In this document: one piece after another, positions 1 to 42,038 of the stretch | How the letters are laid out: each line of letters opens with the position of its first letter | How positions within the stretch are numbered: position 1 is the first letter of the stretch | Assembly (NCBI GenBank): GCA_008632985.1 | Contig: QPGO01000020.1 | Span: forward strand, 744,001-786,038 | Direction: 5' to 3' | Length of the DNA: 42,038 bases | From: Psammoneis japonica | Lineage: Eukaryota | Made by a program: the position numbers and the translations under genes | The notes under the pieces: generated by a model | Database searches by the model: none | The model's input: the letters and a program-made list of their open reading frames with translations, nothing else | What the model was told of the DNA's origin: nothing

Positions 1-525
1 CCAAAGGATCCAACTGTCCTTCTGAAGCAGCACAAAGGCTGCACAACCATCCTTTTGCACCTTTTGCAGCATCACAAAGGCTCCCAGCCACCACAGCTGG
101 CAGCAACACAAAGACTCCAACCACCACAGGAGGTGGCAGCAGCACCAAGACTTCAACCATCTTTTCTGAAGCAGCAGTGCAAAGGCTCCAACAGCCCTTC
201 TGCAATGGCACAAAGGCTGCAACCATCCTTCTGCAGAGCAGTGCAAAGGCTCCAACAGCCCTTCTGCAGTGGTGTGCAAAGGCTGCAACCATCCTTCTGC
301 AGCAGCACAGATGCTCCTCCCAACCACCACAGCCAAGTGGCAGCAATGCAAAGACTCCAACCACCACAGCCAAGTGGCGGCAGTGCAAAGGCTCCAAGAA
401 CTGTCCTGTCTGAAGCACCAGAAAGGCTCCAACACTGTCCTTCTGCAGCAGTGCAAAGGGTCCAAACTGTTGCAAGTGGCAGCAGCACAAAAGCTCCAGC
501 AACCATCACAAGTGGCATCAGTGCA
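1..525. repeat. Degenerate minisatellite, units of about 30 bp (core GCAGTGCAAAGGCTCCAAC...CCTTCTG / ...CCACCACA)
   Basis: CAAAGGCTCCAAC/CAAAGGCTGCAAC/CAAAGACTCCAAC recurs more than 12 times at roughly 30-35 bp spacing; the overlapping 'QRLQP' ORFs are by-products of the repeat. Confidence 0.85.
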
Positions 526-2934
526 AAGGCACCGTGTGCCATTCACACGTCCACAGAAACAAAGCCACAAGAACAATTTGACAGCTCAACCACCGTCGTT
601 CACATGTCAACAAAACTCCTGCAGTTTGTGCAAGATGGGCCACTCTCCTGAGTCATCATCATGAAAAAGCTGTTGGCATCTCATGCACATTTTTGACATT
701 GAGCACAGTGTGGAGACAGGTGCCGCACGGCAGGTTGCCCTGTTTTTGTGCACTGCCTGAGTCGTTGGTGCTCGTTGAAATGATGACCTGCCTTGTGCTG
801 TTTGTCTGAAGAGCTTGCATCAGCCAAAATGTCATTTTTTCTGGGTTGGCACTGCTGGCAGTGACAACAAACTAATTCCCGCAATCCACAGATTGAGTGG
901 CCAGTTTTGGACTAACCAAGGAAGTGCCACAAAGCCAACCAGCACATCACAGCACTGTCTGGAGAGACAAGACACCCCCACGCACCAGCCACATCATTCA
1001 CATGTCATCATTTTCTTGCTCAGTGAGTCTTTTGGGGTGACAGTGCATTGTTGGCAAAATGCTGGCTCTGCCACTGGCTTCATTGTGGGCAGTGTGCACA
1101 CCCCCACAAACACACATCTTTCAGCCCAAAACAACCCTCCACATGAAAGGGCAGCTTTTTCACATCAGCAAAACAAAAAAATTGACAGGACTTTGTGCAA
1201 CACCGGCTGGCAACACCCAGCAGACACAACTGGGGGCAACAAGGAGGCAACACTTGGCACAGGATTTGTTGTGTTCTTTTTTTTGCTGCAACCACAGTGC
1301 CACACTGTGCAGCATTGGCAAAGGACTTTTGCACACTCAGAGTGCACAGCTCATCAGCAAAAGCAGCAACCCCCATCTTTGAGTTTGCGCTGGCCACCAT
1401 CAACACAAAAGGAGACAAACATTTGTGCTCTTTCTGGCACACTGCATCAAGAGTGAAAAGGTTGCAGCTCAAAGCAGCAAGCTCTTCATTTGTCAGCAAG
1501 CACAAAAAGGGAGAACTCACAAGGCTTGAAAACATGGAACAAAGATCAAATGGAGCCAGAAGTTGGCTCTTTTCTGCACCCTTGAGCCCAACAACTGCTG
1601 AAGCAGTGTTTTCACCACACAAAGTGAAGAACTTGGTTGGCCAATGGAAAGAAGGGGGTCATCAAGAGCCATTGAAAATGGACAGAAACAGTTTGGAAAT
1701 GTTGCAAAAGATGGTCTTTGACAGTGACATGATCTGCGGTGTGCACAGAATTTGCGCTGGGTGCTGTGTAGAAAACTTGCTGAATTGAGAGAAAATGGCT
1801 GGAAAGGATGACAAGCTGCCAAGCCAGAAGAAGTTGCTGCCAGTTGTTTGCTGCTAAAAAATGTTGCTTGTTGGGCTGAATGATGCAGTGCCATTGGTGG
1901 AGTTGCTCAAAATGGGCTGGTGAGAGGACCCAGCAAAATGGCTCACACACCTTTGGAGAAGGAAGGAGGGCATCAGCGCCAGAGGGTGTGCAGAAACACA
2001 TGTGTGGCTGAGGGTGAGCAGCTGTCATCGAAAAAGTTTTCATTGGCAAAACATGACAAGCCATGTCAGCACACCCTGAATCCTCCATGAGTGCAGTTGC
2101 TTCCCCGCTGCCAGCATGTGCTGAAAAAACATCATCATCAACCACACCAGCCAGCAGCAACACACCTGGCCATGCTGTCATGCAGAGAAGCCAGAGTGCA
2201 CTTCACATTTTATGTTGTCAACTGACCCACCAAGCTGCAAAATGTTCAACTCTTCAGCTTCCTCAATGGCTTGAACTTTGCCAATTGGTGGATGAAGTGC
2301 TGCAGAGGTTGCGTGTTGGAATGTTGTCTTCTTTGTCATCACAAAGAGTCGGCTCAGGGTCAGACAATGTTTTGATTTTTTCTGCCATCAACATTTCTTT
2401 GAGTGCACACAAAAGAGACAGAGCTGTTGGAAGACTTGCTCCCCAATGCTCAAGAGTTTCCAACTGAGCCTCATGATTGACTGAAGCATGCATCAACATC
2501 AATTTGGACATGGGGTGTGGCCCAAGTCACAGACAGTCCAACCTGTCTTGTCTTGCAAAAATTCTGAACAATGCTTTTCTGCATTTTCATGATGAAATCA
2601 ACCTTTTTTGAACACACCTTCTTTCCTGATTCTTTCAGAAAACACACTTGTGACAAGGACAAAGCAAGCTGCAACACAAGCTCATGGGCTGTTTTCTTTC
2701 AATTGAGACCGGCAAAGAAGCTCTTGGCTCTGTGTTCTTCTTTTGTGTGCTCTGCTCTTTCTTGGAGGAACCCTGTCAAAACCCAGCTTGATGTCCCACT
2801 TTAAAGTCAAGTGCAAAATGCCACCAACTTCTGAAATCAACTCATGCAGCAAAGGATTGAAATTTCCAGCACAGAAGATGGCACCAAACAAATGTGCAGG
2901 CAGTCTCTGCATTGCTGAAGGATGCAAGAAGGCT

Positions 2935-5700
2935 TCAAGTGTCTCAGCCATCAAGGGCCTGGTGAGATGGTCTGCCAGTTGGTCCTTGGTGTCAATGCCA
3001 TGCACTGAGATCTCTTTCCTTGTGACATGGTCATGGAAGTGATGCAACTTGACATTTGAGTGCTTGGTGCATGGTCTGCACTTGCGCACATGCGTGCCAT
3101 CTCCAGAGCACTGCTGTTGTCTTCAAACACTTGGCAACGAATCTTGGGCTGTGACATCTTGATGGAGAACTTGTGCCACTTGAGTTCTTTCAACATCTCT
3201 GTCAAGAGTGTGGCTTCTTGCAGAGCATGTGATGAGCCACCAGTGTGTTCAGACTCAGCGCTGCTTGAGGCCACCTCAGTCTGAAGCCAAGATTTCCACA
3301 GTGTGGGACAACCTGTGCAAGTGGCAATGTGACCATCTCATGATCTTGCCACATCACGATCTTGGCCTGCTTCTCGTGGGTCCCAATTTCCACTGAAGTC
3401 TGTGTCCACACAAACTTCCAAATCCTTGTCATTCCAGGTTTTCAGAAAAGTGCCCTTGTCTCTGGTCTTGTGCAAGCACCTGCCAAGCTGCCACGTGGCT
3501 TTGGCATGCTCAACCTTGGGATCTGCTGTGAACCATGCACATTGATGGGTGACATGCGCAGTGTTGCTTTGAGCACATTTCTCCAAGCAGCTCAGCTTTC
3601 CAGCTCTGCTGATCTGTGGTTGAATGAACCATCAAATGGCTCTGAATCAGAGTGCCTCAATGAGATCTTGGAGGATGCCACAGAGGAGTGTCCTTTGCTG
3701 GCAGAGCATTTGGTGAATCCAATTGCAAGTCCTTGAGCATTTGGTCAATTGAGTGTGGTTGGGTCACATGAGCAGCACCCATCATCTTTTCTCACAATGC
3801 TGACACCCAGAAAATTCTGTGTGTCCCCTTCCACAGCAATGTTGAGCTTTGCCTCCTTGAGTTCCTCAACGATCTGTGATTGACTTTGTTCTCATCAGGA
3901 CCAGCAACGAGCAAGTCATTTTCCTGCACAAGAGACAAATTGTTTTTCCCCTGTGGAACACACACTCATCAATTTTTGATTGCTCAAAACCAAGCTTGTT
4001 GATTGGCCATTTGACCAGCAGATGCTTGTTCCACACTCTTCTGACCTGTTTTTGCCCACACACATTTTGGCAGAGCTTCAGAACATGGTCCTTGGCATTG
4101 CCTTTGTTGATCTTGAATCCTGCTGGCATTCCCATGCAAAGCTCTTTGTCAGCCAGCACCTGAGGAAAAGCCAAAACACAGTCCAATGATTTGGAATGCC
4201 ACCCGCTCATTGAATTGAGGGCATGCATCATTTGAACCAAGTTTTGTGCTGCCACTGGTGCATGTGTTTCCTCACATTCCTTCCCCTTTCTCATGCGCAA
4301 GCAGTCAATGTTCAAACAAGCCCTCCATTTCTTGACCTTGTGAGCTGCGATGTCATGCTTGCATTTCATCTGCCATGCCACTGGCAGCACCTTGCTGTCT
4401 CTTTTCACCTTTGATGGTGGAATTGTGGAGAAGTCACCATTTTCCATTTGATCTGTCACCTCCTTTTGCATGGCTTTCAGGAACTGCATGCAACCCGGTT
4501 CCTTCATCACCTGATGCGTGCACATGGTGTCAAGATCTGCTGGTGCTTTGCAGGCATGGAGGGGGCTCTTCTCTTCCCAGAGCACTTGTGAGTCTCAGGG
4601 ATGCATTGCGGTCAAACGCATTGTCTCACCCTCAACGTTGCTCCTTGTTTCTGCACTGCTTTCAGACATCACAGCAGCTTCCATCAGCCTGCTGACCGGT
4701 TGGCTCTTGCACCCTGAACGAGTCACTTTTGGTGCATCAAAGCTGCTTTGTGTCTCATTAGACTCGCGCTTTCTGGGAGCTGCTTCTAGAGATTCATTTG
4801 CAGGCATTGTTCCACCCTCATCTTCTTGAGGTTGCATGTGTGGGCCCTCTTGCCTTGGCGCCGCTTGGCCAGTGACTGCTGCAGTGTTGCCGCACTGCCA
4901 CAGCTCCAGATCTTGTGGGTCAGTCCATTGAACTTGTTTCTGTTGCATCTTGCCCTGCTCAGCTCCCTCTGAACTCACCAGTTTTGGTCTTTGTCACCTC
5001 CCTCTTGGCTGCCAATCCAGCTTTGACATGCCATCACAAATCAAGTTTGTCCTGCTGCAACGCATGGAAGGATGGATCAAATTTGACATGGAGTTGTGCT
5101 GGGCTCACAAGAGCAGCAGCTCAATCCAAGATGAACTCCACATTCTTTCCATGTGTTGGGCTTTGGCCTGAGTGGACAACTCCAACCCTTGATCTTTGCC
5201 TCCATTTGTGGTGTGGCAGGTTAGATTGCAAAGTGTCATTGAGAATGCACGCTGGGCAGCCAAAAGGTTTTCAGTGCTTTGGGTTTGCAGAGACTTGGGT
5301 TTTGGAGAACATCTGCAATGGGGTCAACTTGCCCTTCTTTTGGAAACCAGGCGCCAGCTCTTGAAGTTCTTGGATTCAGTGCTCAGCCGTGCGGTTCTGG
5401 TGGTGAGTGCCTGCCACTGTGAAAGTGAGTCATTGCCTCTGTGTTTGACGTGCAAACACCCAGTTGTTTGTCTTGAAGATGCCATTCTTGTTGGCATGGC
5501 AGGCTTCCACCGTGATGCCACAGCTTTTGGCATGCTGCTCAAAAGCATTTTTTCCCTCCAACATCTCTGCCGCAGATGCCATCTTTTGTGGGCACATGCA
5601 ACCCAACTTGGACCGTCAATTCACATGTGCTGTTGTGCACTTGTGTCTTTTGGTTGTCGGCCATTCAGTCATCTAAACAGCTGACCCTGGCATTGGTGAT
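2935..5700 (-). mobile_element. Degenerate Ty1/Copia (diatom CoDi-like) pol relic: integrase core - reverse transcriptase - RNase H, truncated at both ends
   Basis: Minus-strand motifs in Copia order. Integrase: 'KNAFEQHAKSCGITVEACHA..NGIF', 'KPFGCPAC..HHKWRQRS', 'HVKFDPSF'. RT: 'FLKAMQKEV', 'EETHAPV', 'LDCVLAFPQ', 'NVCGQKQ', 'GFEQSKIDECVF'. RNase H: 'LEVCVDTDFSGNWD', 'SSAESEH', 'VFEDNSSALEMA', 'TKHSNVKLHHF', 'QLADHLTRPL'. Many frameshifts and stops. Confidence 0.93.
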
Positions 5701-6784
5701 GCAAGCTTTTCTTCTTGCTTGGTCCCGGCAACAACAATTGTGCCAAGAAATGACCAAAGACAGCAGGACCAGAACCCAAGTGCAAGCTCAGCTTCTCTCT
5801 AAATGACTGAATGGCAGCAGCAGAAGCGCCTCCACAAGCAGCCAGAAAATGCCAACGCAAGTTGGCAGTGATTTCTTTCTTGCTTGACTGACTCGGCATG
5901 GTCTTTGTCAAGAGAGCTGAGCAGTGGACACAGCTGGGAATGTCATCATTGATGGCACACAGCTTGACAAAACCATGGAACAAATGTTTTGCATGCTTGA
6001 CTTTTGATGAGACCTTGCTGCGGCAGAAAGGGCTGACTCCCCATGTGCACCCTGAAGCTGTTGAGCAGACCTGTTGTCCTTGACGATCGTGTTGACTGGT
6101 GCTCATGCACTGTCATTTTGACACTCAGCAGTTGCAAATTTTTGTGTCAATGGAGCCGTGCAATGACTCTTTGGAGCAAGATCAGTGAGATCATCAATCA
6201 TGCAGATTTTCTCCCTAAATTGGAACAGCACATTTGAGCATGCCATGCAAGCAAACCACTTTTGTTCAGAGCTTTCACAAAGTGACATCTCTCAATGGAT
6301 CTTGATGCAAAAGTGTGCCCCAAGCGTGCGTCTGCATGAGCTCCATGAGGAAAATTGGAGCACATTTTGCATTTTGCAAATGCCCGCACCATGCATGACA
6401 CGACTCCCACTTCTGGGAAGGACAAACACAGTTCTTGAAGAATCACATCTTTGGAACAGCACAAGCATTCTTTGAGGTGAGATCACAACTCTGGTCTCCA
6501 CAACCAAGAACAGCCAAACCCAAAAGACTGCCATTTCAGTCAAATGTCATTCAGAGTTGCATGATGGCTTGGCCTGTCCATGCAGCATCCGAAGAACACT
6601 TGTTGGGAATGACATGCTTCAGTGACAAAACTCAGCGCCGAGGCTCTGGAAGTCATGCCACAGCAATGTCCGAACACCATTGAGAGACTGAAAATGTGTT
6701 GGCTCAACTTTGGTCCACGCGCATGTTTTCTGGATAAAAAAAGGCAACCCTCCATGCAAGTGCCTTGTTGCCGACTTTACATGA

Positions 6785-7216
6785 ATTGTGCTCTCCATCA
6801 ATTGGGCTGGAATGCATTGTTTGATGGCTTGCTTCATCCCGTCATGGCACATGCCTCAACCACAGGTGGAGTGGACTTTGTCTTTGATTTCCTTGAGAAT
6901 CAACGGTGCCAAGGCAGAGCTGCAGCTTCGAACAAAACAAAAGTTGGTGGCACCTCCCCACGGACAATCTTGGCTTTTCCTCAAAGGCGGCACCTGACAA
7001 ATTGCACTCTCCATCAATTGGGCTGGAATGCATTGTTTGATGGCTTGCTTCATCCCGTCATGGCACATGCCTCAACCACAGGGAGAGTGGACTTTGTCTT
7101 TGATTTCTTTGAGAATCAACAGTGCCAAGGCAGAGCTGCAGCTTTGAACAAAACAAAAGTTGGCAGCACCTTCCAATGGACAATCTTGGCTTTTCCTCAA
7201 GAGCGGCACCTGACAA
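6785..7216. repeat. Direct tandem duplication, 2 x 216 bp
   Basis: CTCTCCATCAATTGGGCTGG at 6791 and 7007; both units end CACCTGACAA (7000, 7216); few substitutions. Confidence 0.95.
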
Positions 7217-8466
7217 ATGGTGGGTGCGCATGTGGTCCAAGTGGCCTTTTCCACATGGACGCATGTGACAGTGCTGGAACTTTGTTGTGCTTGACTTGAT
7301 TTGTGGCAGAAGAACAACCAATCCACCCTGTGTCCCATGTTGACAGCAAGGCAGAAATGAGATCATGAACATGACAGAGTGGCACATGACGCTTTGGAGT
7401 TCGGATGGCACCAAGCCATGTGTCCGAGAAATGTTGTTCATGCTGGCAATCAAATTGGCATGTGACATTGGGACTCCCTTCCAATGCAAGCACACACCGT
7501 GGGATTGTTGGGAACGTTGTTTGGTTGTGGGTCACAACCTGAAGCATTGCTGGTGTGGACAGGCCGCTCAAGTTGGGTTTGAAGCAGTGCCAAACACATG
7601 CAGAAAAGGCACAATGTGCAAAGGTCACTTGGCATCAAAGGTCAGTTTTTGTTTCTTGTCCACCATGATGGAGTTGCTTTCCTCTGCACAATCCACTTGG
7701 GTGGGCTCCAACTTGTGCTTGACCACATCACTCTGGGCTCTGGCTCTGACTGGCTCCAATCTGCAGATTGGACAGCAATTCCCAATGTGGCTGCCACCAC
7801 CTCAGCAGCAGGAATGCCCTTTGAGGGAACCCAGAGCAGCTTGGATTTGTTGTCCTCCATGCACAACTTGTGCTTGGACTCGGTGCAGTTTTGGCTCAGT
7901 GGGGGCAAAACACACTGGGTTCATGGCATGGCGAGAAAGGCCAAAACAAATGGCAGGCAGTTTGGTGTGGCAATGGAACAAATGTCCCACTTTTGTGTGC
8001 CACACTTTTTCAACCAGACTTGTTGCAATGGACTCAATCATGTCGTGAAGCTGCTGACAGGAGGAAATTTTGATTGCGGACTGGCTGTTCTTGTGCGGAA
8101 TGCACACCAACATTCAATGAGAACCACAGGGGGAGTTGTTGCAATGTGTTCATGCCGGTGAGACATTGACAAGCAGGGACATCAGGGCCAGCTTCTGCCA
8201 TGGTGTTGTTTCATGCATTTTTAAGTTGGCAAGCACAAACTCAATTAAAGCAGACTGGTGTCAAGTGAAGTCATGAAAGGATCCACAGACCTGTCGTTTT
8301 GGCGATCATTGGAGCATTCAATGACGTTGTTGCCATCATTCACCCATTGCGCGATTGGGTTGAAGATCTTGAACAAGATGCCCAAGTTGAAGATTCTGTT
8401 TTCAACGCACATTTTGTGCAAAAATTCCCTTGGAAAAGGAGTGTCTCTTGTGAGTGGTTGTGCGAA

Positions 8467-8638
8467 TGAGAAAGTCATGTTGCGCTGAAAGCAAGAAGCA
8501 AGACGGGGAGACGGGAGATGGAGATGGGAGACACTGGCAAGAGCAAGGAGCAGCAGCACACAAAGAGCACTTGCAGCACACTGCTGCTGCCTGCTTTTGT
8601 GCTTTCATCTTTCATGCCTGTCACCAAGTGGCCCAACA
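8467..8638. repeat. Possible LTR-like segment (TG...CA ends), related to 9856-10084
   Basis: Starts TGAGAAA, ends CCAACA; shares CAAGACGGGGAGA.GGGAGA, GCAGCAC(AC)AAAGAGCA and CTG.TGCTGC with the second segment. No convincing PBS or TSD found. Confidence 0.35.
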
Positions 8639-8729
8639 TGCTCTCACGGCGGGAAGTTGCAAATGCACCCGGCCGGTCGGTGTGCAGACATTCTTTCTCA
8701 ATGACCAGCCTCTAAATCCGCCATCATCA

Positions 8730-9192
8730 TCCTGAATTCATGAATGGCCCAAATCCACCACCATCTTGAAAAGTTCATGACTGGCCTGAACTCAGTTGGT
8801 GCCAAGACTTCAAATGATCCGCTGAAACTGGCCTGAATCCACCACCATGCCAAAATTCACGACTGGCCCAAATTCACGACATTGGCTTAAATCTGCCACC
8901 ATCCTGAACAACTCACAACCAGCCTCCATGACTGGCATGAACTTGGCCAATGGCCTGAATTCGTGGCTGGCTTCAACCCGCCACCAGCGCCCTTCTGAAC
9001 AATTCACGACTGGCCTGAATTCATGACTGGCCTGACTCCACCACCTGTCACATGGCAACAGGAACCCAGTCTAAGTTCACGACTGTGCATGTGTCATCCT
9101 GCCCACTGCACACAAAAAGGTCACAACCAGAGCCTGAATTCACGACTGCCCCAACTCCACCACCAGAGGGCCCCAAAAAGTTCACGGCTGGT
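8730..9192. repeat. Array of a degenerate ~17-bp motif (GGCCTGAATTCACGACT) interspersed with CCACCACC
   Basis: AATTCACGACTGGCC / AATTCATGACTGGCC / AGTTCACGACTG variants recur about 10 times with irregular spacing. Confidence 0.8.
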
Positions 9193-9210
9193 TTGAGTCA
9201 TGTGCTGAGT

Positions 9211-9660
9211 GTTGCCAAATTTCTCAATCATTGTCATTTTTGTGCATGTCAGCAGGATGCGTTGGCATGTTGTTTGTGTCGCTCATCGATTGACACTGCA
9301 CTGCCGACAAAGAAATTGAAAAGGAACTTTTTTCCGTGGTGCGTTGAGTGTTGTTGAGCTTCTCAGAAAAAGCTTTCGATCAATGCAGCAAAGCATGCTT
9401 TGCTCTGACTCACACTTCTAACTCTGCTTTTGCCTGTTTTCAATCGCACTTCCAATCCACTCGTGTTGGCTCATGTGCCATGGCAGGCATCGAGGTCCTG
9501 GCTCTCACTTTTCGGGGAGCATTTCCGCAAAATTTCTCGATTTGCTTCTCAACCTGCCTCTGGCCTCTGGCCAAGTGCGTTTCTTCGACACTTGGAATGA
9601 CTGCATGACAAGTCTCACTCCAAAAAACAAACAGAACTCATGGTTGTTTCGGACTCAAGC
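9211..9660. repeat. Diverged, TA-erased paralogue of 12157-12200 plus 13200-13560 (old local duplication with a large indel)
   Basis: Shared blocks: GTTGC.AAATTTCTCAATCA.TGTCATTTTTGTGCA; CGTTGAGTGTTGTTGA; TGCTTTGCTCTGAC; TCGAGGTCC; CGCAAAATTT; TCGACACTTGGAATGACTGCAT.ACAAGTC. Confidence 0.85.
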
Positions 9661-9855
9661 TGGACTGTTGTGGAAATCCTGCAACAAACACGGCTGCTGG
9701 CTGTCCAGACCGTGGATGCTTTTTCCGAGGTGCCGTTCGTTTTGACATTCCGGATTTTCTGCACCATTTGAAGAATTTCACCTTGGCAAATCCAAAGTGT
9801 GGAGAAGTTAAATTCCGTCGTAATTGGCAAAATCTACAGTCCAAAGCTGAATTTA

Positions 9856-10084
9856 TGAGAAATGTGGGCCCACAAGTCTTGGTGGTTGCTGTGATTTCAA
9901 GACGGGGAGATGGGAGACTCAAACACAAGCAAGCCGCAGCACAAAGAGCATCGCACTGATGCTGCAAGATGGCACAGCTTGGTGACCAACAGTGCCAGTG
10001 ATGATGTCAAATGCAATGCATTGATGCTCGGTGCTTGCTGTGGATCCCTGCTGGCGACAGAGATTCTTCTTGCCGGCCACAACA
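9856..10084. repeat. Possible solo-LTR-like segment related to 8467-8638
   Basis: TGAGAAA...CACAACA ends and the shared purine-rich GACGGGGAGATGGGAGAC core; flanks do not form a TSD. Confidence 0.3.
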
Positions 10085-10284
10085 TCACTTTGGTGTGCTG
10101 AGAGGCCACAGCGGCGCTCTTCAGTGAGGGAGGTTCGGTTGTTCACATTCCCACACGCTCGGGTGAGGAGATTGTCAGTCAGACGGTTCAGCGAGTCGGC
10201 CAATGCCTCATTGGAGCTGGTCGAGTCTTTGCTCAATCCCATCCTGCTTCAAGTCTTTCTGCTTCTCCTGGTGCTTTCACAGTT

Positions 10285-10800
10285 GTGCTGTCCGACACAG
10301 TCAATGCCTTTGTCCTGCCCAACAATCATGTGTTTGTCATGACGGGCCTTTTCCAACACGTTCGAGACGAAGATGAGTTGGCCGCTTTGTTGGGACATGA
10401 ATTGGCTCATGGAATTGCATGCCATGCTGGTGAAAAAATGAGCGGTTCCATTGTTGTCAATGTCACTGCTCGGTTGTTGTTCTCAGTGGATCCTTCAGGG
10501 GCACTGTCGTCCACACTTCTCTCGGCAGCTCAGTTGCTGCAGGAGCTTTCTAATTCTAGACAAGCTGAAACCGAGGCTGATCAGATTGGTGTGTTCTTGA
10601 CTGCTCAGGCTTGCTGTGATCCACGTGCTGCCAAACGCGTTTTTGCGTGAGTTGTTTTCTTTGCGCACACTGGCATGCCATCTTGTTTGTCATTCCTCTG
10701 CTTAACTTCTGTTCTTCCATTGTCGGCATGTCCAGAGCAATGAAAGAGGGAGCAAAGGGAGCACAGCCTCCAGAATTCATTTCGACTCACCCTGGATGCC
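10285..10800 (+). pseudogene. Peptidase family M48 (Oma1/HtpX-like) gene fragment with one intron (10647-10735), TA-erased
   Basis: 'VNAFVLPNNHVFVMTGL', zinc motif 'LLGHELAH', 'SRQAETEADQIG', 'ACCDPRAA' (family ACYDP); a GTGAGT...CTTAAC...CCAG intron restores the frame to 'AMKEGAKGAQPPEFISTHPG'. No intact N- or C-terminus evident. Confidence 0.85.
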
Positions 10801-13800
10801 AGGGGCTTTGGGGGTCTTTGAGAGTGATGCCGGTCACCGTTGTCGTCAGGTTCGTGAAGACATGCGAGCAGCTCATTTGATTGTGGCGCAGAATCAAGGC
10901 ACCACGACTTAACACAGGGGAGAGGAGCTTGAATGCAATGGCACCAGGAGTTGAGAGTGGTGCTCTAGAGAGTTCGCAGGCCAAAAGAATGAAAGGGACA
11001 TCGCCAATGACAACGCTGGCGCAGTGGGAGCACATCGCAGGGGACGCAACAGTGCAGGGGCGGCGCTTGCAAGTGGGCTTGTGGTGTGCTGTGCAAGTGA
11101 TGGCTCTGCCAGTGTGATGAAGGAATCGAAACTCGAAACCAGCGATGTCATGCCCAATGACGAAGTGCTGCATCCTTTGTCATTTGCCATCTTTTGCTGC
11201 TCTTCTGTTCAAGTCGCTGCTCTTCTGTTCAAGTTGTTGAACATTGTGGCAAGCAGGCAATCAGAGCCGAAACAGCCCAGCATGCATCGGCGACGGGGCA
11301 CACCGTGACGAACAACCCGACGTGGACTCTGGGCAAGCAAGTGCACGATGACATCGCAAGCACTGCGACCGTCATCGCAGTCCATTTGACATGCATGCGG
11401 AATGAATTGCGTGCAAATGAAGATTGCCACAGTGTGCTTTTAGAGTCTTTCTGCTTCCATTGCAAAGGTTCAAAGCGTGTTTCAAACAGTTGAAACACGC
11501 CAATGTCAAAAGTTGACATGGAAATCGGTTGCGCAGGGTGACGTTGCCTCAAGAGCTCCATCAAAAGATGGCGCTCAAGCTTTTGCGTGTCTTCAGAGAG
11601 AAAAAATGTCACTCTAAAAAAAGCAAAAGGGGGGGCGCACTGCAGAGACAACAAGAAAACTTGCCAGTCAACCGCGTTCTAAATCAACACTCCCCACGAG
11701 TGAAGACTCACCGCATCATGCCACTGATGCGACAGAACCCCAAACCTGTGTTCTGTCAACAGCATGATCTGCTCGGCGAGCTCTTGCTGCTTCACAGACG
11801 AACGCTGCTGTCTGTTTCAACAGCCGTGACCTGACGGGTCAAGCGAACAGGCAACTTCCTGTGCTTGAAGACACGAGAGTGACATGGACTCAAGGCCGGA
11901 GAGATGCACTCGATTTGCCCCGACCTCTGGACTTAACTGGCAACACCTGCGCCACCTGGAGACAACACGTCAACAAGCATGATGAGTTGTGGAACACCAA
12001 ACAAGAGCTGGCTCTCTGTTGTCCGCAAGAAGGGCGAGCCATCCTGGGCGATCGCGGCAATCGTTGCTTGGCGAACAACAACACATCGTGCGAGACAAGG
12101 AGTTGTGATTGAAAAGCGTGAAAGAATTTCCGAGAGATTTTGAGTGAGACATGACCGTTGCTAAATTTCTCAATCAGTGTCATTTTTGTGCACATCTGTA
12201 GAATTACTACCATGATTTCGTATGTAGAACATTCGTGAAACTTGGTCTCGCGCACGTGTGCGCGGTCATTAGACTGTGTAGGCGTGTGTGCGTGTGTGAG
12301 GTGTAAGTAGAATATACGTAGAATTACTACTGATGAGTTGACAGGCGGTGGATTTTCCGCCGGTACACAATCTACGCGGTCTACATGGAACATAAATTTA
12401 TGTCGGTCTCTGAGGATTTTACATATCATTAACATTTCTTTGGTCTTTTAAATATACATACCCAAATTCAAAAAAGTGAGGAACACCCCGAAACACATTT
12501 TTGAATCTGTATAAAAAATTTTTTTATTTAACGGTCCGAACAGGGTCGCCCCGAAGCGCTTCTCAAAATATCCTCATATTGTATATAGTAAAACATCTAC
12601 TATCACCAAAACAGAGTCACTATCGGATAAATAGATCCCGTGTTCTTCGCGCGCAAACAACACGATAACGCACAACAACACCATGGCGAGAAACGCGAAC
12701 GCCGTCCCCTCATCTACAAGTTGGGAATACGAGATACTATTGAAGTGGTTGGACAATATGTATGCGCTGTATTCATGGGTCAAGTTGGGTTTCTTCTCGT
12801 TGCTTGTTGTTGCGTCATTTTACTACGTTTTGACCCACGCCGTGTTCTTTGCTTTGTTGCTTCTGCTCGCGCGCCACCAACAGCACTTCCTGCAGGGTAT
12901 GGCTAGTTGCTCATCACATCGAACCCAAACGTGCGCGACCAACTAGCCCTACCCCGGCTAACTCATACTTTCAAAATTATTACCAAATCCTACGTACACT
13001 TTACGGTAACCATAGAAAACGCAAACATTTGTCGCCAAGGTGACTGTTCGTTGTCGAGGTCCGAGCTAAGAATAATTAGCAGGTGGCGCAACACATCTTC
13101 TTGCCACATACAATAACACGGCATTCAGCACGACGATGACAAAGCTCCGGATTGAGATCATCACAGATCACAGTAGTCGACTTCCCAACGAAGAAAGTGA
13201 AAAAGAAACCTTTTCCGTAGTACTGTACGTTGAGTGTTGTTGATTGTTGAGCTTAATTCACAGAAGAAGCATTTGATTGCAGCAAAGTATGCGAATGCTT
13301 TGCTCTGACGCATGCTTCTACTTTTACTTTTACTTGGTTTTTATCATACCTCCAATCCATCCACTCGTATCAGTTTGTGTACCATCCCGGATATCGAGGT
13401 CCCGGTATTCTCTTTTCGGGGATAATTTTCGCAAAATTTATCGATTTGCTTTCTCAACCTACCTCTGGCCACGTTTGAACGTGCATTTCGTCGACACTTG
13501 GAATGACTGCATAACAAGTCCTATTCCAAAACATCAAAAGGAACTCGCGGGTTTTTCGGATCCAAGTCATCTGGTTGATTTTACTCATGACACTCCGTTG
13601 CTAACGTGGGCGTCGTAGACGTTGCTCTCGATTCACAGCAGATTCTTTCAACGATTGAAGGACGCTGGATGCAGTGATATCGAGACAAATAGCCATAAGA
13701 GTGGGTTGTTGATGTTTGTGTGAGTCTCGGTGGTGAAGCAGGTGATTTTGTTGCAGTTGAAAATTACGCAAAGACAGCACAAGCACTGCAAAGTTCGTCA

Positions 13801-14944
13801 TCTGCTGCAAGAGCACTCAAGGACGGCGCTCAAGATGGAGCGAGCGGACAAGATTGTTGCGCTGATTGGGGCACAGTGACAAAAGCACCTCGACATATTA
13901 TGGAAGCCACTGTTGCGGCGCTGGATGAATTGCTTGTTTCTAATTGAGCCGATTGTTGGCATCTTATGCGGGTGGAGCTTGCTGCGCCTGAGCCAGGCAC
14001 GACAGCCCGCACTGCTCGAACGTTCGGCGGCACTGTTGCAAAGACGATCTTCTCCTGCGGTTGACTGTTGCGTCTTTTCAAATTATCGCGATACTGTGAT
14101 CAGATGTGGCCAACCAGAAAGTGTTATGGGTGTGGCCAACCGAAAAGTTGGCCACAAATGGAGTCCTGACGGGAAGGCCGTCTTTCTTTCCAAGCGGTGC
14201 TAGTGTCACCGAAATGCGATTCGTCCCATCTGAAAAGTATGCGCAAAATAATTACGAGTGAAATGATAATGTCGGCTACTCTACAAGCGCGAAATCCTAG
14301 AGTATTTTAACTATAGCCGGAGCAGTTTTGTGGCTTCACTAAGTAAGTCAATGACTTTCCGTGTCTCTATGCGCTTAACTTGGCCATGCCAAATAGTTGT
14401 TACTCGTATTTCGGTCCCTCGACTCAAATGCTTCTTGTTGCCGATTGGTCGTCATTCTTAACCGATTAGTTGGCGCGAGTCGAACTTTTTGCGTGCTTTG
14501 AGCTAACAAGCTTCGTTATCAGTGCGAGTGGGGGCTTGGTTGTTTTGTTTGTCTGGACGAAGCGCACTTGATACGAAATCTGCAACGGGAGTAGCAACTG
14601 CTGCTGCACTTGAAGGTTCAAGTTTTGTCGGGCCGCCGCTCCATTTCGTTGCCTTTAGCCTTGTTATTGTCTTAACCATTCCAAGAGCCCGTTGCTTCTC
14701 TAATCGCTAGTAGTTGTCGGTGAGGTGAATACGTAGCATTATTTGTGCAGTAGTCGAAGGTAATGATGCCGCCAATCGGAACTCTTTTATACCTGAAGCA
14801 GTACCGCAGTAGCATTTTGGATTGGCTAATGAATCAATTCAGCAGAGATACAAAAGCTACGATTATGCTATGAAAGCTTTAAAGGGGTGGCGACGCCTCG
14901 ATGTTTGAGAATACTCTTTAGCAGCAAGCATTCTTACTTGTCTT

Positions 14945-15982
14945 TCAGGAAGCAAGTCCATCCAAAAGTGTCATTTCGTCAGGTGATAGCTGAAAGTCAA
15001 ACACTTGTAGGTTTTCGATAAAGTGATCCTTCTTCTTGCTTTGCGTGGTGAAGGAGGCGCCGTTCTGGACAATCCAACGCAACGCGACTTGAGCTCCACT
15101 TTTACCATAGGCTTTCCCAATGTCTGCGCATTTTGCTTTCATTTGCGAAGTAAATCTCCCTCCTAGACTCCCTCCCAAAGGAGCCCAAGCTTGTACCAGT
15201 ACACCTCGTTTCTTGTTCTCCTGTACAATGCTTTGAGCCCCACCAGGATGGTATGCTACCGAAAGCGGCAATTGATTCACGACAGGCTTGACTTGGAGAG
15301 CCGGGTCCTCCAGAATACAATCGATTTGTTTGGGTGAAAAGTTGGATATAGAAAGAGTCCTTGTAAGTTTCTGATTGTGCATATCCTGAAATGCTTTCCA
15401 CTGTCCACGAATGGAATCGCAGTCCGGCCCGGGATAATCCAACATGATTTGATCAAGATAGTCAATACCACCCACAGCAAACGCCTCGAGGTTCTGTTTC
15501 CATCCCTTCGTTGTAGCCTTGTAAGCCGCATCAAATCCTTGCACACGATTGGAAACCACGGATCCAGAAATAAATATTTCAGATCGGTCAATTCCAGAAT
15601 CTCGAACTGCCTTGGCAAAGCCACGTTGGTTGCCAGCCAGAACAGATGCAAAAAAGTTTCGATATCCCACCTCCAGAGCTGTTCGAGTCAGCTTGTATGC
15701 CTTGTCGTCGTCATAGATCTGCAGTCCAAAACTCGCCAACGGAAACTCGTAGCCGCCCTCCAGCGTAGTAGTTGTTGTAGAGGGAGATGCCGCTATTGCT
15801 CTGTTGTCATGATTTGGTAAAAGAACACCGCTTCCAACAGCAACAGCAGCAGAGCTCGTACGAACGAATGCATCTCTTCTGCTGATACTCTTCCCACCAT
15901 AAGCAGATGGTGAAACATTAAGTGATGCAACTAGGGCGGGAACACATGAAAGAAGAGGTATAAACACTGAACGCAACCTCAT
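14945..15982 (-). CDS. Aldo/keto reductase-fold protein (~345 aa) with signal peptide and twin-arginine presequence
   Basis: Intact ORF from ATG 15982 (MRLRSVFIPLL...). AKR motifs 'ALEVGYR', 'RSEIFI', 'DYLDQIMLDYP', 'ISNFS', 'PVVNQ', 'VQAWAPLG', 'AQVALRW', 'ENLQVFDFQLS'. Confidence 0.9.
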   Translation of the reverse strand: MRLRSVFIPLLSCVPALVASLNVSPSAYGGKSISRRDAFVRTSSAAVAVGSGVLLPNHDNRAIAASPSTTTTTLEGGYEFPLASFGLQIYDDDKAYKLTRTALEVGYRNFFASVLAGNQRGFAKAVRDSGIDRSEIFISGSVVSNRVQGFDAAYKATTKGWKQNLEAFAVGGIDYLDQIMLDYPGPDCDSIRGQWKAFQDMHNQKLTRTLSISNFSPKQIDCILEDPALQVKPVVNQLPLSVAYHPGGAQSIVQENKKRGVLVQAWAPLGGSLGGRFTSQMKAKCADIGKAYGKSGAQVALRWIVQNGASFTTQSKKKDHFIENLQVFDFQLSPDEMTLLDGLAS

Positions 15983-16272
15983 TGTCTTGTTTGGTGGTTT
16001 GATGATGGCGCCGCAGATTGAGGATGTGATGGATGATGCGATGTGATCGTGATCGTCATGCCGTGTGCGATGGACGATGCGGATGTGATGTGATGTTGTG
16101 TGCGCGATGATGCGGTGGGCGGGCGGTGGGCTGTTCCGCGTGCACGAGGTCGATTTTTTTGAAAACAATGGGAGCTCGATTCGAAAACCATACTAGCAAG
16201 GCGACAGCGCGGCCGCCGGCCGTCGATCGATGATGATCTTCACGCACAAAAAATACAAAAAATTGAAGAAAA
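15983..16272. promoter_or_regulatory. Probable bidirectional promoter region
   Basis: 290 bp between divergent start codons; contains GATGT/GATG repeats and a GC-rich near-palindrome GCGGCCGCCGGCCG. Confidence 0.55.
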
Positions 16273-18357
16273 ATGAAGAGAGCACCATGCTCATCTTTAC
16301 GGCATTATCAACGCATGTTGATGACAGGTTGCTGTTGCTTGTGCCTGGCTAATCAAGCGGAGGCCTTTATCTGCCCCATCTTTTGGGAGCCTCGTCAAAA
16401 TATTGCAGTTTCTAGTTTCAAACAGAGCAGAACATTGTCATGTCGACATTGGCAAAGTCAAACATACAATGTCCAGAAGAAAACAACCGCATCAATCGAA
16501 CCATACACACGAGAGACGTTGGACGACGGCCATTCAGTATCTTCAAGACCAATGCGAATAGAGAACCGAGAAAGCAAGAGAAGAAAAATATACTTCGTAA
16601 TGGCTATGATTCTTTCGTGGTTCATTCTGGCAAAGTCTCCCGCGTCTGCTGCTTCGTCTGCTGCTTCTCCGTCACCAATAACACAAGCTCATCCACTTGA
16701 ATTGAAAAAGCTCGGAATCGCTGCTTGTATGGCTTTATCGGTTGGTGGTGTAGGAATGAGAATTGCAGGACTGAAGCGGCTGTCGGTTCAGATTATGATT
16801 GCATGCGGTCGGTGTGCGCTTCAACTCTATCTGGTGGGGTCGTTGATACTCACGAGACTGTTTGGAACAACCAATCCTGCCATTGTCATGTCATGGATTA
16901 TTGGAGTGGGAATAATTGCAGCCTATGAATCGTATATGCGCGTTGAGTATTCCTATCCCGCGTTGAGCAAGCACTTGGTAGTTTCTGTACTATCCGGTGG
17001 GCTATCGGTACTGGGACTTGCATTGCTGTGGAATGTATTGGGAAATCTCGATCCCTGGTTTCAACCAAGAACCGTTATCCCGATATCTGGAATGATATTT
17101 GGTAATACCTTATCAGCTGCTAGTTTAGCTGCGGATTCGCTTACAAAGGAATTCGCCCTTCGAAGAGATCAGATCGAACTGCGCTTGGCTCGTGGTGCGT
17201 CGTCGGATGAGGCGGCGTTACCACATGTGCGGACAGCTCTGACGTCCGCTCTAACACCCGCCATCAACTCTCTTTCCATTACGGGTATTGTACACATGCC
17301 TGGCATGATGTCGGGGCAAATATTGGCGGGACAGTCGCCGCATCAAGCGGCGGCATACCAAGTCATGATTTTATTTTTCATTACCACCAGTGCCTGCGCA
17401 ATGGTTCTTGTCCTTTGTCAATTGGTTAAGCGCGAAATGTTTGCTAGCGAAACACTCACTCTGACTCGACTTTATTCAATAAACACGGGCGGCAAACAAG
17501 CACAAGATCAAGGCACAATAAGCCGCGACAAATCACCATCAGCTTACATCTGGCGACTTGTAGCATCGATTGTCGGTATTCGATTATCAGCAGATCCTAA
17601 ACACACTCGACTGAACTCACCCAAGGCTTCAACGGGGAGCTTGTCAGTACCTTCATTCGAGAATTCTCCCACCATAAAGGCGATGGAGATGAGCACGCCG
17701 GATAAAAAAGACCGCAGAGATATGCCGGTTTTGGAGGTTAAAGAACTCAAAGTCAAGGTCGGGCATCGCGACCATCGAACTGTTTCATTCAATCTTTTTC
17801 ATGGCGACCGTATCGGAGTTATGGGCCCAAGTGGATCAGGGAAGACGCAGCTATTGAGAACTCTTGCTGCGTTTGAGGTATTCAGTGGTACAAATGACAA
17901 GCAAATCTCTTTGAACGGTGCTGTTTCGCCTAGCTATAGTCTTGCCCAATGGCGATCCATGGTATCTTGGTTACCACAGGATAAACCAACGCTCGGTGGA
18001 ACTCCAAGAATGTTTTTCAACGAAGTACTTGGCTACAAAAGCCGACGAATGAAGAATGAGAAAGATAACACCCCTTGTCCCGACCAGTATTGCATCCAGT
18101 GGAGCTTACATCCAAGCGCCTTGGATCAATCTTGGTCTACCTTATCGGGAGGGGAAGCACAGCGTGCCTCACTTGCAATTGCCCTATCGTTGAAACCAAC
18201 AGTTCTGCTCTTGGATGAATCCATGGGAGCACTCGACAAGAAAACTTCATCATTGGTGGAAACGACCCTCGTTGATTCTGGTATTCCTGTCATTCTCGTG
18301 ACACACTCCGACGAACAATTGGAACGATTTTGCACCCATACTATCCGTATCGCCTAG
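16273..18357 (+). CDS. Fusion of a UPF0014 (FetB/YbbM, plant ALS3/STAR2-like) permease and an ABC ATPase (FetA/YbbL, STAR1-like); putative plastid targeting
   Basis: 694-aa uninterrupted ORF. Permease motifs 'PRTVIPISGMIFGN', 'IELRLARGAS', 'GIVHMPGMMSGQILAGQSP.QAA.YQVMI'. Walker A GPSGSGKT, signature LSGGE, Walker B LLLDE, H-loop VTH. N-terminal 'AEA-F' resembles the diatom ASAFAP cleavage motif. The true start may be a slightly later Met. Confidence 0.9.
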   Translation: MKRAPCSSLRHYQRMLMTGCCCLCLANQAEAFICPIFWEPRQNIAVSSFKQSRTLSCRHWQSQTYNVQKKTTASIEPYTRETLDDGHSVSSRPMRIENRESKRRKIYFVMAMILSWFILAKSPASAASSAASPSPITQAHPLELKKLGIAACMALSVGGVGMRIAGLKRLSVQIMIACGRCALQLYLVGSLILTRLFGTTNPAIVMSWIIGVGIIAAYESYMRVEYSYPALSKHLVVSVLSGGLSVLGLALLWNVLGNLDPWFQPRTVIPISGMIFGNTLSAASLAADSLTKEFALRRDQIELRLARGASSDEAALPHVRTALTSALTPAINSLSITGIVHMPGMMSGQILAGQSPHQAAAYQVMILFFITTSACAMVLVLCQLVKREMFASETLTLTRLYSINTGGKQAQDQGTISRDKSPSAYIWRLVASIVGIRLSADPKHTRLNSPKASTGSLSVPSFENSPTIKAMEMSTPDKKDRRDMPVLEVKELKVKVGHRDHRTVSFNLFHGDRIGVMGPSGSGKTQLLRTLAAFEVFSGTNDKQISLNGAVSPSYSLAQWRSMVSWLPQDKPTLGGTPRMFFNEVLGYKSRRMKNEKDNTPCPDQYCIQWSLHPSALDQSWSTLSGGEAQRASLAIALSLKPTVLLLDESMGALDKKTSSLVETTLVDSGIPVILVTHSDEQLERFCTHTIRIA

Positions 18358-19039
18358 AGGTTTTTTCTTTGTCGTTTAACTGCTTTGAGCAGCAACCGTT
18401 GGGTGCCTCGAGATATCATTGGATACACATCCTGTTCCAGATACAAAACTGGATTCCTAGTCCAAGAAGACGGTCATACCATCCTATATTCAAACAAACA
18501 ACGAGACGCTAACTGCATTTCATGAGTGAGTAACGTCTTGGATAGAGAGAGTGAGTATGGAAGAAGGAGAAAAACTGCACGCATCCCGATAATCTTTTGC
18601 TTCTTTGCTACTCGCACCATCACTCTTTTTAAAAGATATCGCCTGTGTCGGTTCAAAATTTGTATGTTTCGTCAAGGGTTGAAGACAACGGGCACTACAT
18701 TACTCTCAAATGACAAACGGAGCCCCGACATCATCTATTGGTCGTCCTTGAAACCGCCATCCTTGTGCAAGCAATGCTTAAGTCCGATAGTGACATCGAC
18801 TGACAGTAACATACGCAGTGACGGAAAATTTCTTTAGTGTCAAACGCTTAGTGCGTAGCTGTCCCATCTAGAGATGAAGCGTTCGCTCTGCCCCAATGTC
18901 ACTTTCGCTGAAGAAAACCATGCATTGCACGCACTGTCAGCCAAGCAGCTCCTCTTCATTTGTCAGTGCTTTGGTCGTGCATAATGTCGTCATTCATGAC
19001 TCGATTGTAATTGCAGATCGACTGGGCCCCTCATACGCA

Positions 19040-22000
19040 GTCCCATCAGCAGTGTTGTTGCCCCTTGAGCATGTGGAATGCCAACAACAAAAAGCAAAAA
19101 GAGAAAGCAAAAAGTGGGAACAAGTCATTGTTGTTGACTTTTAATCATGCAGAAACAGAATGTCCAAGCAGAGCAGTGCATGCCGCTGCTCTCTGCAAGC
19201 ACAGTTTCTTCTTCATGATTGTTTTGCATTGGTGTTTCACAGCCTCCTCTCTTTTGGCTTGTTTTTTGTGTGCTTTCACCGCCACCACCCTTTTCTGTGC
19301 AGTGATGTGTGCAAGGCAAAAGCAAATGCCTCCAGGCTCCAGGGGTCTTCAAGGATCAAGAGTGGATTTGTTGCATTTGCCAGGCATGCCATTTTGATCC
19401 TTTCCTTTTTTCCTTTTTTCCCTTTCCAACCTCAAGTCTCTCATTTTTGAAACAGCACATTGGCTGCCAAGCATCCTTTTCTGCCAGGGGGGGGGGGGGG
19501 GGGGGCGCTCCAAAAGTCGTGCACTGATGAGTGCAAGAAATGTGAAACATGCCATTTCTTTGGCAGAAAGAGAGCAACTGACCATCATGCCCTGGCTGCA
19601 GCAGGAGGCTGTGATGTGACAGAGAGAGCCTTCACTCTTCAATGTCTGGGAAAGGGGTGGGCCAGAAACTGGCGTGCAGTGGCTTGGGTTGTTGGTGTGC
19701 AGGGGGCAACCAGAGTCAAGGCCAGCCACATGCTGACAGGGGTGGCTGAGCTCACTTTGAAGCAAGCACCAAAGAAAGACTGGAGGGTTTTTGCTCATGC
19801 CCCCTTTTTGATGATGCAAGACCAATCATTGGTTTGTCATGGGGTGCTTTGCTGAGATTGTGGGTGAGAAGCCAATTGTTTGTTTTGGCTTTTTTGTGGC
19901 ATGAAGTCATGCAGCATGCTCAGTGAGTGTGAGCTTTGGTGCTGTGGCACATGGATTTGCCAGCACCTTCTTTGGCAAAAAGCATCATTTTGGGCTGGTG
20001 CAGCTGTGCACCTTGAGGGCTTTTTTTTTCAAATCAAAAACATTTGTGCCAGTGTGCAGTGGAGCAGCTTGCCATCCATCCACCAAGAGGAGCAGCGGCC
20101 AGACTCCTCTCTTGCAACAACAACCCCAAGCTCAGTTGAGCTTCATTGCAAAGCTGCCTTGTCTGTTGCTTTTGCATGAGGGTGGCAGTGCTTTGTTGTC
20201 AGCTGCCATCTCCAGCAGGCAGCAGGTTTGGCAAGTGACAGTGCTGACCAACATCATCGTTGACAGGGTGTGAAGAAGTCCAGTTGTGTGACATTTGATG
20301 CCAGAGATTTTTTACACGCACCACATTGGTTGGCACATTTCAAACAATGCTGGCACATCAGGACTGGAGTGCATCACTTGGACACAATGATGATCCAGGG
20401 CAGGCACTCATTTGAAATGCCACCATGTTTGCTGCACTTTGTGTTGGAGTTGAGACATGCAGTGGATGGCCCATCACATGACTCAATGATGTGGGCTGCT
20501 TTCACCCTCAACAGTGCTCTCTGTGCAGCAGACCTTGCGAGTCTTTGATGTGGTCACAAAAGGTTGGAAAAGGTGCTTGTTTGTTGCAGCTTGCTTTTGC
20601 TTGACCAAAGCTGTCATTTCCACCAATGTCCTCCCCAGGCTCAATCATGAATGAGGGGTGCTCACCAATCTGTCAGCTGGCGGTGCTTTCAACTTTGCTC
20701 TGCTGGCCAACACAAATGATTTGGTTGTCAATTGAGCTCCCCAATTTAAACACTGAGATGTTTTGTCACAAACTGGTGTTGACAAATGCAAAATTGTGCG
20801 CAGCAACTCTTGCAAAACTGCAGCAAATGATGCTGTGCAGATCAGCTGCACACTCAGCTGGTGCTTCACACAACAGCTCCCACTGAAAAAAAAACTTGTG
20901 AGAGACACCATGTGGGCATTGTTCCAGTGGGCTTCATTGGCAGAGTCATCCTTGAAGCAAAGCCAAATCATCACCTTGCCACTCAAGCCCCTTTTCCTGG
21001 TCCAAAAGATGCCCATGTCTTGCAGGTCTCATTGTCCACCAAGGTGTCAGCACAATGCTTGGTGCCAACATCCACCTTGTGCACGGCATGGCCGCTTTTG
21101 ACACATGGCATGCTTGAAAAAGTTCATGTCATCACTGGCTGCTTCTGCATCCGATGTGTTCCAAAGGCTCATGGTGCATGCTGTGGAGTCAAAACTTGGG
21201 TGTTTCTTGTTGTGAGCCATGCAGAACACGTGCGGGTTCTCTTGTGTGCTTGACATGGCTGTGTGTGGCTTGAAAGGATGTGCCCCAATGCAAGCAGATC
21301 CATCCAGGTGCGCTTGAAAGGATTTGACCCCACTCGACAACCAAAGCACCTTTCATCTGTCAGCATGTGGGAAATGGATCATCCAGCAACTGGCTGTGCC
21401 AAGCAACATGGAGCGGCTCAACTTGATGTGAGTTGGGAGAATCTTCTGGGCTGTGCGCTGACAGACCTGACTGAGCTCACTTTGAAACAAAAGCAATGGA
21501 AAAGGTGTGTGCAATTTTGACATGCAAACACCAACAAGTGCGGCAACCATGGAGGGCTCTTCAATGCACTTGAAACAAGATCAAATTGTTGGCACACCCC
21601 GGGATGTCACCTGGATTGTGAGTGATGGATCAGCTGCCTGTTTTTGATTTTTTTGGTGTGAAGCCATGCAAACAGGTGAGCCAAGTGGACATGAATTTTG
21701 GCGTTGCAGTTCATGGAGACTTGTCGACACCTTTGAGAAACCCTTGCATTTTTGACAAAATCAGTCTCTTGTCTCAAGGCCTTTTTTTTGGATGTTTGAT
21801 GTGCACAGGAGCACAGCTGATCAACAACCAAGAGCAGGAGAGGAGCTGAAAACATGTGGCATGTGCAACTCTTGCAATGAGCCCCCCAGTTCACTGTTTT
21901 GAAAGAAAGCAAGCAATTTCCCTTGACGCAATTTCACCACATGGCTGTGTCTGTCACTGCTGCTGTGCAGGACCACACCCTGTTGCAAACTCCTGTCCAG

Positions 22001-23330
22001 ACAAAGAAAGAGAGTGTGCCAATTCATTCATTCATTCATTCAAGAGAGAGAGAGAGAGAGAGAGAAAGAAAGAAAGAAAGAGAGAGAGACAGTGTGGTGA
22101 CTTGACATCAAATTAAATCAGTCAACTCAAATCGCCTGTCCCTTGCCCCTCTGATTGTTCCAACACAAAAGCTCACCACACATCAACAACAGCAGCCAGC
22201 CACTGATGAAGCCACTGCAAAAATCTCATTTTCTTGACTTCGGCCAATGTTGTTGTGCCTGCTGTTTGCTGAAACAGCTGGACATGTTGTGCCCAATCAA
22301 GCAGCTTCACCTCAGCTGCCAACGCCATTTGTTTGTCACATTTGATGGAAATTTTGATCATTTGTTCAAGAGAGAGAGAGAGAGAGAGAGCTCTTGGACA
22401 AAGTTTGTGTCACAGTCGACAGAAAATTGGTTGTGCTGATTTTGTCAGAGGAGAGCCCTGTCATCTCACACATCTGCTGTCTTGGTGGCGCCAAAAATGC
22501 TGTGACGGCAGGACCCATGGGGACTGAATTGACAAAGGCCACCAGGAGCTTTGGATGCACAAGTGTGACTTGGGAAACCATGTCTCAAAACTTGGGCTGT
22601 TTCTGCATGAAAAGCACCAATTTGAGCAAGAGCGCAGCAATGTCGTCGATGCGCTCCAGCTCCAGGTGGGACCTCGCACTGCTGAACTGTGACATGGTTG
22701 TTTTTTCATCATCCGTCACATGTTTCGCAAGTGCATTTCTGCATGTTCCATCACAAAAATTTGTTCCACACTGCCTGTTTTGTGAAGCCAAAGGCTTTCT
22801 GTTGTCTGCATTTGTGACAACAAAAATGCGCTGGGCATGTTCTTTGGTGTCTGAAAAACACACCCGGGCATGCTGCAAAGAATGTGCTTCAAGTGTGGAG
22901 GAGGAGATGCATTCGCAAAATTGCCTCTTTTTCTGTTGGCGATCATTCACATGTTCATTGCTCAACAATTTTGCAGCTGAGCTCACACGTGGAATTCCAC
23001 GGGCCCAATGTCACACGGAGTCCCACCTGGGGCTGGAACGCATCGTTGTGGCAACAATCTCACCATTCCTCGTAAGACTCAAAAAATGCCAAGCCAAACT
23101 TGCACAAAAAAATCCCGCATGTGCATCGCACTCAAAGTTGACTGTGGGGCTCGATGCAAGGATTTCAACCCTGCTCAAGTTCGTTCATCCAAGTGAACAT
23201 GTCAGGAGTGTCTCTGTCCTCAACACCCTCCACAGAGAGACCAAGGTTGACATTCTTGCCCTCGCACACCACATGCGAACAATGCCTGATCATGTGACGT
23301 TTGATGCCTGAGCATTCTTGCATGTGCCTC
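19040..23330. other. TpA-depleted relic/repeat island 2 (element identity not recognised)
   Basis: Only a handful of TA in 4.3 kb (TTAA at about 19141, 20746, 22113; TTAC at about 20312); Tyr-free spurious ORFs; G19 run at 19487-19505. Confidence 0.88.
22022..22390. repeat. Microsatellites: (TTCA)n-(GA)n-(GAAA)n at 22022-22090 and (GA)n at 22368-22390
   Basis: Directly visible simple repeats; both GA runs follow TTCAA. Confidence 0.9.
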
Positions 23331-24027
23331 ATTTATCAGCACATTTCAAGTGACATCCGTTACAGCCACTAGGAAATGGTGATGGCGCGCAGGAAAATAG
23401 TGCTGACGCAGGAAGTCACGATTGGAGTGCGCCACTCCGACAACGAGGAAAGCCAAGCCGACCATCCGGGATTGGTATATCTTCAAAAACAGTCATTGTT
23501 ACTTTGAATAACACTTGACATTCAACGGAGGGTCCATCACACGACTCGAAATAAAAATTAAAAATTCAATTGAATGTGAAAGCTTGTGGATGTGATAGCG
23601 CGATCAAATGATAGACTTTCAAACATATATATACTTTTAATTATATTCATACTCAAGTATTAGCCAACATTGACAAAAAAACCTAAATACCTTTATAGGG
23701 TTTATTTATTTATTTTCCATGACACAAACCACACGTTTGCGATGCTAACTCATTTTAGTATCGAGAAAAAAATTCATCATCATGAAACCGGGTTCAAAAA
23801 AACTCGGCAACAAGACCCGCTCACATTTTTGCTAACCAAAGAACTTTCCTTCGTATTACTCTACGTGAACCCGATGTGGCGGCGCACCTCAGCGTTCCAT
23901 ATCTCGGGATTGGTAAAGATCAAAAACACTCACATTTTCCTCGCAACAGCTCAGCGACCCAAAAGAACATCGTGATAAGGTCCTTCTCGAGCCTTGTGTT
24001 AGTGATTAGTGACTTGAAAGAGAAACG

Positions 24028-27000
24028 ATGCGGATTGCAGCTGTGCTGCTCCTGATATCTGTAGCACCGCACGCGGCTGCAGATGAACGCTTCTACAGTA
24101 AAATCCTTCGTCGTGCCTCTGAGATTCTGGGAAGCCCAAAAGGATTTCATCTCCGTAAGGGAGATAGAGAGCTCCTGATTGACACCACAACCTGTGCGCC
24201 GACGAAATCTCCCGGCCTTATCTTCAGGTTCCCAACTCCCTCTCCAACTACGCCTGAACCGGTTGAGACTCTGTCGCCAACAGCTGGTCCTACTCCATCA
24301 CCGACCCCAAGTCCAACCGAAAGACTTGAATGTATTGCTGAAGTAAGTACTCGCTGATTATTGACAGTTCTACGTGCACCCCTAACTTATCCATGTTCTC
24401 GTTGTTCCATGTTCAGGCTACCATCAGCTGTACACTCACGGACGATACCTCGGTCGACTGCGATAACATTGCTCAACCGGATGGCCAGTGCTTCACCGGT
24501 GCCCCTGTGACCGACCTAACCTTTGTGTACCAGCCAACCGCCTGCAGTGCTTCAAAGCAATCCCAGGGCAGCGAATTTTCTTGCTCTGGCGATACTCCTT
24601 CAAGTGACGTGGACATTAGTTGCATTGATGAAAATGGCAATAGCTTTGCGAGTGAGTCTGGTGTGATGCCTGGAAATGCTGTTTCAATCTCCGGGGGTTC
24701 ATCTGCACTCCCCACAGTCATGAATTGTACGGTAGGAGGCCAAACGATTACATTCAATGCTGCTGGAACAGCCCCACTGCGCCTCAACGATGAGCTTGCC
24801 AGTTTACATCTGAAGGGCTGTGACGTTGGAGGCGCATCCAAAGACTGCCTTACCAGCATTTCAGTTACCTACTTTGTCGAGAATACGGGGTCTACGCCCA
24901 TCAGAGTGGTCACGTTGGACGAAACTAGGGATGGGAACAGCACCAGCCTTGTCGGCCAGTTTCTTCCCAACCCTCTATCGACAGGGCAGAAAGGTAATGT
25001 TTCCAACACGGAAACCATCGACGTGTGCGTCGCGTCAACCTATAGGACGGAAATTGTGGCTGAGGCGCTACCTCTCCCTACTGGCGAACTTTGCGAGGAT
25101 ACTGCGGTATACGAGTTTGTCACAAACCCGTTGGCCACACCACCACCAACACCTGTTCCTACTCCTTCGCCGACGCCGGGGCCGACACCCACTCCAACCG
25201 CGGGAGAACCTATTGTGACACTCAGCCCAACTACTTCGCCGACGCCACCTCCAAGTCCGGAGCCAACAACACAGACGCCACCACCGTCTTCGTCCCCAAC
25301 GCCAGCTCCGACATCACCTGTTCCCACGCCTGTGCCTACACCTTCCCCGACACTCAGCCCAACTACATCCCCAACGCCACCGCCGAGTCCGGAGCCAACA
25401 GCCCAGACGCCAACACCGTCTACATCCCCAACGCCACCTCCGACACCCGCACCGTCGGCGCCAGATCCAGTTATTACCGTATCCCCTACATCCAATCCGA
25501 CGCCGCCTCCTACACCCAGTCCGACGCCGCCTCCGACATCTGCACCGACTCCGCCTCCGACACCCGCACCGTCGGCGCCAGATCCAGTTATTACCGTATC
25601 CCCTACATCCAGTCCGACACCGCCTCCTACACCCAGTCCGACGCCGCCTACTACTCCCAGTCCGACGCCGCCCACGACATCTGCACCGACTCCGCCTCCG
25701 ACACCCGCACCGTCGGCGCCAGATCCAGTTATTACCGTATCCCCTACATCCAGTCCGACACCGCCTCCTACACCCAGTCCGACGCCGCCTACTACTCCCA
25801 GTCCTCCTCCGACACCCGCCCCGTCTGCACCCGATGAAATTATTACCGTAGGGCCGACTGTTGTTCCTACTCTGGAGCCGACCGTGTCACCAACCGATCA
25901 ACCCGAAACCCCACCACCACAACCGGGTCCGACACCGCCACCAGTGCCGCCTCCGACGCCCGCACCGTCGGCGCCAGATCAAGTTACTACCCCATCCCCT
26001 ACACCCACTCCGACGCCGCCTCCTACACCCACTCCAACGCCGCCTCCGACTCCTGCGCCGTCGGCACCAGATCAGGTTATTACAAGCAGTCCGACGAGGC
26101 AACCGTCGCCGCCTCCGACGCCAACACCTACTCCACCTCCGACTCCTGCGCCGTCGGCACCAGATCAGGTTATTACAAGCAGTCCGACGAGGCAACCGTC
26201 GCCGCCCCCGACGCCCACACCTACACCACCTCCGACTCCTGCGCCGTCGGCACCAGATCAGGTTATTACAAGCAGTCCGACGCGGCAACCGTCGCCGCCC
26301 CCGACGCCCACACCTACTCCACCTCCGACTCCTGCGCCGTCGGCACCAGATCAGGTCATTACAAGCAATCCGACGAGGCAGCCGTCGCCGCCACCGACAC
26401 CCGCTCCGTCGGCACCAGATGCAGTTATTACCGTTGTGCCGACTGTTGTTCCTACTCTGGAGCCAACCTTGTCGCCAACCGATCAACCCGATACCCCACC
26501 GCCTCAACCCCGCCCGACGCTGCCACCCACTACGCCACCTGCACCAATTACCCCTCCTTCACCAACGGCATCTCCAACTGCACCACCCGCACCAATCACT
26601 CCTCCTTCGCCAACGGCATCTCCAACCACGCCACCCGCGCCAATTACCCCTCCTTCGCCAACGGCATCTCCAACTAAGCCTCCTGAACCGATTACTCCCC
26701 CGGCGAAACCCCCAACGAAAGCGCCGACGTTTCCGCCAACAAAATATCCCAAGCCTTCGCCAAAGCCTCCGTCACCTTCTCCGAAGCCTCCGGTAGCTCC
26801 GACTGCCAAACCAGAGCCTCCTGCAACTGCGACTCCAACGAAGTACCCAAAGCCCCCGTCACCTTCGCCAAAGCCTCCGTCACCTTCTCCGAAGCCTCCG
26901 GTAGCTCCGACTGCCAAACCAGAGCCTCCTGCAACTGCGACTCCAACGAAGTACCCAAAGCCCCCGTCACCTTCACCAAAGCCTCCGTCACCTTCTCCGA

Positions 27001-28901
27001 AGCCTCCGGTAGCTCCGACTGCCAAACCAGAACCTCCTGCAACTGCAACTCCAACACAGTACCCAAAGCCCCCGTCACCTTCGCCCAAGCCCCCATCGCC
27101 CTCTCCGAAGCCACCGGCAACTCACGCTCCAACAAAGTACCCAATGCCACCGTCGCCCAAGCCACCGTCACCTTCGCCGAAACCTCAACCACCTTCACCA
27201 CCTCCTCCGGCAACTCTTTCTCCAACACAATCCCCAATGCCACCTTCACCTTCGCCGAAGCCCCCGTCACCTTCGCCGAAACCTCCACCGCCTCCGGCAA
27301 CTCTTTCTCCAACAACTTACCCAATGCCTCCATCACCTTCGCCAAAGCCCCCGTCACCTTTGCCGAAACCTCCGTCGCCTTCTCCGCCGCCTCCTGCAAC
27401 TGCGGCACCTTCTGTGGAGCCACCACCTCCGGCAACTGAGGCTCCAACGAAAGCACCGAAGCCGTCGCCAAAGCCACCGTCACCATCACCGAAGCCGCCG
27501 CCACCGTCGCCAAAGCCGCCATCACCGGGTCCTTGTCCGCCGAAGCCTCCGTCGCCATCTCCGAAGCCGCCATCACCGTCTCCGAAGCCGCCGTCACCGT
27601 CTCCGAAGCCGCCATCGCCCTCTCCGAAGCCGCCGTCGACTTCGCCAAAGCCACCATCACCGTCTCCAAAGCCCCCGTCGCCTTCGCCGAAGCCACCTGC
27701 TACACAATCTCCAACCCTTAAGCCATCGCCAGAGCCATCAAAAGCCCCCACGCCTGCGCCAACATCTGCACCGACGTCTGTTCCTACTTCTTCTCCAACG
27801 CCTTCGCCAACACCTGATCCGACGCCTAAGCCCCCGTCACCGGCGCCTAAGCCTCCGTCCCCTTCGCCAAAGCCTCCAGCGCCGTCGCCAAAGCCACCAG
27901 CAACACCTGCTCCGACACCTAATCCCACTCCTGCTCCGACGCCTGAGCCCACTCCTGCTCCAACGCCTGAGCCCACTCCTGCTCCGACTCCTGAGCCCAC
28001 TCCTGCTCCGACGCCTGAGCCCACTCCTGCTCCGACGCCTGAGCCAACACCAGCTCCCACTCCTGCTCCGACACCCACGCCTACAAAGCCGCCTGCACCT
28101 TCGCCGAAGCCACCGAGCAAGGGAAGCAATGGAGGATCATCCTCAAAGAGCAAGGGAGGTAAGAAAGGTTCATCCTCCTCGAAGAGTAAGGGCGGATCCA
28201 AGGGCGGAAAGAAGGGTTCGTCTTCCTCCAAGAGCAAGGGCGGAAAGAAGGGTGGATCGTCGAAGAGCAAGGGCGGCAAGGGTGGCTCGTCCTCCAAGAG
28301 CAAGGGCGGGTCAGCGCCGTCACCAAAGCCGCCGGCATCACCAGCTCCGACACCCGAGCCCACTCCATCTCCGACGCCTGAGCCAACACCTGAGCCCACT
28401 CCTGCTCCGACGCATGAGCCAACACCAGCTCCCACTCCTGCTCCGACACCCAAGCCTACAAAGCCGCCTGCACCTTCGCCGAAGCCACCGAGCAAGGGGA
28501 GCAAGGGAGGATCATCCTCAAAGAGCAAGGGAGGAAAGAATGGTTCATCCTCCTCGAAGAGCAAGGGCGGAAAGAAGGGTTCGTCCTCCTCCAAGAACAA
28601 GGGCGGAAAGAAGGGATCGTCCTCCTCCAAGGGTAAGGGAGCAAAGAAGGGATCCTCGGGCTCTTCTTCCAAGAGCAAGGGAGTAAAGAAGGGATCCTAC
28701 GGCTCCTCCTCCAAGGACAAGGAAGGAAAGATGGGATTCAAACCTACACCGTCTTCGGGATCTGCTACTTATTCATCTGCCAAGAGCAAGGGTGGACATT
28801 CAAAATCTAGCTTCTCTTCAAGCATCGCGAAGCCTCCGTCTTCGGCATCCAGCAAGGGTGGCAAAGGTGGAAAAATGAGAAGTCGGGTCTTTCATTCCTA
28901 A
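24028..28901 (+). CDS. Secreted Pro/Thr/Ser-rich, silaffin-like protein (~1599 aa); exons 24028-24342 and 24417-28901
   Basis: Signal peptide [18 protein letters not shown]; RxL-type 'DRELL'; phase-0 intron GTAAGT...CCTAAC...TTCAG (24343-24416); Cys-rich domain of about 240 aa; PTP/PSPKP/PTPEP repeats; C-terminal [12 protein letters not shown] repeats ending KMRSRVFHS. Confidence 0.9.
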
Positions 28902-29389
28902 ATGATTTGAACAAGAGAATCCAAGTAGCGAATGCTGTTTGAAAAAAAATCTCGTTTCAGTCTTTCAATGAAATCTAACGAGTCAGAGTTTTTTCTTGAG
29001 CTCAACTCGTACTGACCGTGGTAGATTCGATGCGCGTACGTTGGATTTTGTTGCCCACGGGCATAATTACGAAAGGAGGAAACTGTCACGTTCCTTGTCA
29101 CCTTTCCACAAGATGAATTCGATCTTCGGGGTTTCTATAATACGTGATTTTTAAAGGAATAGCTAAGTGTAATGAAAAAAATCATGAATAATACCTCCAG
29201 TACTTCGAATATGACTTGCGTTCAACGGACGGTCCTCTATCACACGACTCGCAATGGAAATTTAAAAATTCAAATAATGTACACATTGATAAAAGAGGAT
29301 TGACAGTACCCTGAAATTGGGAACGTTAGTTCTGAATACAAACATAAATTTATTTTCCACGACACAAACCACATTTTGCCATCTGAAAA

Positions 29390-30686
29390 AATGGAGGATC
29401 ATCCTCAAAGAGCAAGGGAGGTAAGAAAGGTTCATCCTCCTCGAAGAGTGAGGGCGGATCCAAGGGCAGAAAGAAGGGTTCGTCTTCCTCCAAGAGCAAG
29501 GGCGGAAAGAAGGGTGGATCGTCGAAGAGCAAGGGCGGCAAGGGTGGCTCGTCCTCCAAGAGCAAGGGCGGGTTAGCGCCGTCACCAAAGCCGCCGGCAT
29601 CACCAGCTCCGACACCCGAGCCCACTCCATCTCCGACGCCTGAGCCAACACCTGAGCCCACTCCTGCTCCGACGCATGAGCCAACACCAGCTCTCACTCC
29701 TGCTCCAACACCCAAGCTTGCAAAGCCACCTGCACCTTCGCCTGAGCCACCAAGCAAGGGGAGCAAGGGAGGATCATCCTCAAAGTGCAAGGGAGGAAAG
29801 AAAGGTTCATCCTCCTCGAAGAGCAAGGGCGGAAAGAAGGGTTCGTCCTCCTCCAAAAGCAAAGGTGGAAAGAAGGGTTCGTCCTCCTCCAAGAACAAGG
29901 GCAGAAAAAAGGGATCGTCCTCCTCCAAGGGCAAGGGAGCAAAGAAGGGATCCTCGGGCTCTTCTTCCAAGAGCAAGGGAGCAAAGAAGGGACCCTGCGG
30001 CTCCTCCTCCAAGGACAAGGAAGGAAAGATGGGACTCAAACCTGCACTGTCTTTGGGGTCTGCCACTTGTTCATCTGCCAAGAGCAAGGGTGGACATTCA
30101 AAATCTGGCTTCTCTTCAAGCATCATGAAGCCTCCGTCTTCGGCATCCAGCAAGGGTGGCAAAGGTGGAAAAATGAGAAGTCGGGTCTTTCGTTCCCAAA
30201 TGATTTGAACAAGAGAATCCAAGTGGCGAATGCTGTTTGAAAAAAAATCTCGTTTCAGTCTTTCAATGAAATCCAACGAGTCAGAGTTTTTTCTTGAGCT
30301 CAACTCGCACTGACCATGGTGGACTCGATGCGCGTGCGTTGGATTTTGTTGCCCACGGGCACAATTGCGAAAGGAGGAAACTGTCACGTTCCTTGTCACC
30401 TTTCCACAAGATGAATTCGATCTTCGGGGTTTCTATAACACGTGATTTTTAAAGGAATGGCTAAGTGTAATGAAAAAAATCATGAACAATGCCTCCAGCA
30501 CTTCGAATGTGACTTGCGTTCAACGGACGGTCCTCTGTCACACGACTCGCAATGGAAATTTAAAAATTCAAATAATATACATATTGATAAAAGAGGATTG
30601 ACAGTACCCTGAAATTGGGAACGTTAGTTCTGAATACAAACATAAATTTATTTTCCACGACACAAACCACATTTTGCCATCTGAAA
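29390..30686 (+). pseudogene. Tandem partial duplicate of 28129-29389 (3' coding end, downstream region and next promoter start), hypermutated
   Basis: Colinear high-identity copy starting ATGGAGGATCATCCTC and ending CCATCTGAAAA; one extra 36-bp Lys/Ser/Gly unit; stop TAA changed to CAA; no 5' exon. Confidence 0.93.
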
Positions 30687-30908
30687 ATCGGCAACAAGAC
30701 CCGCTCACATTTTTTGCCAGCCAAAGAACTCACTTCGTTTCACGCCTACGTGAACCTGATGGGGCGGCGCAAATCAGCGTTCCATATCTCGGGATTGGTA
30801 AAGATCACAAACACTCAAACTATCCACGCAAAAGCTCTGTGACCCAATAGCACAACGTGATAAGATCCTCTTCGTCGAGCCTTGTGATAGTAACTTGTGA
30901 AAGAAACG

Positions 30909-33674
30909 ATGCGGATTGCAACTGTGCTAATCCTAATTTATGTAGCACCGCAGGCGGCAGCATATGAACACTTCTACAGTAAAATCCTTCGTCGTGCGTT
31001 TGAGGTTCTAAGAAGCCCAAAAGGATTTCATCTCCGTAAGGGAGATAGAGAGCTCCTGATTGACACCACAACCTGTGCGCCGACGAAATCCCCCGGCCTT
31101 GTCTTCAGGTGGCCAACTCCCTCTCCAACTACGCCTGAACCGGTTGAGACTCTGTCGCCTACAGCTGGTCCTACTCCTTCACCCACGCCTGTGCCAACAC
31201 CTTCCCCGACACTCAGCCCGACTACATCGCCAACACCACCGCCGAGTCCGGAGCCCACAGTCCAGACGCCATCACCGTCTACATCCCCAACGCCACCTCC
31301 GACACCCGCACCGTCGGCGCCAGATCCAGTTATTACCATATCCCCTACATCCAATCCGACGCCGCCTCCTACACCCAGTCCGACGCCGCCTCCTACTCCC
31401 AGTCCGACGCCGCCTCCGACATCCGCACCGACTCCGCCTCCGACACCCGCGCCGTCGGCGCCAGATCCAGTTATTACCGTAGTCCCAACAGTGTCACCAA
31501 CCGATCAAGTGCCGCCTCCGACGCCCACACCTACTCCACCTCCGACTCCTGCGCCGTCGGCACCAGATCAGGTTATTACAAGCAGTCCGACGAGGCAACC
31601 GTCGCCGCCTCCGACGCCAACACCTACTCCACCTGCGACTCCTGCGCCGTCGGCACCAGATCAGGTTATTACAAGCAGTCCGACGAGGCAACCGTCGCCG
31701 CCCCCGACGCCCACACCTACACCACCTCCGACTCCTGCGCCGTCGGCACCAGATCAGGTCATTACCAGCAGTCCGACGAGGCAACCGTCGCCGCCTCCGA
31801 CGCCAACACCTACCCCACCTCCGACTCCTGCGCCGTCGGCACCAGAACAGGTTATTACAATCAGTCCGACGAGGCAGCCGTCACTGCCCCCCACACCCGC
31901 CCCGTCGGCACCAGATAAAGTTATTACCATTGTACCGACTGTTGTTCCTACTCTGGAGCCAACCGTGTCGCCAACGGCATCTCCAACTACGCCTCCTGAA
32001 CCGATTACTCCTCCGTCAAAACCCCCAACGAAAGCGCCGACGTTTCCGCCAACAAAATATCCCAAGCCTTCCCCAAAGCCTCCGTCACCTTCTCCAAAGC
32101 CTCCGGTAGCTCCCACTGCAAAACCAGAACCTCCTGCAACTGCGGCTCCAACAAAGTACCCAAAGCCCCCGTCACCTTCGCCCAAGCCCCCGTCGCCCTC
32201 TCCGAAGCCACCGGCAACTCATGCTCCAACAAAGTACCCAATGCCACCGTCTCCTTCGCCGAAACCTCCATCACCTTCACCACCTCCTCCGGCAACTCTT
32301 TCTCCAACAAAGTACCCAAGGCCACCATCTCCTTCGCCTAAGCCCCCGTCGCCCTCGCCGAAACCTCCATCGCCTTTGCCACCGCCTCCGGAAACTCTGG
32401 CACCTTCTGTGGAGCCACCACCCCCGGCCACTGACGCTCCAACGAAAGCACCAAGACCGCCATCACCGTCGCCAAAGCCCCCGTCCCCTTCGCCAAAGCC
32501 GCCATCACCGGGTCCTTGTCCGCCCAAGCCCCCATCACCTTCACCAAAACCACCGTCACCGTCTCCGAAGCCGCCGTCGCCTTCGCCGAAGCCACCGTCA
32601 CCGTCTCCAAAGCCCCCGTCGCCTTCGCCGAAGCCACCTGCTACACAAGCTCCAACAATTAAGCCATCACCAGAGCCATCAAAAGCCCCCACGCCTGCGC
32701 CAACATCTGCCCCGACGTCTGTTCCTACTTCTTCTCCAACGCCTTCGCCAACACCTGATTCGACGCCTAAGCCCCCGTCACCGTCTCCAAAGCCCCCGTC
32801 ACCAGCTCCGAAGCCTCCGTCACCTTCGCCGAAGCCACCTGCGCCGTCGCCGAAGCCACCAGCAACACCAGCTCCGACACCAGTCCCAACGCCTGCACCT
32901 TCACCTAAACCTCCAAGCAAGGGCGGATCGTCGAAGAGCAAGGGCGGCAAGGGCGGCTCGTCTTCCAAGAGCAAGGGCGGATCAGCTCCGTCACCAAAGC
33001 CACCGGCATCACCAGCTCCGACACCTGAGCCCACTCCTTCTCCGACACCTGAGCCGACGCCTGAACCATCACCTGAGCCGACTCCTGCTCCGACACCTAA
33101 GCCTACAAAGCCACCTGCACCTTCGCCGAAGCCACCAGGCAAGGGAAGTAAGGGAGGATCATCCTCAAAGAGCAAGGGAGGAAAGAAAAGTTCATCCTCC
33201 TTGAAGAGCAAGGGCAGATCAAAGGGCGGAAAGAAGGGTTCGTCCTCCTCGAAGAGTAAAGGCGGAAAGAAGGGTTCGTCCTCCTCCAAGAGCAAGGGCG
33301 GAAAGAAGGGATCGTCCTCCTCCAGGAGCAAGGGCGGAAAGAAGGAATCGTCCTCCTCCAAGGGTAAGGCAGGAAAGAAGGGATCCTCGAGCTCCTCTTC
33401 GAAAAGCAAGGGAGGAAAGAAGGGATCCTCCGGCTCTTCTTCGAAAAGTAAGGGAGGAAAGAAGGGATCCTCCGGTTCCTCCTCCAAGGGCAAGGGCGGA
33501 AAGAATGGATTAAAACCAAAACCGTCTTCAGGATCTGCTGCTTATTCCTCCGCCAAGAGCAAGGGAGGAAATGTAAAATCCGGCTTCTCTTCAAGCATCG
33601 CAAAGCCTACGTCTTCTACATCCAGCAAGGGTGGTAAAGGTGGTAAAATGCGAAGTCGTGTCTTTCATTCCTAA
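30909..33674 (+). CDS. Paralogue of the silaffin-like protein (~921 aa), intronless and lacking the Cys-rich domain
   Basis: ATG 30909 [18 protein letters not shown]; same N-terminus, repeat classes and KMRSRVFHS end; upstream 30510-30908 is similar to 23505-24027. Confidence 0.9.
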
Positions 33675-34823
33675 TTTATTTGCAAAATAGAATCCAAGAA
33701 GGGAATGCTGCCTGAAGAAAGAATTCATTCTCGTTCAGTCTTTCGGTGAATTCATAACGAAGTCCTGTGCACTGTGGTAGATCCGATGCTCGTACAATGA
33801 GTTGGATTTTGTTTTCCACAGGCATAACTGCGAAAGGAGGAAACTGTCACGTTCCTTGTCACCTTTCCACATGATGAATTCTATCATTAGGTTTTCTATA
33901 TACATAGTACGTGTTTTCTACCGGAATCGCTAAATGTCATCAGTAAGAATTATTTTCAAACACGGCCTTAGCTTTGCTGCTTTTGATGAAGCCGTTTGCT
34001 GGGCGCTTTGAGTGAGCGGCATTTCTAGTTTTCGTATAGTATCCTTGACGGCAAAGCTCCATCAGGTGAAGCGTCTACGTCGCTGGAGAGAGCACCGTAA
34101 TAAGAGACCACCAATTATAGAAAGACTACTACAGACATTTTTTTCGGATCTCGGACAGCAAAGACAGCAACCATTTTCAATCGAGACTCGGCTTCGATTG
34201 TGTCCAACACAACACAGCAAGATTTCTCGGATGGCAAATAGAACATCTTCAAGCGTCTCCTTAATTGTACTAGCGACGAGTGGCTGTGAGTTACCAAGAT
34301 ACTTTGCATGCGGATCCTCCTCTTTAGTTTGGTTTTCCTCGACAGATGCAGTATTCAAATGACCAATCGGATGTCGATTGTCATTGGTGACAGACATTTT
34401 GTGCGGTCGATTCCATATGATGAATCAGTCTCGTGAACTTCTGGAAAGACATTCTCGGCTTCAATACGAAGCTTGGTTTGTATACTCATAATTCCTTTCC
34501 TCCTCTAGAGTAGAGCTAAATCAATGTCAAACTCAATATGCGATATTCACACATCAATCGTGTGCATTACGATCGTGCAAACATATTCGATGAAACTCTG
34601 CGGCGCTCGCCTTGTAGTGCAAGCCACCAATACCTCATGGTCCAGATAGTGTCTTTTCGTTTTTGATTCTCCATTCGATTTGATTCTTGGGATCTTCAAG
34701 TTTGTATCCCACCCGAACGACTCTCCCGCTTGGAGACGGTGGCGTATAGTTGTCAAGGTTATGCTTTTGAGAAATGGTTTGCACATATTTCCACATTCAA
34801 TCAAGAATTTCCAGTCGGCGTAG

Positions 34824-37800
34824 AGCCCAGCCCGCGCTGCAAGACAGCCGGCGCGCTGGCTGCGATGTTGTACTCACAACAAAAAAGAATCCTTTTGCCT
34901 TTTGACTTCTGAGACGATCATCAAACGCTATCAACAATGCCTAAGAAGTTCGCAAGTAAAGAGGAAGAGAGGGAGTACGAAAAAGAAGAAAAAGGCGAAA
35001 CAACGCCAAAGGGCAAAGGAAGAGCAGGAAAAGGAACAGGAATTGGCGGACAAGCAACAAGCCGCGACATTGGGAATTAGTGTGGAGGAATTGCGCAAGC
35101 AACGCCAAGAGCAGAACGAAGCTGAGGCCAAGCGACGCAAAGAAGAAAGCAAAGCGAAGGCGTTGAAGAAAAGAGATCAAAAGAGGGCAGAGGAAAAGGC
35201 GGAGAAAGCCAAGGCCCGAATGAATGTGAGTGGCCCTATGTAGCGTGTTTATTGATTGCAGTTCAAGCCCGCCACCGGCCTCTTTGTTCCATACTATGTA
35301 TTACCTTCCCTCTCACTTGATATTGTCTTTTGTTTTAATCTTTAAAACAGTCGAATAATAGCATCGCGGCGCAGCCGCCTGCCCCGGGCGCCGGAGCGCC
35401 TATTTTGGTGAGTCGTCACGGCATTCCTCGATTGCAGACCTCGTCATTGTGCTCCACACCATGCATTACCTTCCCTCTCACTTGGTATTGTCTTTTGTTA
35501 TAATCTTTGCAACAGTCGAATAATGGCGTAAGTAAAAAGTACAAAGCGTATCGGAATCGTCGGGAGATTCAATTCAGACGGTCTTGTTATTTAATGTGTA
35601 CTCCCCCCCCCTCACTTGACATTGTTTGTTGTTTCAATCTTTGCAACAGTCGAATAATGGCGTAAGTAAAAAGTACAAAGCGTATCGGAATCGTCGGGAG
35701 ATTCAATTCAGACGGTCTTGTTATTCAATATGTACTCCCTTCCCTCTCACATGTTGATTGTCTTTTTGTTTTAATCTTTGTAGCAGTCGAATAACGGCAA
35801 CGCGGCGCAGCCATTCCTCGATTGCAGACCTCGTTATTGTGCATGAGTCTAACAAATGATGCATTGTTATTGTGTGGCACAGCTTGCAAGTGGGGGGGAC
35901 AGCAACAATAATCTGCCCATGCAGCAAATATTGGCCCTTCTTCAGCAGCAATATACAGCCGGAGGAGCCCCTACGACAGCAGCCCCAGTGGTGAACTTCG
36001 TGAGCGTATCAGGAGAGGCGACTTACATGAATTCGATGCACCAGAACAATGTCCAGCACAACAACGAAAGCGGTGGAAATGGTAATGATCTATCAGCACA
36101 GCTCAAGCAGATGACACAGACTCTCCTTGAGGGTCAGCAAGATTCAACCCGGAAGCTTGCGCAAGGGCAACAAGATTCAACTCGGGAGCTTGCGCAAGGG
36201 CAACAAGATTCAACTCGGGAGCTTTCACAACAAATCCAATCCGTGCCCCAATCCGTTGCTCAACAACAAATGGATGCAGCAGAAGCACATCGGCGCCGGG
36301 AAGCTGCTGTAGAAGGAACCCAAGTTCCTGGAATGCAGCCCGTGTCATTGTTCCCCCCCCCCCCTCACTCCCCTCCGGGGCCCACGGCCGGTGCAAAAGA
36401 GGAGGAAGAGGAGGAATTCGGTACTCCCAAGGAGCCGGCCTCCCCCGAAAATCAGAAGGAGCAGGCCTCGCCCGAGGGGATTGTCGTGACGACTGTAACC
36501 TCGCCCGAGACGCCCGTCACGACCGCAAATTCTCCCGTCTTGACGAGAGATGCGGATGTCGCCCCCGAAGCATCAGCACATGGGCCCGAAATGCTAGTAT
36601 CGCCCGAGGTACATGTGCCGTCGTCATCGACCGATGCGGATGCAAATGCGGACGCATCCGATTCCAACAGCATGGTCAACGCCGACGATGATGCGTTGGA
36701 CACCGATGAAGTCCTCGCCAGTGAAACGACTGCGACAATCCCTCGGTCGCGTTCCACCTTATGGGAGTACATCTTCGGCCCGCGTCGCGTGGAGAGCGAA
36801 CCAAAACAGACAGGCGAAGAACTCGAACCCAAGTACGTGTATCTTCGCAAGTGGAGCGGCGATGGGAGCAGCGAATTGCTTGCCAAGGGTGAAATGGAAA
36901 TTGGCCGGTCGGAAGCATCTTCCATGATCATCAAGGTCACTGACACCTCAGGCAGCGAACACTTGGTCAGTCTCTTCTTCTCCCGAGAGTCCACACCCCT
37001 CCAGAGCGAGGAACATCATGGCTTTTACTTCGGTGGGAGTGTCTCCGGTGCCAGTGCACGCCACGAAGGAACGCTCTCGCTTGCCGTAAAGCGGGCTCAC
37101 TCCCAAGAATTAGAGCCCTTGGTGGACCAGTTCCAGGTTTGCCGCGATGCGTGGGTCTCCCGACAAGCAGCCAAGGCTCCTCCTCTCGGTTTATCCGCAA
37201 GCTCCAACAGCAGTGACTCGCAAGTGGGCACTCCTCGTTTAGCTGCGGGAAGCTCCGAAGACGGAGAAGATTCCAGCACCCCTCCTCGTTTGTCCACCGA
37301 AAGCTACGACACGTCCGGTCCAGAAGTTGGAAGCGATTTCCCCGAAGAAGAAGGAGATGCGCCTGTGTCAGACTCAGAAGGAGGCGCAGAGAATCAAGGC
37401 GAAGTAGGAAGTGATGAAGGTCTCATGTCTGACGCGGAAGAAGATGTGCAAGTGACCTCCGTTGACACTACCGAGGAATCGGAGGAGCAAGAAGTAGTCG
37501 AAGACGCGGAAGAAGACCCCATGTTAGGCGCCAAAGAAGACACGCAAGTGGATACGCAGTTGTCTGCCGAGGAATCGGAAGTGCGCCATTTGGAATCTAA
37601 GGCTGGTGGTGACTCCAAACAAGAGCCCGTGCCCCCCGACGCCAAACAAGATTCACAGGTGTCTACCGAGGAATCGGAAGATGGCAGTGACGTTGGCAAT
37701 ACATTGGAAGCACCCCAAGAAGAAGCAGATGGGGGCAGCGTTTGGGCTGCAGATTTGGTTGGAAAGGGCGGCTTCGCCGAAGAAGAAGCTCCGGTTGAGG

Positions 37801-38024
37801 ACCTCGTCGAATATCAAGGAATCACTCCTTTGGTAGGGGACATTATCCAAGTGAAGGATACGTATCAACGCAAGGCAAAGTATCAGGGTTTGCGAGGCAA
37901 ACTTGCGCGAAAGGTCAATAGCATTACCTTTTTGGTTGATTTCGACGATGGCACCCCAAGTATCACCATGAAGACCACTTCTCTCTTGAAGGTTGTACAG
38001 CATTTTGGATCCGCCAGCATGTAA
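34824..38024 (+). CDS. Putative spliced gene: Lys/Glu coiled-coil exon (to 35225), exons 35351-35407, 35516-35527 and 35650-35661, then a large acidic low-complexity exon 35883-38024; 5' end undetermined
   Basis: All predicted junctions are GTGAGT/GTAAGT...CAG and phase 0. The last exon is open for more than 700 codons, Glu/Asp/Ser-rich, with a QGQQDSTRELA repeat and a basic C-terminal segment (VGDIIQVKD...GLRGKL) reminiscent of KOW/SH3-like barrels. Confidence 0.65.
35295..35845. repeat. Four tandem copies of an intron-3'-end plus exon-start unit (two of them 134 bp apart)
   Basis: CCCTCTCAC.TG..ATTGT.TTT..TT..AATCTTT...CAG|TCGAATAA at 35351, 35516, 35650 and 35787. Confidence 0.9.
36130..36230 (+). 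repeat. 33-bp coding tandem repeat x3 (QGQQDSTRELA)
   Basis: CAAGATTCAAC.CGG.AGCTT occurs three times at 33-bp spacing. Confidence 0.9.
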
Positions 38025-39019
38025 GCTCTAGGCCAGCTGCACGTGAATGGCGGATCTTTCACGGTCAAACAACCTAACCTCTGGAGCACAGATCCTACAC
38101 CCAAGAATGGGTGTGGTGGCTTGGCAAAACCACCGGTGCTTTGAAAAAAGGGAAGGATCACCAGCGCAAAAATCTTGCCCTTTTTTTTACTTCTTCGTGT
38201 TGGTTTACTCGCGGTCTAGACCATCGGCATTGGGTGCCAAAGTCTTGGATCTGACAGCAACCTACAATACTTTTGTCTCTTTGATTGGGAACGGTTGGCA
38301 TCGGCACTTGGAACATTACTGGGGTGGTTGTATAATAGTAGTAGAATCCAAACATGGCCACGAAACCCTGTAGGATTGGTAGCTGTCGTGTAGCTCCCGA
38401 TTGAGTAGTTGTTGTCGTGTACTGCATCCGGCGCGTATTTCAAAGCTTTGCTTCCCCCGAGCACGCTCAAATTAGCAAGGACAATCACGGTGATTCCGAA
38501 TCATCGGACGGGGTGTTGTCGGCGTCATCACCTGAGCCGATCTGGAATCAGCAATTCATAAGCGAATGAGCTGCCACCAGAATAAAAGTTAAAGCATTTC
38601 GCCAAACACTGCTGAAAACTTCTGCGTTGATAGGCGAAGGGGGATCATATCAAACTCTCTGACACGGATGACACGTCAAGCGATGCCAGCGATCACAGGC
38701 GGATGAACTCCAGAATGGCCCTAGTCTAAGTCTCTTTCGTTTTTCCGACTATTCTTACGAAGCTGCACCACAAAGCAATTCGAGCAATCGAGAAACGCTA
38801 GTGGGACCAAGTGTCTTACATTTTGAACGCAAATCCATGGCTGGCTGAGACGACGAATTTGCAGACGGACCAGTGTTTGCTATATGCTATCATTCTACGG
38901 CGCAAGCGTCACAGAATTAGGTCTTCAAACCGGCGAAACGACACAAGTGGGTGCTCCGGCATCTCCGTCGAGTTTTCATTAAAACGAGGCAGTTGATACA
39001 GTGTCACCAATAACTCTCA

Positions 39020-40200
39020 TGCTGCGATTGATGACCAGAATCTCCAAGACACTGGCATAATCATGGACCGTGACAAAGGCCGTTATCCGAAAAACGCACT
39101 GCGTTGGAAGACGTGATTTAGTTCGGCGAACTAAGCAAATCCTTGGTACCGGCATAACCAGTGGTACGTTCCAAACCGTCTCCGTCGTCAAGGTCGACAT
39201 CACCACCCAGAAAAGCCACGGAAAGCAACTGACGAAAATGGATCAAGTCATCAGGCTGTGCCGTGACGAGTTTGCCTGCGTCGTCCTCTCCGTCGGCCGA
39301 AGCATCTTTGGTGTATTTGTCCTTGCGCGTCTTGAGAACCTAGGCAAATGTTGCTTCGTCGTCGTTCAGGAGAGCATCCTTGAGTAAAATACAAGCCTTG
39401 GAGCCCGATAGCGCATGGCAGCACAGTGCAAGGCGTTCCGAACAATCAGCCACGGCGGGACGACGTTGAGCTGAAACGATAGGCAGCGCATCAGACGTCA
39501 TTTTCTTACTCGCCAATGGGTCCATTGTAGAGGCAAATCCGCAGCCCTCAAGCACGACTTGGTGAGGCAGGAAGCTGGAACGGTTCCCAAGAAGACGTCA
39601 CCACGAATCACTGTCCAATTGAGGAGCATCACCCGACTCGTCCGGACGAACGGACTTGGAGTAGACTGTTTGGGTTGCATGAGTGCTGGCGGGCAACACA
39701 GCGTTCTTAACAATCTTTTTGGGAGCATCTCCTTCTTCGTGCTTCTCTTCATGATTCCATTCCTTGGCAATCAAAGAATGGGGTGGGACCTGACTGATCC
39801 GAAATAGTTTCAAAGGCCTCCACAACGGTATCTTCCATCCCAAGATCCAGAGTCATATGTGCATTACGTTGCGAGAAGAAATGTCCTCGACGGAACCAAA
39901 CAACTTGGGCAAGATGGATTCCAGCAGTGCGGGGTGCTGTTCGACAATGGCTCTTGACAAAATGGCAACCTGCGTGCACCACCATCAGTGTACAAAAAGC
40001 CCATGAGGGTAGAAACAACCGTCTCGGCAACACTGGTTTATCGCACGGTGCATCCGTGAATGGCCCGAATCAGCATGATCCGGCAGGCCATGCCCTTGGT
40101 TTCCGCCATGGTGGAGTCCTGCTCTTGAGCCGTCTTAGCAACCTTGCGCTTGAGCTTCGACACCACATCAGCAACGTTACGAGGGGCGACAATTTCCATG
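39020..40200 (-). pseudogene. COPB1: Coatomer subunit beta (beta-COP) pseudogene fragment, central region
   Basis: Colinear minus-strand peptides across frames that match recalled beta-COP consensus: 'VAPRNVADVVSKLKR', 'CRIMLIRAIHGC', 'VAETVVSTLMGFL', 'LWILG', 'STHATQT' (GTYATQ), 'GDVFLGTVPASCLTK', 'AQPDDLIHFRQL', 'AFVTVHDY.SVLEILVINR'. Several stops and frameshifts. Confidence 0.8.
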
Positions 40201-40429
40201 GCAAAAAGAGAGCGAGGAGATGCGGGAACGCGACAGAGATTTTGCGAAGTCCCTTGCCTTCCTGCCGTCCAAAAAAGTGAGGCGGGTCATGGGCGGGTCA
40301 TTGCATCGGTCATTCTGGATTCGTCAGATTTACCGCCAAAACGAGCGAGAAACGAAAAAATGAGTGAGCGACGACGAAGGCGATGCAGACTGACGCACAC
40401 CACGAATTTGACGACCAAACCCATCCTTT

Positions 40430-42038
40430 AGCTGCAACCCACACAGCAAAGCTTGTCATTGCAGTGTCGCTGTCAGCCATGCCACCAACAGTGGCAAACG
40501 CCTCAAGCACTCCTTCAGAATCCGCGCTCCTTCAGAGCCCGCCCCGTGTCTCCAAAATGCACCGGATTTTTTGAGACGCTCAGGTTTTGAAGAACGGAAA
40601 AATTCAATTCAGAAGCACAAAAAACATGCCAGACCCTGCGCCACCAGGCGCAGAACAGTTCAGGGTGTGCACAAATTTTGTGCCACAGCGGCGCACATGA
40701 TTTTTGTGCGAGACTCCACATCGCCAAGCGGCGCAGACCCAGCGCAAAAGCAATGAATTTTTGAAGTTTTGTGGTGCACAAAGTCAGCACATTGTGACGC
40801 AATGGATTTGACATCAACAAGGCTTTGTGCAACACTTGCGACAACAAAGACAACAGAGAGCCACTTGCAAAATCTTGCCCCCACTTTGCACGTTGCAGCT
40901 GATGTGGCGTTGTTCATTCGTCTCACTCGTTTTCATCGTGGAACCTCCTGATGACACAGGGTGTCTTTCAGGCATTTGCATTGGTCTGATTGCCCCCCCC
41001 CCTCTTTGGGCAAGAATGGGGTGTGGTTTGCTTGAAAAGGCACCAGACCAGCCACAAGAAGCTTGCGGCAGAGAGCTGGCAAGCAAAGCACTGGGCTGTG
41101 CCACAAGGCACTGGCTGATGGGGCAGCATTGGGCAAGCACAGCCACAAGCATTTTCCTGTGGTTGCTTTGCACCACATGTGACAAAGCCAGAAACGTGGA
41201 CTGAGAAACACAGACAGCCAGGTTTTGCTCAGCTGGCCACCCAAAATTCAAGCAGGGGTGCAGCGGGAATGAAGAGGGCTGCAGGTCAATTTGAGGTCCC
41301 AGTGGGAACTTGCTTTGCATGTTTGTCAACAGCCTGCTGCAGAAGCTGTTGCTGCACTGGAAATCCAAAGGTGGCAGCGGGTGATGGGGTGGATCTTGCA
41401 AATTCTCTCAAGACTTTGTGACACACAAGGCCAAAATTTGGGCACAGCATCCACAGATGCTTTGGGAGAGATGCTGTGAATTTGTCAAGGCAGGTGCTTC
41501 TGACAGCATGGGTGGGAAAGGCCAGTGCTTGTTGCTGAGAATCTTTGTGAAGATTTTTTGAAGAGGATGACATGCCACATTTTCTCACTTGGAGACTTTG
41601 GAGAATTGTTTGAGCACAATCGGGCCAAACCTGCCAAAGTGTGCATTGAATTTTGGAGAACAAAGAAGACACAGATCCACAGCAGTGGCCAAGCTGGTGG
41701 GGCAAGGCTTGGAAAACAAGCTGCCCAAGAAGCCATGATGGGCTGGCAGCAAAACACTCCTCACAAAAGATGAAGCTGTCAAGCTGCCACAGGCTGACAC
41801 AACTCCACAGTTGCGCACTGTGGGAGCTTTGCTGTCAAGCACAAAACCACAGCACCTCAAGTCACAGACAAGCTGCTTTGCAGGCAGAAGCCCAGCCAAT
41901 GGCCGCAAGTTGACAGCCCCACAACATCTTCTCTTTTTCTCCTTTTTCCTTCTTTTCCTCTCTCTTTCTTCTCCTTTTCAAATCATTCTTCTGGGCCACC
42001 TCCAGTGGTCACCTCTTTCATTCTTCCCACATGCCAAA
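40430..42038. other. TpA-depleted relic/repeat island 3 (runs off the window end)
   Basis: No TA found by eye after CTTTAG at about 40429; begins with repeated TTTTGTGC/GCACAAA/GCGGCGCA motifs at 40570-40900. Confidence 0.88.

What the first reader, a model, noticed from the sequence alone, without database searches (positions are those of the whole stretch)
1..12150. 12-kb island with near-total TpA loss covering a Copia relic; Tyr codons converted to Cys/His
Seen: positions that are Tyr in the Copia consensus read Cys or His (EETYAPV->EETHAPV, LDYVLAF->LDCVLAF, LEVYVD->LEVCVD, ESEY->ESEH, AYHAD->ACHA, RT Y.DD->C...), which is exactly what TAY->TGY or CAY produces. Inference: the process seen at 29.4-30.5 kb has run to saturation here and destroyed the element's conserved tyrosines.
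Basis: partly seen in the sequence, partly recalled or inferred. Interest (0 to 1): 0.88.

Follow-up and report, generated by a model that had tools for sequence, protein, structure and literature searches.

The report
TpA-erasing hypermutation islands in a diatom
Silent stretches of this diatom chromosome, including a dead Copia retrotransposon, have had almost every TA step rewritten to TG or CA, the mark of a targeted mutation process so far described only once, in an unrelated alga.

Summary
Window 1-12160 holds 33 TpA where base composition predicts 781 (o/e 0.04; flanking genes 0.65), and CpA and TpG are about 1.8-fold enriched. Two more islands of the same kind lie at 18870-23072 and 40430-42038.

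The Copia relic (2934-5711, minus strand) keeps 0 of 18 conserved tyrosines: 9 are Cys, 8 His and 1 Lys. It keeps 34 of 43 Phe/Asn/Lys. In 78 related elements, 1237 of 1431 such tyrosines are kept.

A 96%-identical tandem duplicate gives the direction of change. Within the tract, the truncated copy at 29390-30687 lost 24 of 29 TpA, 10 of 57 CpG and only 6 of 461 other A/T bases. A third paralog shows that this copy is the derived one.

The changes hit both strands equally and also affect a host OMA1 gene fragment. They spare TAA. TpA loss is accompanied by slower CpG decay.

The best reading is an in-situ, DNA-level hypermutation of silent DNA that converts A:T to G:C at TpA. The same signature was reported in 2026 for Bigelowiella natans. 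This window comes from a diatom, so I rate it a new member of a known kind. The enzyme is unknown; an adenine deaminase is my inference.

The parts
1..12160 (.). Island 1 (runs off the left end of the window). TpA is nearly absent, CpG is depleted in a gradient, and CpA/TpG are about 1.8-fold enriched.
   Evidence: 33 TA against 781 expected (o/e 0.042); CG o/e 0.34. Contigs of run X1 reproduce 340-3064, 3102-3745, 4459-4938, 5141-5991, 5978-6820 and 7053-9339 with 0 differences, at depth about 33, the same as host DNA.
66..470 (.). Satellite-like 33/66-bp tandem repeats inside island 1.
   Evidence: TRF rows at 66-470. X1 depth is 185 over 1-467, against about 33 elsewhere.
2934..5711 (-). 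Ty1/Copia polyprotein relic: integrase region, RVT_2 reverse transcriptase and RNase H region. It is broken by frame changes and TGA stops. No gag/protease and no LTRs were found.
   Evidence: RVT_2 E = 5.7e-16 for 3869-4594. tblastn places P0090 residues 382-1332 on 5711 down to 2937 in five pieces. P0090 has gag_pre-integrs at 312-353, SH3_retrovirus at 557-615 and RVT_2 at 849-1084. The relic has 4 TA against 170.6 expected, and Tyr is kept in 0 of 18 columns.
6784..7218 (.). Tandem duplication of a 216-bp unit (2 copies) inside island 1.
   Evidence: TRF gives 93% matches. None of the 14 differences involves TA, because no TA is left there.
10177..10930 (+). Relic of a host-type OMA1/M48 metalloprotease gene in the outer part of island 1. 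It is TpA-free but keeps most of its CpG.
   Evidence: Peptidase_M48 E = 9.6e-23. The best named relatives are diatom OMA1 proteins at 52-60% identity. Pieces align at 10177-10647, 10737-10793 and 10793-10930, with a frame change and without the N-terminal 100-150 residues. 107 of 133 conserved columns are kept, Tyr 0 of 3, Arg 8 of 13. TA o/e 0.09, CG o/e 0.59.
18870..23072 (.). Island 2. It has the same signature and no recognisable coding content.
   Evidence: 7 TA against 281 expected, CG o/e 0.23. None of the ORFs of 62 aa or more there has a Pfam hit.
40430..42038 (.). Island 3 (runs off the right end of the window). Same signature.
   Evidence: 0 TA against 97.6 expected, CG o/e 0.31. 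TA density already falls from about 39.5 kb.
28128..29389 (+). Copy A: the 3' end and downstream region of the intact gene 24342-28898. It serves as the unmutated reference of the tandem pair.
   Evidence: Self-BLAST and alignment. The third paralog agrees with A at 27 of the 33 sites where A and B differ and the paralog matches one of them (11+7+9 against 3+2+1).
29390..30687 (+). Copy B: a truncated tandem duplicate that is partly hypermutated. The converted tract runs from 29449 to 30536.
   Evidence: Within 29440-30540, 24 of 29 TpA are lost, 10 of 57 CpG, 6 of 461 other A/T bases and 4 of 430 other C/G bases. The stop codon TAA of copy A reads CAA in B.
12200..18869 (.). Unaffected block between islands 1 and 2, used as background. 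It contains the aldo-keto reductase gene 14948-16192 (-) and the UPF0014+ABC gene 16267-18354 (+).
   Evidence: 312 TA, o/e 0.65; CG o/e 1.05.

Best explanation
Silent stretches of this diatom chromosome are subject to a targeted DNA-level hypermutation that turns A:T into G:C specifically at the dinucleotide TpA. The affected DNA includes retrotransposon relics, satellite-like repeats, fragments of duplicated host genes and unrecognisable intergenic DNA. TA becomes TG when the A on the top strand changes, and CA when the A on the bottom strand changes.

The process acts on the DNA where it sits, in kb-scale domains with borders 100-300 bp wide. It hits both strands equally and without strand-coordinated runs. 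It prefers TAC, TAT and TAG, and largely spares TAA. A weak secondary activity acts on A followed by T.

The same domains also lose CpG to TpG/CpA, as methylated DNA does, but about 5-9 times more slowly per site. Both processes end in CA/TG, which explains why CA/TG is enriched almost two-fold.

At saturation the process removes every Tyr codon (TAY to TGY or CAY), TAA and TAG stops, and the TTA, CTA, ATA and GTA codons, so any gene in the domain is destroyed.

Shown here: the signature, its direction, its site specificity, its trinucleotide context and its domain structure. Inferred: that an enzyme does this, that the domains are silent chromatin, and that it works as a genome defence like RIP. 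My first choice for the enzyme is a deaminase of the TadA/ADAT kind converting adenine to hypoxanthine in DNA, which I put at odds of about 0.45.
For: 1. Size of the effect. Islands 1, 2 and 3 have 33, 7 and 0 TpA against 781, 281 and 98 expected. The background o/e is 0.65.

2. Mass balance (my arithmetic on the counts). Per base, island 1 loses 0.043 TA and 0.038 CG, and gains 0.041 CA and 0.032 TG.

3. Direction of change from homology. Tyr is kept in 0 of 18 columns (17 are Cys or His) against 1237 of 1431 in 78 related elements. 63 of the relic's 133 replaced columns are one-step TA or CG decays, against 329 of 4029 in the controls (odds ratio 10, p = 4e-31).

4. Direction of change from paralogs. 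Copy B lost 24 of 29 TpA in the tract against 6 of 461 other A/T bases (p = 4e-20). The outgroup copy supports TA as ancestral at 11 sites against 3.

5. Both strands are hit. The relic has 9 Cys against 8 His. The duplicate has 14 TG against 10 CA in 17 runs, where 12.7 are expected.

6. Sequence context. A-to-G changes are TAA 1 of 22, TAC 10 of 25, TAG 7 of 15 and TAT 6 of 16. Of the 40 TpA that survive in the islands, 29 are YTAR, against 91 of 538 in the background (p = 3e-13).

7. Non-transposon DNA is hit too: the OMA1 relic keeps Tyr in 0 of 3 columns and has TA o/e 0.09.

8. The island sequence is reproduced without a difference by read-derived contigs at single-copy depth. Paralogous contigs differ from the window by paired CA/TG swaps, as expected if copies decayed independently from TA or CG.

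9. Precedent. A mutation-accumulation study in Bigelowiella natans found de novo A:T-to-G:C changes only at TpA, confined to two integrated viral regions (bioRxiv 10.64898/2026.01.13.699255; I read its Results and Discussion).
Against: No enzyme, methylation, chromatin or expression data could be examined, and no genome is held. Targeting by silent chromatin and the defence role are therefore inferred.

The outgroup agrees with the mutated copy at 3 of 17 informative TpA sites, differs from both copies at 3, and is unaligned at 7 more.

15 of 39 TpA in copy B are unchanged.

A stretch with read depth in the thousands lies directly beside the island at 12.2-13.1 kb and has normal TpA. If that depth reflects a high-copy repeat, repetition alone is not the trigger.

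At 10700-12160 TpA is gone (o/e 0.08) while CpG is nearly normal (0.76), so the link to CpG decay is loose.

Runs X1-X3 come from one sample that may be the source of the assembly, so they are not independent confirmation.

None of the 78 metagenomic Copia loci shows the saturated state.
Confidence: 0.8

Rival explanations
1. The targeting and outcome are the same, but the chemistry acts on thymine. The T of TpA is enzymatically modified in silent DNA, for example oxidised to 5-hydroxymethyluracil or a further derivative. That base mispairs with G at replication or is misrepaired, giving T-to-C. The mutation would then be a by-product of an epigenetic mark and not a purpose-built editor.
For: Sequence alone cannot tell A-to-G on one strand from T-to-C on the other; every count fits both. 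Recalled, from no call: dinoflagellate DNA carries 5-hydroxymethyluracil preferentially at TpA and TpC.
Against: Nothing in this window speaks for a modified base. Recalled: 5-hydroxymethyluracil pairs with A and is only weakly mutagenic, which sits poorly with a per-base rate at least 45-67 times that of other A/T bases. The weak secondary target, A followed by T (5 of 122 against 1 of 443), has no obvious thymine-side rationale.
Confidence: 0.13
2. RNA-level editing before integration. The Copia RNA was hyper-edited from A to I by an ADAR-like enzyme with a 5'-U preference, and the edited copy was reverse-transcribed and inserted.
For: ADAR favours U before the edited A, as discussed in the preprint. 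The relic is a retroelement.
Against: Editing of one RNA strand would give only TA to TG on the sense strand. The relic shows 9 Cys (sense-strand A-to-G) and 8 His (antisense-strand). The signature also covers 12 kb of non-element DNA, an OMA1 gene fragment and a tandem duplicate that arose in place. Recalled: ADARs are known only from animals.
Confidence: 0.02
3. Reversed direction or ancestral composition. The islands were always poor in TpA, through foreign origin or selection against TA, or the intact copies gained TpA by a RIP-like change of CpA to TpA.
For: A pairwise TA versus TG/CA difference is symmetric in principle. Three metagenomic Copia loci (L063, L066, L067) have low TpA (o/e 0.13-0.3 in 1-kb windows) while keeping their tyrosines.
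Against: Relatives fix the ancestral state of the 18 Tyr columns as TAY. The outgroup paralog sides with TA at 11 sites against 3. Copy A carries the working TAA stop of an intact 1519-codon frame where copy B reads CAA. Selection cannot act on relics full of stops and frame changes.
Confidence: 0.02
4. Technical artefact. Systematic base-calling or polishing errors at modified bases in the assembly turned TA and CG into TG/CA.
For: The sequencing platform of the assembly is unknown. Runs X1-X3 may be the very reads it was built from.
Against: 31-mer contigs built from the reads reproduce more than 8 kb of the island with 0 differences at an even depth of about 33, equal to neighbouring host DNA. 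The relic also carries frame changes and many non-TA, non-CG substitutions (70 of the 133 replaced columns). The same Tyr-to-Cys/His pattern is seen in six database proteins from other sources.
Confidence: 0.02
5. Generic GC-biased processes, such as biased gene conversion or relaxed repair in heterochromatin, with no site-specific agent.
For: The net direction at A:T pairs is towards G:C.
Against: Non-TpA A/T bases changed at 6 of 461, against 24 changes among the 58 A/T bases that lie in TpA. AA is kept at 148 of 150 sites and TT at 69 of 71. Island GC is 0.49 against 0.465 in the background, so it barely differs.
Confidence: 0.01

Closest known systems
TpA-restricted A:T-to-G:C hypermutation of integrated viral DNA in the chlorarachniophyte Bigelowiella natans (Mettrop et al., bioRxiv 10.64898/2026.01.13.699255, April 2026; I read the abstract, Results and Discussion)
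   Same: The elementary change is identical: TpA becomes TpG or CpA depending on the strand. It is confined to kb-scale regions. Its long-term footprint is TpA depletion with CpA+TpG gain. TpA-poor coding sequences in that genome are enriched for reverse-transcriptase and DDE domains.
   Different: The host here is a diatom (Stramenopila), not a rhizarian. The state here is saturation (o/e 0.00-0.04), against 0.45 for their NCLDV region. The targets here include a Copia relic, satellite-like repeats and fragments of host genes (OMA1, and a truncated duplicate of a cell-surface-type gene), not integrated viruses. Term searches of the preprint found no mention of CpG, trinucleotide, context, diatom or retrotransposon. 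The co-occurring CpG decay, the resistance of TAA and the weak ApT activity shown here are therefore not described there. De novo events, which are their key evidence, cannot be shown from one window.
Repeat-induced point mutation (RIP) of filamentous fungi
   Same: A genome-wide, region-confined, dinucleotide-specific transition mutagenesis that riddles transposons with missense and nonsense changes and leaves a dinucleotide-ratio footprint.
   Different: The direction is opposite. RIP turns CpA into TpA (C-to-T) and so creates TpA and lowers GC. Here TpA is destroyed. RIP mutates both copies of a duplication; here copy A is untouched and only the truncated copy B is hit. A stretch with very high read depth beside the island is unmutated.
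Editing of retroelements by polynucleotide deaminases in animals (ADAR A-to-I hyper-editing of RNA; APOBEC3 C-to-U editing of reverse transcripts)
   Same: Clustered transitions with a nearest-neighbour preference that inactivate retroelements. ADAR prefers a 5' U.
   Different: Those enzymes act on one strand of RNA or cDNA before integration and leave strand-asymmetric tracts limited to the element. Here both strands are hit equally and the domain extends far beyond the element.
CpG decay by deamination of 5-methylcytosine in methylated transposons
   Same: CpG to TpG/CpA occurs in the same islands: CG o/e is 0.09-0.35 in the cores, Arg CGN codons are lost (9 of 24 kept, all of them AGR), and 10 of 57 CpG are lost in copy B.
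   Different: It cannot remove TpA. The TpA-free zone reaches 0.5-3 kb further out than the CpG-poor zone at three borders (10700-12160 has TA 0.08 and CG 0.76).
tRNA adenosine-34 deaminases TadA and ADAT2/3, and the DNA adenine base editors derived from TadA (recalled, from no call)
   Same: Their natural target A34 always follows U33, which is a 5'-UA context. Early TadA-derived editors preferred YAC. This resembles the preference seen here, with TAC highest at 10 of 25 and TAA lowest at 1 of 22.
   Different: Natural TadA and ADAT enzymes act on tRNA loops. Activity on chromosomal DNA is engineered, or reported only for a few ADAT2 proteins cited in the preprint. No such gene could be sought here because no genome is held.

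Membership tests
TpA-restricted localised hypermutation (Bigelowiella natans type) | The changes are almost only A:T-to-G:C transitions and fall on TpA (to TpG or CpA). | tested here: met
   In the tract of copy B, 24 of 29 TpA are lost against 6 of 461 other A/T bases. 24 of the 49 differences are TA to TG/CA, with 3 in the reverse direction. Tyr TAY became TGY or CAY in 17 of 18 columns.
TpA-restricted localised hypermutation (Bigelowiella natans type) | The process is confined to discrete kb-scale regions next to normally evolving DNA. | tested here: met
   There are three islands and one 1.1-kb tract. Borders are 100-300 bp wide, for example 11934-12199 and 18870-19142.
TpA-restricted localised hypermutation (Bigelowiella natans type) | The long-term footprint is TpA depletion coupled to CpA+TpG enrichment. 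| tested here: met
   TA o/e 0.04, CA 1.79 and TG 1.74, against 0.63, 1.18 and 1.19 in the background.
TpA-restricted localised hypermutation (Bigelowiella natans type) | The targets are of foreign (viral or transposon) origin. | tested here: inconclusive
   The Copia relic fits. A host-type OMA1 fragment and a truncated duplicate of a host gene are also hit. Islands 2 and 3 have no recognisable content.
TpA-restricted localised hypermutation (Bigelowiella natans type) | De novo, episodic mutation is seen in mutation-accumulation lines, at about 1000 times the background rate. | not testable with these tools
   Only contigs of one sample were available. The pairwise comparison gives a per-base excess of at least 45-67 fold.
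Fungal RIP | C:G-to-T:A transitions, typically CpA to TpA, that raise TpA and AT content. | tested here: not met
   The direction is opposite: TpA is removed and GC stays at 0.49.
Fungal RIP | All copies of a duplicated sequence are mutated. | tested here: not met
   The outgroup agrees with copy A at 27 sites and with copy B at 6, so only the truncated copy changed.
ADAR-type RNA hyper-editing of retroelements | Strand-asymmetric A-to-G changes limited to the transcribed element. | tested here: not met
   9 Cys against 8 His in the relic, 14 TG against 10 CA in the duplicate, and non-element DNA is affected.
Ty1/Copia LTR retrotransposon (the relic at 2934-5711) | An RVT_2-type reverse transcriptase. 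| tested here: met
   PF07727, E = 5.7e-16, 59.3 bits against a cut-off of 31.6. 4832 relatives at E <= 0.001.
Ty1/Copia LTR retrotransposon (the relic at 2934-5711) | The integrase region lies upstream of the reverse transcriptase in one polyprotein. | tested here: met
   P0090 residues 382-650 map to 5711-4998 and residues 672-1332 map to 4987-2937, on the same strand.
Ty1/Copia LTR retrotransposon (the relic at 2934-5711) | Flanking long terminal repeats, and gag and protease. | tested here: not met
   No direct repeat pair flanks the relic by BLASTN or after purine/pyrimidine recoding. Residues 1-381 of the relatives find no match. It is a truncated, decayed relic.
CoDi clade (diatom Copia) | Phylogenetic placement among named CoDi elements. 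| not tested
   No named CoDi reference came out of any call.

The most novel reading that the evidence does not exclude
Diatoms carry a chromatin-directed 'TA eraser'. This would be an enzyme, most simply a DNA-acting adenine deaminase with 5'-TA(C/T/G) specificity, that is let loose on silent DNA in place. It would convert every accessible TpA on both strands about 5-9 times faster than methyl-CpG decays, and so permanently kill transposons and stray gene duplicates. The same signature occurs in a chlorarachniophyte, so the system may be old and widespread in the SAR supergroup. It would be a mirror image of fungal RIP, and its enzyme would be a natural adenine editor of double-stranded DNA.
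Probability: 0.4. Interest if true: 0.9.

Novelty: new member of a known kind. Interest (0 to 1): 0.72.

Why it matters
Targeted erasure of TpA has so far been reported once, in a 2026 preprint on one rhizarian alga, with no enzyme identified. Finding the same signature at saturation in a diatom has several consequences.

- It places the process in a second, very distant and ecologically dominant lineage.
- It shows that retrotransposons and duplicated host-gene fragments are targets, not only integrated viruses.
- It adds constraints on the mechanism: both strands are hit, there are no strand runs, TAA is resistant, there is weak activity on ApT, and the link to CpG decay is only loose.
- It makes the search for the enzyme a comparative problem: which deaminase or base-modifying genes are shared by diatoms with the signature and B. 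natans?

Some diatoms are genetically tractable, so if they show the signature the agent could be tested directly. A natural enzyme that converts A:T to G:C in chromosomal DNA would also interest base-editing work.

For annotation, such islands have almost no TAA or TAG, so they produce long spurious ORFs and hide transposons from homology searches.

Tried and rejected
- No whole genome is held for this window. A genome-wide scan and a search for deaminase genes were therefore impossible.
- Earlier findings of this scan gave nothing for this genome, for the word searches or for the relic sequence. The only TpA notes concern phages and have no bearing here.
- At first I suspected that the 29.4-30.5 kb dip was only the composition of a low-complexity coding region, since TG is 0.94 and CA 1.15 there. 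The alignment with its tandem twin rejected that.
- The search for LTRs around the relic found none, by BLASTN self-comparison and by exact 36-mers after purine/pyrimidine recoding. Gag and protease were not found either.
I then sent 148 stop-free ORFs of 62-119 aa, of which 0 had a family at E <= 0.01.
- Rfam gave 0 matches and the tRNA search gave 0 genes in the window.
- Metagenome scan: none of the 78 Copia loci has TpA o/e below 0.30 over the whole locus. L063, L066 and L067 reach 0.13-0.14 in 1-kb windows but keep 16 of 20, 24 of 29 and 19 of 23 conserved tyrosines, so they are not examples of the process. The tool kept only the 80 best of 538 relatives, which favours intact elements.
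- A scan of viral contigs with an alignment of the Tyr-poor proteins found no relative.
- Cluster look-up of the six Tyr-poor proteins and four top hits returned no organism names.
- Sequencing runs: no RNA holder is listed. Only contigs of one sample were available, so rare variants and ongoing mutation could not be seen.
- Literature: five full-text searches found only the B. natans preprint for TpA-to-TpG/CpA hypermutation, and nothing for diatoms. The single 'TpA' hit in a Phaeodactylum chromatin paper is the word 'Tpase'. The preprint's supplements could not be read.

Full report
**1. What is in the sequence**

A 1-kb sliding profile shows three stretches where TpA almost vanishes: 1 to about 12160, 18870-23072, and 40430 to the window's end. 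Over 1-11500 there are 30 TA (o/e 0.04), with CG at o/e 0.31, CA at 1.79 and TG at 1.74. The gene block 12000-18500 has TA 0.63, CG 1.04, CA 1.18 and TG 1.19.

With exact borders, island 1 has 33 TA against 781 expected from base composition, island 2 has 7 against 281, and island 3 has 0 against 98. The longest TA-free run is 1957 bp, whereas the background carries one TA every 21 bp.

From the counts, island 1 loses 0.043 TA and 0.038 CG per base relative to the background, and gains 0.041 CA and 0.032 TG. What disappears as TA and CG therefore reappears as CA and TG. GC content hardly moves (0.49 against 0.465).

**2. Is the sequence itself trustworthy?**

Contigs built from the reads of run X1 reproduce 340-3064, 3102-3745, 4459-4938, 5141-5991, 5978-6820 and 7053-9339 without a single difference. 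Their depth is about 33, the same as in host DNA at 13502-14000. The runs come from one sample, which may be the one the assembly was made from. This rules out an assembly slip, but it is not independent confirmation.

**3. The Copia relic and its tyrosines**

The ORF at 3869-4594 (minus strand) matches RVT_2 (E = 5.7e-16) and has 4832 relatives in the 1.8-billion-protein library. Full-length relatives of 1118-1429 residues map on the minus strand from 5711 down to about 2934. They do so in several pieces that change frame. For P0090, residues 382-650, 672-1008, 1020-1112, 1111-1280 and 1284-1332 are placed. In P0090, residues 312-353 are a GAG-pre-integrase domain, 557-615 the retroviral SH3-like domain and 849-1084 RVT_2. 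The relic therefore holds the integrase region, the reverse transcriptase and the RNase H region in Copia order. Gag, protease and LTRs were not found.

I then took the columns where at least 8 of the 22 relatives align and at least 60% of them share a residue, which gave 358 columns.
- Tyr is kept in 0 of 18 columns. The replacements are 9 Cys (TGY), 8 His (CAY) and 1 Lys.
- Phe is kept in 15 of 18, Asn in 6 of 9 and Lys in 13 of 16 (Fisher p = 3.6e-9). An earlier run gave 0 of 17 for Tyr.
- Arg is kept in 9 of 24, and every survivor is AGR. The lost ones read CAA, TGY, TGA, CAT or TGG, which is the CpG-decay signature.
- Leu to Ser (TCA, 5 cases), Val to Ala (GCA, 3) and Ile to Thr (ACA, 2) are the changes expected from TTA, GTA and ATA codons.

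As a control, I ran the same procedure on 78 related Copia loci from metagenomes. Tyr is kept in 1237 of 1431 columns, with 6 Cys and 5 His. The whole-locus TpA o/e of these loci is 0.30-0.90, with a median of 0.68.

Of the relic's 133 replaced columns, 63 can be reached from a codon of the conserved residue by TA-to-TG/CA or CG-to-TG/CA steps alone (32 TA-type, 30 CG-type, 1 both). In the controls the figure is 329 of 4029 (odds ratio 10, p = 4e-31).

**4. Direction of change, from a duplication inside the window**

Segment 28128-29389 (copy A) is the 3' end and downstream region of the intact 1519-codon frame 24342-28898. It is followed directly by a truncated duplicate at 29390-30687 (copy B), which is 96.1% identical over 1262 aligned bases.

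The 49 differences break down as follows:
- 24 are TA in A against TG (14) or CA (10) in B;
- 10 are CG in A against CA (7) or TG (3) in B;
- 3 TA-type and 1 CG-type run the other way;
- 3 are transversions and 8 are other transitions.

Within the converted tract (29440-30540), B lost 24 of 29 TpA, 10 of 57 CpG, 6 of 461 other A/T bases and 4 of 430 other C/G bases (Fisher p = 4e-20). Per site, TpA decays 9 times faster than CpG within the tract, or 5 times over the whole copy. Per base, an A in TpA is at least 45-67 times more mutable than other A/T bases.

A third paralog (32801-34000, 81% identical to A) acts as an outgroup. At the TA versus TG/CA sites it agrees with A at 11, with B at 3, and with neither at 3; 7 sites are unaligned. 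At the CG sites it agrees with A at 7 and with B at 2. At the other differences it agrees with A at 9 and with B at 1. Copy B is therefore the derived one. The TAA stop of the gene in copy A reads CAA in copy B.

**5. Anatomy of the process**

- *Both strands.* The relic has 9 Cys against 8 His. The duplicate has 14 TG against 10 CA, arranged in 17 runs where 12.7 are expected (z = +1.9). There are no strand-coordinated clusters.
- *Sequence context.* Counted on the changed A, the rates are TAA 1 of 22, TAC 10 of 25, TAG 7 of 15 and TAT 6 of 16. Of the 40 TpA that survive in the three islands, 29 are YTAR, meaning both adenines are followed by a purine (CTAA 12, TTAA 11). In the background the figure is 91 of 538 (odds ratio 13, p = 3e-13).
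- *Secondary target.* A followed by T changed in 5 of 122 cases, against 1 of 443 for other non-TpA adenines (p = 0.002). In line with this, ApT o/e is 0.81 in island 1 against 0.99 in the background.
- *Targets.* Besides the Copia relic, the islands hold 33/66-bp satellite-like repeats and an OMA1/M48 protease relic at 10177-10930. The best named relatives of that relic are diatom proteins (Seminavis, Mayamaea, Ditylum, Nitzschia, Epithemia; 52-60% identity). It keeps 107 of 133 conserved columns but 0 of 3 tyrosines, and it lacks its N-terminal 100-150 residues. Several kilobases have no recognisable content: 0 of 148 ORFs have a Pfam hit.
- *Relation to CpG.* The island cores are poor in both dinucleotides. 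The TpA-free zone reaches further out than the CpG-poor zone at three borders: 8-12.1 kb, about 22.5-23 kb and 40-40.5 kb. At 10700-12160, TA is 0.08 but CG is 0.76. Either the faster process saturates first in a domain that spreads outwards, or the two processes are only loosely coupled.
- *Not simply repeat-induced.* Copy A is spared. A stretch with read depth in the thousands at 12.2-13.1 kb, directly beside the island, has normal TpA.
- *Independent decay of copies.* Paralogous contigs differ from the window by paired CA/TG swaps at 9381/2, 9413/4, 9787/8, 9883/4, 9892/3, 10140/1 and 11866/7. A single step cannot turn CA into TG. Two copies that decayed independently from TA (or CG) would differ in exactly this way.

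**6. Which organism**

The UPF0014+ABC protein at 16267-18354 has its best relatives at 46-47% identity, one of them named Attheya. The nearest Atlas cluster is eukaryotic, with Bacillariophyta the commonest phylum. Every named relative of the OMA1 fragment above 49% identity is a diatom. The genes have long uninterrupted frames, and no protein match above 66% identity came up, so this is a diatom without a close sequenced relative in these libraries. It is not Bigelowiella natans.

**7. How it most likely works**

Shown: a DNA-level conversion of A:T to G:C at TpA. It acts where the DNA sits, is confined to domains, hits both strands, and depends on the trinucleotide context. Slower CpG decay runs alongside it.

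Inferred: an enzyme causes it, and the domains are silent, partly methylated chromatin. The effect is a permanent genome defence, because at saturation every Tyr codon is lost and Arg CGN codons decay to stops and missense codons.

My first choice for the chemistry is deamination of adenine to hypoxanthine, which is then read as G. I recall from no call that the tRNA deaminases TadA and ADAT2/3 always act on A34 after U33, and that early TadA-derived DNA editors preferred YAC. That resembles the preference found here. The preprint also proposes an ADAT2-like candidate.

A thymine-side modification that mispairs with G fits the counts equally well and cannot be excluded from sequence. The following are contradicted by the data, as set out under the rival explanations:
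- RNA editing before integration;
- a reversed, RIP-like direction of change;
- ancestral composition;
- GC-biased conversion;
- a technical artefact.

**8. Comparison with what is known, and novelty**

Five full-text searches returned one paper on this signature. A mutation-accumulation study of Bigelowiella natans found 230 of 231 mutations in two integrated viral regions to be A-to-G or T-to-C, with all of these GC-biased changes at TpA. It also found a genome-wide class of TpA-poor, CpA+TpG-rich windows and coding sequences enriched for reverse-transcriptase and DDE domains. The elementary change and the footprint here are the same, so I file this as a new member of that kind.

Several things are added here:
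- a second, distant lineage (a diatom);
- saturation (o/e 0.00-0.04, against 0.45 for their NCLDV region);
- targets that are a retrotransposon relic and host-gene duplicates;
- the coupled but slower CpG decay;
- resistance of TAA, and weak activity on ApT;
- absence of strand runs.

The preprint does not mention CpG, trinucleotide, context, diatom or retrotransposon. Its supplements could not be read.

Fungal RIP is the closest functional analogue, but it has the opposite polarity and mutates all copies of a duplication.

**9. Hints that the footprint occurs elsewhere**

The 149 best relatives of the RT fragment have a median Tyr content of 3.6%. Six of them, from five different kinds of source, are Tyr-poor. 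At the tyrosines of their nearest intact relative they keep 2 of 31, 4 of 15, 0 of 12, 2 of 25, 0 of 6 and 1 of 8. In five of the six most replacements are Cys or His; in P0175 they are only 2 of the 6. Ten control relatives keep Tyr or replace it mostly by Phe, except P0100, which shows 4 His and 4 Cys among 31. Their organisms are unnamed and their DNA could not be fetched.

**10. Limits**

This is one window with no genome, no methylation or expression data and no independent read set. The targeting rule and the enzyme are therefore inference.

Noticed in passing
window 24342-28898 (+) and 30894-33671 (+), with upstream repeats 23800-24308 / 30684-31189: Two tandem paralogous genes encode very long, GC-rich, C-skewed low-complexity proteins. 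Their repeats are rich in Ser, Lys and Gly (for example runs of [11 protein letters not shown]). The first has an N-terminal DUF7467 domain (E = 2.7e-10). They resemble diatom cell-wall or silaffin-like proteins, a resemblance I recall and did not test.
   Followed up: partly
window 11209-13076: Read-contig depth is 1700-6600 here, against about 33 for neighbouring DNA. This suggests a very high-copy sequence, or k-mers shared with an organelle or satellite. It spans the island border. Its left part is TpA-free and its right part (from 12200) has normal TpA. No Pfam, Rfam or tRNA match.
   Followed up: partly
window 10646-10736: A contig of run X2 skips 89 bases with GT..AG ends inside the OMA1-like relic, and it differs from the window at about 10% of positions. 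It looks like a spliced transcript, or an intron-less copy, of a paralogous and possibly functional OMA1 gene. X2 may therefore be RNA-derived although it is labelled 'DNA?'.
   Followed up: no
window 9304-9659 versus 13185-13566: One copy of a 360-bp repeat lies inside island 1 and one lies outside; they are 77% identical. 13 differences are TA outside against TG/CA inside, with none the other way. There are also 31 transversions, so the pair is old.
   Followed up: partly
proteins P0120, P0150, P0151, P0170, P0175, P0201 (public databases; organisms unnamed): Six Copia-type proteins from NCBI, ENA, Logan and JGI records lack tyrosine. Five of them carry mainly Cys or His at the conserved Tyr positions, for example THAPV and DCVLACPQ; P0175 has only 2 such replacements among 6. 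This suggests the same hypermutation occurs in other sequenced organisms or metagenomes.
   Followed up: partly
loci L063, L066, L067 (metagenome contigs): Related Copia elements with low TpA (0.13-0.3 in 1-kb windows) and low CpG (0.05-0.35). They have intact frames and keep their tyrosines. Low TpA alone is therefore not proof of the process.
   Followed up: yes
window 6784-7218: A 216-bp tandem duplication inside the saturated island. Its 14 differences include 9 G-to-A or C-to-T changes (3 of them at CpG), 3 A-to-G or T-to-C changes, and none at TpA.
   Followed up: partly
islands 1-3, both strands: TAA and TAG are nearly absent. Island 1 has 36 TAA, 23 TAG and 604 TGA. As a result, all six frames carry long open frames that gene finders could mistake for genes.
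   Followed up: partly

Follow-up and report, generated by a model that had tools for sequence, protein, structure and literature searches.

Strand-symmetric loss of TpA with a flank signature in repeat-bearing islands of a probable diatom genome

We describe three islands in a stretch of DNA from Psammoneis japonica in which the dinucleotide TpA has been almost completely converted to TpG and CpA, with a context around the few surviving sites that is best described as T-Y-T-A-R-A. We document the extent of this depletion, its direction and strand symmetry, the classes of site that survive and their agreement with a model of two half-sites, a set of observations that probably reflects a TpA-specific mutator acting at the DNA level, at rates that depend on flanking bases and with the two strands hit independently, on silenced repeats that it has brought near saturation. 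TpA hypermutation of foreign DNA has been reported once before, for Bigelowiella natans in a preprint of 2026, and the flank signature is the new part. Mutation-accumulation lines of that species gained 231 mutations in two viral inserts, of which 230 were A-to-G or T-to-C changes, all of them on TpA, arising at about 1000 times the background rate in a process that, according to the text of the preprint, is active today and confined to some lines (Mettrop et al., bioRxiv 10.64898/2026.01.13.699255).

Results

Extent and content of the islands

The window analysed here is the whole stretch of 42,038 nucleotides. Islands were delimited by TA counts per 200 bases, a scale at which their borders are sharp (Table 1). 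Only 42 TA are left in the 18,140 bases of the three islands, against 814 in the 23,898 bases of the non-island part of the window, and the observed/expected (o/e) ratio of TpA in the islands falls to 0.00-0.09 while that of CpA/TpG rises to about 1.4-2.0. The segment at 29600-30400 was considered as a further island and rejected: it is free of TA, but CA and TG are not raised and the sequence is a Lys/Ser/Gly-rich coding repeat.

Table 1. Positions of islands, repeats, coding remnants and spared sites in the window
Feature	Position	Strand	Details
Island 1	1..12197 (to ~12200)	.	TpA o/e 0.00-0.09; CpA/TpG ~1.4-2.0; 35 of 42 surviving TA
Island 2	19050..23250	.	TpA o/e 0.00-0.05; CpG 0.10-0.34; 5 TA survive
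Island 3	40300..42038	.	continues past the window end; 2 surviving TA, both close to the inner border
Copia-type reverse transcriptase remnant	3869..4594	-	RVT_2, E 6e-16; 0 Tyr in 242 residues
Tandem duplication	6784..7218	+	216 bases, 93% alike; 14 differing bases
Multi-copy unit	9200..12197	+	summed word depth ~160-260 vs 34-60 for single-copy; TA-depleted, near-normal CpG; M48 peptidase exon inside
Paralog copy A (in island)	9270..9670	+	1 TA kept
Peptidase_M48 open frame	10102..10647	+	E 1e-22; HELAH retained; ends at GTGAGT; 0 TA-bearing codons
TA-rich unmutated element	12198..13150	.	~950 bases; summed word depth ~4000; exactly at the island border; splits second unit
Paralog copy B (outside island, unmutated)	13150..13580	+	20 TA
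11 TYTARA sites	2800..20750	.	T at 2802, 4787, 5674, 5800, 8713, 10557, 10966, 11441, 11615, 11680, 20747

The islands contain a remnant of a Copia-type reverse transcriptase (RT), tandem repeats and a multi-copy unit with a captured peptidase exon, and silenced repeat DNA is the best explanation of what they are. Since RVT_2 and Peptidase_M48 are the only solid Pfam matches among the 143 stop-to-stop island frames of at least 70 aa, the origin of most island DNA is unproven. An AMP-binding match in one island frame was rejected as chance (E 0.006; 15.9 bits, the cut-off being 29.9), none of the stop-to-stop frames of at least 70 aa in island 2 matched Pfam, Rfam at gathering scores returned no match over the whole window, and self-comparison of the window revealed no similarity of the three islands to one another. 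The 14 bases at which the two copies of the tandem duplication differ include two adjacent CA/TG doublets (6789-6790 and 6948-6949) and three differences of CpG versus CpA/TpG.

Repetition and depletion do not coincide throughout. Mutation has reached the multi-copy unit and spared its near single-copy relative, but the element of far higher depth that adjoins island 1, for which terminal repeats were looked for and not found, is also unmutated, which suggests either that something besides repetition is needed to trigger the process or that it is episodic or belongs to the past. CpG has been lost unevenly in island 1, with o/e ratios of 0.09-0.35 up to about 8000 and of 0.44-0.78 at 8001-12000, and TA loss is ahead of CpG loss at 8001-12200. 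We considered a deaminase with a 5'-T preference that also removes CpG, and residual CpG in strongly depleted parts is indeed short of TCG (17% versus 28-30%). Because this deficit is only slight, and because at 8001-12200 TA has been lost without a matching loss of CpG, the loss of CpG was treated as a separate process.

Direction of change

Two comparisons establish that TA has changed to TG or CA, through A:T to G:C transitions at TpA. At the 11 positions of the RT remnant where Tyr is conserved in 15 relatives, all 11 residues have changed, 7 to Cys and 4 to His; searches for further relatives of this remnant yielded nothing credible among PDB sequences (E 0.23) and 24 pattern matches, none confirmed, in a metagenome scan. 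The 20 TA of the unmutated paralog correspond in the island copy to 1 TA, 8 TG, 3 CA and 8 gapped or unclear positions, and about half of the 20 CpG of the unmutated copy are retained, over a paralogy of island and normal DNA that spans only about 380 bases.

It is very improbable that the pattern is an artefact in which TA is truly present and a modified base has been miscalled by the sequencer or assembler. Heavy base modification can give systematic errors in nanopore-only assemblies, and the reads examined here may stem from the same sample as the assembly of the window. Yet independently built contigs from run X1 match the window at 340-3064 and 7053-9339 with no differences, so that 2.7 and 2.3 kb of island sequence are reproduced letter for letter at an even word depth of about 34, as noisy reads would not do, which is strong though not final evidence against miscalling; nor would miscalls yield clean Cys and His codons at conserved Tyr positions or the strand consistency seen here. 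Other letters in the reads derive from paralogous copies.

Strand symmetry

The change is strand-symmetric and took place in DNA. Counts of CA and TG are 1348 and 1316 in island 1 and 458 and 489 in island 2, 18 of 20 one-kb bins show a balance of the two, and they do not occur in runs (z of -0.4 to -1.5 in runs tests). Both outcomes occur on the single coding strand of the RT frame, where the Tyr codons show 7 TA-to-TG and 4 TA-to-CA changes, and non-transposon sequence, in the form of the M48 exon, is likewise depleted.

These data bear directly on ADAR-like A-to-I editing of retrotransposon transcripts, fixed through reverse transcription, as the source of the pattern. Such editing predicts TA-to-TG changes on the sense strand only, in conflict with the 4 His of the RT frame and with the balance of CA and TG throughout, and it leaves the depletion of tandem repeats and of a host-type peptidase exon without explanation. 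ADAR also prefers G on the 3' side, opposite to the pattern found here. The presence of an RT remnant in island 1 and the preference of ADAR for U before the edited A (quoted in 10.64898/2026.01.13.699255) speak in its favor, but we consider it exceedingly improbable.

Flanks of the surviving sites

An earlier note on this DNA had described the surviving TpA at 870-11940 as mostly YTAR, and the effect proves stronger than it stated, with 26 of 33 sites in this class and 7 exceptions. The coordinates it listed are correct within 1-2 bases, but YTAR sites at 9419, 10910 and 10966 were missed, 9809 (TTAA) was apparently lumped with the exceptions at 9820-9855, and 20313, 23073, 40331 and 40429 were unlisted. 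Over all islands, YTAR accounts for 31 of the 42 survivors, mixed sites (YTAY or RTAR) for 11 and RTAY for none, against 127 (16%), 465 and 222 of the 814 sites outside, a comparison that involves a small sample from one window and that uses non-island DNA as a proxy for ancestral TA contexts in place of the true ancestor of the repeats. The excess of YTAR is significant both against the 0.25 expected from base composition (binomial p = 4e-11) and against the non-island share of 0.156 (p = 7e-17), the absence of RTAY among 42 survivors has p ~1.6e-6, and in island cores, with borders excluded, YTAR makes up 28 of 36 sites.

Some TA must arise anew from the abundant CA and TG through C-to-T and G-to-A changes, and the survivors could in principle be products of ordinary mutation after the process ended. 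New TA would, however, carry the flanks of island CA/TG sites, 25% of which are YxxR; when 42 such sites were drawn 100,000 times, YxxR averaged 10.3 and at no time went above 23, against the 31 observed, so that this origin has next to no probability.

The second base 3' of the A is the strong further determinant: A occupies +2 in 46 of the 73 purine half-sites of survivors, against 26% outside islands (p = 3e-11). The order TAY > TAG > TAA proposed in the earlier note holds only in part: TAY is fastest, and the contrast of A and G at +1 is of borderline significance (Fisher p = 0.05) and limited to half-sites with a base other than A at +2. At least one TA-R-A half-site is present in 35 of the 42 survivors, compared with 176 of the 814 sites outside. 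The spared half-site is thus TA-R-A.

A mutator devoid of flank preference, with TYTARA-like sites protected through protein binding or through a base modification at the motif, or else kept by selection, would agree with the undepleted density of TYTARA (11 sites in 18.1 kb of islands and 11 in 23.9 kb outside) and with its palindromic form, which binding and modification sites often share. Survival is nevertheless graded and multiplicative over half-sites, not all-or-none for one motif, with half-protected sites such as TTTACA surviving at intermediate rates; the lean of mutation products described below is not expected if whole sites are shielded, and the sites are scattered through degenerate repeats and show nothing that points to a function. 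We therefore regard shielding as improbable.

Two-half-site model and mutation products

If flank-dependent mutation strikes the two strands independently, the survival of a site should be the product of its two half-sites. The fitted half-site survival is 1.28 for a purine followed by A (RA), 0.30 for a purine followed by another base (Rb) and 0.05 for a pyrimidine (Y). For the classes (RA,RA), (RA,Rb), (RA,Y), (Rb,Rb), (Rb,Y) and (Y,Y) the model gives 13.6, 12.7, 6.1, 5.1, 4.1 and 0.4 sites, and 11, 15, 9, 5, 2 and 0 were observed, so that independent hits fit all six classes. The reasoning of the earlier note, that YTAR is the sole class lacking TAY on either strand, is correct.

The model also predicts which strand should have changed at mixed-class CA/TG sites. 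In the islands the strand with the pyrimidine flank changed in 1189 cases and the other in 834, compared with 906 and 793 outside, an excess of the size expected, by our arithmetic, from the fitted rates. Survivors carry the flank signature of the mutational process, as had been proposed, and products lean as predicted, although the lean is modest relative to the non-island background (odds ratios of 1.1-1.4 and p of 0.009-0.34, depending on the control set). At mixed sites of known ancestor, the predicted strand changed in only 6 of 10 cases (3 among 5 Tyr codons and as many among 5 paralog sites), where the model expects about 8; one miss is a change of TTC-TAC to TTC-CAC, in which the half-site on the changed strand is TAGA, immune under the model.

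Discussion

Proposed mechanism

In the mechanism that we favor, each event would be a transition of A on one strand, where TA becomes TG, so that the opposite strand then reads CA in place of TA. Hits on either strand of a site would be independent, at a rate set by the two bases 3' of the A: fast with a pyrimidine at +1, about 2.5 times slower with a purine at +1 and a base other than A at +2, and close to zero with a purine followed by A. RTAY, being fast on both strands, would be gone, mixed sites nearly gone, YTAR would survive and T-Y-T-A-R-A would be left untouched. The agent may be an enzyme directed at silent chromatin that acts on duplex DNA through base flipping, as suggested by the best sites having alternating purine-pyrimidine flanks, with poor stacking, and the worst having purine runs. 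Its chemistry could be deamination of adenine to inosine, for which we see about the same chances as for a thymine-directed route, and the loss of CpG in the older parts would be a separate, slower process.

Candidate chemistries

The A34 that TadA or ADAT2/3 edits in tRNA has U33 before it in every case, so that a TpA rule would result, and the target loop of bacterial TadA is UACG, with a pyrimidine after TA. On this loop the earlier note's appeal to TadA agrees with our data, and it is the only TadA/ADAT preference to do so. The 5'-T restriction that the note ascribed to TadA-derived base editors applies, in the part of the source describing ABE-type domains, to cytosine only, the adenine context being broad, and amphioxus ADAT2, which deaminates both A and C in DNA, is described there as preferring GAA for adenine and TCG for cytosine (PMC10354150). 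Neither preference on DNA matches a mutator that is fast on T-A-Y and spares TA-R-A, and the background argument of the earlier note is to that extent weaker than it was put there. Pfam scanning of the island frames and of six large frames outside revealed no deaminase family.

The same mutator and signature could instead have a thymine chemistry, with, for example, a TET/JBP-type thymine hydroxylase acting on T in R-T-A and 5-hydroxymethyl- or 5-formyl-uracil mispairing with G or being misrepaired to give T-to-C changes. Because the data are strand-symmetric, every A-centered rule has an exact T-centered mirror, here R-T-A fast and T-Y-T-A immune, and this route fits equally well. Base J in the telomere repeats of kinetoplastids and 5-hydroxymethyluracil in dinoflagellates both occur preferentially at T before A, which favors it, and 5-hydroxymethyluracil opposite A has low mutagenicity, which does not. 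In its support, the only ADAT2 tested on DNA in the cited part of the literature favors GAA and not TAY (PMC10354150). The window holds no evidence for thymine modification or for such an enzyme, and the text of the B. natans preprint favors an adenine deaminase, from an ADAT2 homologue alone (10.64898/2026.01.13.699255). As an explanation in its own right, we judge it unlikely.

Relation to known systems

The TpA mutator that we propose has its closest counterpart in B. natans, with which it shares three features: transitions on TpA only, to TpG or CpA, on either strand and in discrete regions. The preprint text further describes genome-wide clusters of TpA-poor, CpA+TpG-rich windows, like the islands here, and a low-TpA coding set that is enriched for reverse transcriptase and DDE domains and has a TpA frequency of 0.0018, against 0.0023 in our islands (10.64898/2026.01.13.699255). 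The two cases differ in that the host genes of the window look diatom, whereas B. natans is a rhizarian (chlorarachniophyte); in that 18 kb of repeats are depleted almost to saturation here, compared with a Rho of 0.45 given for the B. natans viral insert; and in that CpG loss here accompanies TpA loss in the older parts. Activity was shown in real time in B. natans, and the only hints of it here are the lead of TA loss over CpG loss at 8001-12200 and the CA/TG doublets at which the tandem copies differ. In the main text of the preprint the words context, flanking, trinucleotide, neighbo- and CpG do not appear, and no flank rule is given (10.64898/2026.01.13.699255).

The repeat-induced point mutation (RIP) that ascomycete fungi show is likewise a transition mutator that acts alike on both strands, is specific for a dinucleotide, destroys repeats and leaves behind sharp-bordered islands with skewed dinucleotide ratios. 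RIP changes CpA to TpA by C-to-T transitions, which raises TpA and lowers CpA/TpG, whereas here TpA is destroyed and CpA/TpG are raised; moreover, a very high-copy repeat adjoining an island has been left untouched here. The direction of RIP is also given in the Discussion of the B. natans preprint (10.64898/2026.01.13.699255). ADAR and APOBEC resemble the present case as deaminases that hypermutate selfish elements with a neighbor-base preference, but they act asymmetrically, on one RNA or cDNA strand, in contrast to the balanced counts and the two outcomes on one gene strand found here.

These comparisons lead us to put forward, tentatively, a broader hypothesis: that diatoms and chlorarachniophytes may possess a mirror image of fungal RIP, a chromatin-aimed DNA editing defense that erases TpA from silenced repeats on both strands, with V-R-T-A-Y-B as its best and T-Y-T-A-R-A as its immune context, carried out by an uncharacterized base-flipping enzyme, be it one that deaminates adenine in DNA or one that modifies thymine, that might be old enough to be common to the SAR supergroup.

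Implications

As TAA and TAG stops vanish and Tyr turns into Cys or His, long false open frames arise on all six frames, and the 143 such frames of at least 70 aa in 18 kb of islands mislead gene callers and family searches. The flank rule provides a first handle on the enzyme and is usable as a genome-wide search key for affected regions. If the repeats of a probable diatom have come, at saturation, to the same outcome as in B. natans, TpA hypermutation would not be a quirk of a single species.

Methods

The window was divided by dinucleotide ratios computed per kilobase, which separated two kinds of DNA, and the borders between them were placed from TA counts per 200 bases. Each TA was scored as two half-sites, one per strand, defined by the bases 3′ of the A. 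Half-sites were assigned to three classes, namely pyrimidine (Y), purine followed by a base other than A (Rb) and purine followed by A (RA), and the survival of a site was modeled as the product of its two half-site factors. All 143 stop-to-stop frames of at least 70 aa in the TpA-depleted islands were scanned with Pfam, and the reverse transcriptase remnant among them was aligned with 15 relatives of 45–50% identity and normal Tyr content.

Results

TpA depletion is confined to islands. The observed/expected ratio of TpA is 0.00–0.09 per kilobase at 1–12000, 19001–23000 and from ~40300 to the end, where CpA and TpG reach ~1.4–2.0, versus TpA ratios of 0.3–1.1 in the rest of the window. Counts per 200 bases place the island borders at ~12200, 19050, 23250 and 40300, and the islands retain 42 TA in 18,140 bases, compared to 814 in the remaining 23,898. 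Both TA and CpG are low across 1–8000 (CpG 0.09–0.35), whereas at 8001–12200 the TA ratio is 0.06–0.09 and that of CpG still 0.44–0.78. The two losses seem to be uncoupled, with either a faster TA process or a CpG process covering less ground; because 8001–12200 is depleted in TA yet retains CpG, we infer that TA loss outruns CpG decay. The 134 residual CpG of the strongly CpG-depleted parts (1–8000, 19050–22600 and 40900–42038) have T before C in 17% of half-sites versus 28–30% outside, and G before C in 34% versus 24–25% (chi-square p = 3e-5), denoting a mild extra loss of TCG.

Many open frames occur in the islands because TAA and TAG have been erased: the 143 frames in 18 kb are spread over all six reading frames, constituting a trap for gene callers. 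Solid Pfam matches were obtained for two of them, a Copia-type reverse transcriptase and a Peptidase_M48. The latter sits within a TA-depleted multi-copy unit, has Cys at one aligned position where a solved relative has Tyr, and may represent a captured exon or, alternatively, a gene suffering bystander damage. A TA-rich, unmutated element lies exactly at the first island border, splitting a second copy of the multi-copy unit; no terminal repeats were found for it.

Features of the window, with coordinates, strand and supporting evidence
Feature	Position	Strand	Evidence or remarks
Tandem repeats, 33–37-base	first 650 bases
Copia-type reverse transcriptase remnant	3869–4594	-	Pfam
Tandem duplication, 216-base	6784–7218
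Multi-copy unit	9200–12197		summed word depth ~160–260 vs 34–60 in unique parts
Paralog pair (~380 bases), island copy	9270–9670
Paralog pair (~380 bases), unmutated relative	13150–13580		just outside island
Peptidase_M48 frame	10102–10647	+	Pfam, E 1e-22; HELAH intact; then GTGAGT
TA-rich unmutated element	12198–13150		summed word depth ~4000 in reads
Two long frames	24393–28901, 30897–33674	+	proline-rich (PSP/PTP) and Lys/Ser/Gly-rich repeats
Tandem duplication, 1.26-kb	28128–29389, 29390–30687		copies 93% alike
Tandem repeat, 134 bases	35469–35798		2.4 copies, 87% matches

Sequences with known relatives reveal the direction of change. At the 11 positions where Tyr is conserved in its relatives, the reverse transcriptase remnant carries Cys (7) or His (4), and it contains no Tyr in 242 residues; the underlying codon changes, TAY to TGY or CAY, correspond precisely to TA becoming TG or CA. 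In the paralog pair, the 20 TA of the unmutated relative correspond to 1 TA, 8 TG, 3 CA and 8 gapped or unclear positions in the island copy, which retains about half of the relative's 20 CpG. The copies of the 216-base duplication differ by two adjacent CA/TG doublets, as expected if a single ancestral TA (or CG) was resolved independently in each copy.

Both outcomes appear on the one coding strand of the reverse transcriptase frame, 18 of the 20 one-kilobase bins have balanced CA and TG (the exceptions being the tandem repeats at 1–1000 and the bin at 40300), and runs tests detected no clustering of CA/TG by strand (z −0.4 to −1.5). This pattern rules out transcript editing, and the strand balance together with the presence of both outcomes on one strand indicates a process operating on both DNA strands. 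A base-calling artefact is very unlikely, since contigs assembled independently from one sequencing run (X1), possibly the assembly's own sample and with no library type on record, match 340–3064 and 7053–9339 with 0 differences and an even word depth of ~34.

The flanks of the surviving TA are highly non-random. In 31 of the 42 the TA is flanked as YTAR, in the remaining 11 the flanks are mixed (YTAY or RTAR), and RTAY does not occur (p ~1.6e-6), whereas TA outside islands are 16% YTAR, 57% mixed and 27% RTAY; these figures stem from one window and 42 sites, with ancestral contexts approximated by proxy. The YTAR excess is highly significant against both base composition (p = 4e-11) and the non-island share (p = 7e-17), holds in island cores (28/36), and is beyond the maximum of 23 YxxR observed in 100,000 draws of 42 island CA/TG sites. 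The earlier note had reported that survivors are mostly YTAR, and this is borne out, also within its own range (26/33); its coordinates were correct to within 1–2 bases and it missed three further YTAR sites.

Its reading of these flanks as the mutator's own preference is likewise supported, and can be sharpened to the sparing of TA-R-A. The first base after A in the 84 surviving half-sites is A in 56%, G in 31%, C in 10% and T in 4%, versus 23, 21, 30 and 26% outside islands. Among the 73 surviving purine half-sites, 46 have A as the second base, compared to 26% outside islands (p = 3e-11) and to 32% for A-R-N within them (p = 5e-8), and at least one TA-R-A half-site is present in 35 of the 42 survivors. 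The proposed preference for TAG over TAA is marginal (p = 0.05): half-site enrichment is equal for AA (4.6) and GA (5.0), and A exceeds G only when the second base is not A.

With fitted half-site survival factors of 1.28 (RA), 0.30 (Rb) and 0.05 (Y), the product model reproduces all six site classes. The hexamer TYTARA is equally dense inside and outside islands (11 in 18.1 kb versus 11 in 23.9 kb).

TA sites by half-site class, with island counts given by the product model
Class	Outside	Islands, observed	Islands, modeled
(RA,RA)	11	11	13.6
(RA,Rb)	43	15	12.7
(Rb,Rb)	73	5	5.1
(RA,Y)	122	9	6.1
(Rb,Y)	343	2	4.1
(Y,Y)	222	0	0.4

If the strands are hit independently, mixed sites should change mostly on the strand with a pyrimidine after the A, which under the model means ~70% of (Y,Rb) sites and nearly 100% of (Y,RA) sites. 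Among mixed-class CA/TG, the pyrimidine-flanked strand is the changed one in 1189 versus 834 cases in islands and in 906 versus 793 outside (645 versus 518 without the proline-rich repeat genes). The lean follows the predicted direction in all three class pairs, with the greatest asymmetry for (Y,RA), as predicted, and by our own arithmetic the excess has the size given by the fitted rates. Native CA/TG dilute this signal, however, and odds ratios against controls are only 1.1–1.4 (p 0.009 to 0.34). At mixed sites with a known ancestor, the predicted strand changed in 6 of 10 (3/5 Tyr codons and 3/5 paralog sites), where ~8 were expected; in one of the misses, the strand that changed reads TAGA. 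Evidence from survivors for the flank rule is strong; the strand-choice evidence is consistent with independent strands but weak, and the whole TA site may instead be recognized and the strand then chosen at random.

Outside the islands, an aldo-keto reductase has named relatives 61–66% identical, all from raphid pennate diatoms, and a UPF0014-ABC fusion gene has best matches only 46–47% identical, which shows that the window does not belong to the published Bigelowiella natans genome. For either protein the closest Atlas clusters are predominantly diatom, and these homologues suggest that the host is a diatom. Exact-match X1 contigs have a word depth of ~33–35 over 340–14222 and ~59–61 from 15387 on (to 19413), and a haplotype-specific block in a diploid would fit this step. 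The first long repeat-rich frame starts with a DUF7467 domain, and the repeats in this region account for its GC skew of ~−0.4. The 134-base repeat sits upstream of a 722-aa frame that matches no Pfam family.

Discussion

The results establish a TpA-specific, strand-symmetric and region-limited transition process that depends strongly on the two bases flanking TA on either side. The agent would be an enzyme directed at silent repeat chromatin. Since the highly repeated element at the island border is unmutated, repetition alone may not be the trigger, or the process may be episodic. The best site, RTAY, alternates purine and pyrimidine, whereas in the immune TYTARA a pyrimidine run meets a purine run; given this, one may speculate that the enzyme acts by base flipping on duplex DNA, with stacking setting the accessibility of the base. 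The chemistry could be adenine deamination, yielding inosine read as G, but because the data are strand-symmetric a thymine-directed route (T to C) fits equally well.

Fungal RIP follows the same logic in the opposite direction. The natural TadA loop is UACG, in agreement with the flank rule described here. In contrast, the amphioxus ADAT2 study describes a preference on DNA for adenine within GAA and cytosine within TCG, and a broad adenine context for engineered TadA (PMC10354150), both unlike a rule sparing TA-R-A. A literature search for a TpA flank signature, including diatoms, algae and diatom hypermutation, yielded a single relevant preprint. According to its main text, A-to-G and T-to-C changes in two integrated viral regions of Bigelowiella natans arise exclusively at TpA, at ~6e-7 per site per generation. 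It also describes clusters of windows poor in TpA and rich in CpA+TpG, as well as a set of low-TpA genes in which reverse transcriptase and DDE domains are overrepresented, and it proposes an ADAT2-like deaminase (10.64898/2026.01.13.699255). The words context, flanking, trinucleotide, neighbo- and CpG are all absent from that main text, which offers no flank analysis. TpA hypermutation is hence already in print for one alga; here it apparently occurs in a diatom, and its fingerprint is both new and testable.

Follow-up and report, generated by a model that had tools for sequence, protein, structure and literature searches.

The 42,038-nt stretch of Psammoneis japonica DNA analyzed here (the window) probably carries the marks of two transition processes that act on common tracts. 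One removes TpA and is the faster of the two, and the other removes CpG. Their targets are likely silent, non-working duplicates, among them a dead duplicate of an M48 peptidase gene.

Dinucleotide observed/expected ratios (o/e) were calculated from base composition. Positions 1-8200 are poor in both dinucleotides, with 14 TA against 537 expected (0.03) and 96 CG against 488 (0.20), and rich in TG+CA (1870/1024, 1.83). In 10090-12150, TA is nearly absent (9/120, 0.08) and CG is abundant (99/138, 0.72), with TG+CA at 394/257 (1.53). The block edges 22640-23330 (TA 1/46; CG 23/40, 0.57) and 40430-40950 (TA 0/32; CG 25/33, 0.76) behave like 10090-12150, and the composition of all four regions is as the original prediction had described it. 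The gene island 12163-19000, which adjoins the first erased block, provided a baseline (TA 315/493, 0.64; CG 380/366, 1.04). Relative to this baseline, the TA deficit in 10090-12150, 22640-23330 and 40430-40950 has Poisson P values of 1e-22, 5e-12 and 1e-9, respectively. CG in the same three segments is far above the level of the erased core (P = 7e-26, 1e-5 and 4e-8) and, in two of the three, lower than in the island (P = 5e-5, 1e-3 and 0.06). In 10090-12150, CG is down by about 30%, which had not been pointed out before. Across the erased DNA, TpA is destroyed and CpA/TpG is raised, with TG+CA o/e at 1.5-1.9. A strand bias between TG and CA, which would be a sign of a one-strand process, was sought in 1-kb bins of the erased blocks and was absent from 19 of the 20, where the TG share is 0.42-0.55.

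The two losses are not distributed independently. The window was divided into 168 bins of 250 nt, of which 76 are TA-erased (TA o/e below 0.2) and 65 are TA-normal (0.4 or more). CG o/e falls below 0.4 in none of the 65 TA-normal bins, and TA and CG o/e are correlated across the bins (Spearman 0.81). CG decay is nested within TA-erased DNA and never occurs without it; the tracts are common and the speeds differ. TpA loss had been proposed to be uncoupled from CpG decay, with a joint plot of the two ratios suggested as a check. That plot supports the proposal in one respect, as CG stays at 0.4 or more in 24 of the 76 TA-erased bins. In the other respect it fails, since CG loss is confined to TA-erased DNA, and independence is too strong a description of the spatial pattern.

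Three erased blocks are found in the window. Block A consists of an old core at 1-8200, in which TA and CG are nearly gone (segmentation CG 0.13 in 1-4200 and 0.27 in 4201-8300), and a right-hand unit at 8201-12161, in which TA is erased (0.09 in 8201-12200) and CG is partly decayed (0.62 in 8301-12000). The segmentation step between them, at about 8200-8300, is common to TA and CG, which again speaks against uncoupling. The core contains a copia-type reverse transcriptase relic on the minus strand (3869-4594; PF07727 RVT_2, E = 5.7e-16), whose 243 residues include no Tyr, 15 Cys and 10 His. No other transposon domain was found when 88 ORFs with a length of at least 75 aa, from the three erased cores, were scanned. 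The right-hand unit contains the M48 relic and, at 11412-12105, repeat DNA with TA erased and CG o/e of 0.7-1.0 in 250-nt bins. Summed depth of run X1 contigs over this repeat is 1300-9900, compared to 32-42 for unique contigs, and in two contigs the likeness to the window ends behind 12105. TA erasure in block A has a sharp right limit at 12162: there are 9 TA in 10090-12150 and 27 in 12001-12500, nearly all of these past 12162. The DNA to the right of 12162 has very high contig depth and yet normal TA, suggesting that repeats as such are not always targeted.

Block B, delimited by TA and CG segmentation, occupies 19100-23333. TA and CG step jointly at its left edge (19100). At its right edge the CG step is at 22600 and the TA step at 23300, so that CG recovers about 700 nt ahead of TA. 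Block C runs from 40430 to the end of the window at 42038, with a TA step at 40500 and a CG step at 41000; TA is absent from 40430 on, and CG decays only from about 41000. TA limits are abrupt, with TA runs beginning at 12162 and 23334 and ending at 40429. TA loss overshoots the CG-decayed core at three of four block edges, by about 3.9 kb (right edge of A), 700 nt (right edge of B) and 500 nt (left edge of C). In 39200-40499, ahead of block C, TA thins gradually (o/e 0.30) and CG is 0.94, which would fit some outward spread. Searches with Pfam and a protein atlas revealed no recognizable gene or transposon at the edges of blocks B and C, and no Pfam family matched at E of 0.01 or better any of 42 ORFs of 70 aa or more from these edges and the M48 flanks. 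A 317-aa ORF at 22358-23308 has no match in the protein atlas (best score 0.82), and we take it for a false ORF created by the loss of TAA and TAG.

The M48 relic, on the plus strand, resembles the OMA1 type. Its main coding block (10174-10646) matches PF01435 with E = 9.6e-23 and 81.4 bits, compared to a curated cut-off of 20.3. Identity is 76% to the closest relative, P0121, and 62-66% to diatom proteins named OMA1. The zinc-binding HEXXH motif is intact as HELAH (10396-10410) and aligns with HEXAH in the relatives, and the Glu region downstream of it is present. The relic is TA-poor (TA o/e 0.09 and CG o/e 0.61 in 10174-10912), and its 215 residues include no Tyr, compared to 6.8 expected. 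At 10615-10617, TGT encodes Cys at a position occupied by Tyr in 53 of 60 relatives, a change from ACYDP to ACCDP that is explained by a single TA>TG step from TAT. An 89-nt GT..AG intron lies at 10647-10735. A contig of run X2 (depth 122.3) joins 10646 to 10736, skipping exactly these 89 nt, and no such junction is found in X1 contigs. The frame across the intron (RVFA followed by AMKEG) agrees with the relatives. The HELAH motif, the ACYDP-to-ACCDP change and the clean intron had been correctly described beforehand. Retention of the intron indicates that the copy arose as DNA and is not a retrocopy.

Other features of the relic, which had been missed, mark it as defective. The second coding block (10736-10793, frame 3, identified with tblastn and hmmsearch) extends to PPEFISTHP and ends at a deletion point, 10792/10793, where contigs of other versions contain 32 extra letters plus a 2-letter overlap. 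The 34 nt (11 codons and one base) absent after STHP cause a frameshift and remove SH(D/E)xRI. Translated by hand, they read in frame as SHDRRIASFDD, where relatives have SH(D/E)xRIxxFDx. The C-terminal block (10793-10912), recognized by frame-2 matches to the relatives (WMPGAL..RCRQVREDM..), is out of frame and ends in the stop TAA. The recognizable N-terminal third is missing: profile positions 1-104 were not found when a profile of 60 relatives was searched against six frames of 8000-11300, and P0121 residues 1-102 gave no tblastn match. A complete ORF that includes the conserved N-terminal region as well as the THPSxxxRI segment is therefore absent from the relic. Conserved columns are kept at 88 of 110 positions and changed at 22. 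Seven of the 22 changes are single TA- or CG-type steps, among them the Y>C change at 10615 and an R>C change at 10420, in a column that is R in 60/60 relatives; the remaining 15 are neither. Thus the relic shares the domain match, HELAH and the Glu region with the OMA1/M48 family and differs from it in lacking the N-terminal third, in the frameshift and in changes at columns invariant in 60/60 relatives. Judged from its sequence, the M48 copy is a pseudogene, a dead duplicate made at the DNA level.

Other versions of the M48 gene are present in the same sample, in agreement with the original view of a captured or duplicated gene. They are known from short contigs of runs X1 and X2, which cover about 1 kb of the intact version. 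The type of X2 is a guess ('DNA?'); if it is DNA, its intron-less contig represents a processed copy and not a transcript. X1 contigs match the window copy exactly at a depth of 32-42, and 9381-12105 is also covered by contigs that are 90-95% alike. One version has the 34 nt, with two TA and five CG, and is joined across the intron in X2. In a second version the 32-letter stretch has the same letters except that 2/2 TA and 2/5 CG are changed. Among 40 displayed differences (of 204), no TA in the window lacks a counterpart TA in the other copy, and seven are CA/TG pairs between versions. Of the 40, 25 were found in X2 contigs: nine have TA in the read and TG or CA in the window, five have CG in the read, four are CA/TG pairs and seven are other. 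Where differences are displayed, the intact version is the only one seen in X2 contigs, although contigs cannot show absence and the run type is a guess. The intact version retains TA at third positions and in upstream DNA. An intact parent had been expected elsewhere, and the contigs show that an intact version with TA and CG, spliced at the same intron, exists in the same sample, so that the refuting condition set in the earlier reading turned out in its favor; a second strain or a near relative is a possible source of this version. The parent was absent from two protein database searches, in which P0121 (76%) was the best match. At 10219 and 10270 the reads contradict P0121, which was therefore rejected as the parent and is a relative from elsewhere.

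The M48 piece is flanked on both sides by repeat DNA. Upstream of it, 9304-9659 (plus strand) has a relative at 13185-13566 (73% identity over 385 columns), the only match in a search for wider similarity between 9200-12160 and 13000-14950. From the 13185 copy to the 9304 copy there are 14 TA>TG/CA differences and none in reverse, with 21 TA versus 1. The segment 13185-13566 is an old relative that has remained unconverted.

A tandem pair on the plus strand provides a direct comparison of converted and unconverted DNA. Copy 1 (28128-29389) contains the 3' end of a Pro-rich ORF (24342-28901) and its 3' flank and is unconverted. Copy 2 (29390-30687) is an orphan duplicate of this host-type gene end. 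The two are arranged head-to-tail and are 96.1% identical over 1262 aligned positions. The 49 differences comprise 24 TA>TG/CA, 10 CG>TG/CA and 15 other changes. Changes of neither type are common both here (15/49) and at conserved M48 sites (15/22); part of the divergence of the copies simply reflects age or relaxation. Losses relative to copy 1 define an isolated 1.1-kb converted tract within copy 2 (29449-30536), in which 24 of 29 TA and 10 of 56 CG are lost (83% vs 18%; Fisher p = 1e-8). Outside the tract, copy 2 has lost 0/10 TA and 0/5 CG. CG losses in the whole orphan copy number 10 of 61, compared to one in its partner, and all 10 are inside the TA tract, a further point against uncoupling. 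The tract is 6 kb from any erased block, the nearest large one ending at 23333. The duplicated unit encloses it entirely, extending 60 nt beyond it on the left and 150 nt on the right. Conversion of the unit is incomplete, as the last 150 nt keep 9/9 TA and a patch at 30434-30468 keeps 5/7. TA>TG and TA>CA occur 14 and 10 times in the orphan copy.

The direction of change was determined with the 3' end of a paralogous gene (30894-33674) as the outgroup. This segment (33279-33900, plus strand) is 81% identical to 28512-29139, and the three-way alignment covers 28512-29139 only. Within it, the orphan copy has 9 changes of TA type, 7 of CG type and 8 of other kinds, and the gene's own copy has 0, 1 and 7, respectively; three changes are unresolved. 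The 490-nt non-coding 3' flank of copy 1 has at most 2 conversions, and the corresponding segment of copy 2 has 13. Together with the second M48 version, in which both TA and two of five CG are lost, the tandem tract bears out the proposal that TpA mutation is faster than decay of the 5-methylcytosine type. TA loss is several-fold faster than CG loss and is not independent of it in place.

The following model probably accounts for these observations. Segment 10090-12150, which holds the dead OMA1-type M48 duplicate followed by repeat DNA, would be the right part of a 12-kb silent block. A first process would convert TpA to TpG or CpA on both strands equally and approach completion wherever it is active. 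A second, slower process would convert CpG to TpG or CpA in a graded manner, with about 80-87% lost in old cores and about 20-40% in margins and young duplicates. A tract would first become TA-free and CG-rich, and later poor in both. Gene copies would be targeted as non-working duplicates within such tracts, and working copies would keep TA and CG, including silent and non-coding sites. The sequences themselves establish the base composition, the direction of the changes and their ratio, the dead state of the M48 copy and the existence of an intact version. The underlying chemistry may be A-to-G change at TpA in DNA, for example through adenine deamination as proposed for Bigelowiella natans, and CG loss may reflect deamination of 5-methylcytosine. 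Silence of a tract, and not homology alone, would determine its selection.

The original prediction explained the pattern by spreading. In this scenario, a TA mutator aimed at transposon cores would run outward for 0.5-4 kb into neighboring non-transposon DNA, including a host gene, and CpG methylation would stay on the cores. The overshoot of TA loss at three of four block edges and the gradual TA thinning over 39200-40499 with normal CG agree with this. However, the M48 piece is duplicated rather than unique flanking DNA, present in several versions and placed between repeats. The CG of the margins is itself lowered in two of three, TA erasure stops abruptly at 12162, 19100 and 23334, and the tract at 29449-30536 shows both types of loss 6 kb from the erased blocks. 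A transposon is evidenced by one relic only, in block A. We consider outward spread from transposon cores an unlikely explanation. A trigger by repeats, with duplicated DNA detected by homology as in fungal RIP and mutated working copies removed by selection, is about equally doubtful. It would be consistent with both host-gene targets being duplicates (the M48 versions and the tandem unit), with a tract that lies wholly within the duplicated unit, and with the seven CA/TG pairs among the 40 displayed M48 differences, which fit separate conversion of each copy. Yet tandem copy 1 keeps TA in its non-coding 3' flank, for which selection is a weak excuse, and the intact M48 version keeps third-position and upstream TA. 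The old relative at 13185-13566 is unconverted, the high-depth DNA right of 12162 has normal TA, and in B. natans hypermutation affects a viral region present in single copy, as described in the preprint cited below.

Misreading of modified TA and CG in silent chromatin, during sequencing or polishing, is very improbable. The pattern is confined to DNA that is probably modified and silent, and the chemistry with which the assembly and the runs were sequenced is not recorded. Against this, the five listed X1 contigs agree with the window at all 1561 bases, although X1 may be the source data. Converted and intact copies also differ by indels (34 nt and 36 nt) and by transversions, and one consensus has TG at some converted sites and CA at others. 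The copies are real, separate loci. Least credible of all is A-to-I editing of transcripts by an ADAR-like enzyme followed by reverse transcription, despite the preference of ADAR-type enzymes for U before the edited A, as discussed in the B. natans preprint (10.64898/2026.01.13.699255). The M48 relic retains its intron and flanks, all of them TA-free, the other case is a head-to-tail DNA duplication, and both TG and CA are found on one strand (14:10), with no bias in 19/20 bins. The intron and the strand symmetry already contradict RNA editing. The preferred reading, a faster TpA and a slower CpG process on shared silent tracts, can be compared with known systems.

In fungal RIP (Neurospora and others), C to T change at CpA makes TpA, both copies of a duplication are mutated, and mutation can leak into neighboring genes. 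RIP precedes meiosis and depends on a RID-type methyltransferase. Dense, context-specific transitions in sharply bounded tracts that kill duplicated DNA, including host genes, are common to RIP and the present case. Unlike in RIP, TpA is destroyed here rather than created from CpA, and the working copy is spared: copy 1 has 0 polarized TA-type changes compared to 9 on copy 2, and the intact M48 version keeps TA. Decay of methylated CpG likewise converts CG to TG or CA in the same tracts, graded with apparent age, and an excess of such changes is found both on the orphan copy (10 losses vs 1 on its partner) and in the cores (CG o/e 0.13-0.27). It cannot remove TA, and here it is the slower of the two processes and never occurs without TA loss.

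Apart from this genome, mutation aimed at TA is reported from a single, unrelated alga. In a preprint on B. natans, mutation-accumulation lines revealed TpA-only A:T>G:C hypermutation of silent DNA integrated from giant viruses and virophages, with 230 of 231 changes A:T>G:C and a Rho of 0.45 in a single-copy region (Mettrop et al., bioRxiv 10.64898/2026.01.13.699255). Both systems share TpA to TpG or CpA change in bounded tracts, of silent DNA there and of probably silent DNA here, enrichment of TG+CA and a direction opposed to the usual GC-to-AT bias; homology is not required there, and working copies are spared here. In our window, changes of this type make up 24/49 differences of the tandem pair, with 9/9 polarized ones on the orphan copy, and number 14 versus 0 between the 9304 and 13185 copies, and the regions are bounded. 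The organisms differ, as B. natans belongs to another supergroup and the window comes from a diatom-like stramenopile. Erasure is near complete here (TA o/e 0.02-0.09), compared to a Rho of 0.45 there, and the targets are transposon relics and dead host-gene duplicates rather than viral inserts. Other changes, nearly absent there, are frequent in the tandem pair (10/49 CG-type and 15/49 other), whose differences are long-term rather than de novo.

To date, a single preprint on one alga has measured TpA hypermutation, and the literature matches listed contained no report of TA-erasing mutation in diatoms. Three observations make its targeting rule testable. Host-gene duplicates are affected as strongly as transposons and working copies are spared even at silent sites, the isolated 1.1-kb tract indicates that a transposon core is not needed, and TA and CG losses can be compared directly within the same young duplicate. 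TA state may be usable as a fast on/off flag of silencing, and CG o/e as a slow clock. Annotation of such genomes is likely to encounter pseudogenes that lack Tyr, are rich in Cys and His and have few stop codons and long false ORFs. We tentatively suggest, as a possibility somewhat short of even, that diatoms have an expression-gated TpA mutator, probably an adenine deaminase. It would act on both strands and rewrite any non-expressed stretch of about 1 kb or more, whether a transposon or a surplus host-gene copy, with edges defined to within about 100 nt and at a speed several-fold to orders of magnitude above that of CpG decay, and would spare the transcribed copy. If this is true, it would be a system that kills pseudogenes and transposons chosen by silence and not by homology, and diatoms would be the second eukaryotic lineage with TpA hypermutation, after Bigelowiella.

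Two kinds of DNA, gene islands and TA-poor blocks, alternate along the window. In three blocks (A, 1-12161; B, 19100-23333; C, 40430 to the end) TA is nearly absent and TG plus CA reach 1.5-1.9 times expectation. The gene-island ORFs are long and mostly lack introns. They include an aldo-keto reductase (14945-16192), a UPF0014-ABC fusion (16267-18357) and two Pro-rich paralogues (24342-28901 and 30894-33674). In the fusion, a UPF0014 membrane domain (E 4e-59) and an ABC ATPase domain (E 8e-19) form one 696-aa ORF. Both paralogues contain long Pro/Thr-rich tandem arrays with periods of 21, 48, 93 and 108 nt, a GC content of 0.62 and a GC skew of about -0.43, and one of them matches DUF7467 (E 2.7e-10). 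Judged by its sequence, the DNA looks like pennate diatom nuclear DNA. A protein search with the M48 peptidase fragment found 155 relatives among 5062 candidates, and the top named matches are OMA1-type proteins of Seminavis, Mayamaea, Nitzschia and Epithemia. A transposon domain is found in one of 88 ORFs of the three cores (RVT_2 at 3869-4594); that blocks B and C are transposon cores is an assumption. The erased DNA is rich in long false ORFs, a trap for gene callers, because TAA and TAG are lost and TGA is the sole remaining stop. One such ORF, 317 aa long (22358-23308), is without relatives in both Pfam and the protein atlas.

Depletion was measured against base composition (o/e, observed/expected). 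In the core of block A (1-8200), both dinucleotides are scarce (TA 14/537, CG 96/488). As originally predicted, TA is nearly gone while CG persists at 10090-12150 (TA 9/120, CG 99/138), and the same state is found at the block edges 22640-23330 (TA 1/46, CG 23/40) and 40430-40950 (TA 0/32, CG 25/33). The gene island at 12163-19000 has TA 315/493 and CG 380/366. In the three CG-rich stretches the TA deficits have P values of 1e-22 to 1e-9, and CG is well above the core (P 7e-26 to 1e-5) and in two of the three below the gene island (P 5e-5, 1e-3, 0.06).

The original prediction also held that TpA loss is uncoupled from CpG decay. In space it is not, as the two ratios correlate across 168 bins of 250 nt (Spearman 0.81). 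CG o/e falls below 0.4 in none of the 65 TA-normal bins (TA o/e 0.4 or more), while in the 76 TA-erased bins (TA o/e below 0.2) it stays at 0.4 or more in 24 and at 0.7 or more in 10. CG decay is thus nested inside TA erasure. In three of these 10 bins (16001, 27251, 28251), which fall within intact ORFs, composition explains the low TA. Poisson segmentation places a shared step at about 8200-8300 (TA 0.03 to 0.09, CG 0.27 to 0.62), and TA and CG again step together where block B begins on the left. At its right edge the CG step is about 700 nt ahead of the TA step; at the left edge of block C the CG step again comes first, by about 500 nt.

The relative speed of the two losses is seen in an exact head-to-tail duplication (28128-29389 and 29390-30687). 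The Pro-rich gene 24342-28901 ends in copy 1, which also includes the gene's 3' flank; copy 2 is an orphan. Read in the direction copy 1 to copy 2, the 49 differences in 1262 aligned positions comprise 24 TA>TG/CA, 10 CG>TG/CA and 15 others; in the reverse direction, 3 TA-type and 1 CG-type differences are possible. Along copy 2, copy-1 TA is converted at 0/1 sites at 29422, 17/17 at 29449-30366, 2/7 at 30434-30468, 5/5 at 30487-30536 and 0/9 at 30561-30649, and all 10 CG losses lie within 29467-30315. The converted tract (29449-30536) starts 60 nt past the duplication junction and ends 150 nt short of the unit's end. Its flanks are normal in TA. Within it, TA was lost at 24 of 29 sites and CG at 10 of 56 (Fisher p 1e-8). 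TG (14) and CA (10) products both occur on one strand of copy 2, and in the big erased blocks 19 of 20 1-kb bins have a TG share of 0.42-0.55. On this one young duplicate, TA loss is strand-symmetric and 4-5 times more complete than CG loss. TpA mutation had been proposed to be faster than, or independent of, 5mC deamination; TA loss is faster than CG loss, and the nested tracts speak against independence.

The paralogous gene end at 33279-33900 served as outgroup, and polarisation covered 28512-29139. TA-type changes number 9 in the orphan copy and 0 in the gene's own copy, CG-type changes 7 and 1, and other changes 8 and 7, respectively; 3 changes could not be polarised. Working copies are spared, at non-coding sites too. 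Four of the 15 other differences are A:T>G:C at ApT (ATC>ACC, ATT>ACT twice, GAT>GGT; copy-1 coordinates 28695, 28737, 28760 and 29026). By the outgroup, non-TA A:T>G:C changes number 5 in the orphan copy and 0 in its partner. The same mutator may also act, less strongly, at ApT. Two further observations concern the core of block A. The bin 1-1000 is the sole erased 1-kb bin with strand bias (TG 84 vs CA 156, a TG share of 0.35, p 4e-6); it is enriched in A and C and has overlapping internal repeats of about 70% identity. A 216-nt tandem pair, 94% identical, is found at 6784-7215.

The M48 gene in the right-hand part of block A is a dead copy. Its main coding block (10174-10646) matches PF01435 (E 9.6e-23) and is 76% identical to its closest relative, P0121. 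The intron (10647-10735, 89 nt) is clean, as predicted, with GT..AG ends, and its removal restores RVFA followed by AMKEG as in relatives. Since the intron is kept, the gene was copied as DNA. The frame jumps after ..EFISTHP: WMPGAL..RCRQVREDM, the conserved block that follows, is read in a different frame and shares one base with the first. No match to roughly the first 100 residues of the family was found upstream. Of the 110 columns conserved in at least 80% of 60 relatives, the relic retains 88 and deviates at 22. Seven deviations correspond to a single TA- or CG-type step: Y>C at 10615, which fits the predicted Tyr to Cys effect of TA loss, as well as two R>C, R>H, L>S, T>A and A>V. The remaining 15 are of other kinds. 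Among the altered columns are 10420 (R>C) and 10549 (P>S), at each of which 60/60 relatives agree. The relic has no Tyr in 215 residues (6.8 expected), a TA o/e of 0.09 and a CG o/e of 0.61.

Contigs from runs X1 and X2 of one sample were compared over 9000-13000. X1 contigs identical to the window have depths of 32-42, and further X1 contigs are 90-95% alike across 9381-12105. At 10792/10793, other M48 versions contain 34 extra bases that are missing from the relic and read SHDRRIASFDD in frame (hand translation). The TA-bearing version, which answers to the intact parent sought for the relic, has 2 TA and 5 CG in this segment (depth 51.9 in X1, 122.3 in X2). In a second version (depth 50.7, X1 only), 2/2 TA and 2/5 CG of the segment are changed to TG/CA and the rest is unchanged. 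A 662-nt contig of the TA-bearing version, present only in X2, joins 10646 to 10736 without the intron. The kind of run X2 is a guess ('DNA?'). The contig may derive from cDNA or be a processed copy, and in both cases the intact version must have undergone splicing at this intron. Of 204 contig-window differences, 40 were classified, 25 of them in X2 contigs: window TG/CA faces contig TA in 9 and contig CG in 5, 4 are CA/TG pairs and 7 are other. Seven of the 40 are CA/TG pairs, which shows that an original TA or CG has turned into TG in one copy and into CA in another. The X2 tally, which includes contigs of other repeats, is 55 TA-type transitions, 36 CG-type and 28 transversions. Relic and intact version differ at 28/325, 31/308 and 13/146 positions in three contigs; the relic is not very young.

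A 2287-nt X1 contig equals the window exactly to 9339 and stops there, and paralogous contigs start by 9381. The segment 9304-9659 is 73% identical to 13185-13566, an old relative that is unconverted; TA-type differences number 14 in one direction and 0 in the reverse. Adjoining this relative is a TA-poor patch (13620-14070) in the otherwise normal gene island, with 13 TA in 13501-14000 (o/e 0.39). From 11412 the summed contig depth climbs to thousands, which identifies the DNA as a repeat; it is TA-free to 12161, with a CG o/e of 0.7-1.0. Two contigs cease to resemble the window beyond 12105, so two elements probably meet at 12162, where TA erasure stops sharply. At 12162-13000, summed X1 depth is 3400-10400 compared to 32-42 for unique DNA, TA o/e is normal (0.7-0.9), and several contigs skip 12237-12965. 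The DNA right of 12162 may be an unconverted high-copy element.

Two context-specific transition processes are thus common to the same tracts. TA loss would arise from A-to-G change at TpA in DNA, for example by adenine deamination as Mettrop et al. propose, and CG loss would proceed through 5-methylcytosine deamination. RNA editing of retrocopies is ruled out, given the retained intron, a tandem duplication at the DNA level and changes that are symmetric between strands. The tracts would be chosen by silent state and not by homology, a reading supported mainly by the escape of working copies that are equally repeated. TA loss had instead been proposed to spread from transposon cores into flanking or captured genes. 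Such spreading may have occurred at the edges of blocks B and C, and gradual thinning of TA at 39200-40499, just before block C, would fit it (TA o/e 0.30, 21 observed/70 expected; CG normal, 0.94). This is the sole graded boundary in the window, and no gene was recognised in it. Spreading is superfluous for the M48 relic and for the tandem copy, whose tract is separated from the nearest erased block by 6 kb. A duplicate copy is indeed hit, and the M48 gene is such a dead duplicate, not a flanking host gene.

The closest known case, described in a preprint, is Bigelowiella natans, in which integrated viral DNA undergoes TpA hypermutation at about 6e-7 per site per generation; 230/231 de novo changes in two regions are A:T>G:C, all at TpA, and TpA-depleted clusters, in which transposon domains are enriched, also occur in that genome (bioRxiv 10.64898/2026.01.13.699255). 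The hypermutated viral region is described there as single-copy and silent, which also argues for choice by silent state. Compared to that account, the organism here is a diatom-like stramenopile, TA erasure is near complete, targets include dead host-gene copies, and CpG loss occupies the same tracts. Fungal RIP differs in that its change is in the opposite direction and all copies are mutated, whereas here TA is destroyed and working copies are spared. A full-text literature search gave no report of TA-erasing mutation in diatoms among the matches listed. The window shows a variant of a TpA process for which one preprint is so far the only source.

Follow-up and report, generated by a model that had tools for sequence, protein, structure and literature searches.

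Organisation of the locus

The window, by which we mean the whole stretch of DNA analysed, comprises 42,038 nt of the Psammoneis japonica assembly GCA_008632985.1 (contig QPGO01000020.1, positions 744,001-786,038, forward strand); the host lineage is probably a diatom (stramenopile), and all composition and comparison counts given below were made within this window. It carries two paralogous genes, a partial duplicate of the tail of the first, and three domains that are nearly free of the dinucleotide TpA (Table 1). In the dead gene-tail duplicate and in the surrounding transposon-filled DNA, almost all TA steps have been converted to TG or CA.

Table 1. Features of the window (positions in nucleotides from its first base; O/E, observed/expected; RT, reverse transcriptase)
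Feature	Position	Strand	Description
Domain 1	1-12160		Nearly TA-free, 33 TpA; right border sharp, at 12162-12199
Copia-type polyprotein remnant	2922-5711	-	Integrase, RT and RNase H; corresponds to residues 469-1457 of relative P0098
Segment X	9304-9659	+	Diverged copy of segment Y (13185-13566, normal domain)
M48 peptidase fragment	10102-10891	+	Cellular type; within domain 1
Domain 2	19143-23072		3 TpA in 3.9 kb; CpG O/E 0.10-0.34; between an ABC-transporter gene and gene 1
Gene 1 ORF	24393-28901		Its tail is the source of copy A
Copy A	28128-29389	+	Source unit: last 774 bp of the gene 1 ORF plus 488 bp of 3' flank
Copy B	29390-30687	+	Head-to-tail partial duplicate of A
Hypermutated patch in B	29450-30537		First to last TpA-loss site; 24 TpA to TpG/CpA and 10 CpG to TpG/CpA
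Gene 2 ORF	30897-33674		Paralogue of gene 1
Copy C	32919-33940	+	3' end and flank of gene 2; outgroup
Domain 3	40430-42038		0 TpA; continues past the end of the window

Copy B has neither a start codon nor a promoter region of its own. Its reading frame remains open, the stop codon at 28899 (copy A coordinate) having changed from TAA to CAA, and it carries many missense changes, two Tyr to Cys replacements among them. B is a redundant, non-functional copy. By contrast, alignment of A with B and with the outgroup shows A to be essentially free of mutation.

TpA loss in the gene-tail duplicate

The alignment of A with B spans 1262 columns at 96% identity, with 49 substitutions and a single 36-bp insertion in B. 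Thirty of the substitutions are A:T to G:C changes, 24 of them at TpA, ten are CpG transitions and only three are transversions. Among the 39 TpA dinucleotides of A, 14 are TpG in B, 10 are CpA, 15 are retained and none is CpG. Counted per base, A:T to G:C change struck 24/78 bases in TpA, 5/122 in ApT but not TpA, and 1/443 of the other A/T bases; TpA against all the rest gives 24/78 versus 6/565 (Fisher p = 1e-18). The approximately 130-fold difference between TpA bases (31% changed) and other A/T bases (0.23%) measures the divergence of A and B and is not a real-time rate. A first-pass annotation of this DNA had described, from a hand count, the loss of 24 of 31 TpA within 28129-29265, with A/T outside TpA almost untouched and only one TpA gained in B. 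Tabulating substitutions by dinucleotide context across the three aligned copies reproduced that count exactly, bore out the disparity between TpA and non-TpA rates, placed the single gain at 29574 and recovered every example quoted, the stop codon change included.

The annotation was also right that both strands are affected, as 14 A>G and 10 T>C changes are interleaved along the plus strand of B. TAA-type adenines were mutated at only 1 of 22 positions, compared with 23 of 56 for all others (p = 0.001). Beyond the hypermutated patch, the 150 bp at the 3' end of B retain all nine of their TpA. Two sites in the tail of A (29279 and 29284) show the opposite direction of change, and A holds at most three candidate hits as against the 24 in B. 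Ordinary paralogue pairs of the window lack a TpA bias: for the pair 23800-24308 and 30684-31189, 30 of the 52 differences are transversions and 7 are TpA-related, while for A and C the corresponding figures are 50 and 12 of 98.

Two observations lie outside the scope of the annotation, namely the decay of CpG alongside the loss of TpA and the presence of nearly TA-free domains nearby. Ten of the 62 CpG of A are TpG or CpA in B, compared with at most one CpG loss in A, and the outgroup sides with A at these sites by 7 to 3. With 16% of CpG lost in B as opposed to 62% of TpA, CpG decay is a minor, slower component that cannot account for the removal of TpA. Its occurrence alongside TpA loss is what would be expected if the target is cytosine-methylated too. 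A preference for TCG, as in amphioxus ADAT2, was considered for these changes and set aside in favour of ordinary 5mC decay, a simpler explanation, since, by eye, only 3/10 contexts are TCG.

Nearly TA-free domains

Together, the three domains (17,699 bp) contain 36 TpA where 1141 are expected, so that 97% have gone and the TpA O/E is 0.00-0.09; CpG O/E in the domain cores is 0.1-0.5. In domain 1 the CpG-poor core covers positions 1-8000, whereas at 8-12 kb a TpA O/E of 0.06-0.09 coexists with a CpG O/E of 0.44-0.78, that is, TpA loss extends further than CpG loss. The transitions at the borders (about 12.2, 19.1, 23.1-23.3 and 40.4 kb) are sharp, each taking place over about 40-250 bp; the number of TpA per 200 bp jumps from 0-2 to 17 at 12.2 kb. 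The TpA that survive within the domains are mostly YTAR (28/36 versus 126/808 in normal DNA; p = 2e-15).

The contents of the domains are varied. All 31 aligned Tyr residues of P0098 have been lost from the copia remnant, in which they are replaced by Cys (15), His (15) or Phe (1), and Arg has frequently become Cys, His, Gln, Trp or a stop. The M48 fragment retains its HExxH motif, but two well-conserved Tyr columns are now His (CAC) and Cys (TGT), and past 10647 a break or an intron disrupts its reading frame; a tblastn search for an M48 copy in the normal domain found none. Of the 19 TpA in segment Y, 11 are TG or CA in segment X and one is retained. A long diverged tandem duplication of 9.2-12.2 against 12.2-15.3 kb was rejected, as only 9304-9659/13185-13566 and a 48-bp stretch (9211-9258/12157-12204) align. 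A Pfam scan of 140 stop-to-stop ORFs of at least 70 aa from the TA-free domains revealed no other transposon proteins, yielding only RVT_2, Peptidase_M48 and a sub-threshold AMP-binding match. While the copia element fits a foreign origin, B was duplicated from a host gene, and neither segment X nor the M48 fragment is recognisably foreign.

Could TpA simply be hypermutable throughout the genome, with selection preserving it in genes while B and the transposons drift? In the normal part of the window most 1-kb segments have a TpA O/E of just 0.3-0.8 (two reach 0.95-1.10), and intron-like repeats at 35285-35812 differ in part by TA/CA/TG, both as such an untargeted process would predict. However, given that the 488-bp non-coding flank of A retains its TpA whereas the homologous part of B has lost most, that the non-coding pair in the normal domain described above differs mainly by transversions, and that the domain borders are so sharp, we consider an untargeted process very improbable.

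TA is the ancestral state

The comparison of A and B is symmetric when taken alone. A RIP-like C>T change at CpA could in principle have created TpA in A, and in C, leaving B as the unmutated copy; RIP is described as converting CpA to TpA (PMC2621366). The outgroup speaks against this. Of the 24 TpA-loss sites, C shares the letter of A at 15 and that of B at five; at three it has another base and at one a gap. Restricted to the 14 well-aligned sites (local identity of 0.7 or more), C has the letters of A at nine, those of B at two (28809 and 29069) and another base at three. Missense changes and loss of the stop codon are seen in B and not in A, and TpA creation cannot give rise to domains with a TpA O/E as low as those found here.

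Protein homology concurs with the outgroup, as the annotation's view that TA is ancestral would have it. In the copia RT, 12/12 conserved Tyr columns are now Cys, His or Trp, while in 80 environmental relatives only 31/946 comparable cells are Cys or His; the conserved Tyr codons of the M48 fragment have changed likewise. These 80 loci came from a second metagenome scan, with an alignment as query; the scan that was queried with the mutated RT itself confirmed no relative. We also considered, as proof of ancestral TA, dinucleotides within TA-free DNA that are TG in one repeat copy and CA in another (2 and 6 cases), and discarded them since an ancestral CpG would yield an identical pattern. As far as present data go, the reverse polarity is refuted.

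Support from raw reads

The reads come from three runs of a single sample, probably the one sequenced for the assembly. Short contigs built from these reads (k-mer depth 24-62) match B exactly over 29664-29782 and 30409-30687, reproduce its state at 8/24 TpA-loss sites and span the B-gene 2 junction. Fifteen TpA-loss sites (29932-30367) have no contig at 98% likeness, as is the case for the spans 29894-30325 and 29300-29353; these gaps weigh neither for nor against the letters of B. At 29450, which is a TpA-loss site, and at 29468 and 29574, the sole contig cover carries the letters of A. The raw reads therefore confirm the variant copy at eight of its TpA-loss sites and return only the A type at one.

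A sequencing or base-calling artefact, in which modified bases of silent chromatin are misread, would draw on these A-type positions, on the common origin of the three runs and on the fact that their platform is unrecorded. Against an artefact, 6mA, 5mC and 5hmU are called as their unmodified counterparts on polymerase-based platforms, contigs built from the reads are exact to B over the two stretches given above, the mutated copies carry indels, transversions and stop codons and so resemble old pseudogenes, and TA is never read as CG, although independent miscalls on the two strands would sometimes produce it. We therefore regard an artefact as highly unlikely.

Discussion

We believe that the signature is very likely the product of a locally targeted, DNA-level A:T to G:C hypermutation at TpA and that, by analogy, the process is very probably of the same kind as the TpA-only hypermutation seen in mutation-accumulation lines of Bigelowiella natans. 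Because one target is a retrotransposon, and because ADAR-type enzymes prefer a 5' U (discussion section of bioRxiv 10.64898/2026.01.13.699255), we also weighed A-to-I hyperediting of RNA followed by reverse transcription and insertion. A single edited RNA strand would give one type of change, whereas A>G and T>C are interleaved on one molecule in B. Given also that the duplication behind B is genomic and head-to-tail, takes in 488 bp of 3' flank and has a clean junction, that the TA-free domains include non-transposon DNA, and that none of their borders (~12.2, 19.1, 23.1 and 40.4 kb) falls at the sole mapped transposon coding remnant (2922-5711), there is very little probability that RNA editing produced this pattern.

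These observations lead to the following account of hypermutation at TpA in DNA. First, a tandem duplication placed a start-less copy of the gene 1 tail next to its source, and B mutated after that event. A:T to G:C change at TpA on either strand then gave TpG or CpA but never CpG, TAA, in which the adenine is followed by another A, was a poor substrate, and a slower decay of CpG to TpG or CpA ran alongside. In the adjoining domains the same process has proceeded to saturation, taking in the copia retrotransposon, the broken cellular-type peptidase gene and the diverged segmental copy. As to chemistry, an enzyme probably deaminates the adenine of 5'-TA in DNA, and the resulting hypoxanthine is read as G. 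What recruits this enzyme is probably a mark of silent chromatin or of methylation and not sequence homology as such. The effect would be to inactivate the target by missense change, every Tyr codon being lost, and to destroy TA-containing signals.

Since TpA is palindromic, the pattern does not tell whether A or T is the attacked base: T>C before A looks the same as A>G after T, and the secondary preference for ApT (5/122) is equally symmetric. Thus, although the annotation's reading stands as regards a directional, TpA-specific change on both strands of a redundant copy, its assignment of the mutated base to adenine is not distinguishable from an attack on thymine. Thymine could, for example, undergo TET/JBP-type oxidation to 5-hydroxymethyl- or 5-formyl-uracil, which mispairs with G and leads to T>C. 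Thymine hypermodification with a preference for TpA occurs in dinoflagellates and kinetoplastids. Nevertheless, there is no sign of a thymine-modifying enzyme within the window, and the authors of the sole experimental precedent read it as adenine deamination, an assignment that was not tested in their preprint either (bioRxiv 10.64898/2026.01.13.699255). On balance we consider thymine attack unlikely, while granting it some probability, and retain adenine deamination as the probable chemistry.

As to targeting, B alone is mutated although A is 96% identical to it, so that simple homology-based targeting, such as the RIP-like recognition of repeats that is one option raised by the annotation, fails to account for the pattern unless selection had purged mutated alleles of A. 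Saturation of transposon domains by the same signature is in keeping with a process directed at DNA that is silenced, repeated or foreign. Such a process may serve in genome defence. Since a promoterless copy of a host gene was struck, foreign origin alone is not the trigger.

To our knowledge, the eukaryotic genome defences of the hypermutation type known before 2026 were exclusively cytosine-based, namely RIP and APOBEC. The TpA signature, after one rhizarian alga, is now found in a second, ecologically dominant lineage, here a probable diatom; TpA hypermutation can reach completion, and TpA loss goes together with CpG decay. With half-mutated B lying next to intact A, the locus offers a natural before-and-after pair, and this pair yields a substrate rule, the refractory nature of TAA, with which every candidate enzyme must comply. 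There are also practical consequences. TA-free tracts inflate ORF predictions, as TGA is the only stop codon left; their transposon proteins escape homology searches, as all Tyr residues have been lost; and they distort composition-based binning.

Comparison with known systems

The process resembles RIP, as found in Neurospora and other fungi, in that dense, dinucleotide-specific transitions on both strands ruin transposons and duplicates and in that sharply bounded tracts of skewed composition are linked with cytosine methylation. In contrast, RIP changes C:G to T:A at CpA and so makes TpA and stop codons, whereas here TpA and the TAA and TAG stops are removed; RIP also hits both copies of a duplicate, whereas here only B was hit. 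Deamination of 5mC in methylated transposons shares the change of CpG to TpG or CpA in a silenced copy, which is the second component here and is reflected in the Arg positions of the copia remnant that are now Cys, His, Gln or a stop, but it cannot remove TpA.

Deaminases of the TadA/ADAT2 and ADAR types have an A-to-I chemistry that would produce A>G changes like those found here. ADAR acts on RNA, whereas the change here is at the DNA level. The natural target of TadA, UACG, reflects a preference for a 5' U. Amphioxus ADAT2, the sole ADAT2 known to deaminate DNA (PMC10354150), in E. coli favours GAA as the context of adenine and TCG as that of cytosine, as opposed to the TA signature observed here.

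The closest precedent is the preprint of Mettrop et al. (bioRxiv 10.64898/2026.01.13.699255), the only match in our literature search for TpA loss in diatoms or any other description of the signature; the first-pass annotation, which knew of no published description, had missed it. The preprint reports TpA-specific hypermutation (TpA to TpG/CpA) of integrated NCLDV and virophage DNA in B. natans, about 1000-fold above background in mutation-accumulation lines, and a long-term trace in the form of TpA-poor, CpA/TpG-rich clusters in which RT and DDE genes are over-represented. As in that account, the changes here are almost only A:T to G:C, only at TpA, and give TpG or CpA according to strand, and discrete regions are affected while the rest is ordinary, as judged here within the window. 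The two cases differ in host, B. natans being a chlorarachniophyte and ours a probable diatom, and in extent, only 3% of the expected TpA being left here compared with a rho of 0.45 reported for the NCLDV region. CpG, which does not appear in the main text of the preprint, decays here, and the flanking-base rule found here (TAA and YTAR refractory) has no counterpart in that main text, which uses neither the word "flanking" nor the word "trinucleotide". Targets here also include the duplicated tail of a host gene and a gene of cellular type, as distinct from the viral integrations that the preprint describes. Tentatively, and with rather more doubt than confidence, we suggest that diatoms and chlorarachniophytes may share a defence in which a chromatin- or methylation-guided DNA adenine deaminase erases TpA from silenced duplicates, transposons, inserted viruses and host fragments. 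Such a system would follow the rule TA then C, T or G, but not A, would be a functional mirror of RIP, and might occur widely among marine protists and be a major force in shaping the composition of their genomes. New with respect to the B. natans preprint are the probable diatom host, the saturation of the signature and the host gene duplicate as a target.

Directional loss of TpA in a duplicated gene end

The 3' end of gene 1 is followed head to tail by a partial duplicate of itself; we refer to the source unit as copy A and to the duplicate as copy B (see table). Copy A comprises the final 774 bp of the 1502-codon ORF of gene 1 and 488 bp of 3' flank, and its alignment with B has 1262 aligned columns and 49 substitutions, only three of them transversions; B also has one inserted 36-bp repeat unit. 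The 39 TpA dinucleotides of A have become TpG (14) or CpA (10) in B or are unchanged (15), and none has become CpG. The first-pass annotation, made from sequence alone, had claimed such hypermutation with a count of 24 of 31 TpA changed (28129-29265) and one gained; that count is exact, the gained TpA lying at 29574. When substitutions were tabulated by dinucleotide context, A:T to G:C rates were far from equal, with 24 of 78 A/T bases changed within TpA (31%), 5 of 122 within ApT but not TpA (4.1%) and 1 of 443 elsewhere (0.23%; Fisher p = 1e-18 for TpA against all other A/T bases and p = 0.002 for ApT against the remainder). A CpG component had been missed: 10 of the 62 CpG of A are TpG or CpA in B, with at most one change in the reverse direction.

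The mutated sites span 29450 to 30537, and the final 150 bp of B keep all nine TpA, including several whose context is favourable. In the tail of A just upstream of B, positions 29279 and 29284 read TG and CA against TA in B; copy C, the corresponding end of the paralogous gene 2, is unaligned there. The mutated patch is an island of about the length of the duplicated unit: the closest TA-free domains are 6.3 kb away to one side and 9.7 kb away to the other. The reading frame of B is open but has no start, its TAA stop has become CAA, and missense changes are numerous, two of them Tyr to Cys; B is a pseudogene fragment.

Copy C, used as outgroup, aligns well to A from approximately 28250 to 29170. 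At the 24 TpA-loss sites it agrees with A at 15 and with B at five, with another base at three and a gap at one. Where local identity is at least 70% (14 sites), it agrees with A at nine, six of which have an intact TA, and with B at two (28809 and 29069), with a third base at three. At CpG changes it agrees with A over B by seven to three. Since C mostly matches A at both classes of site, B is the derived copy, and the earlier assertion that TA is ancestral is borne out. Ordinary paralogue pairs of the window do not have the spectrum of B: a pair of upstream regions (23800-24308 and 30684-31189) has 52 differences, of which 30 are transversions and seven TpA-related, split three to four, and A against C has 98 differences, with 50 transversions and 12 TpA-related changes, split four to eight.

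Features of the window discussed in the text
Feature	Position	Remarks
TA-free domain 1	1-12160	exact borders; the three domains total 17,699 bp
TA-free domain 2	19143-23072	
TA-free domain 3	40430-42038	
Copia-type polyprotein remnant	2922-5711	minus strand
Segment X	9304-9659	80% identical to segment Y (13185-13566, normal DNA)
M48 peptidase fragment, cellular type	10102-10891	HExxH kept; frame interrupted
48-bp direct repeat	9211-9258, 12157-12204	85% identical
Gene 1	24393-28901	
Copy A	28128-29389	from local alignment to B
Copy B	29390-30687	head to tail with A
Gene 2	30897-33674	
Copy C	32919-33940	3' end and flank of gene 2
134-165-bp repeated unit	35285-35812	4-5 copies

Read support for copy B

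Reads came from three runs of a single 2019 sample, probably the assembly's own, with no platform on record; sampled words of 21500-31000 were present in 71%, 46% and approximately 0% of cases in the three runs. Run contigs were compared with 29300-30900 at 98% likeness. They match B without difference over 29664-29782 (eight B-specific sites, one a TpA loss; depth 24), 30409-30567 (seven TpA-loss sites; depth 40) and 30538-30687, and the boundary between B and the sequence upstream of gene 2 (30658-30803) is covered as well. Over 29393-29677, the sole contig at three variant sites (29450, 29468 and 29574) has the letters of A, and no contig covers 29894-30325, where most of the 15 uncovered TpA-loss sites (29932-30367) lie. 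In this one sample, therefore, the variant copy is supported at eight of 24 TpA-loss sites, with one site A-type and 15 uncovered. The k-mer depth of B-specific contigs, 24 and 40, compares with 55-62 in unique flanking contigs; this could mean that B is heterozygous or that mutation has differed between its two alleles. That the TG and CA states of B are a sequencing artefact is unlikely, given that the mutated copies have acquired indels, transversions and stop codons as well, and that TA never appears as CG.

TA-free domains

A 1-kb scan of the window found TpA almost missing from 1-12000, 19001-23000 and 40000-42038. The observed/expected ratio of TpA there is 0.00-0.09 (0.11 at 40001-41000), against mostly 0.3-0.8, and up to 1.10, in the rest; CpG is at 0.09-0.78 (0.88 at 40001-41000), and TpG and CpA are at 1.4-2.0. 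Within the exact borders of the three domains, 36 TpA are observed against 1141 expected, and 332 CpG against 1072. The borders are sharp, TpA rising from 0-2 to 17 per 200 bp at 12.2 kb. TpA loss extends beyond CpG loss at 8-12 kb (TpA ratio 0.06-0.09, CpG 0.44-0.78) and at 40.2-40.8 kb (0-1 TpA per 200 bp, CpG normal). As B has likewise lost 62% of its TpA and 16% of its CpG, the TpA process is the faster of the two.

Long spurious ORFs fill this DNA because TGA is the one stop codon left once TAA and TAG are gone. Taken with a 100-bp margin each, the domains hold 140 of the window's 265 stop-to-stop ORFs of at least 70 aa; the domains themselves make up 42% of its length. A 305-codon ORF (22394-23311) had no Pfam match. 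Between repeat copies within TA-free DNA (1-470 and 6784-7218), adjacent double changes are mostly TG opposite CA (6/8 and 2/4), as expected if, following duplication, each copy resolved a palindromic TA or CG separately.

Domain 1 contains a copia remnant in which all 12 conserved Tyr columns of the reverse transcriptase (58-62 relatives) have changed, to Cys (TGY) in seven, His (CAY) in four and Trp in one. Tyr is missing altogether from the window copy: over the full alignment of the polyprotein, the 31 Tyr of a relative (P0098) are Cys (15), His (15) or Phe (1). Among 80 environmental relatives, Tyr fills 804 of the 960 cells of these 12 columns, and Cys or His only 31 (p = 3e-15). TA was therefore ancestral in this element too, and the strands were hit equally. 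Arg of the remnant has often been replaced by Cys, His, Gln, Trp or a stop, a CpG signature. DNA outside the transposon is also affected: the two well-conserved Tyr columns of the M48 peptidase fragment are His and Cys, and of the 19 TpA of segment Y, X has TG or CA at 11 and keeps one. The second copy of a 48-bp direct repeat lies exactly at the right border of the domain; together with the X/Y pair, this suggests an ancient segmental duplication, the left-hand copy of which the mutated domain has engulfed.

The only organism named among the copia relatives listed is the diatom Epithemia. One of the 80 environmental relatives, a 1143-bp metagenome contig (L056), has TpA at 0.24 of expectation, CpG at 0.41 and TG/CA at 1.7, and carries Cys or His at five conserved Tyr columns, its first five columns being identical to the window copy. 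Among its remaining TpA, YTAR is enriched (8/20 against 17% overall, p = 0.014). These features hint that the process may act in other environmental organisms too.

Flanking bases

Each TpA was counted as two adenines, one per strand. In B, the base 3' of mutated adenines is C (10), G (7), T (6) or A (1), and that of unmutated adenines C (15), A (21), G (8) or T (10). TAA is thus refractory, with 1 of 22 adenines mutated against 23 of 56 in other contexts (p = 0.001). The saturated domains agree: of the 36 TpA surviving there, 28 are YTAR (CTAA 12, TTAA 10, TTAG 3, CTAG 3), against 126 of 808 in normal DNA of the window (p = 2e-15).

Neighbouring genes

Genes 1 and 2 are tandem paralogues with long Pro/Thr-rich repeats and Lys/Ser/Gly-rich C-terminal repeats, and gene 1 has an N-terminal DUF7467 domain. 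Such repeats are known from diatom wall proteins, and the products look like wall or silica-associated proteins. The nearest Atlas cluster of the window's ABC/UPF0014 protein is eukaryotic, most commonly Bacillariophyta. With this cluster, the repeats of gene 1 and the Epithemia copia relative, the source of the window is probably a diatom. The window's own proteins are absent from the protein collection, where the best match is 47% identical, which speaks against Bigelowiella natans as the source. The repeated unit at 35 kb, a pyrimidine tract, CAG, a short conserved stretch and GTAAGT, looks like a mini-exon plus intron; within DNA that is otherwise normal, its copies differ in part by TA versus CA/TG, and these differences go either way.

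Discussion

The first-pass observation is confirmed and is far larger than first reported. The process acts on DNA and turns A:T into G:C at TpA, each TpA being hit once and both strands being affected; it depends on flanking bases, is sharply bounded by region and is associated with CpG decay. Its targets are a transposon, a host gene duplicate and neighbouring cellular-type DNA. The chemistry is probably deamination of adenine by an enzyme; the main rival is oxidation of thymine. As a targeting signal, homology by itself does not explain why A, 96% identical to B, was spared. A repeat-triggered process may nevertheless have hit both copies, as burst-like hits on a functional A would be purged as a block by selection. 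We favour targeting by silent-chromatin or methylation state. Inactivation of targets would come from the disappearance of all Tyr codons, from further missense changes and from lost TA-containing signals, with TGA stops probably supplied by CpG decay.

The earlier interpretation of a directional, TpA-specific process working like RIP in reverse holds in substance, with repeat sensing, adenine as the target and a defence role as candidate parts of it, but its remark that no published description was known has been overtaken. Our literature search for the signature found a single description, and no diatom paper. Of the 302 nuclear point mutations seen in mutation-accumulation lines of Bigelowiella natans, 231 lie in an integrated NCLDV and a virophage region; nearly all are A>G or T>C, these without exception at TpA, at approximately 1000 times the background rate and in only some lines (Mettrop et al., bioRxiv 10.64898/2026.01.13.699255). 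The same preprint counts 124 TpA-poor, CpA/TpG-rich clusters in that genome, along with 324 TpA-poor CDS in which RT and DDE domains are over-represented; its authors suggest that a DNA adenine deaminase resembling ADAT2 may be responsible. The DNA-editing precedent they cite, amphioxus ADAT2, prefers adenine in GAA and cytosine in TCG in E. coli (PMC10354150), which differs from the TpA rule of the window. In the main text of the preprint, the words CpG, diatom, flanking and trinucleotide are absent.

Whereas RIP makes stop codons, the process described here removes TAA and TAG. It belongs to the very recently described kind of process seen in B. natans, in a new lineage, and what it adds is that lineage, saturation, the coupling to CpG decay, the flanking-base rule and a host-gene target.
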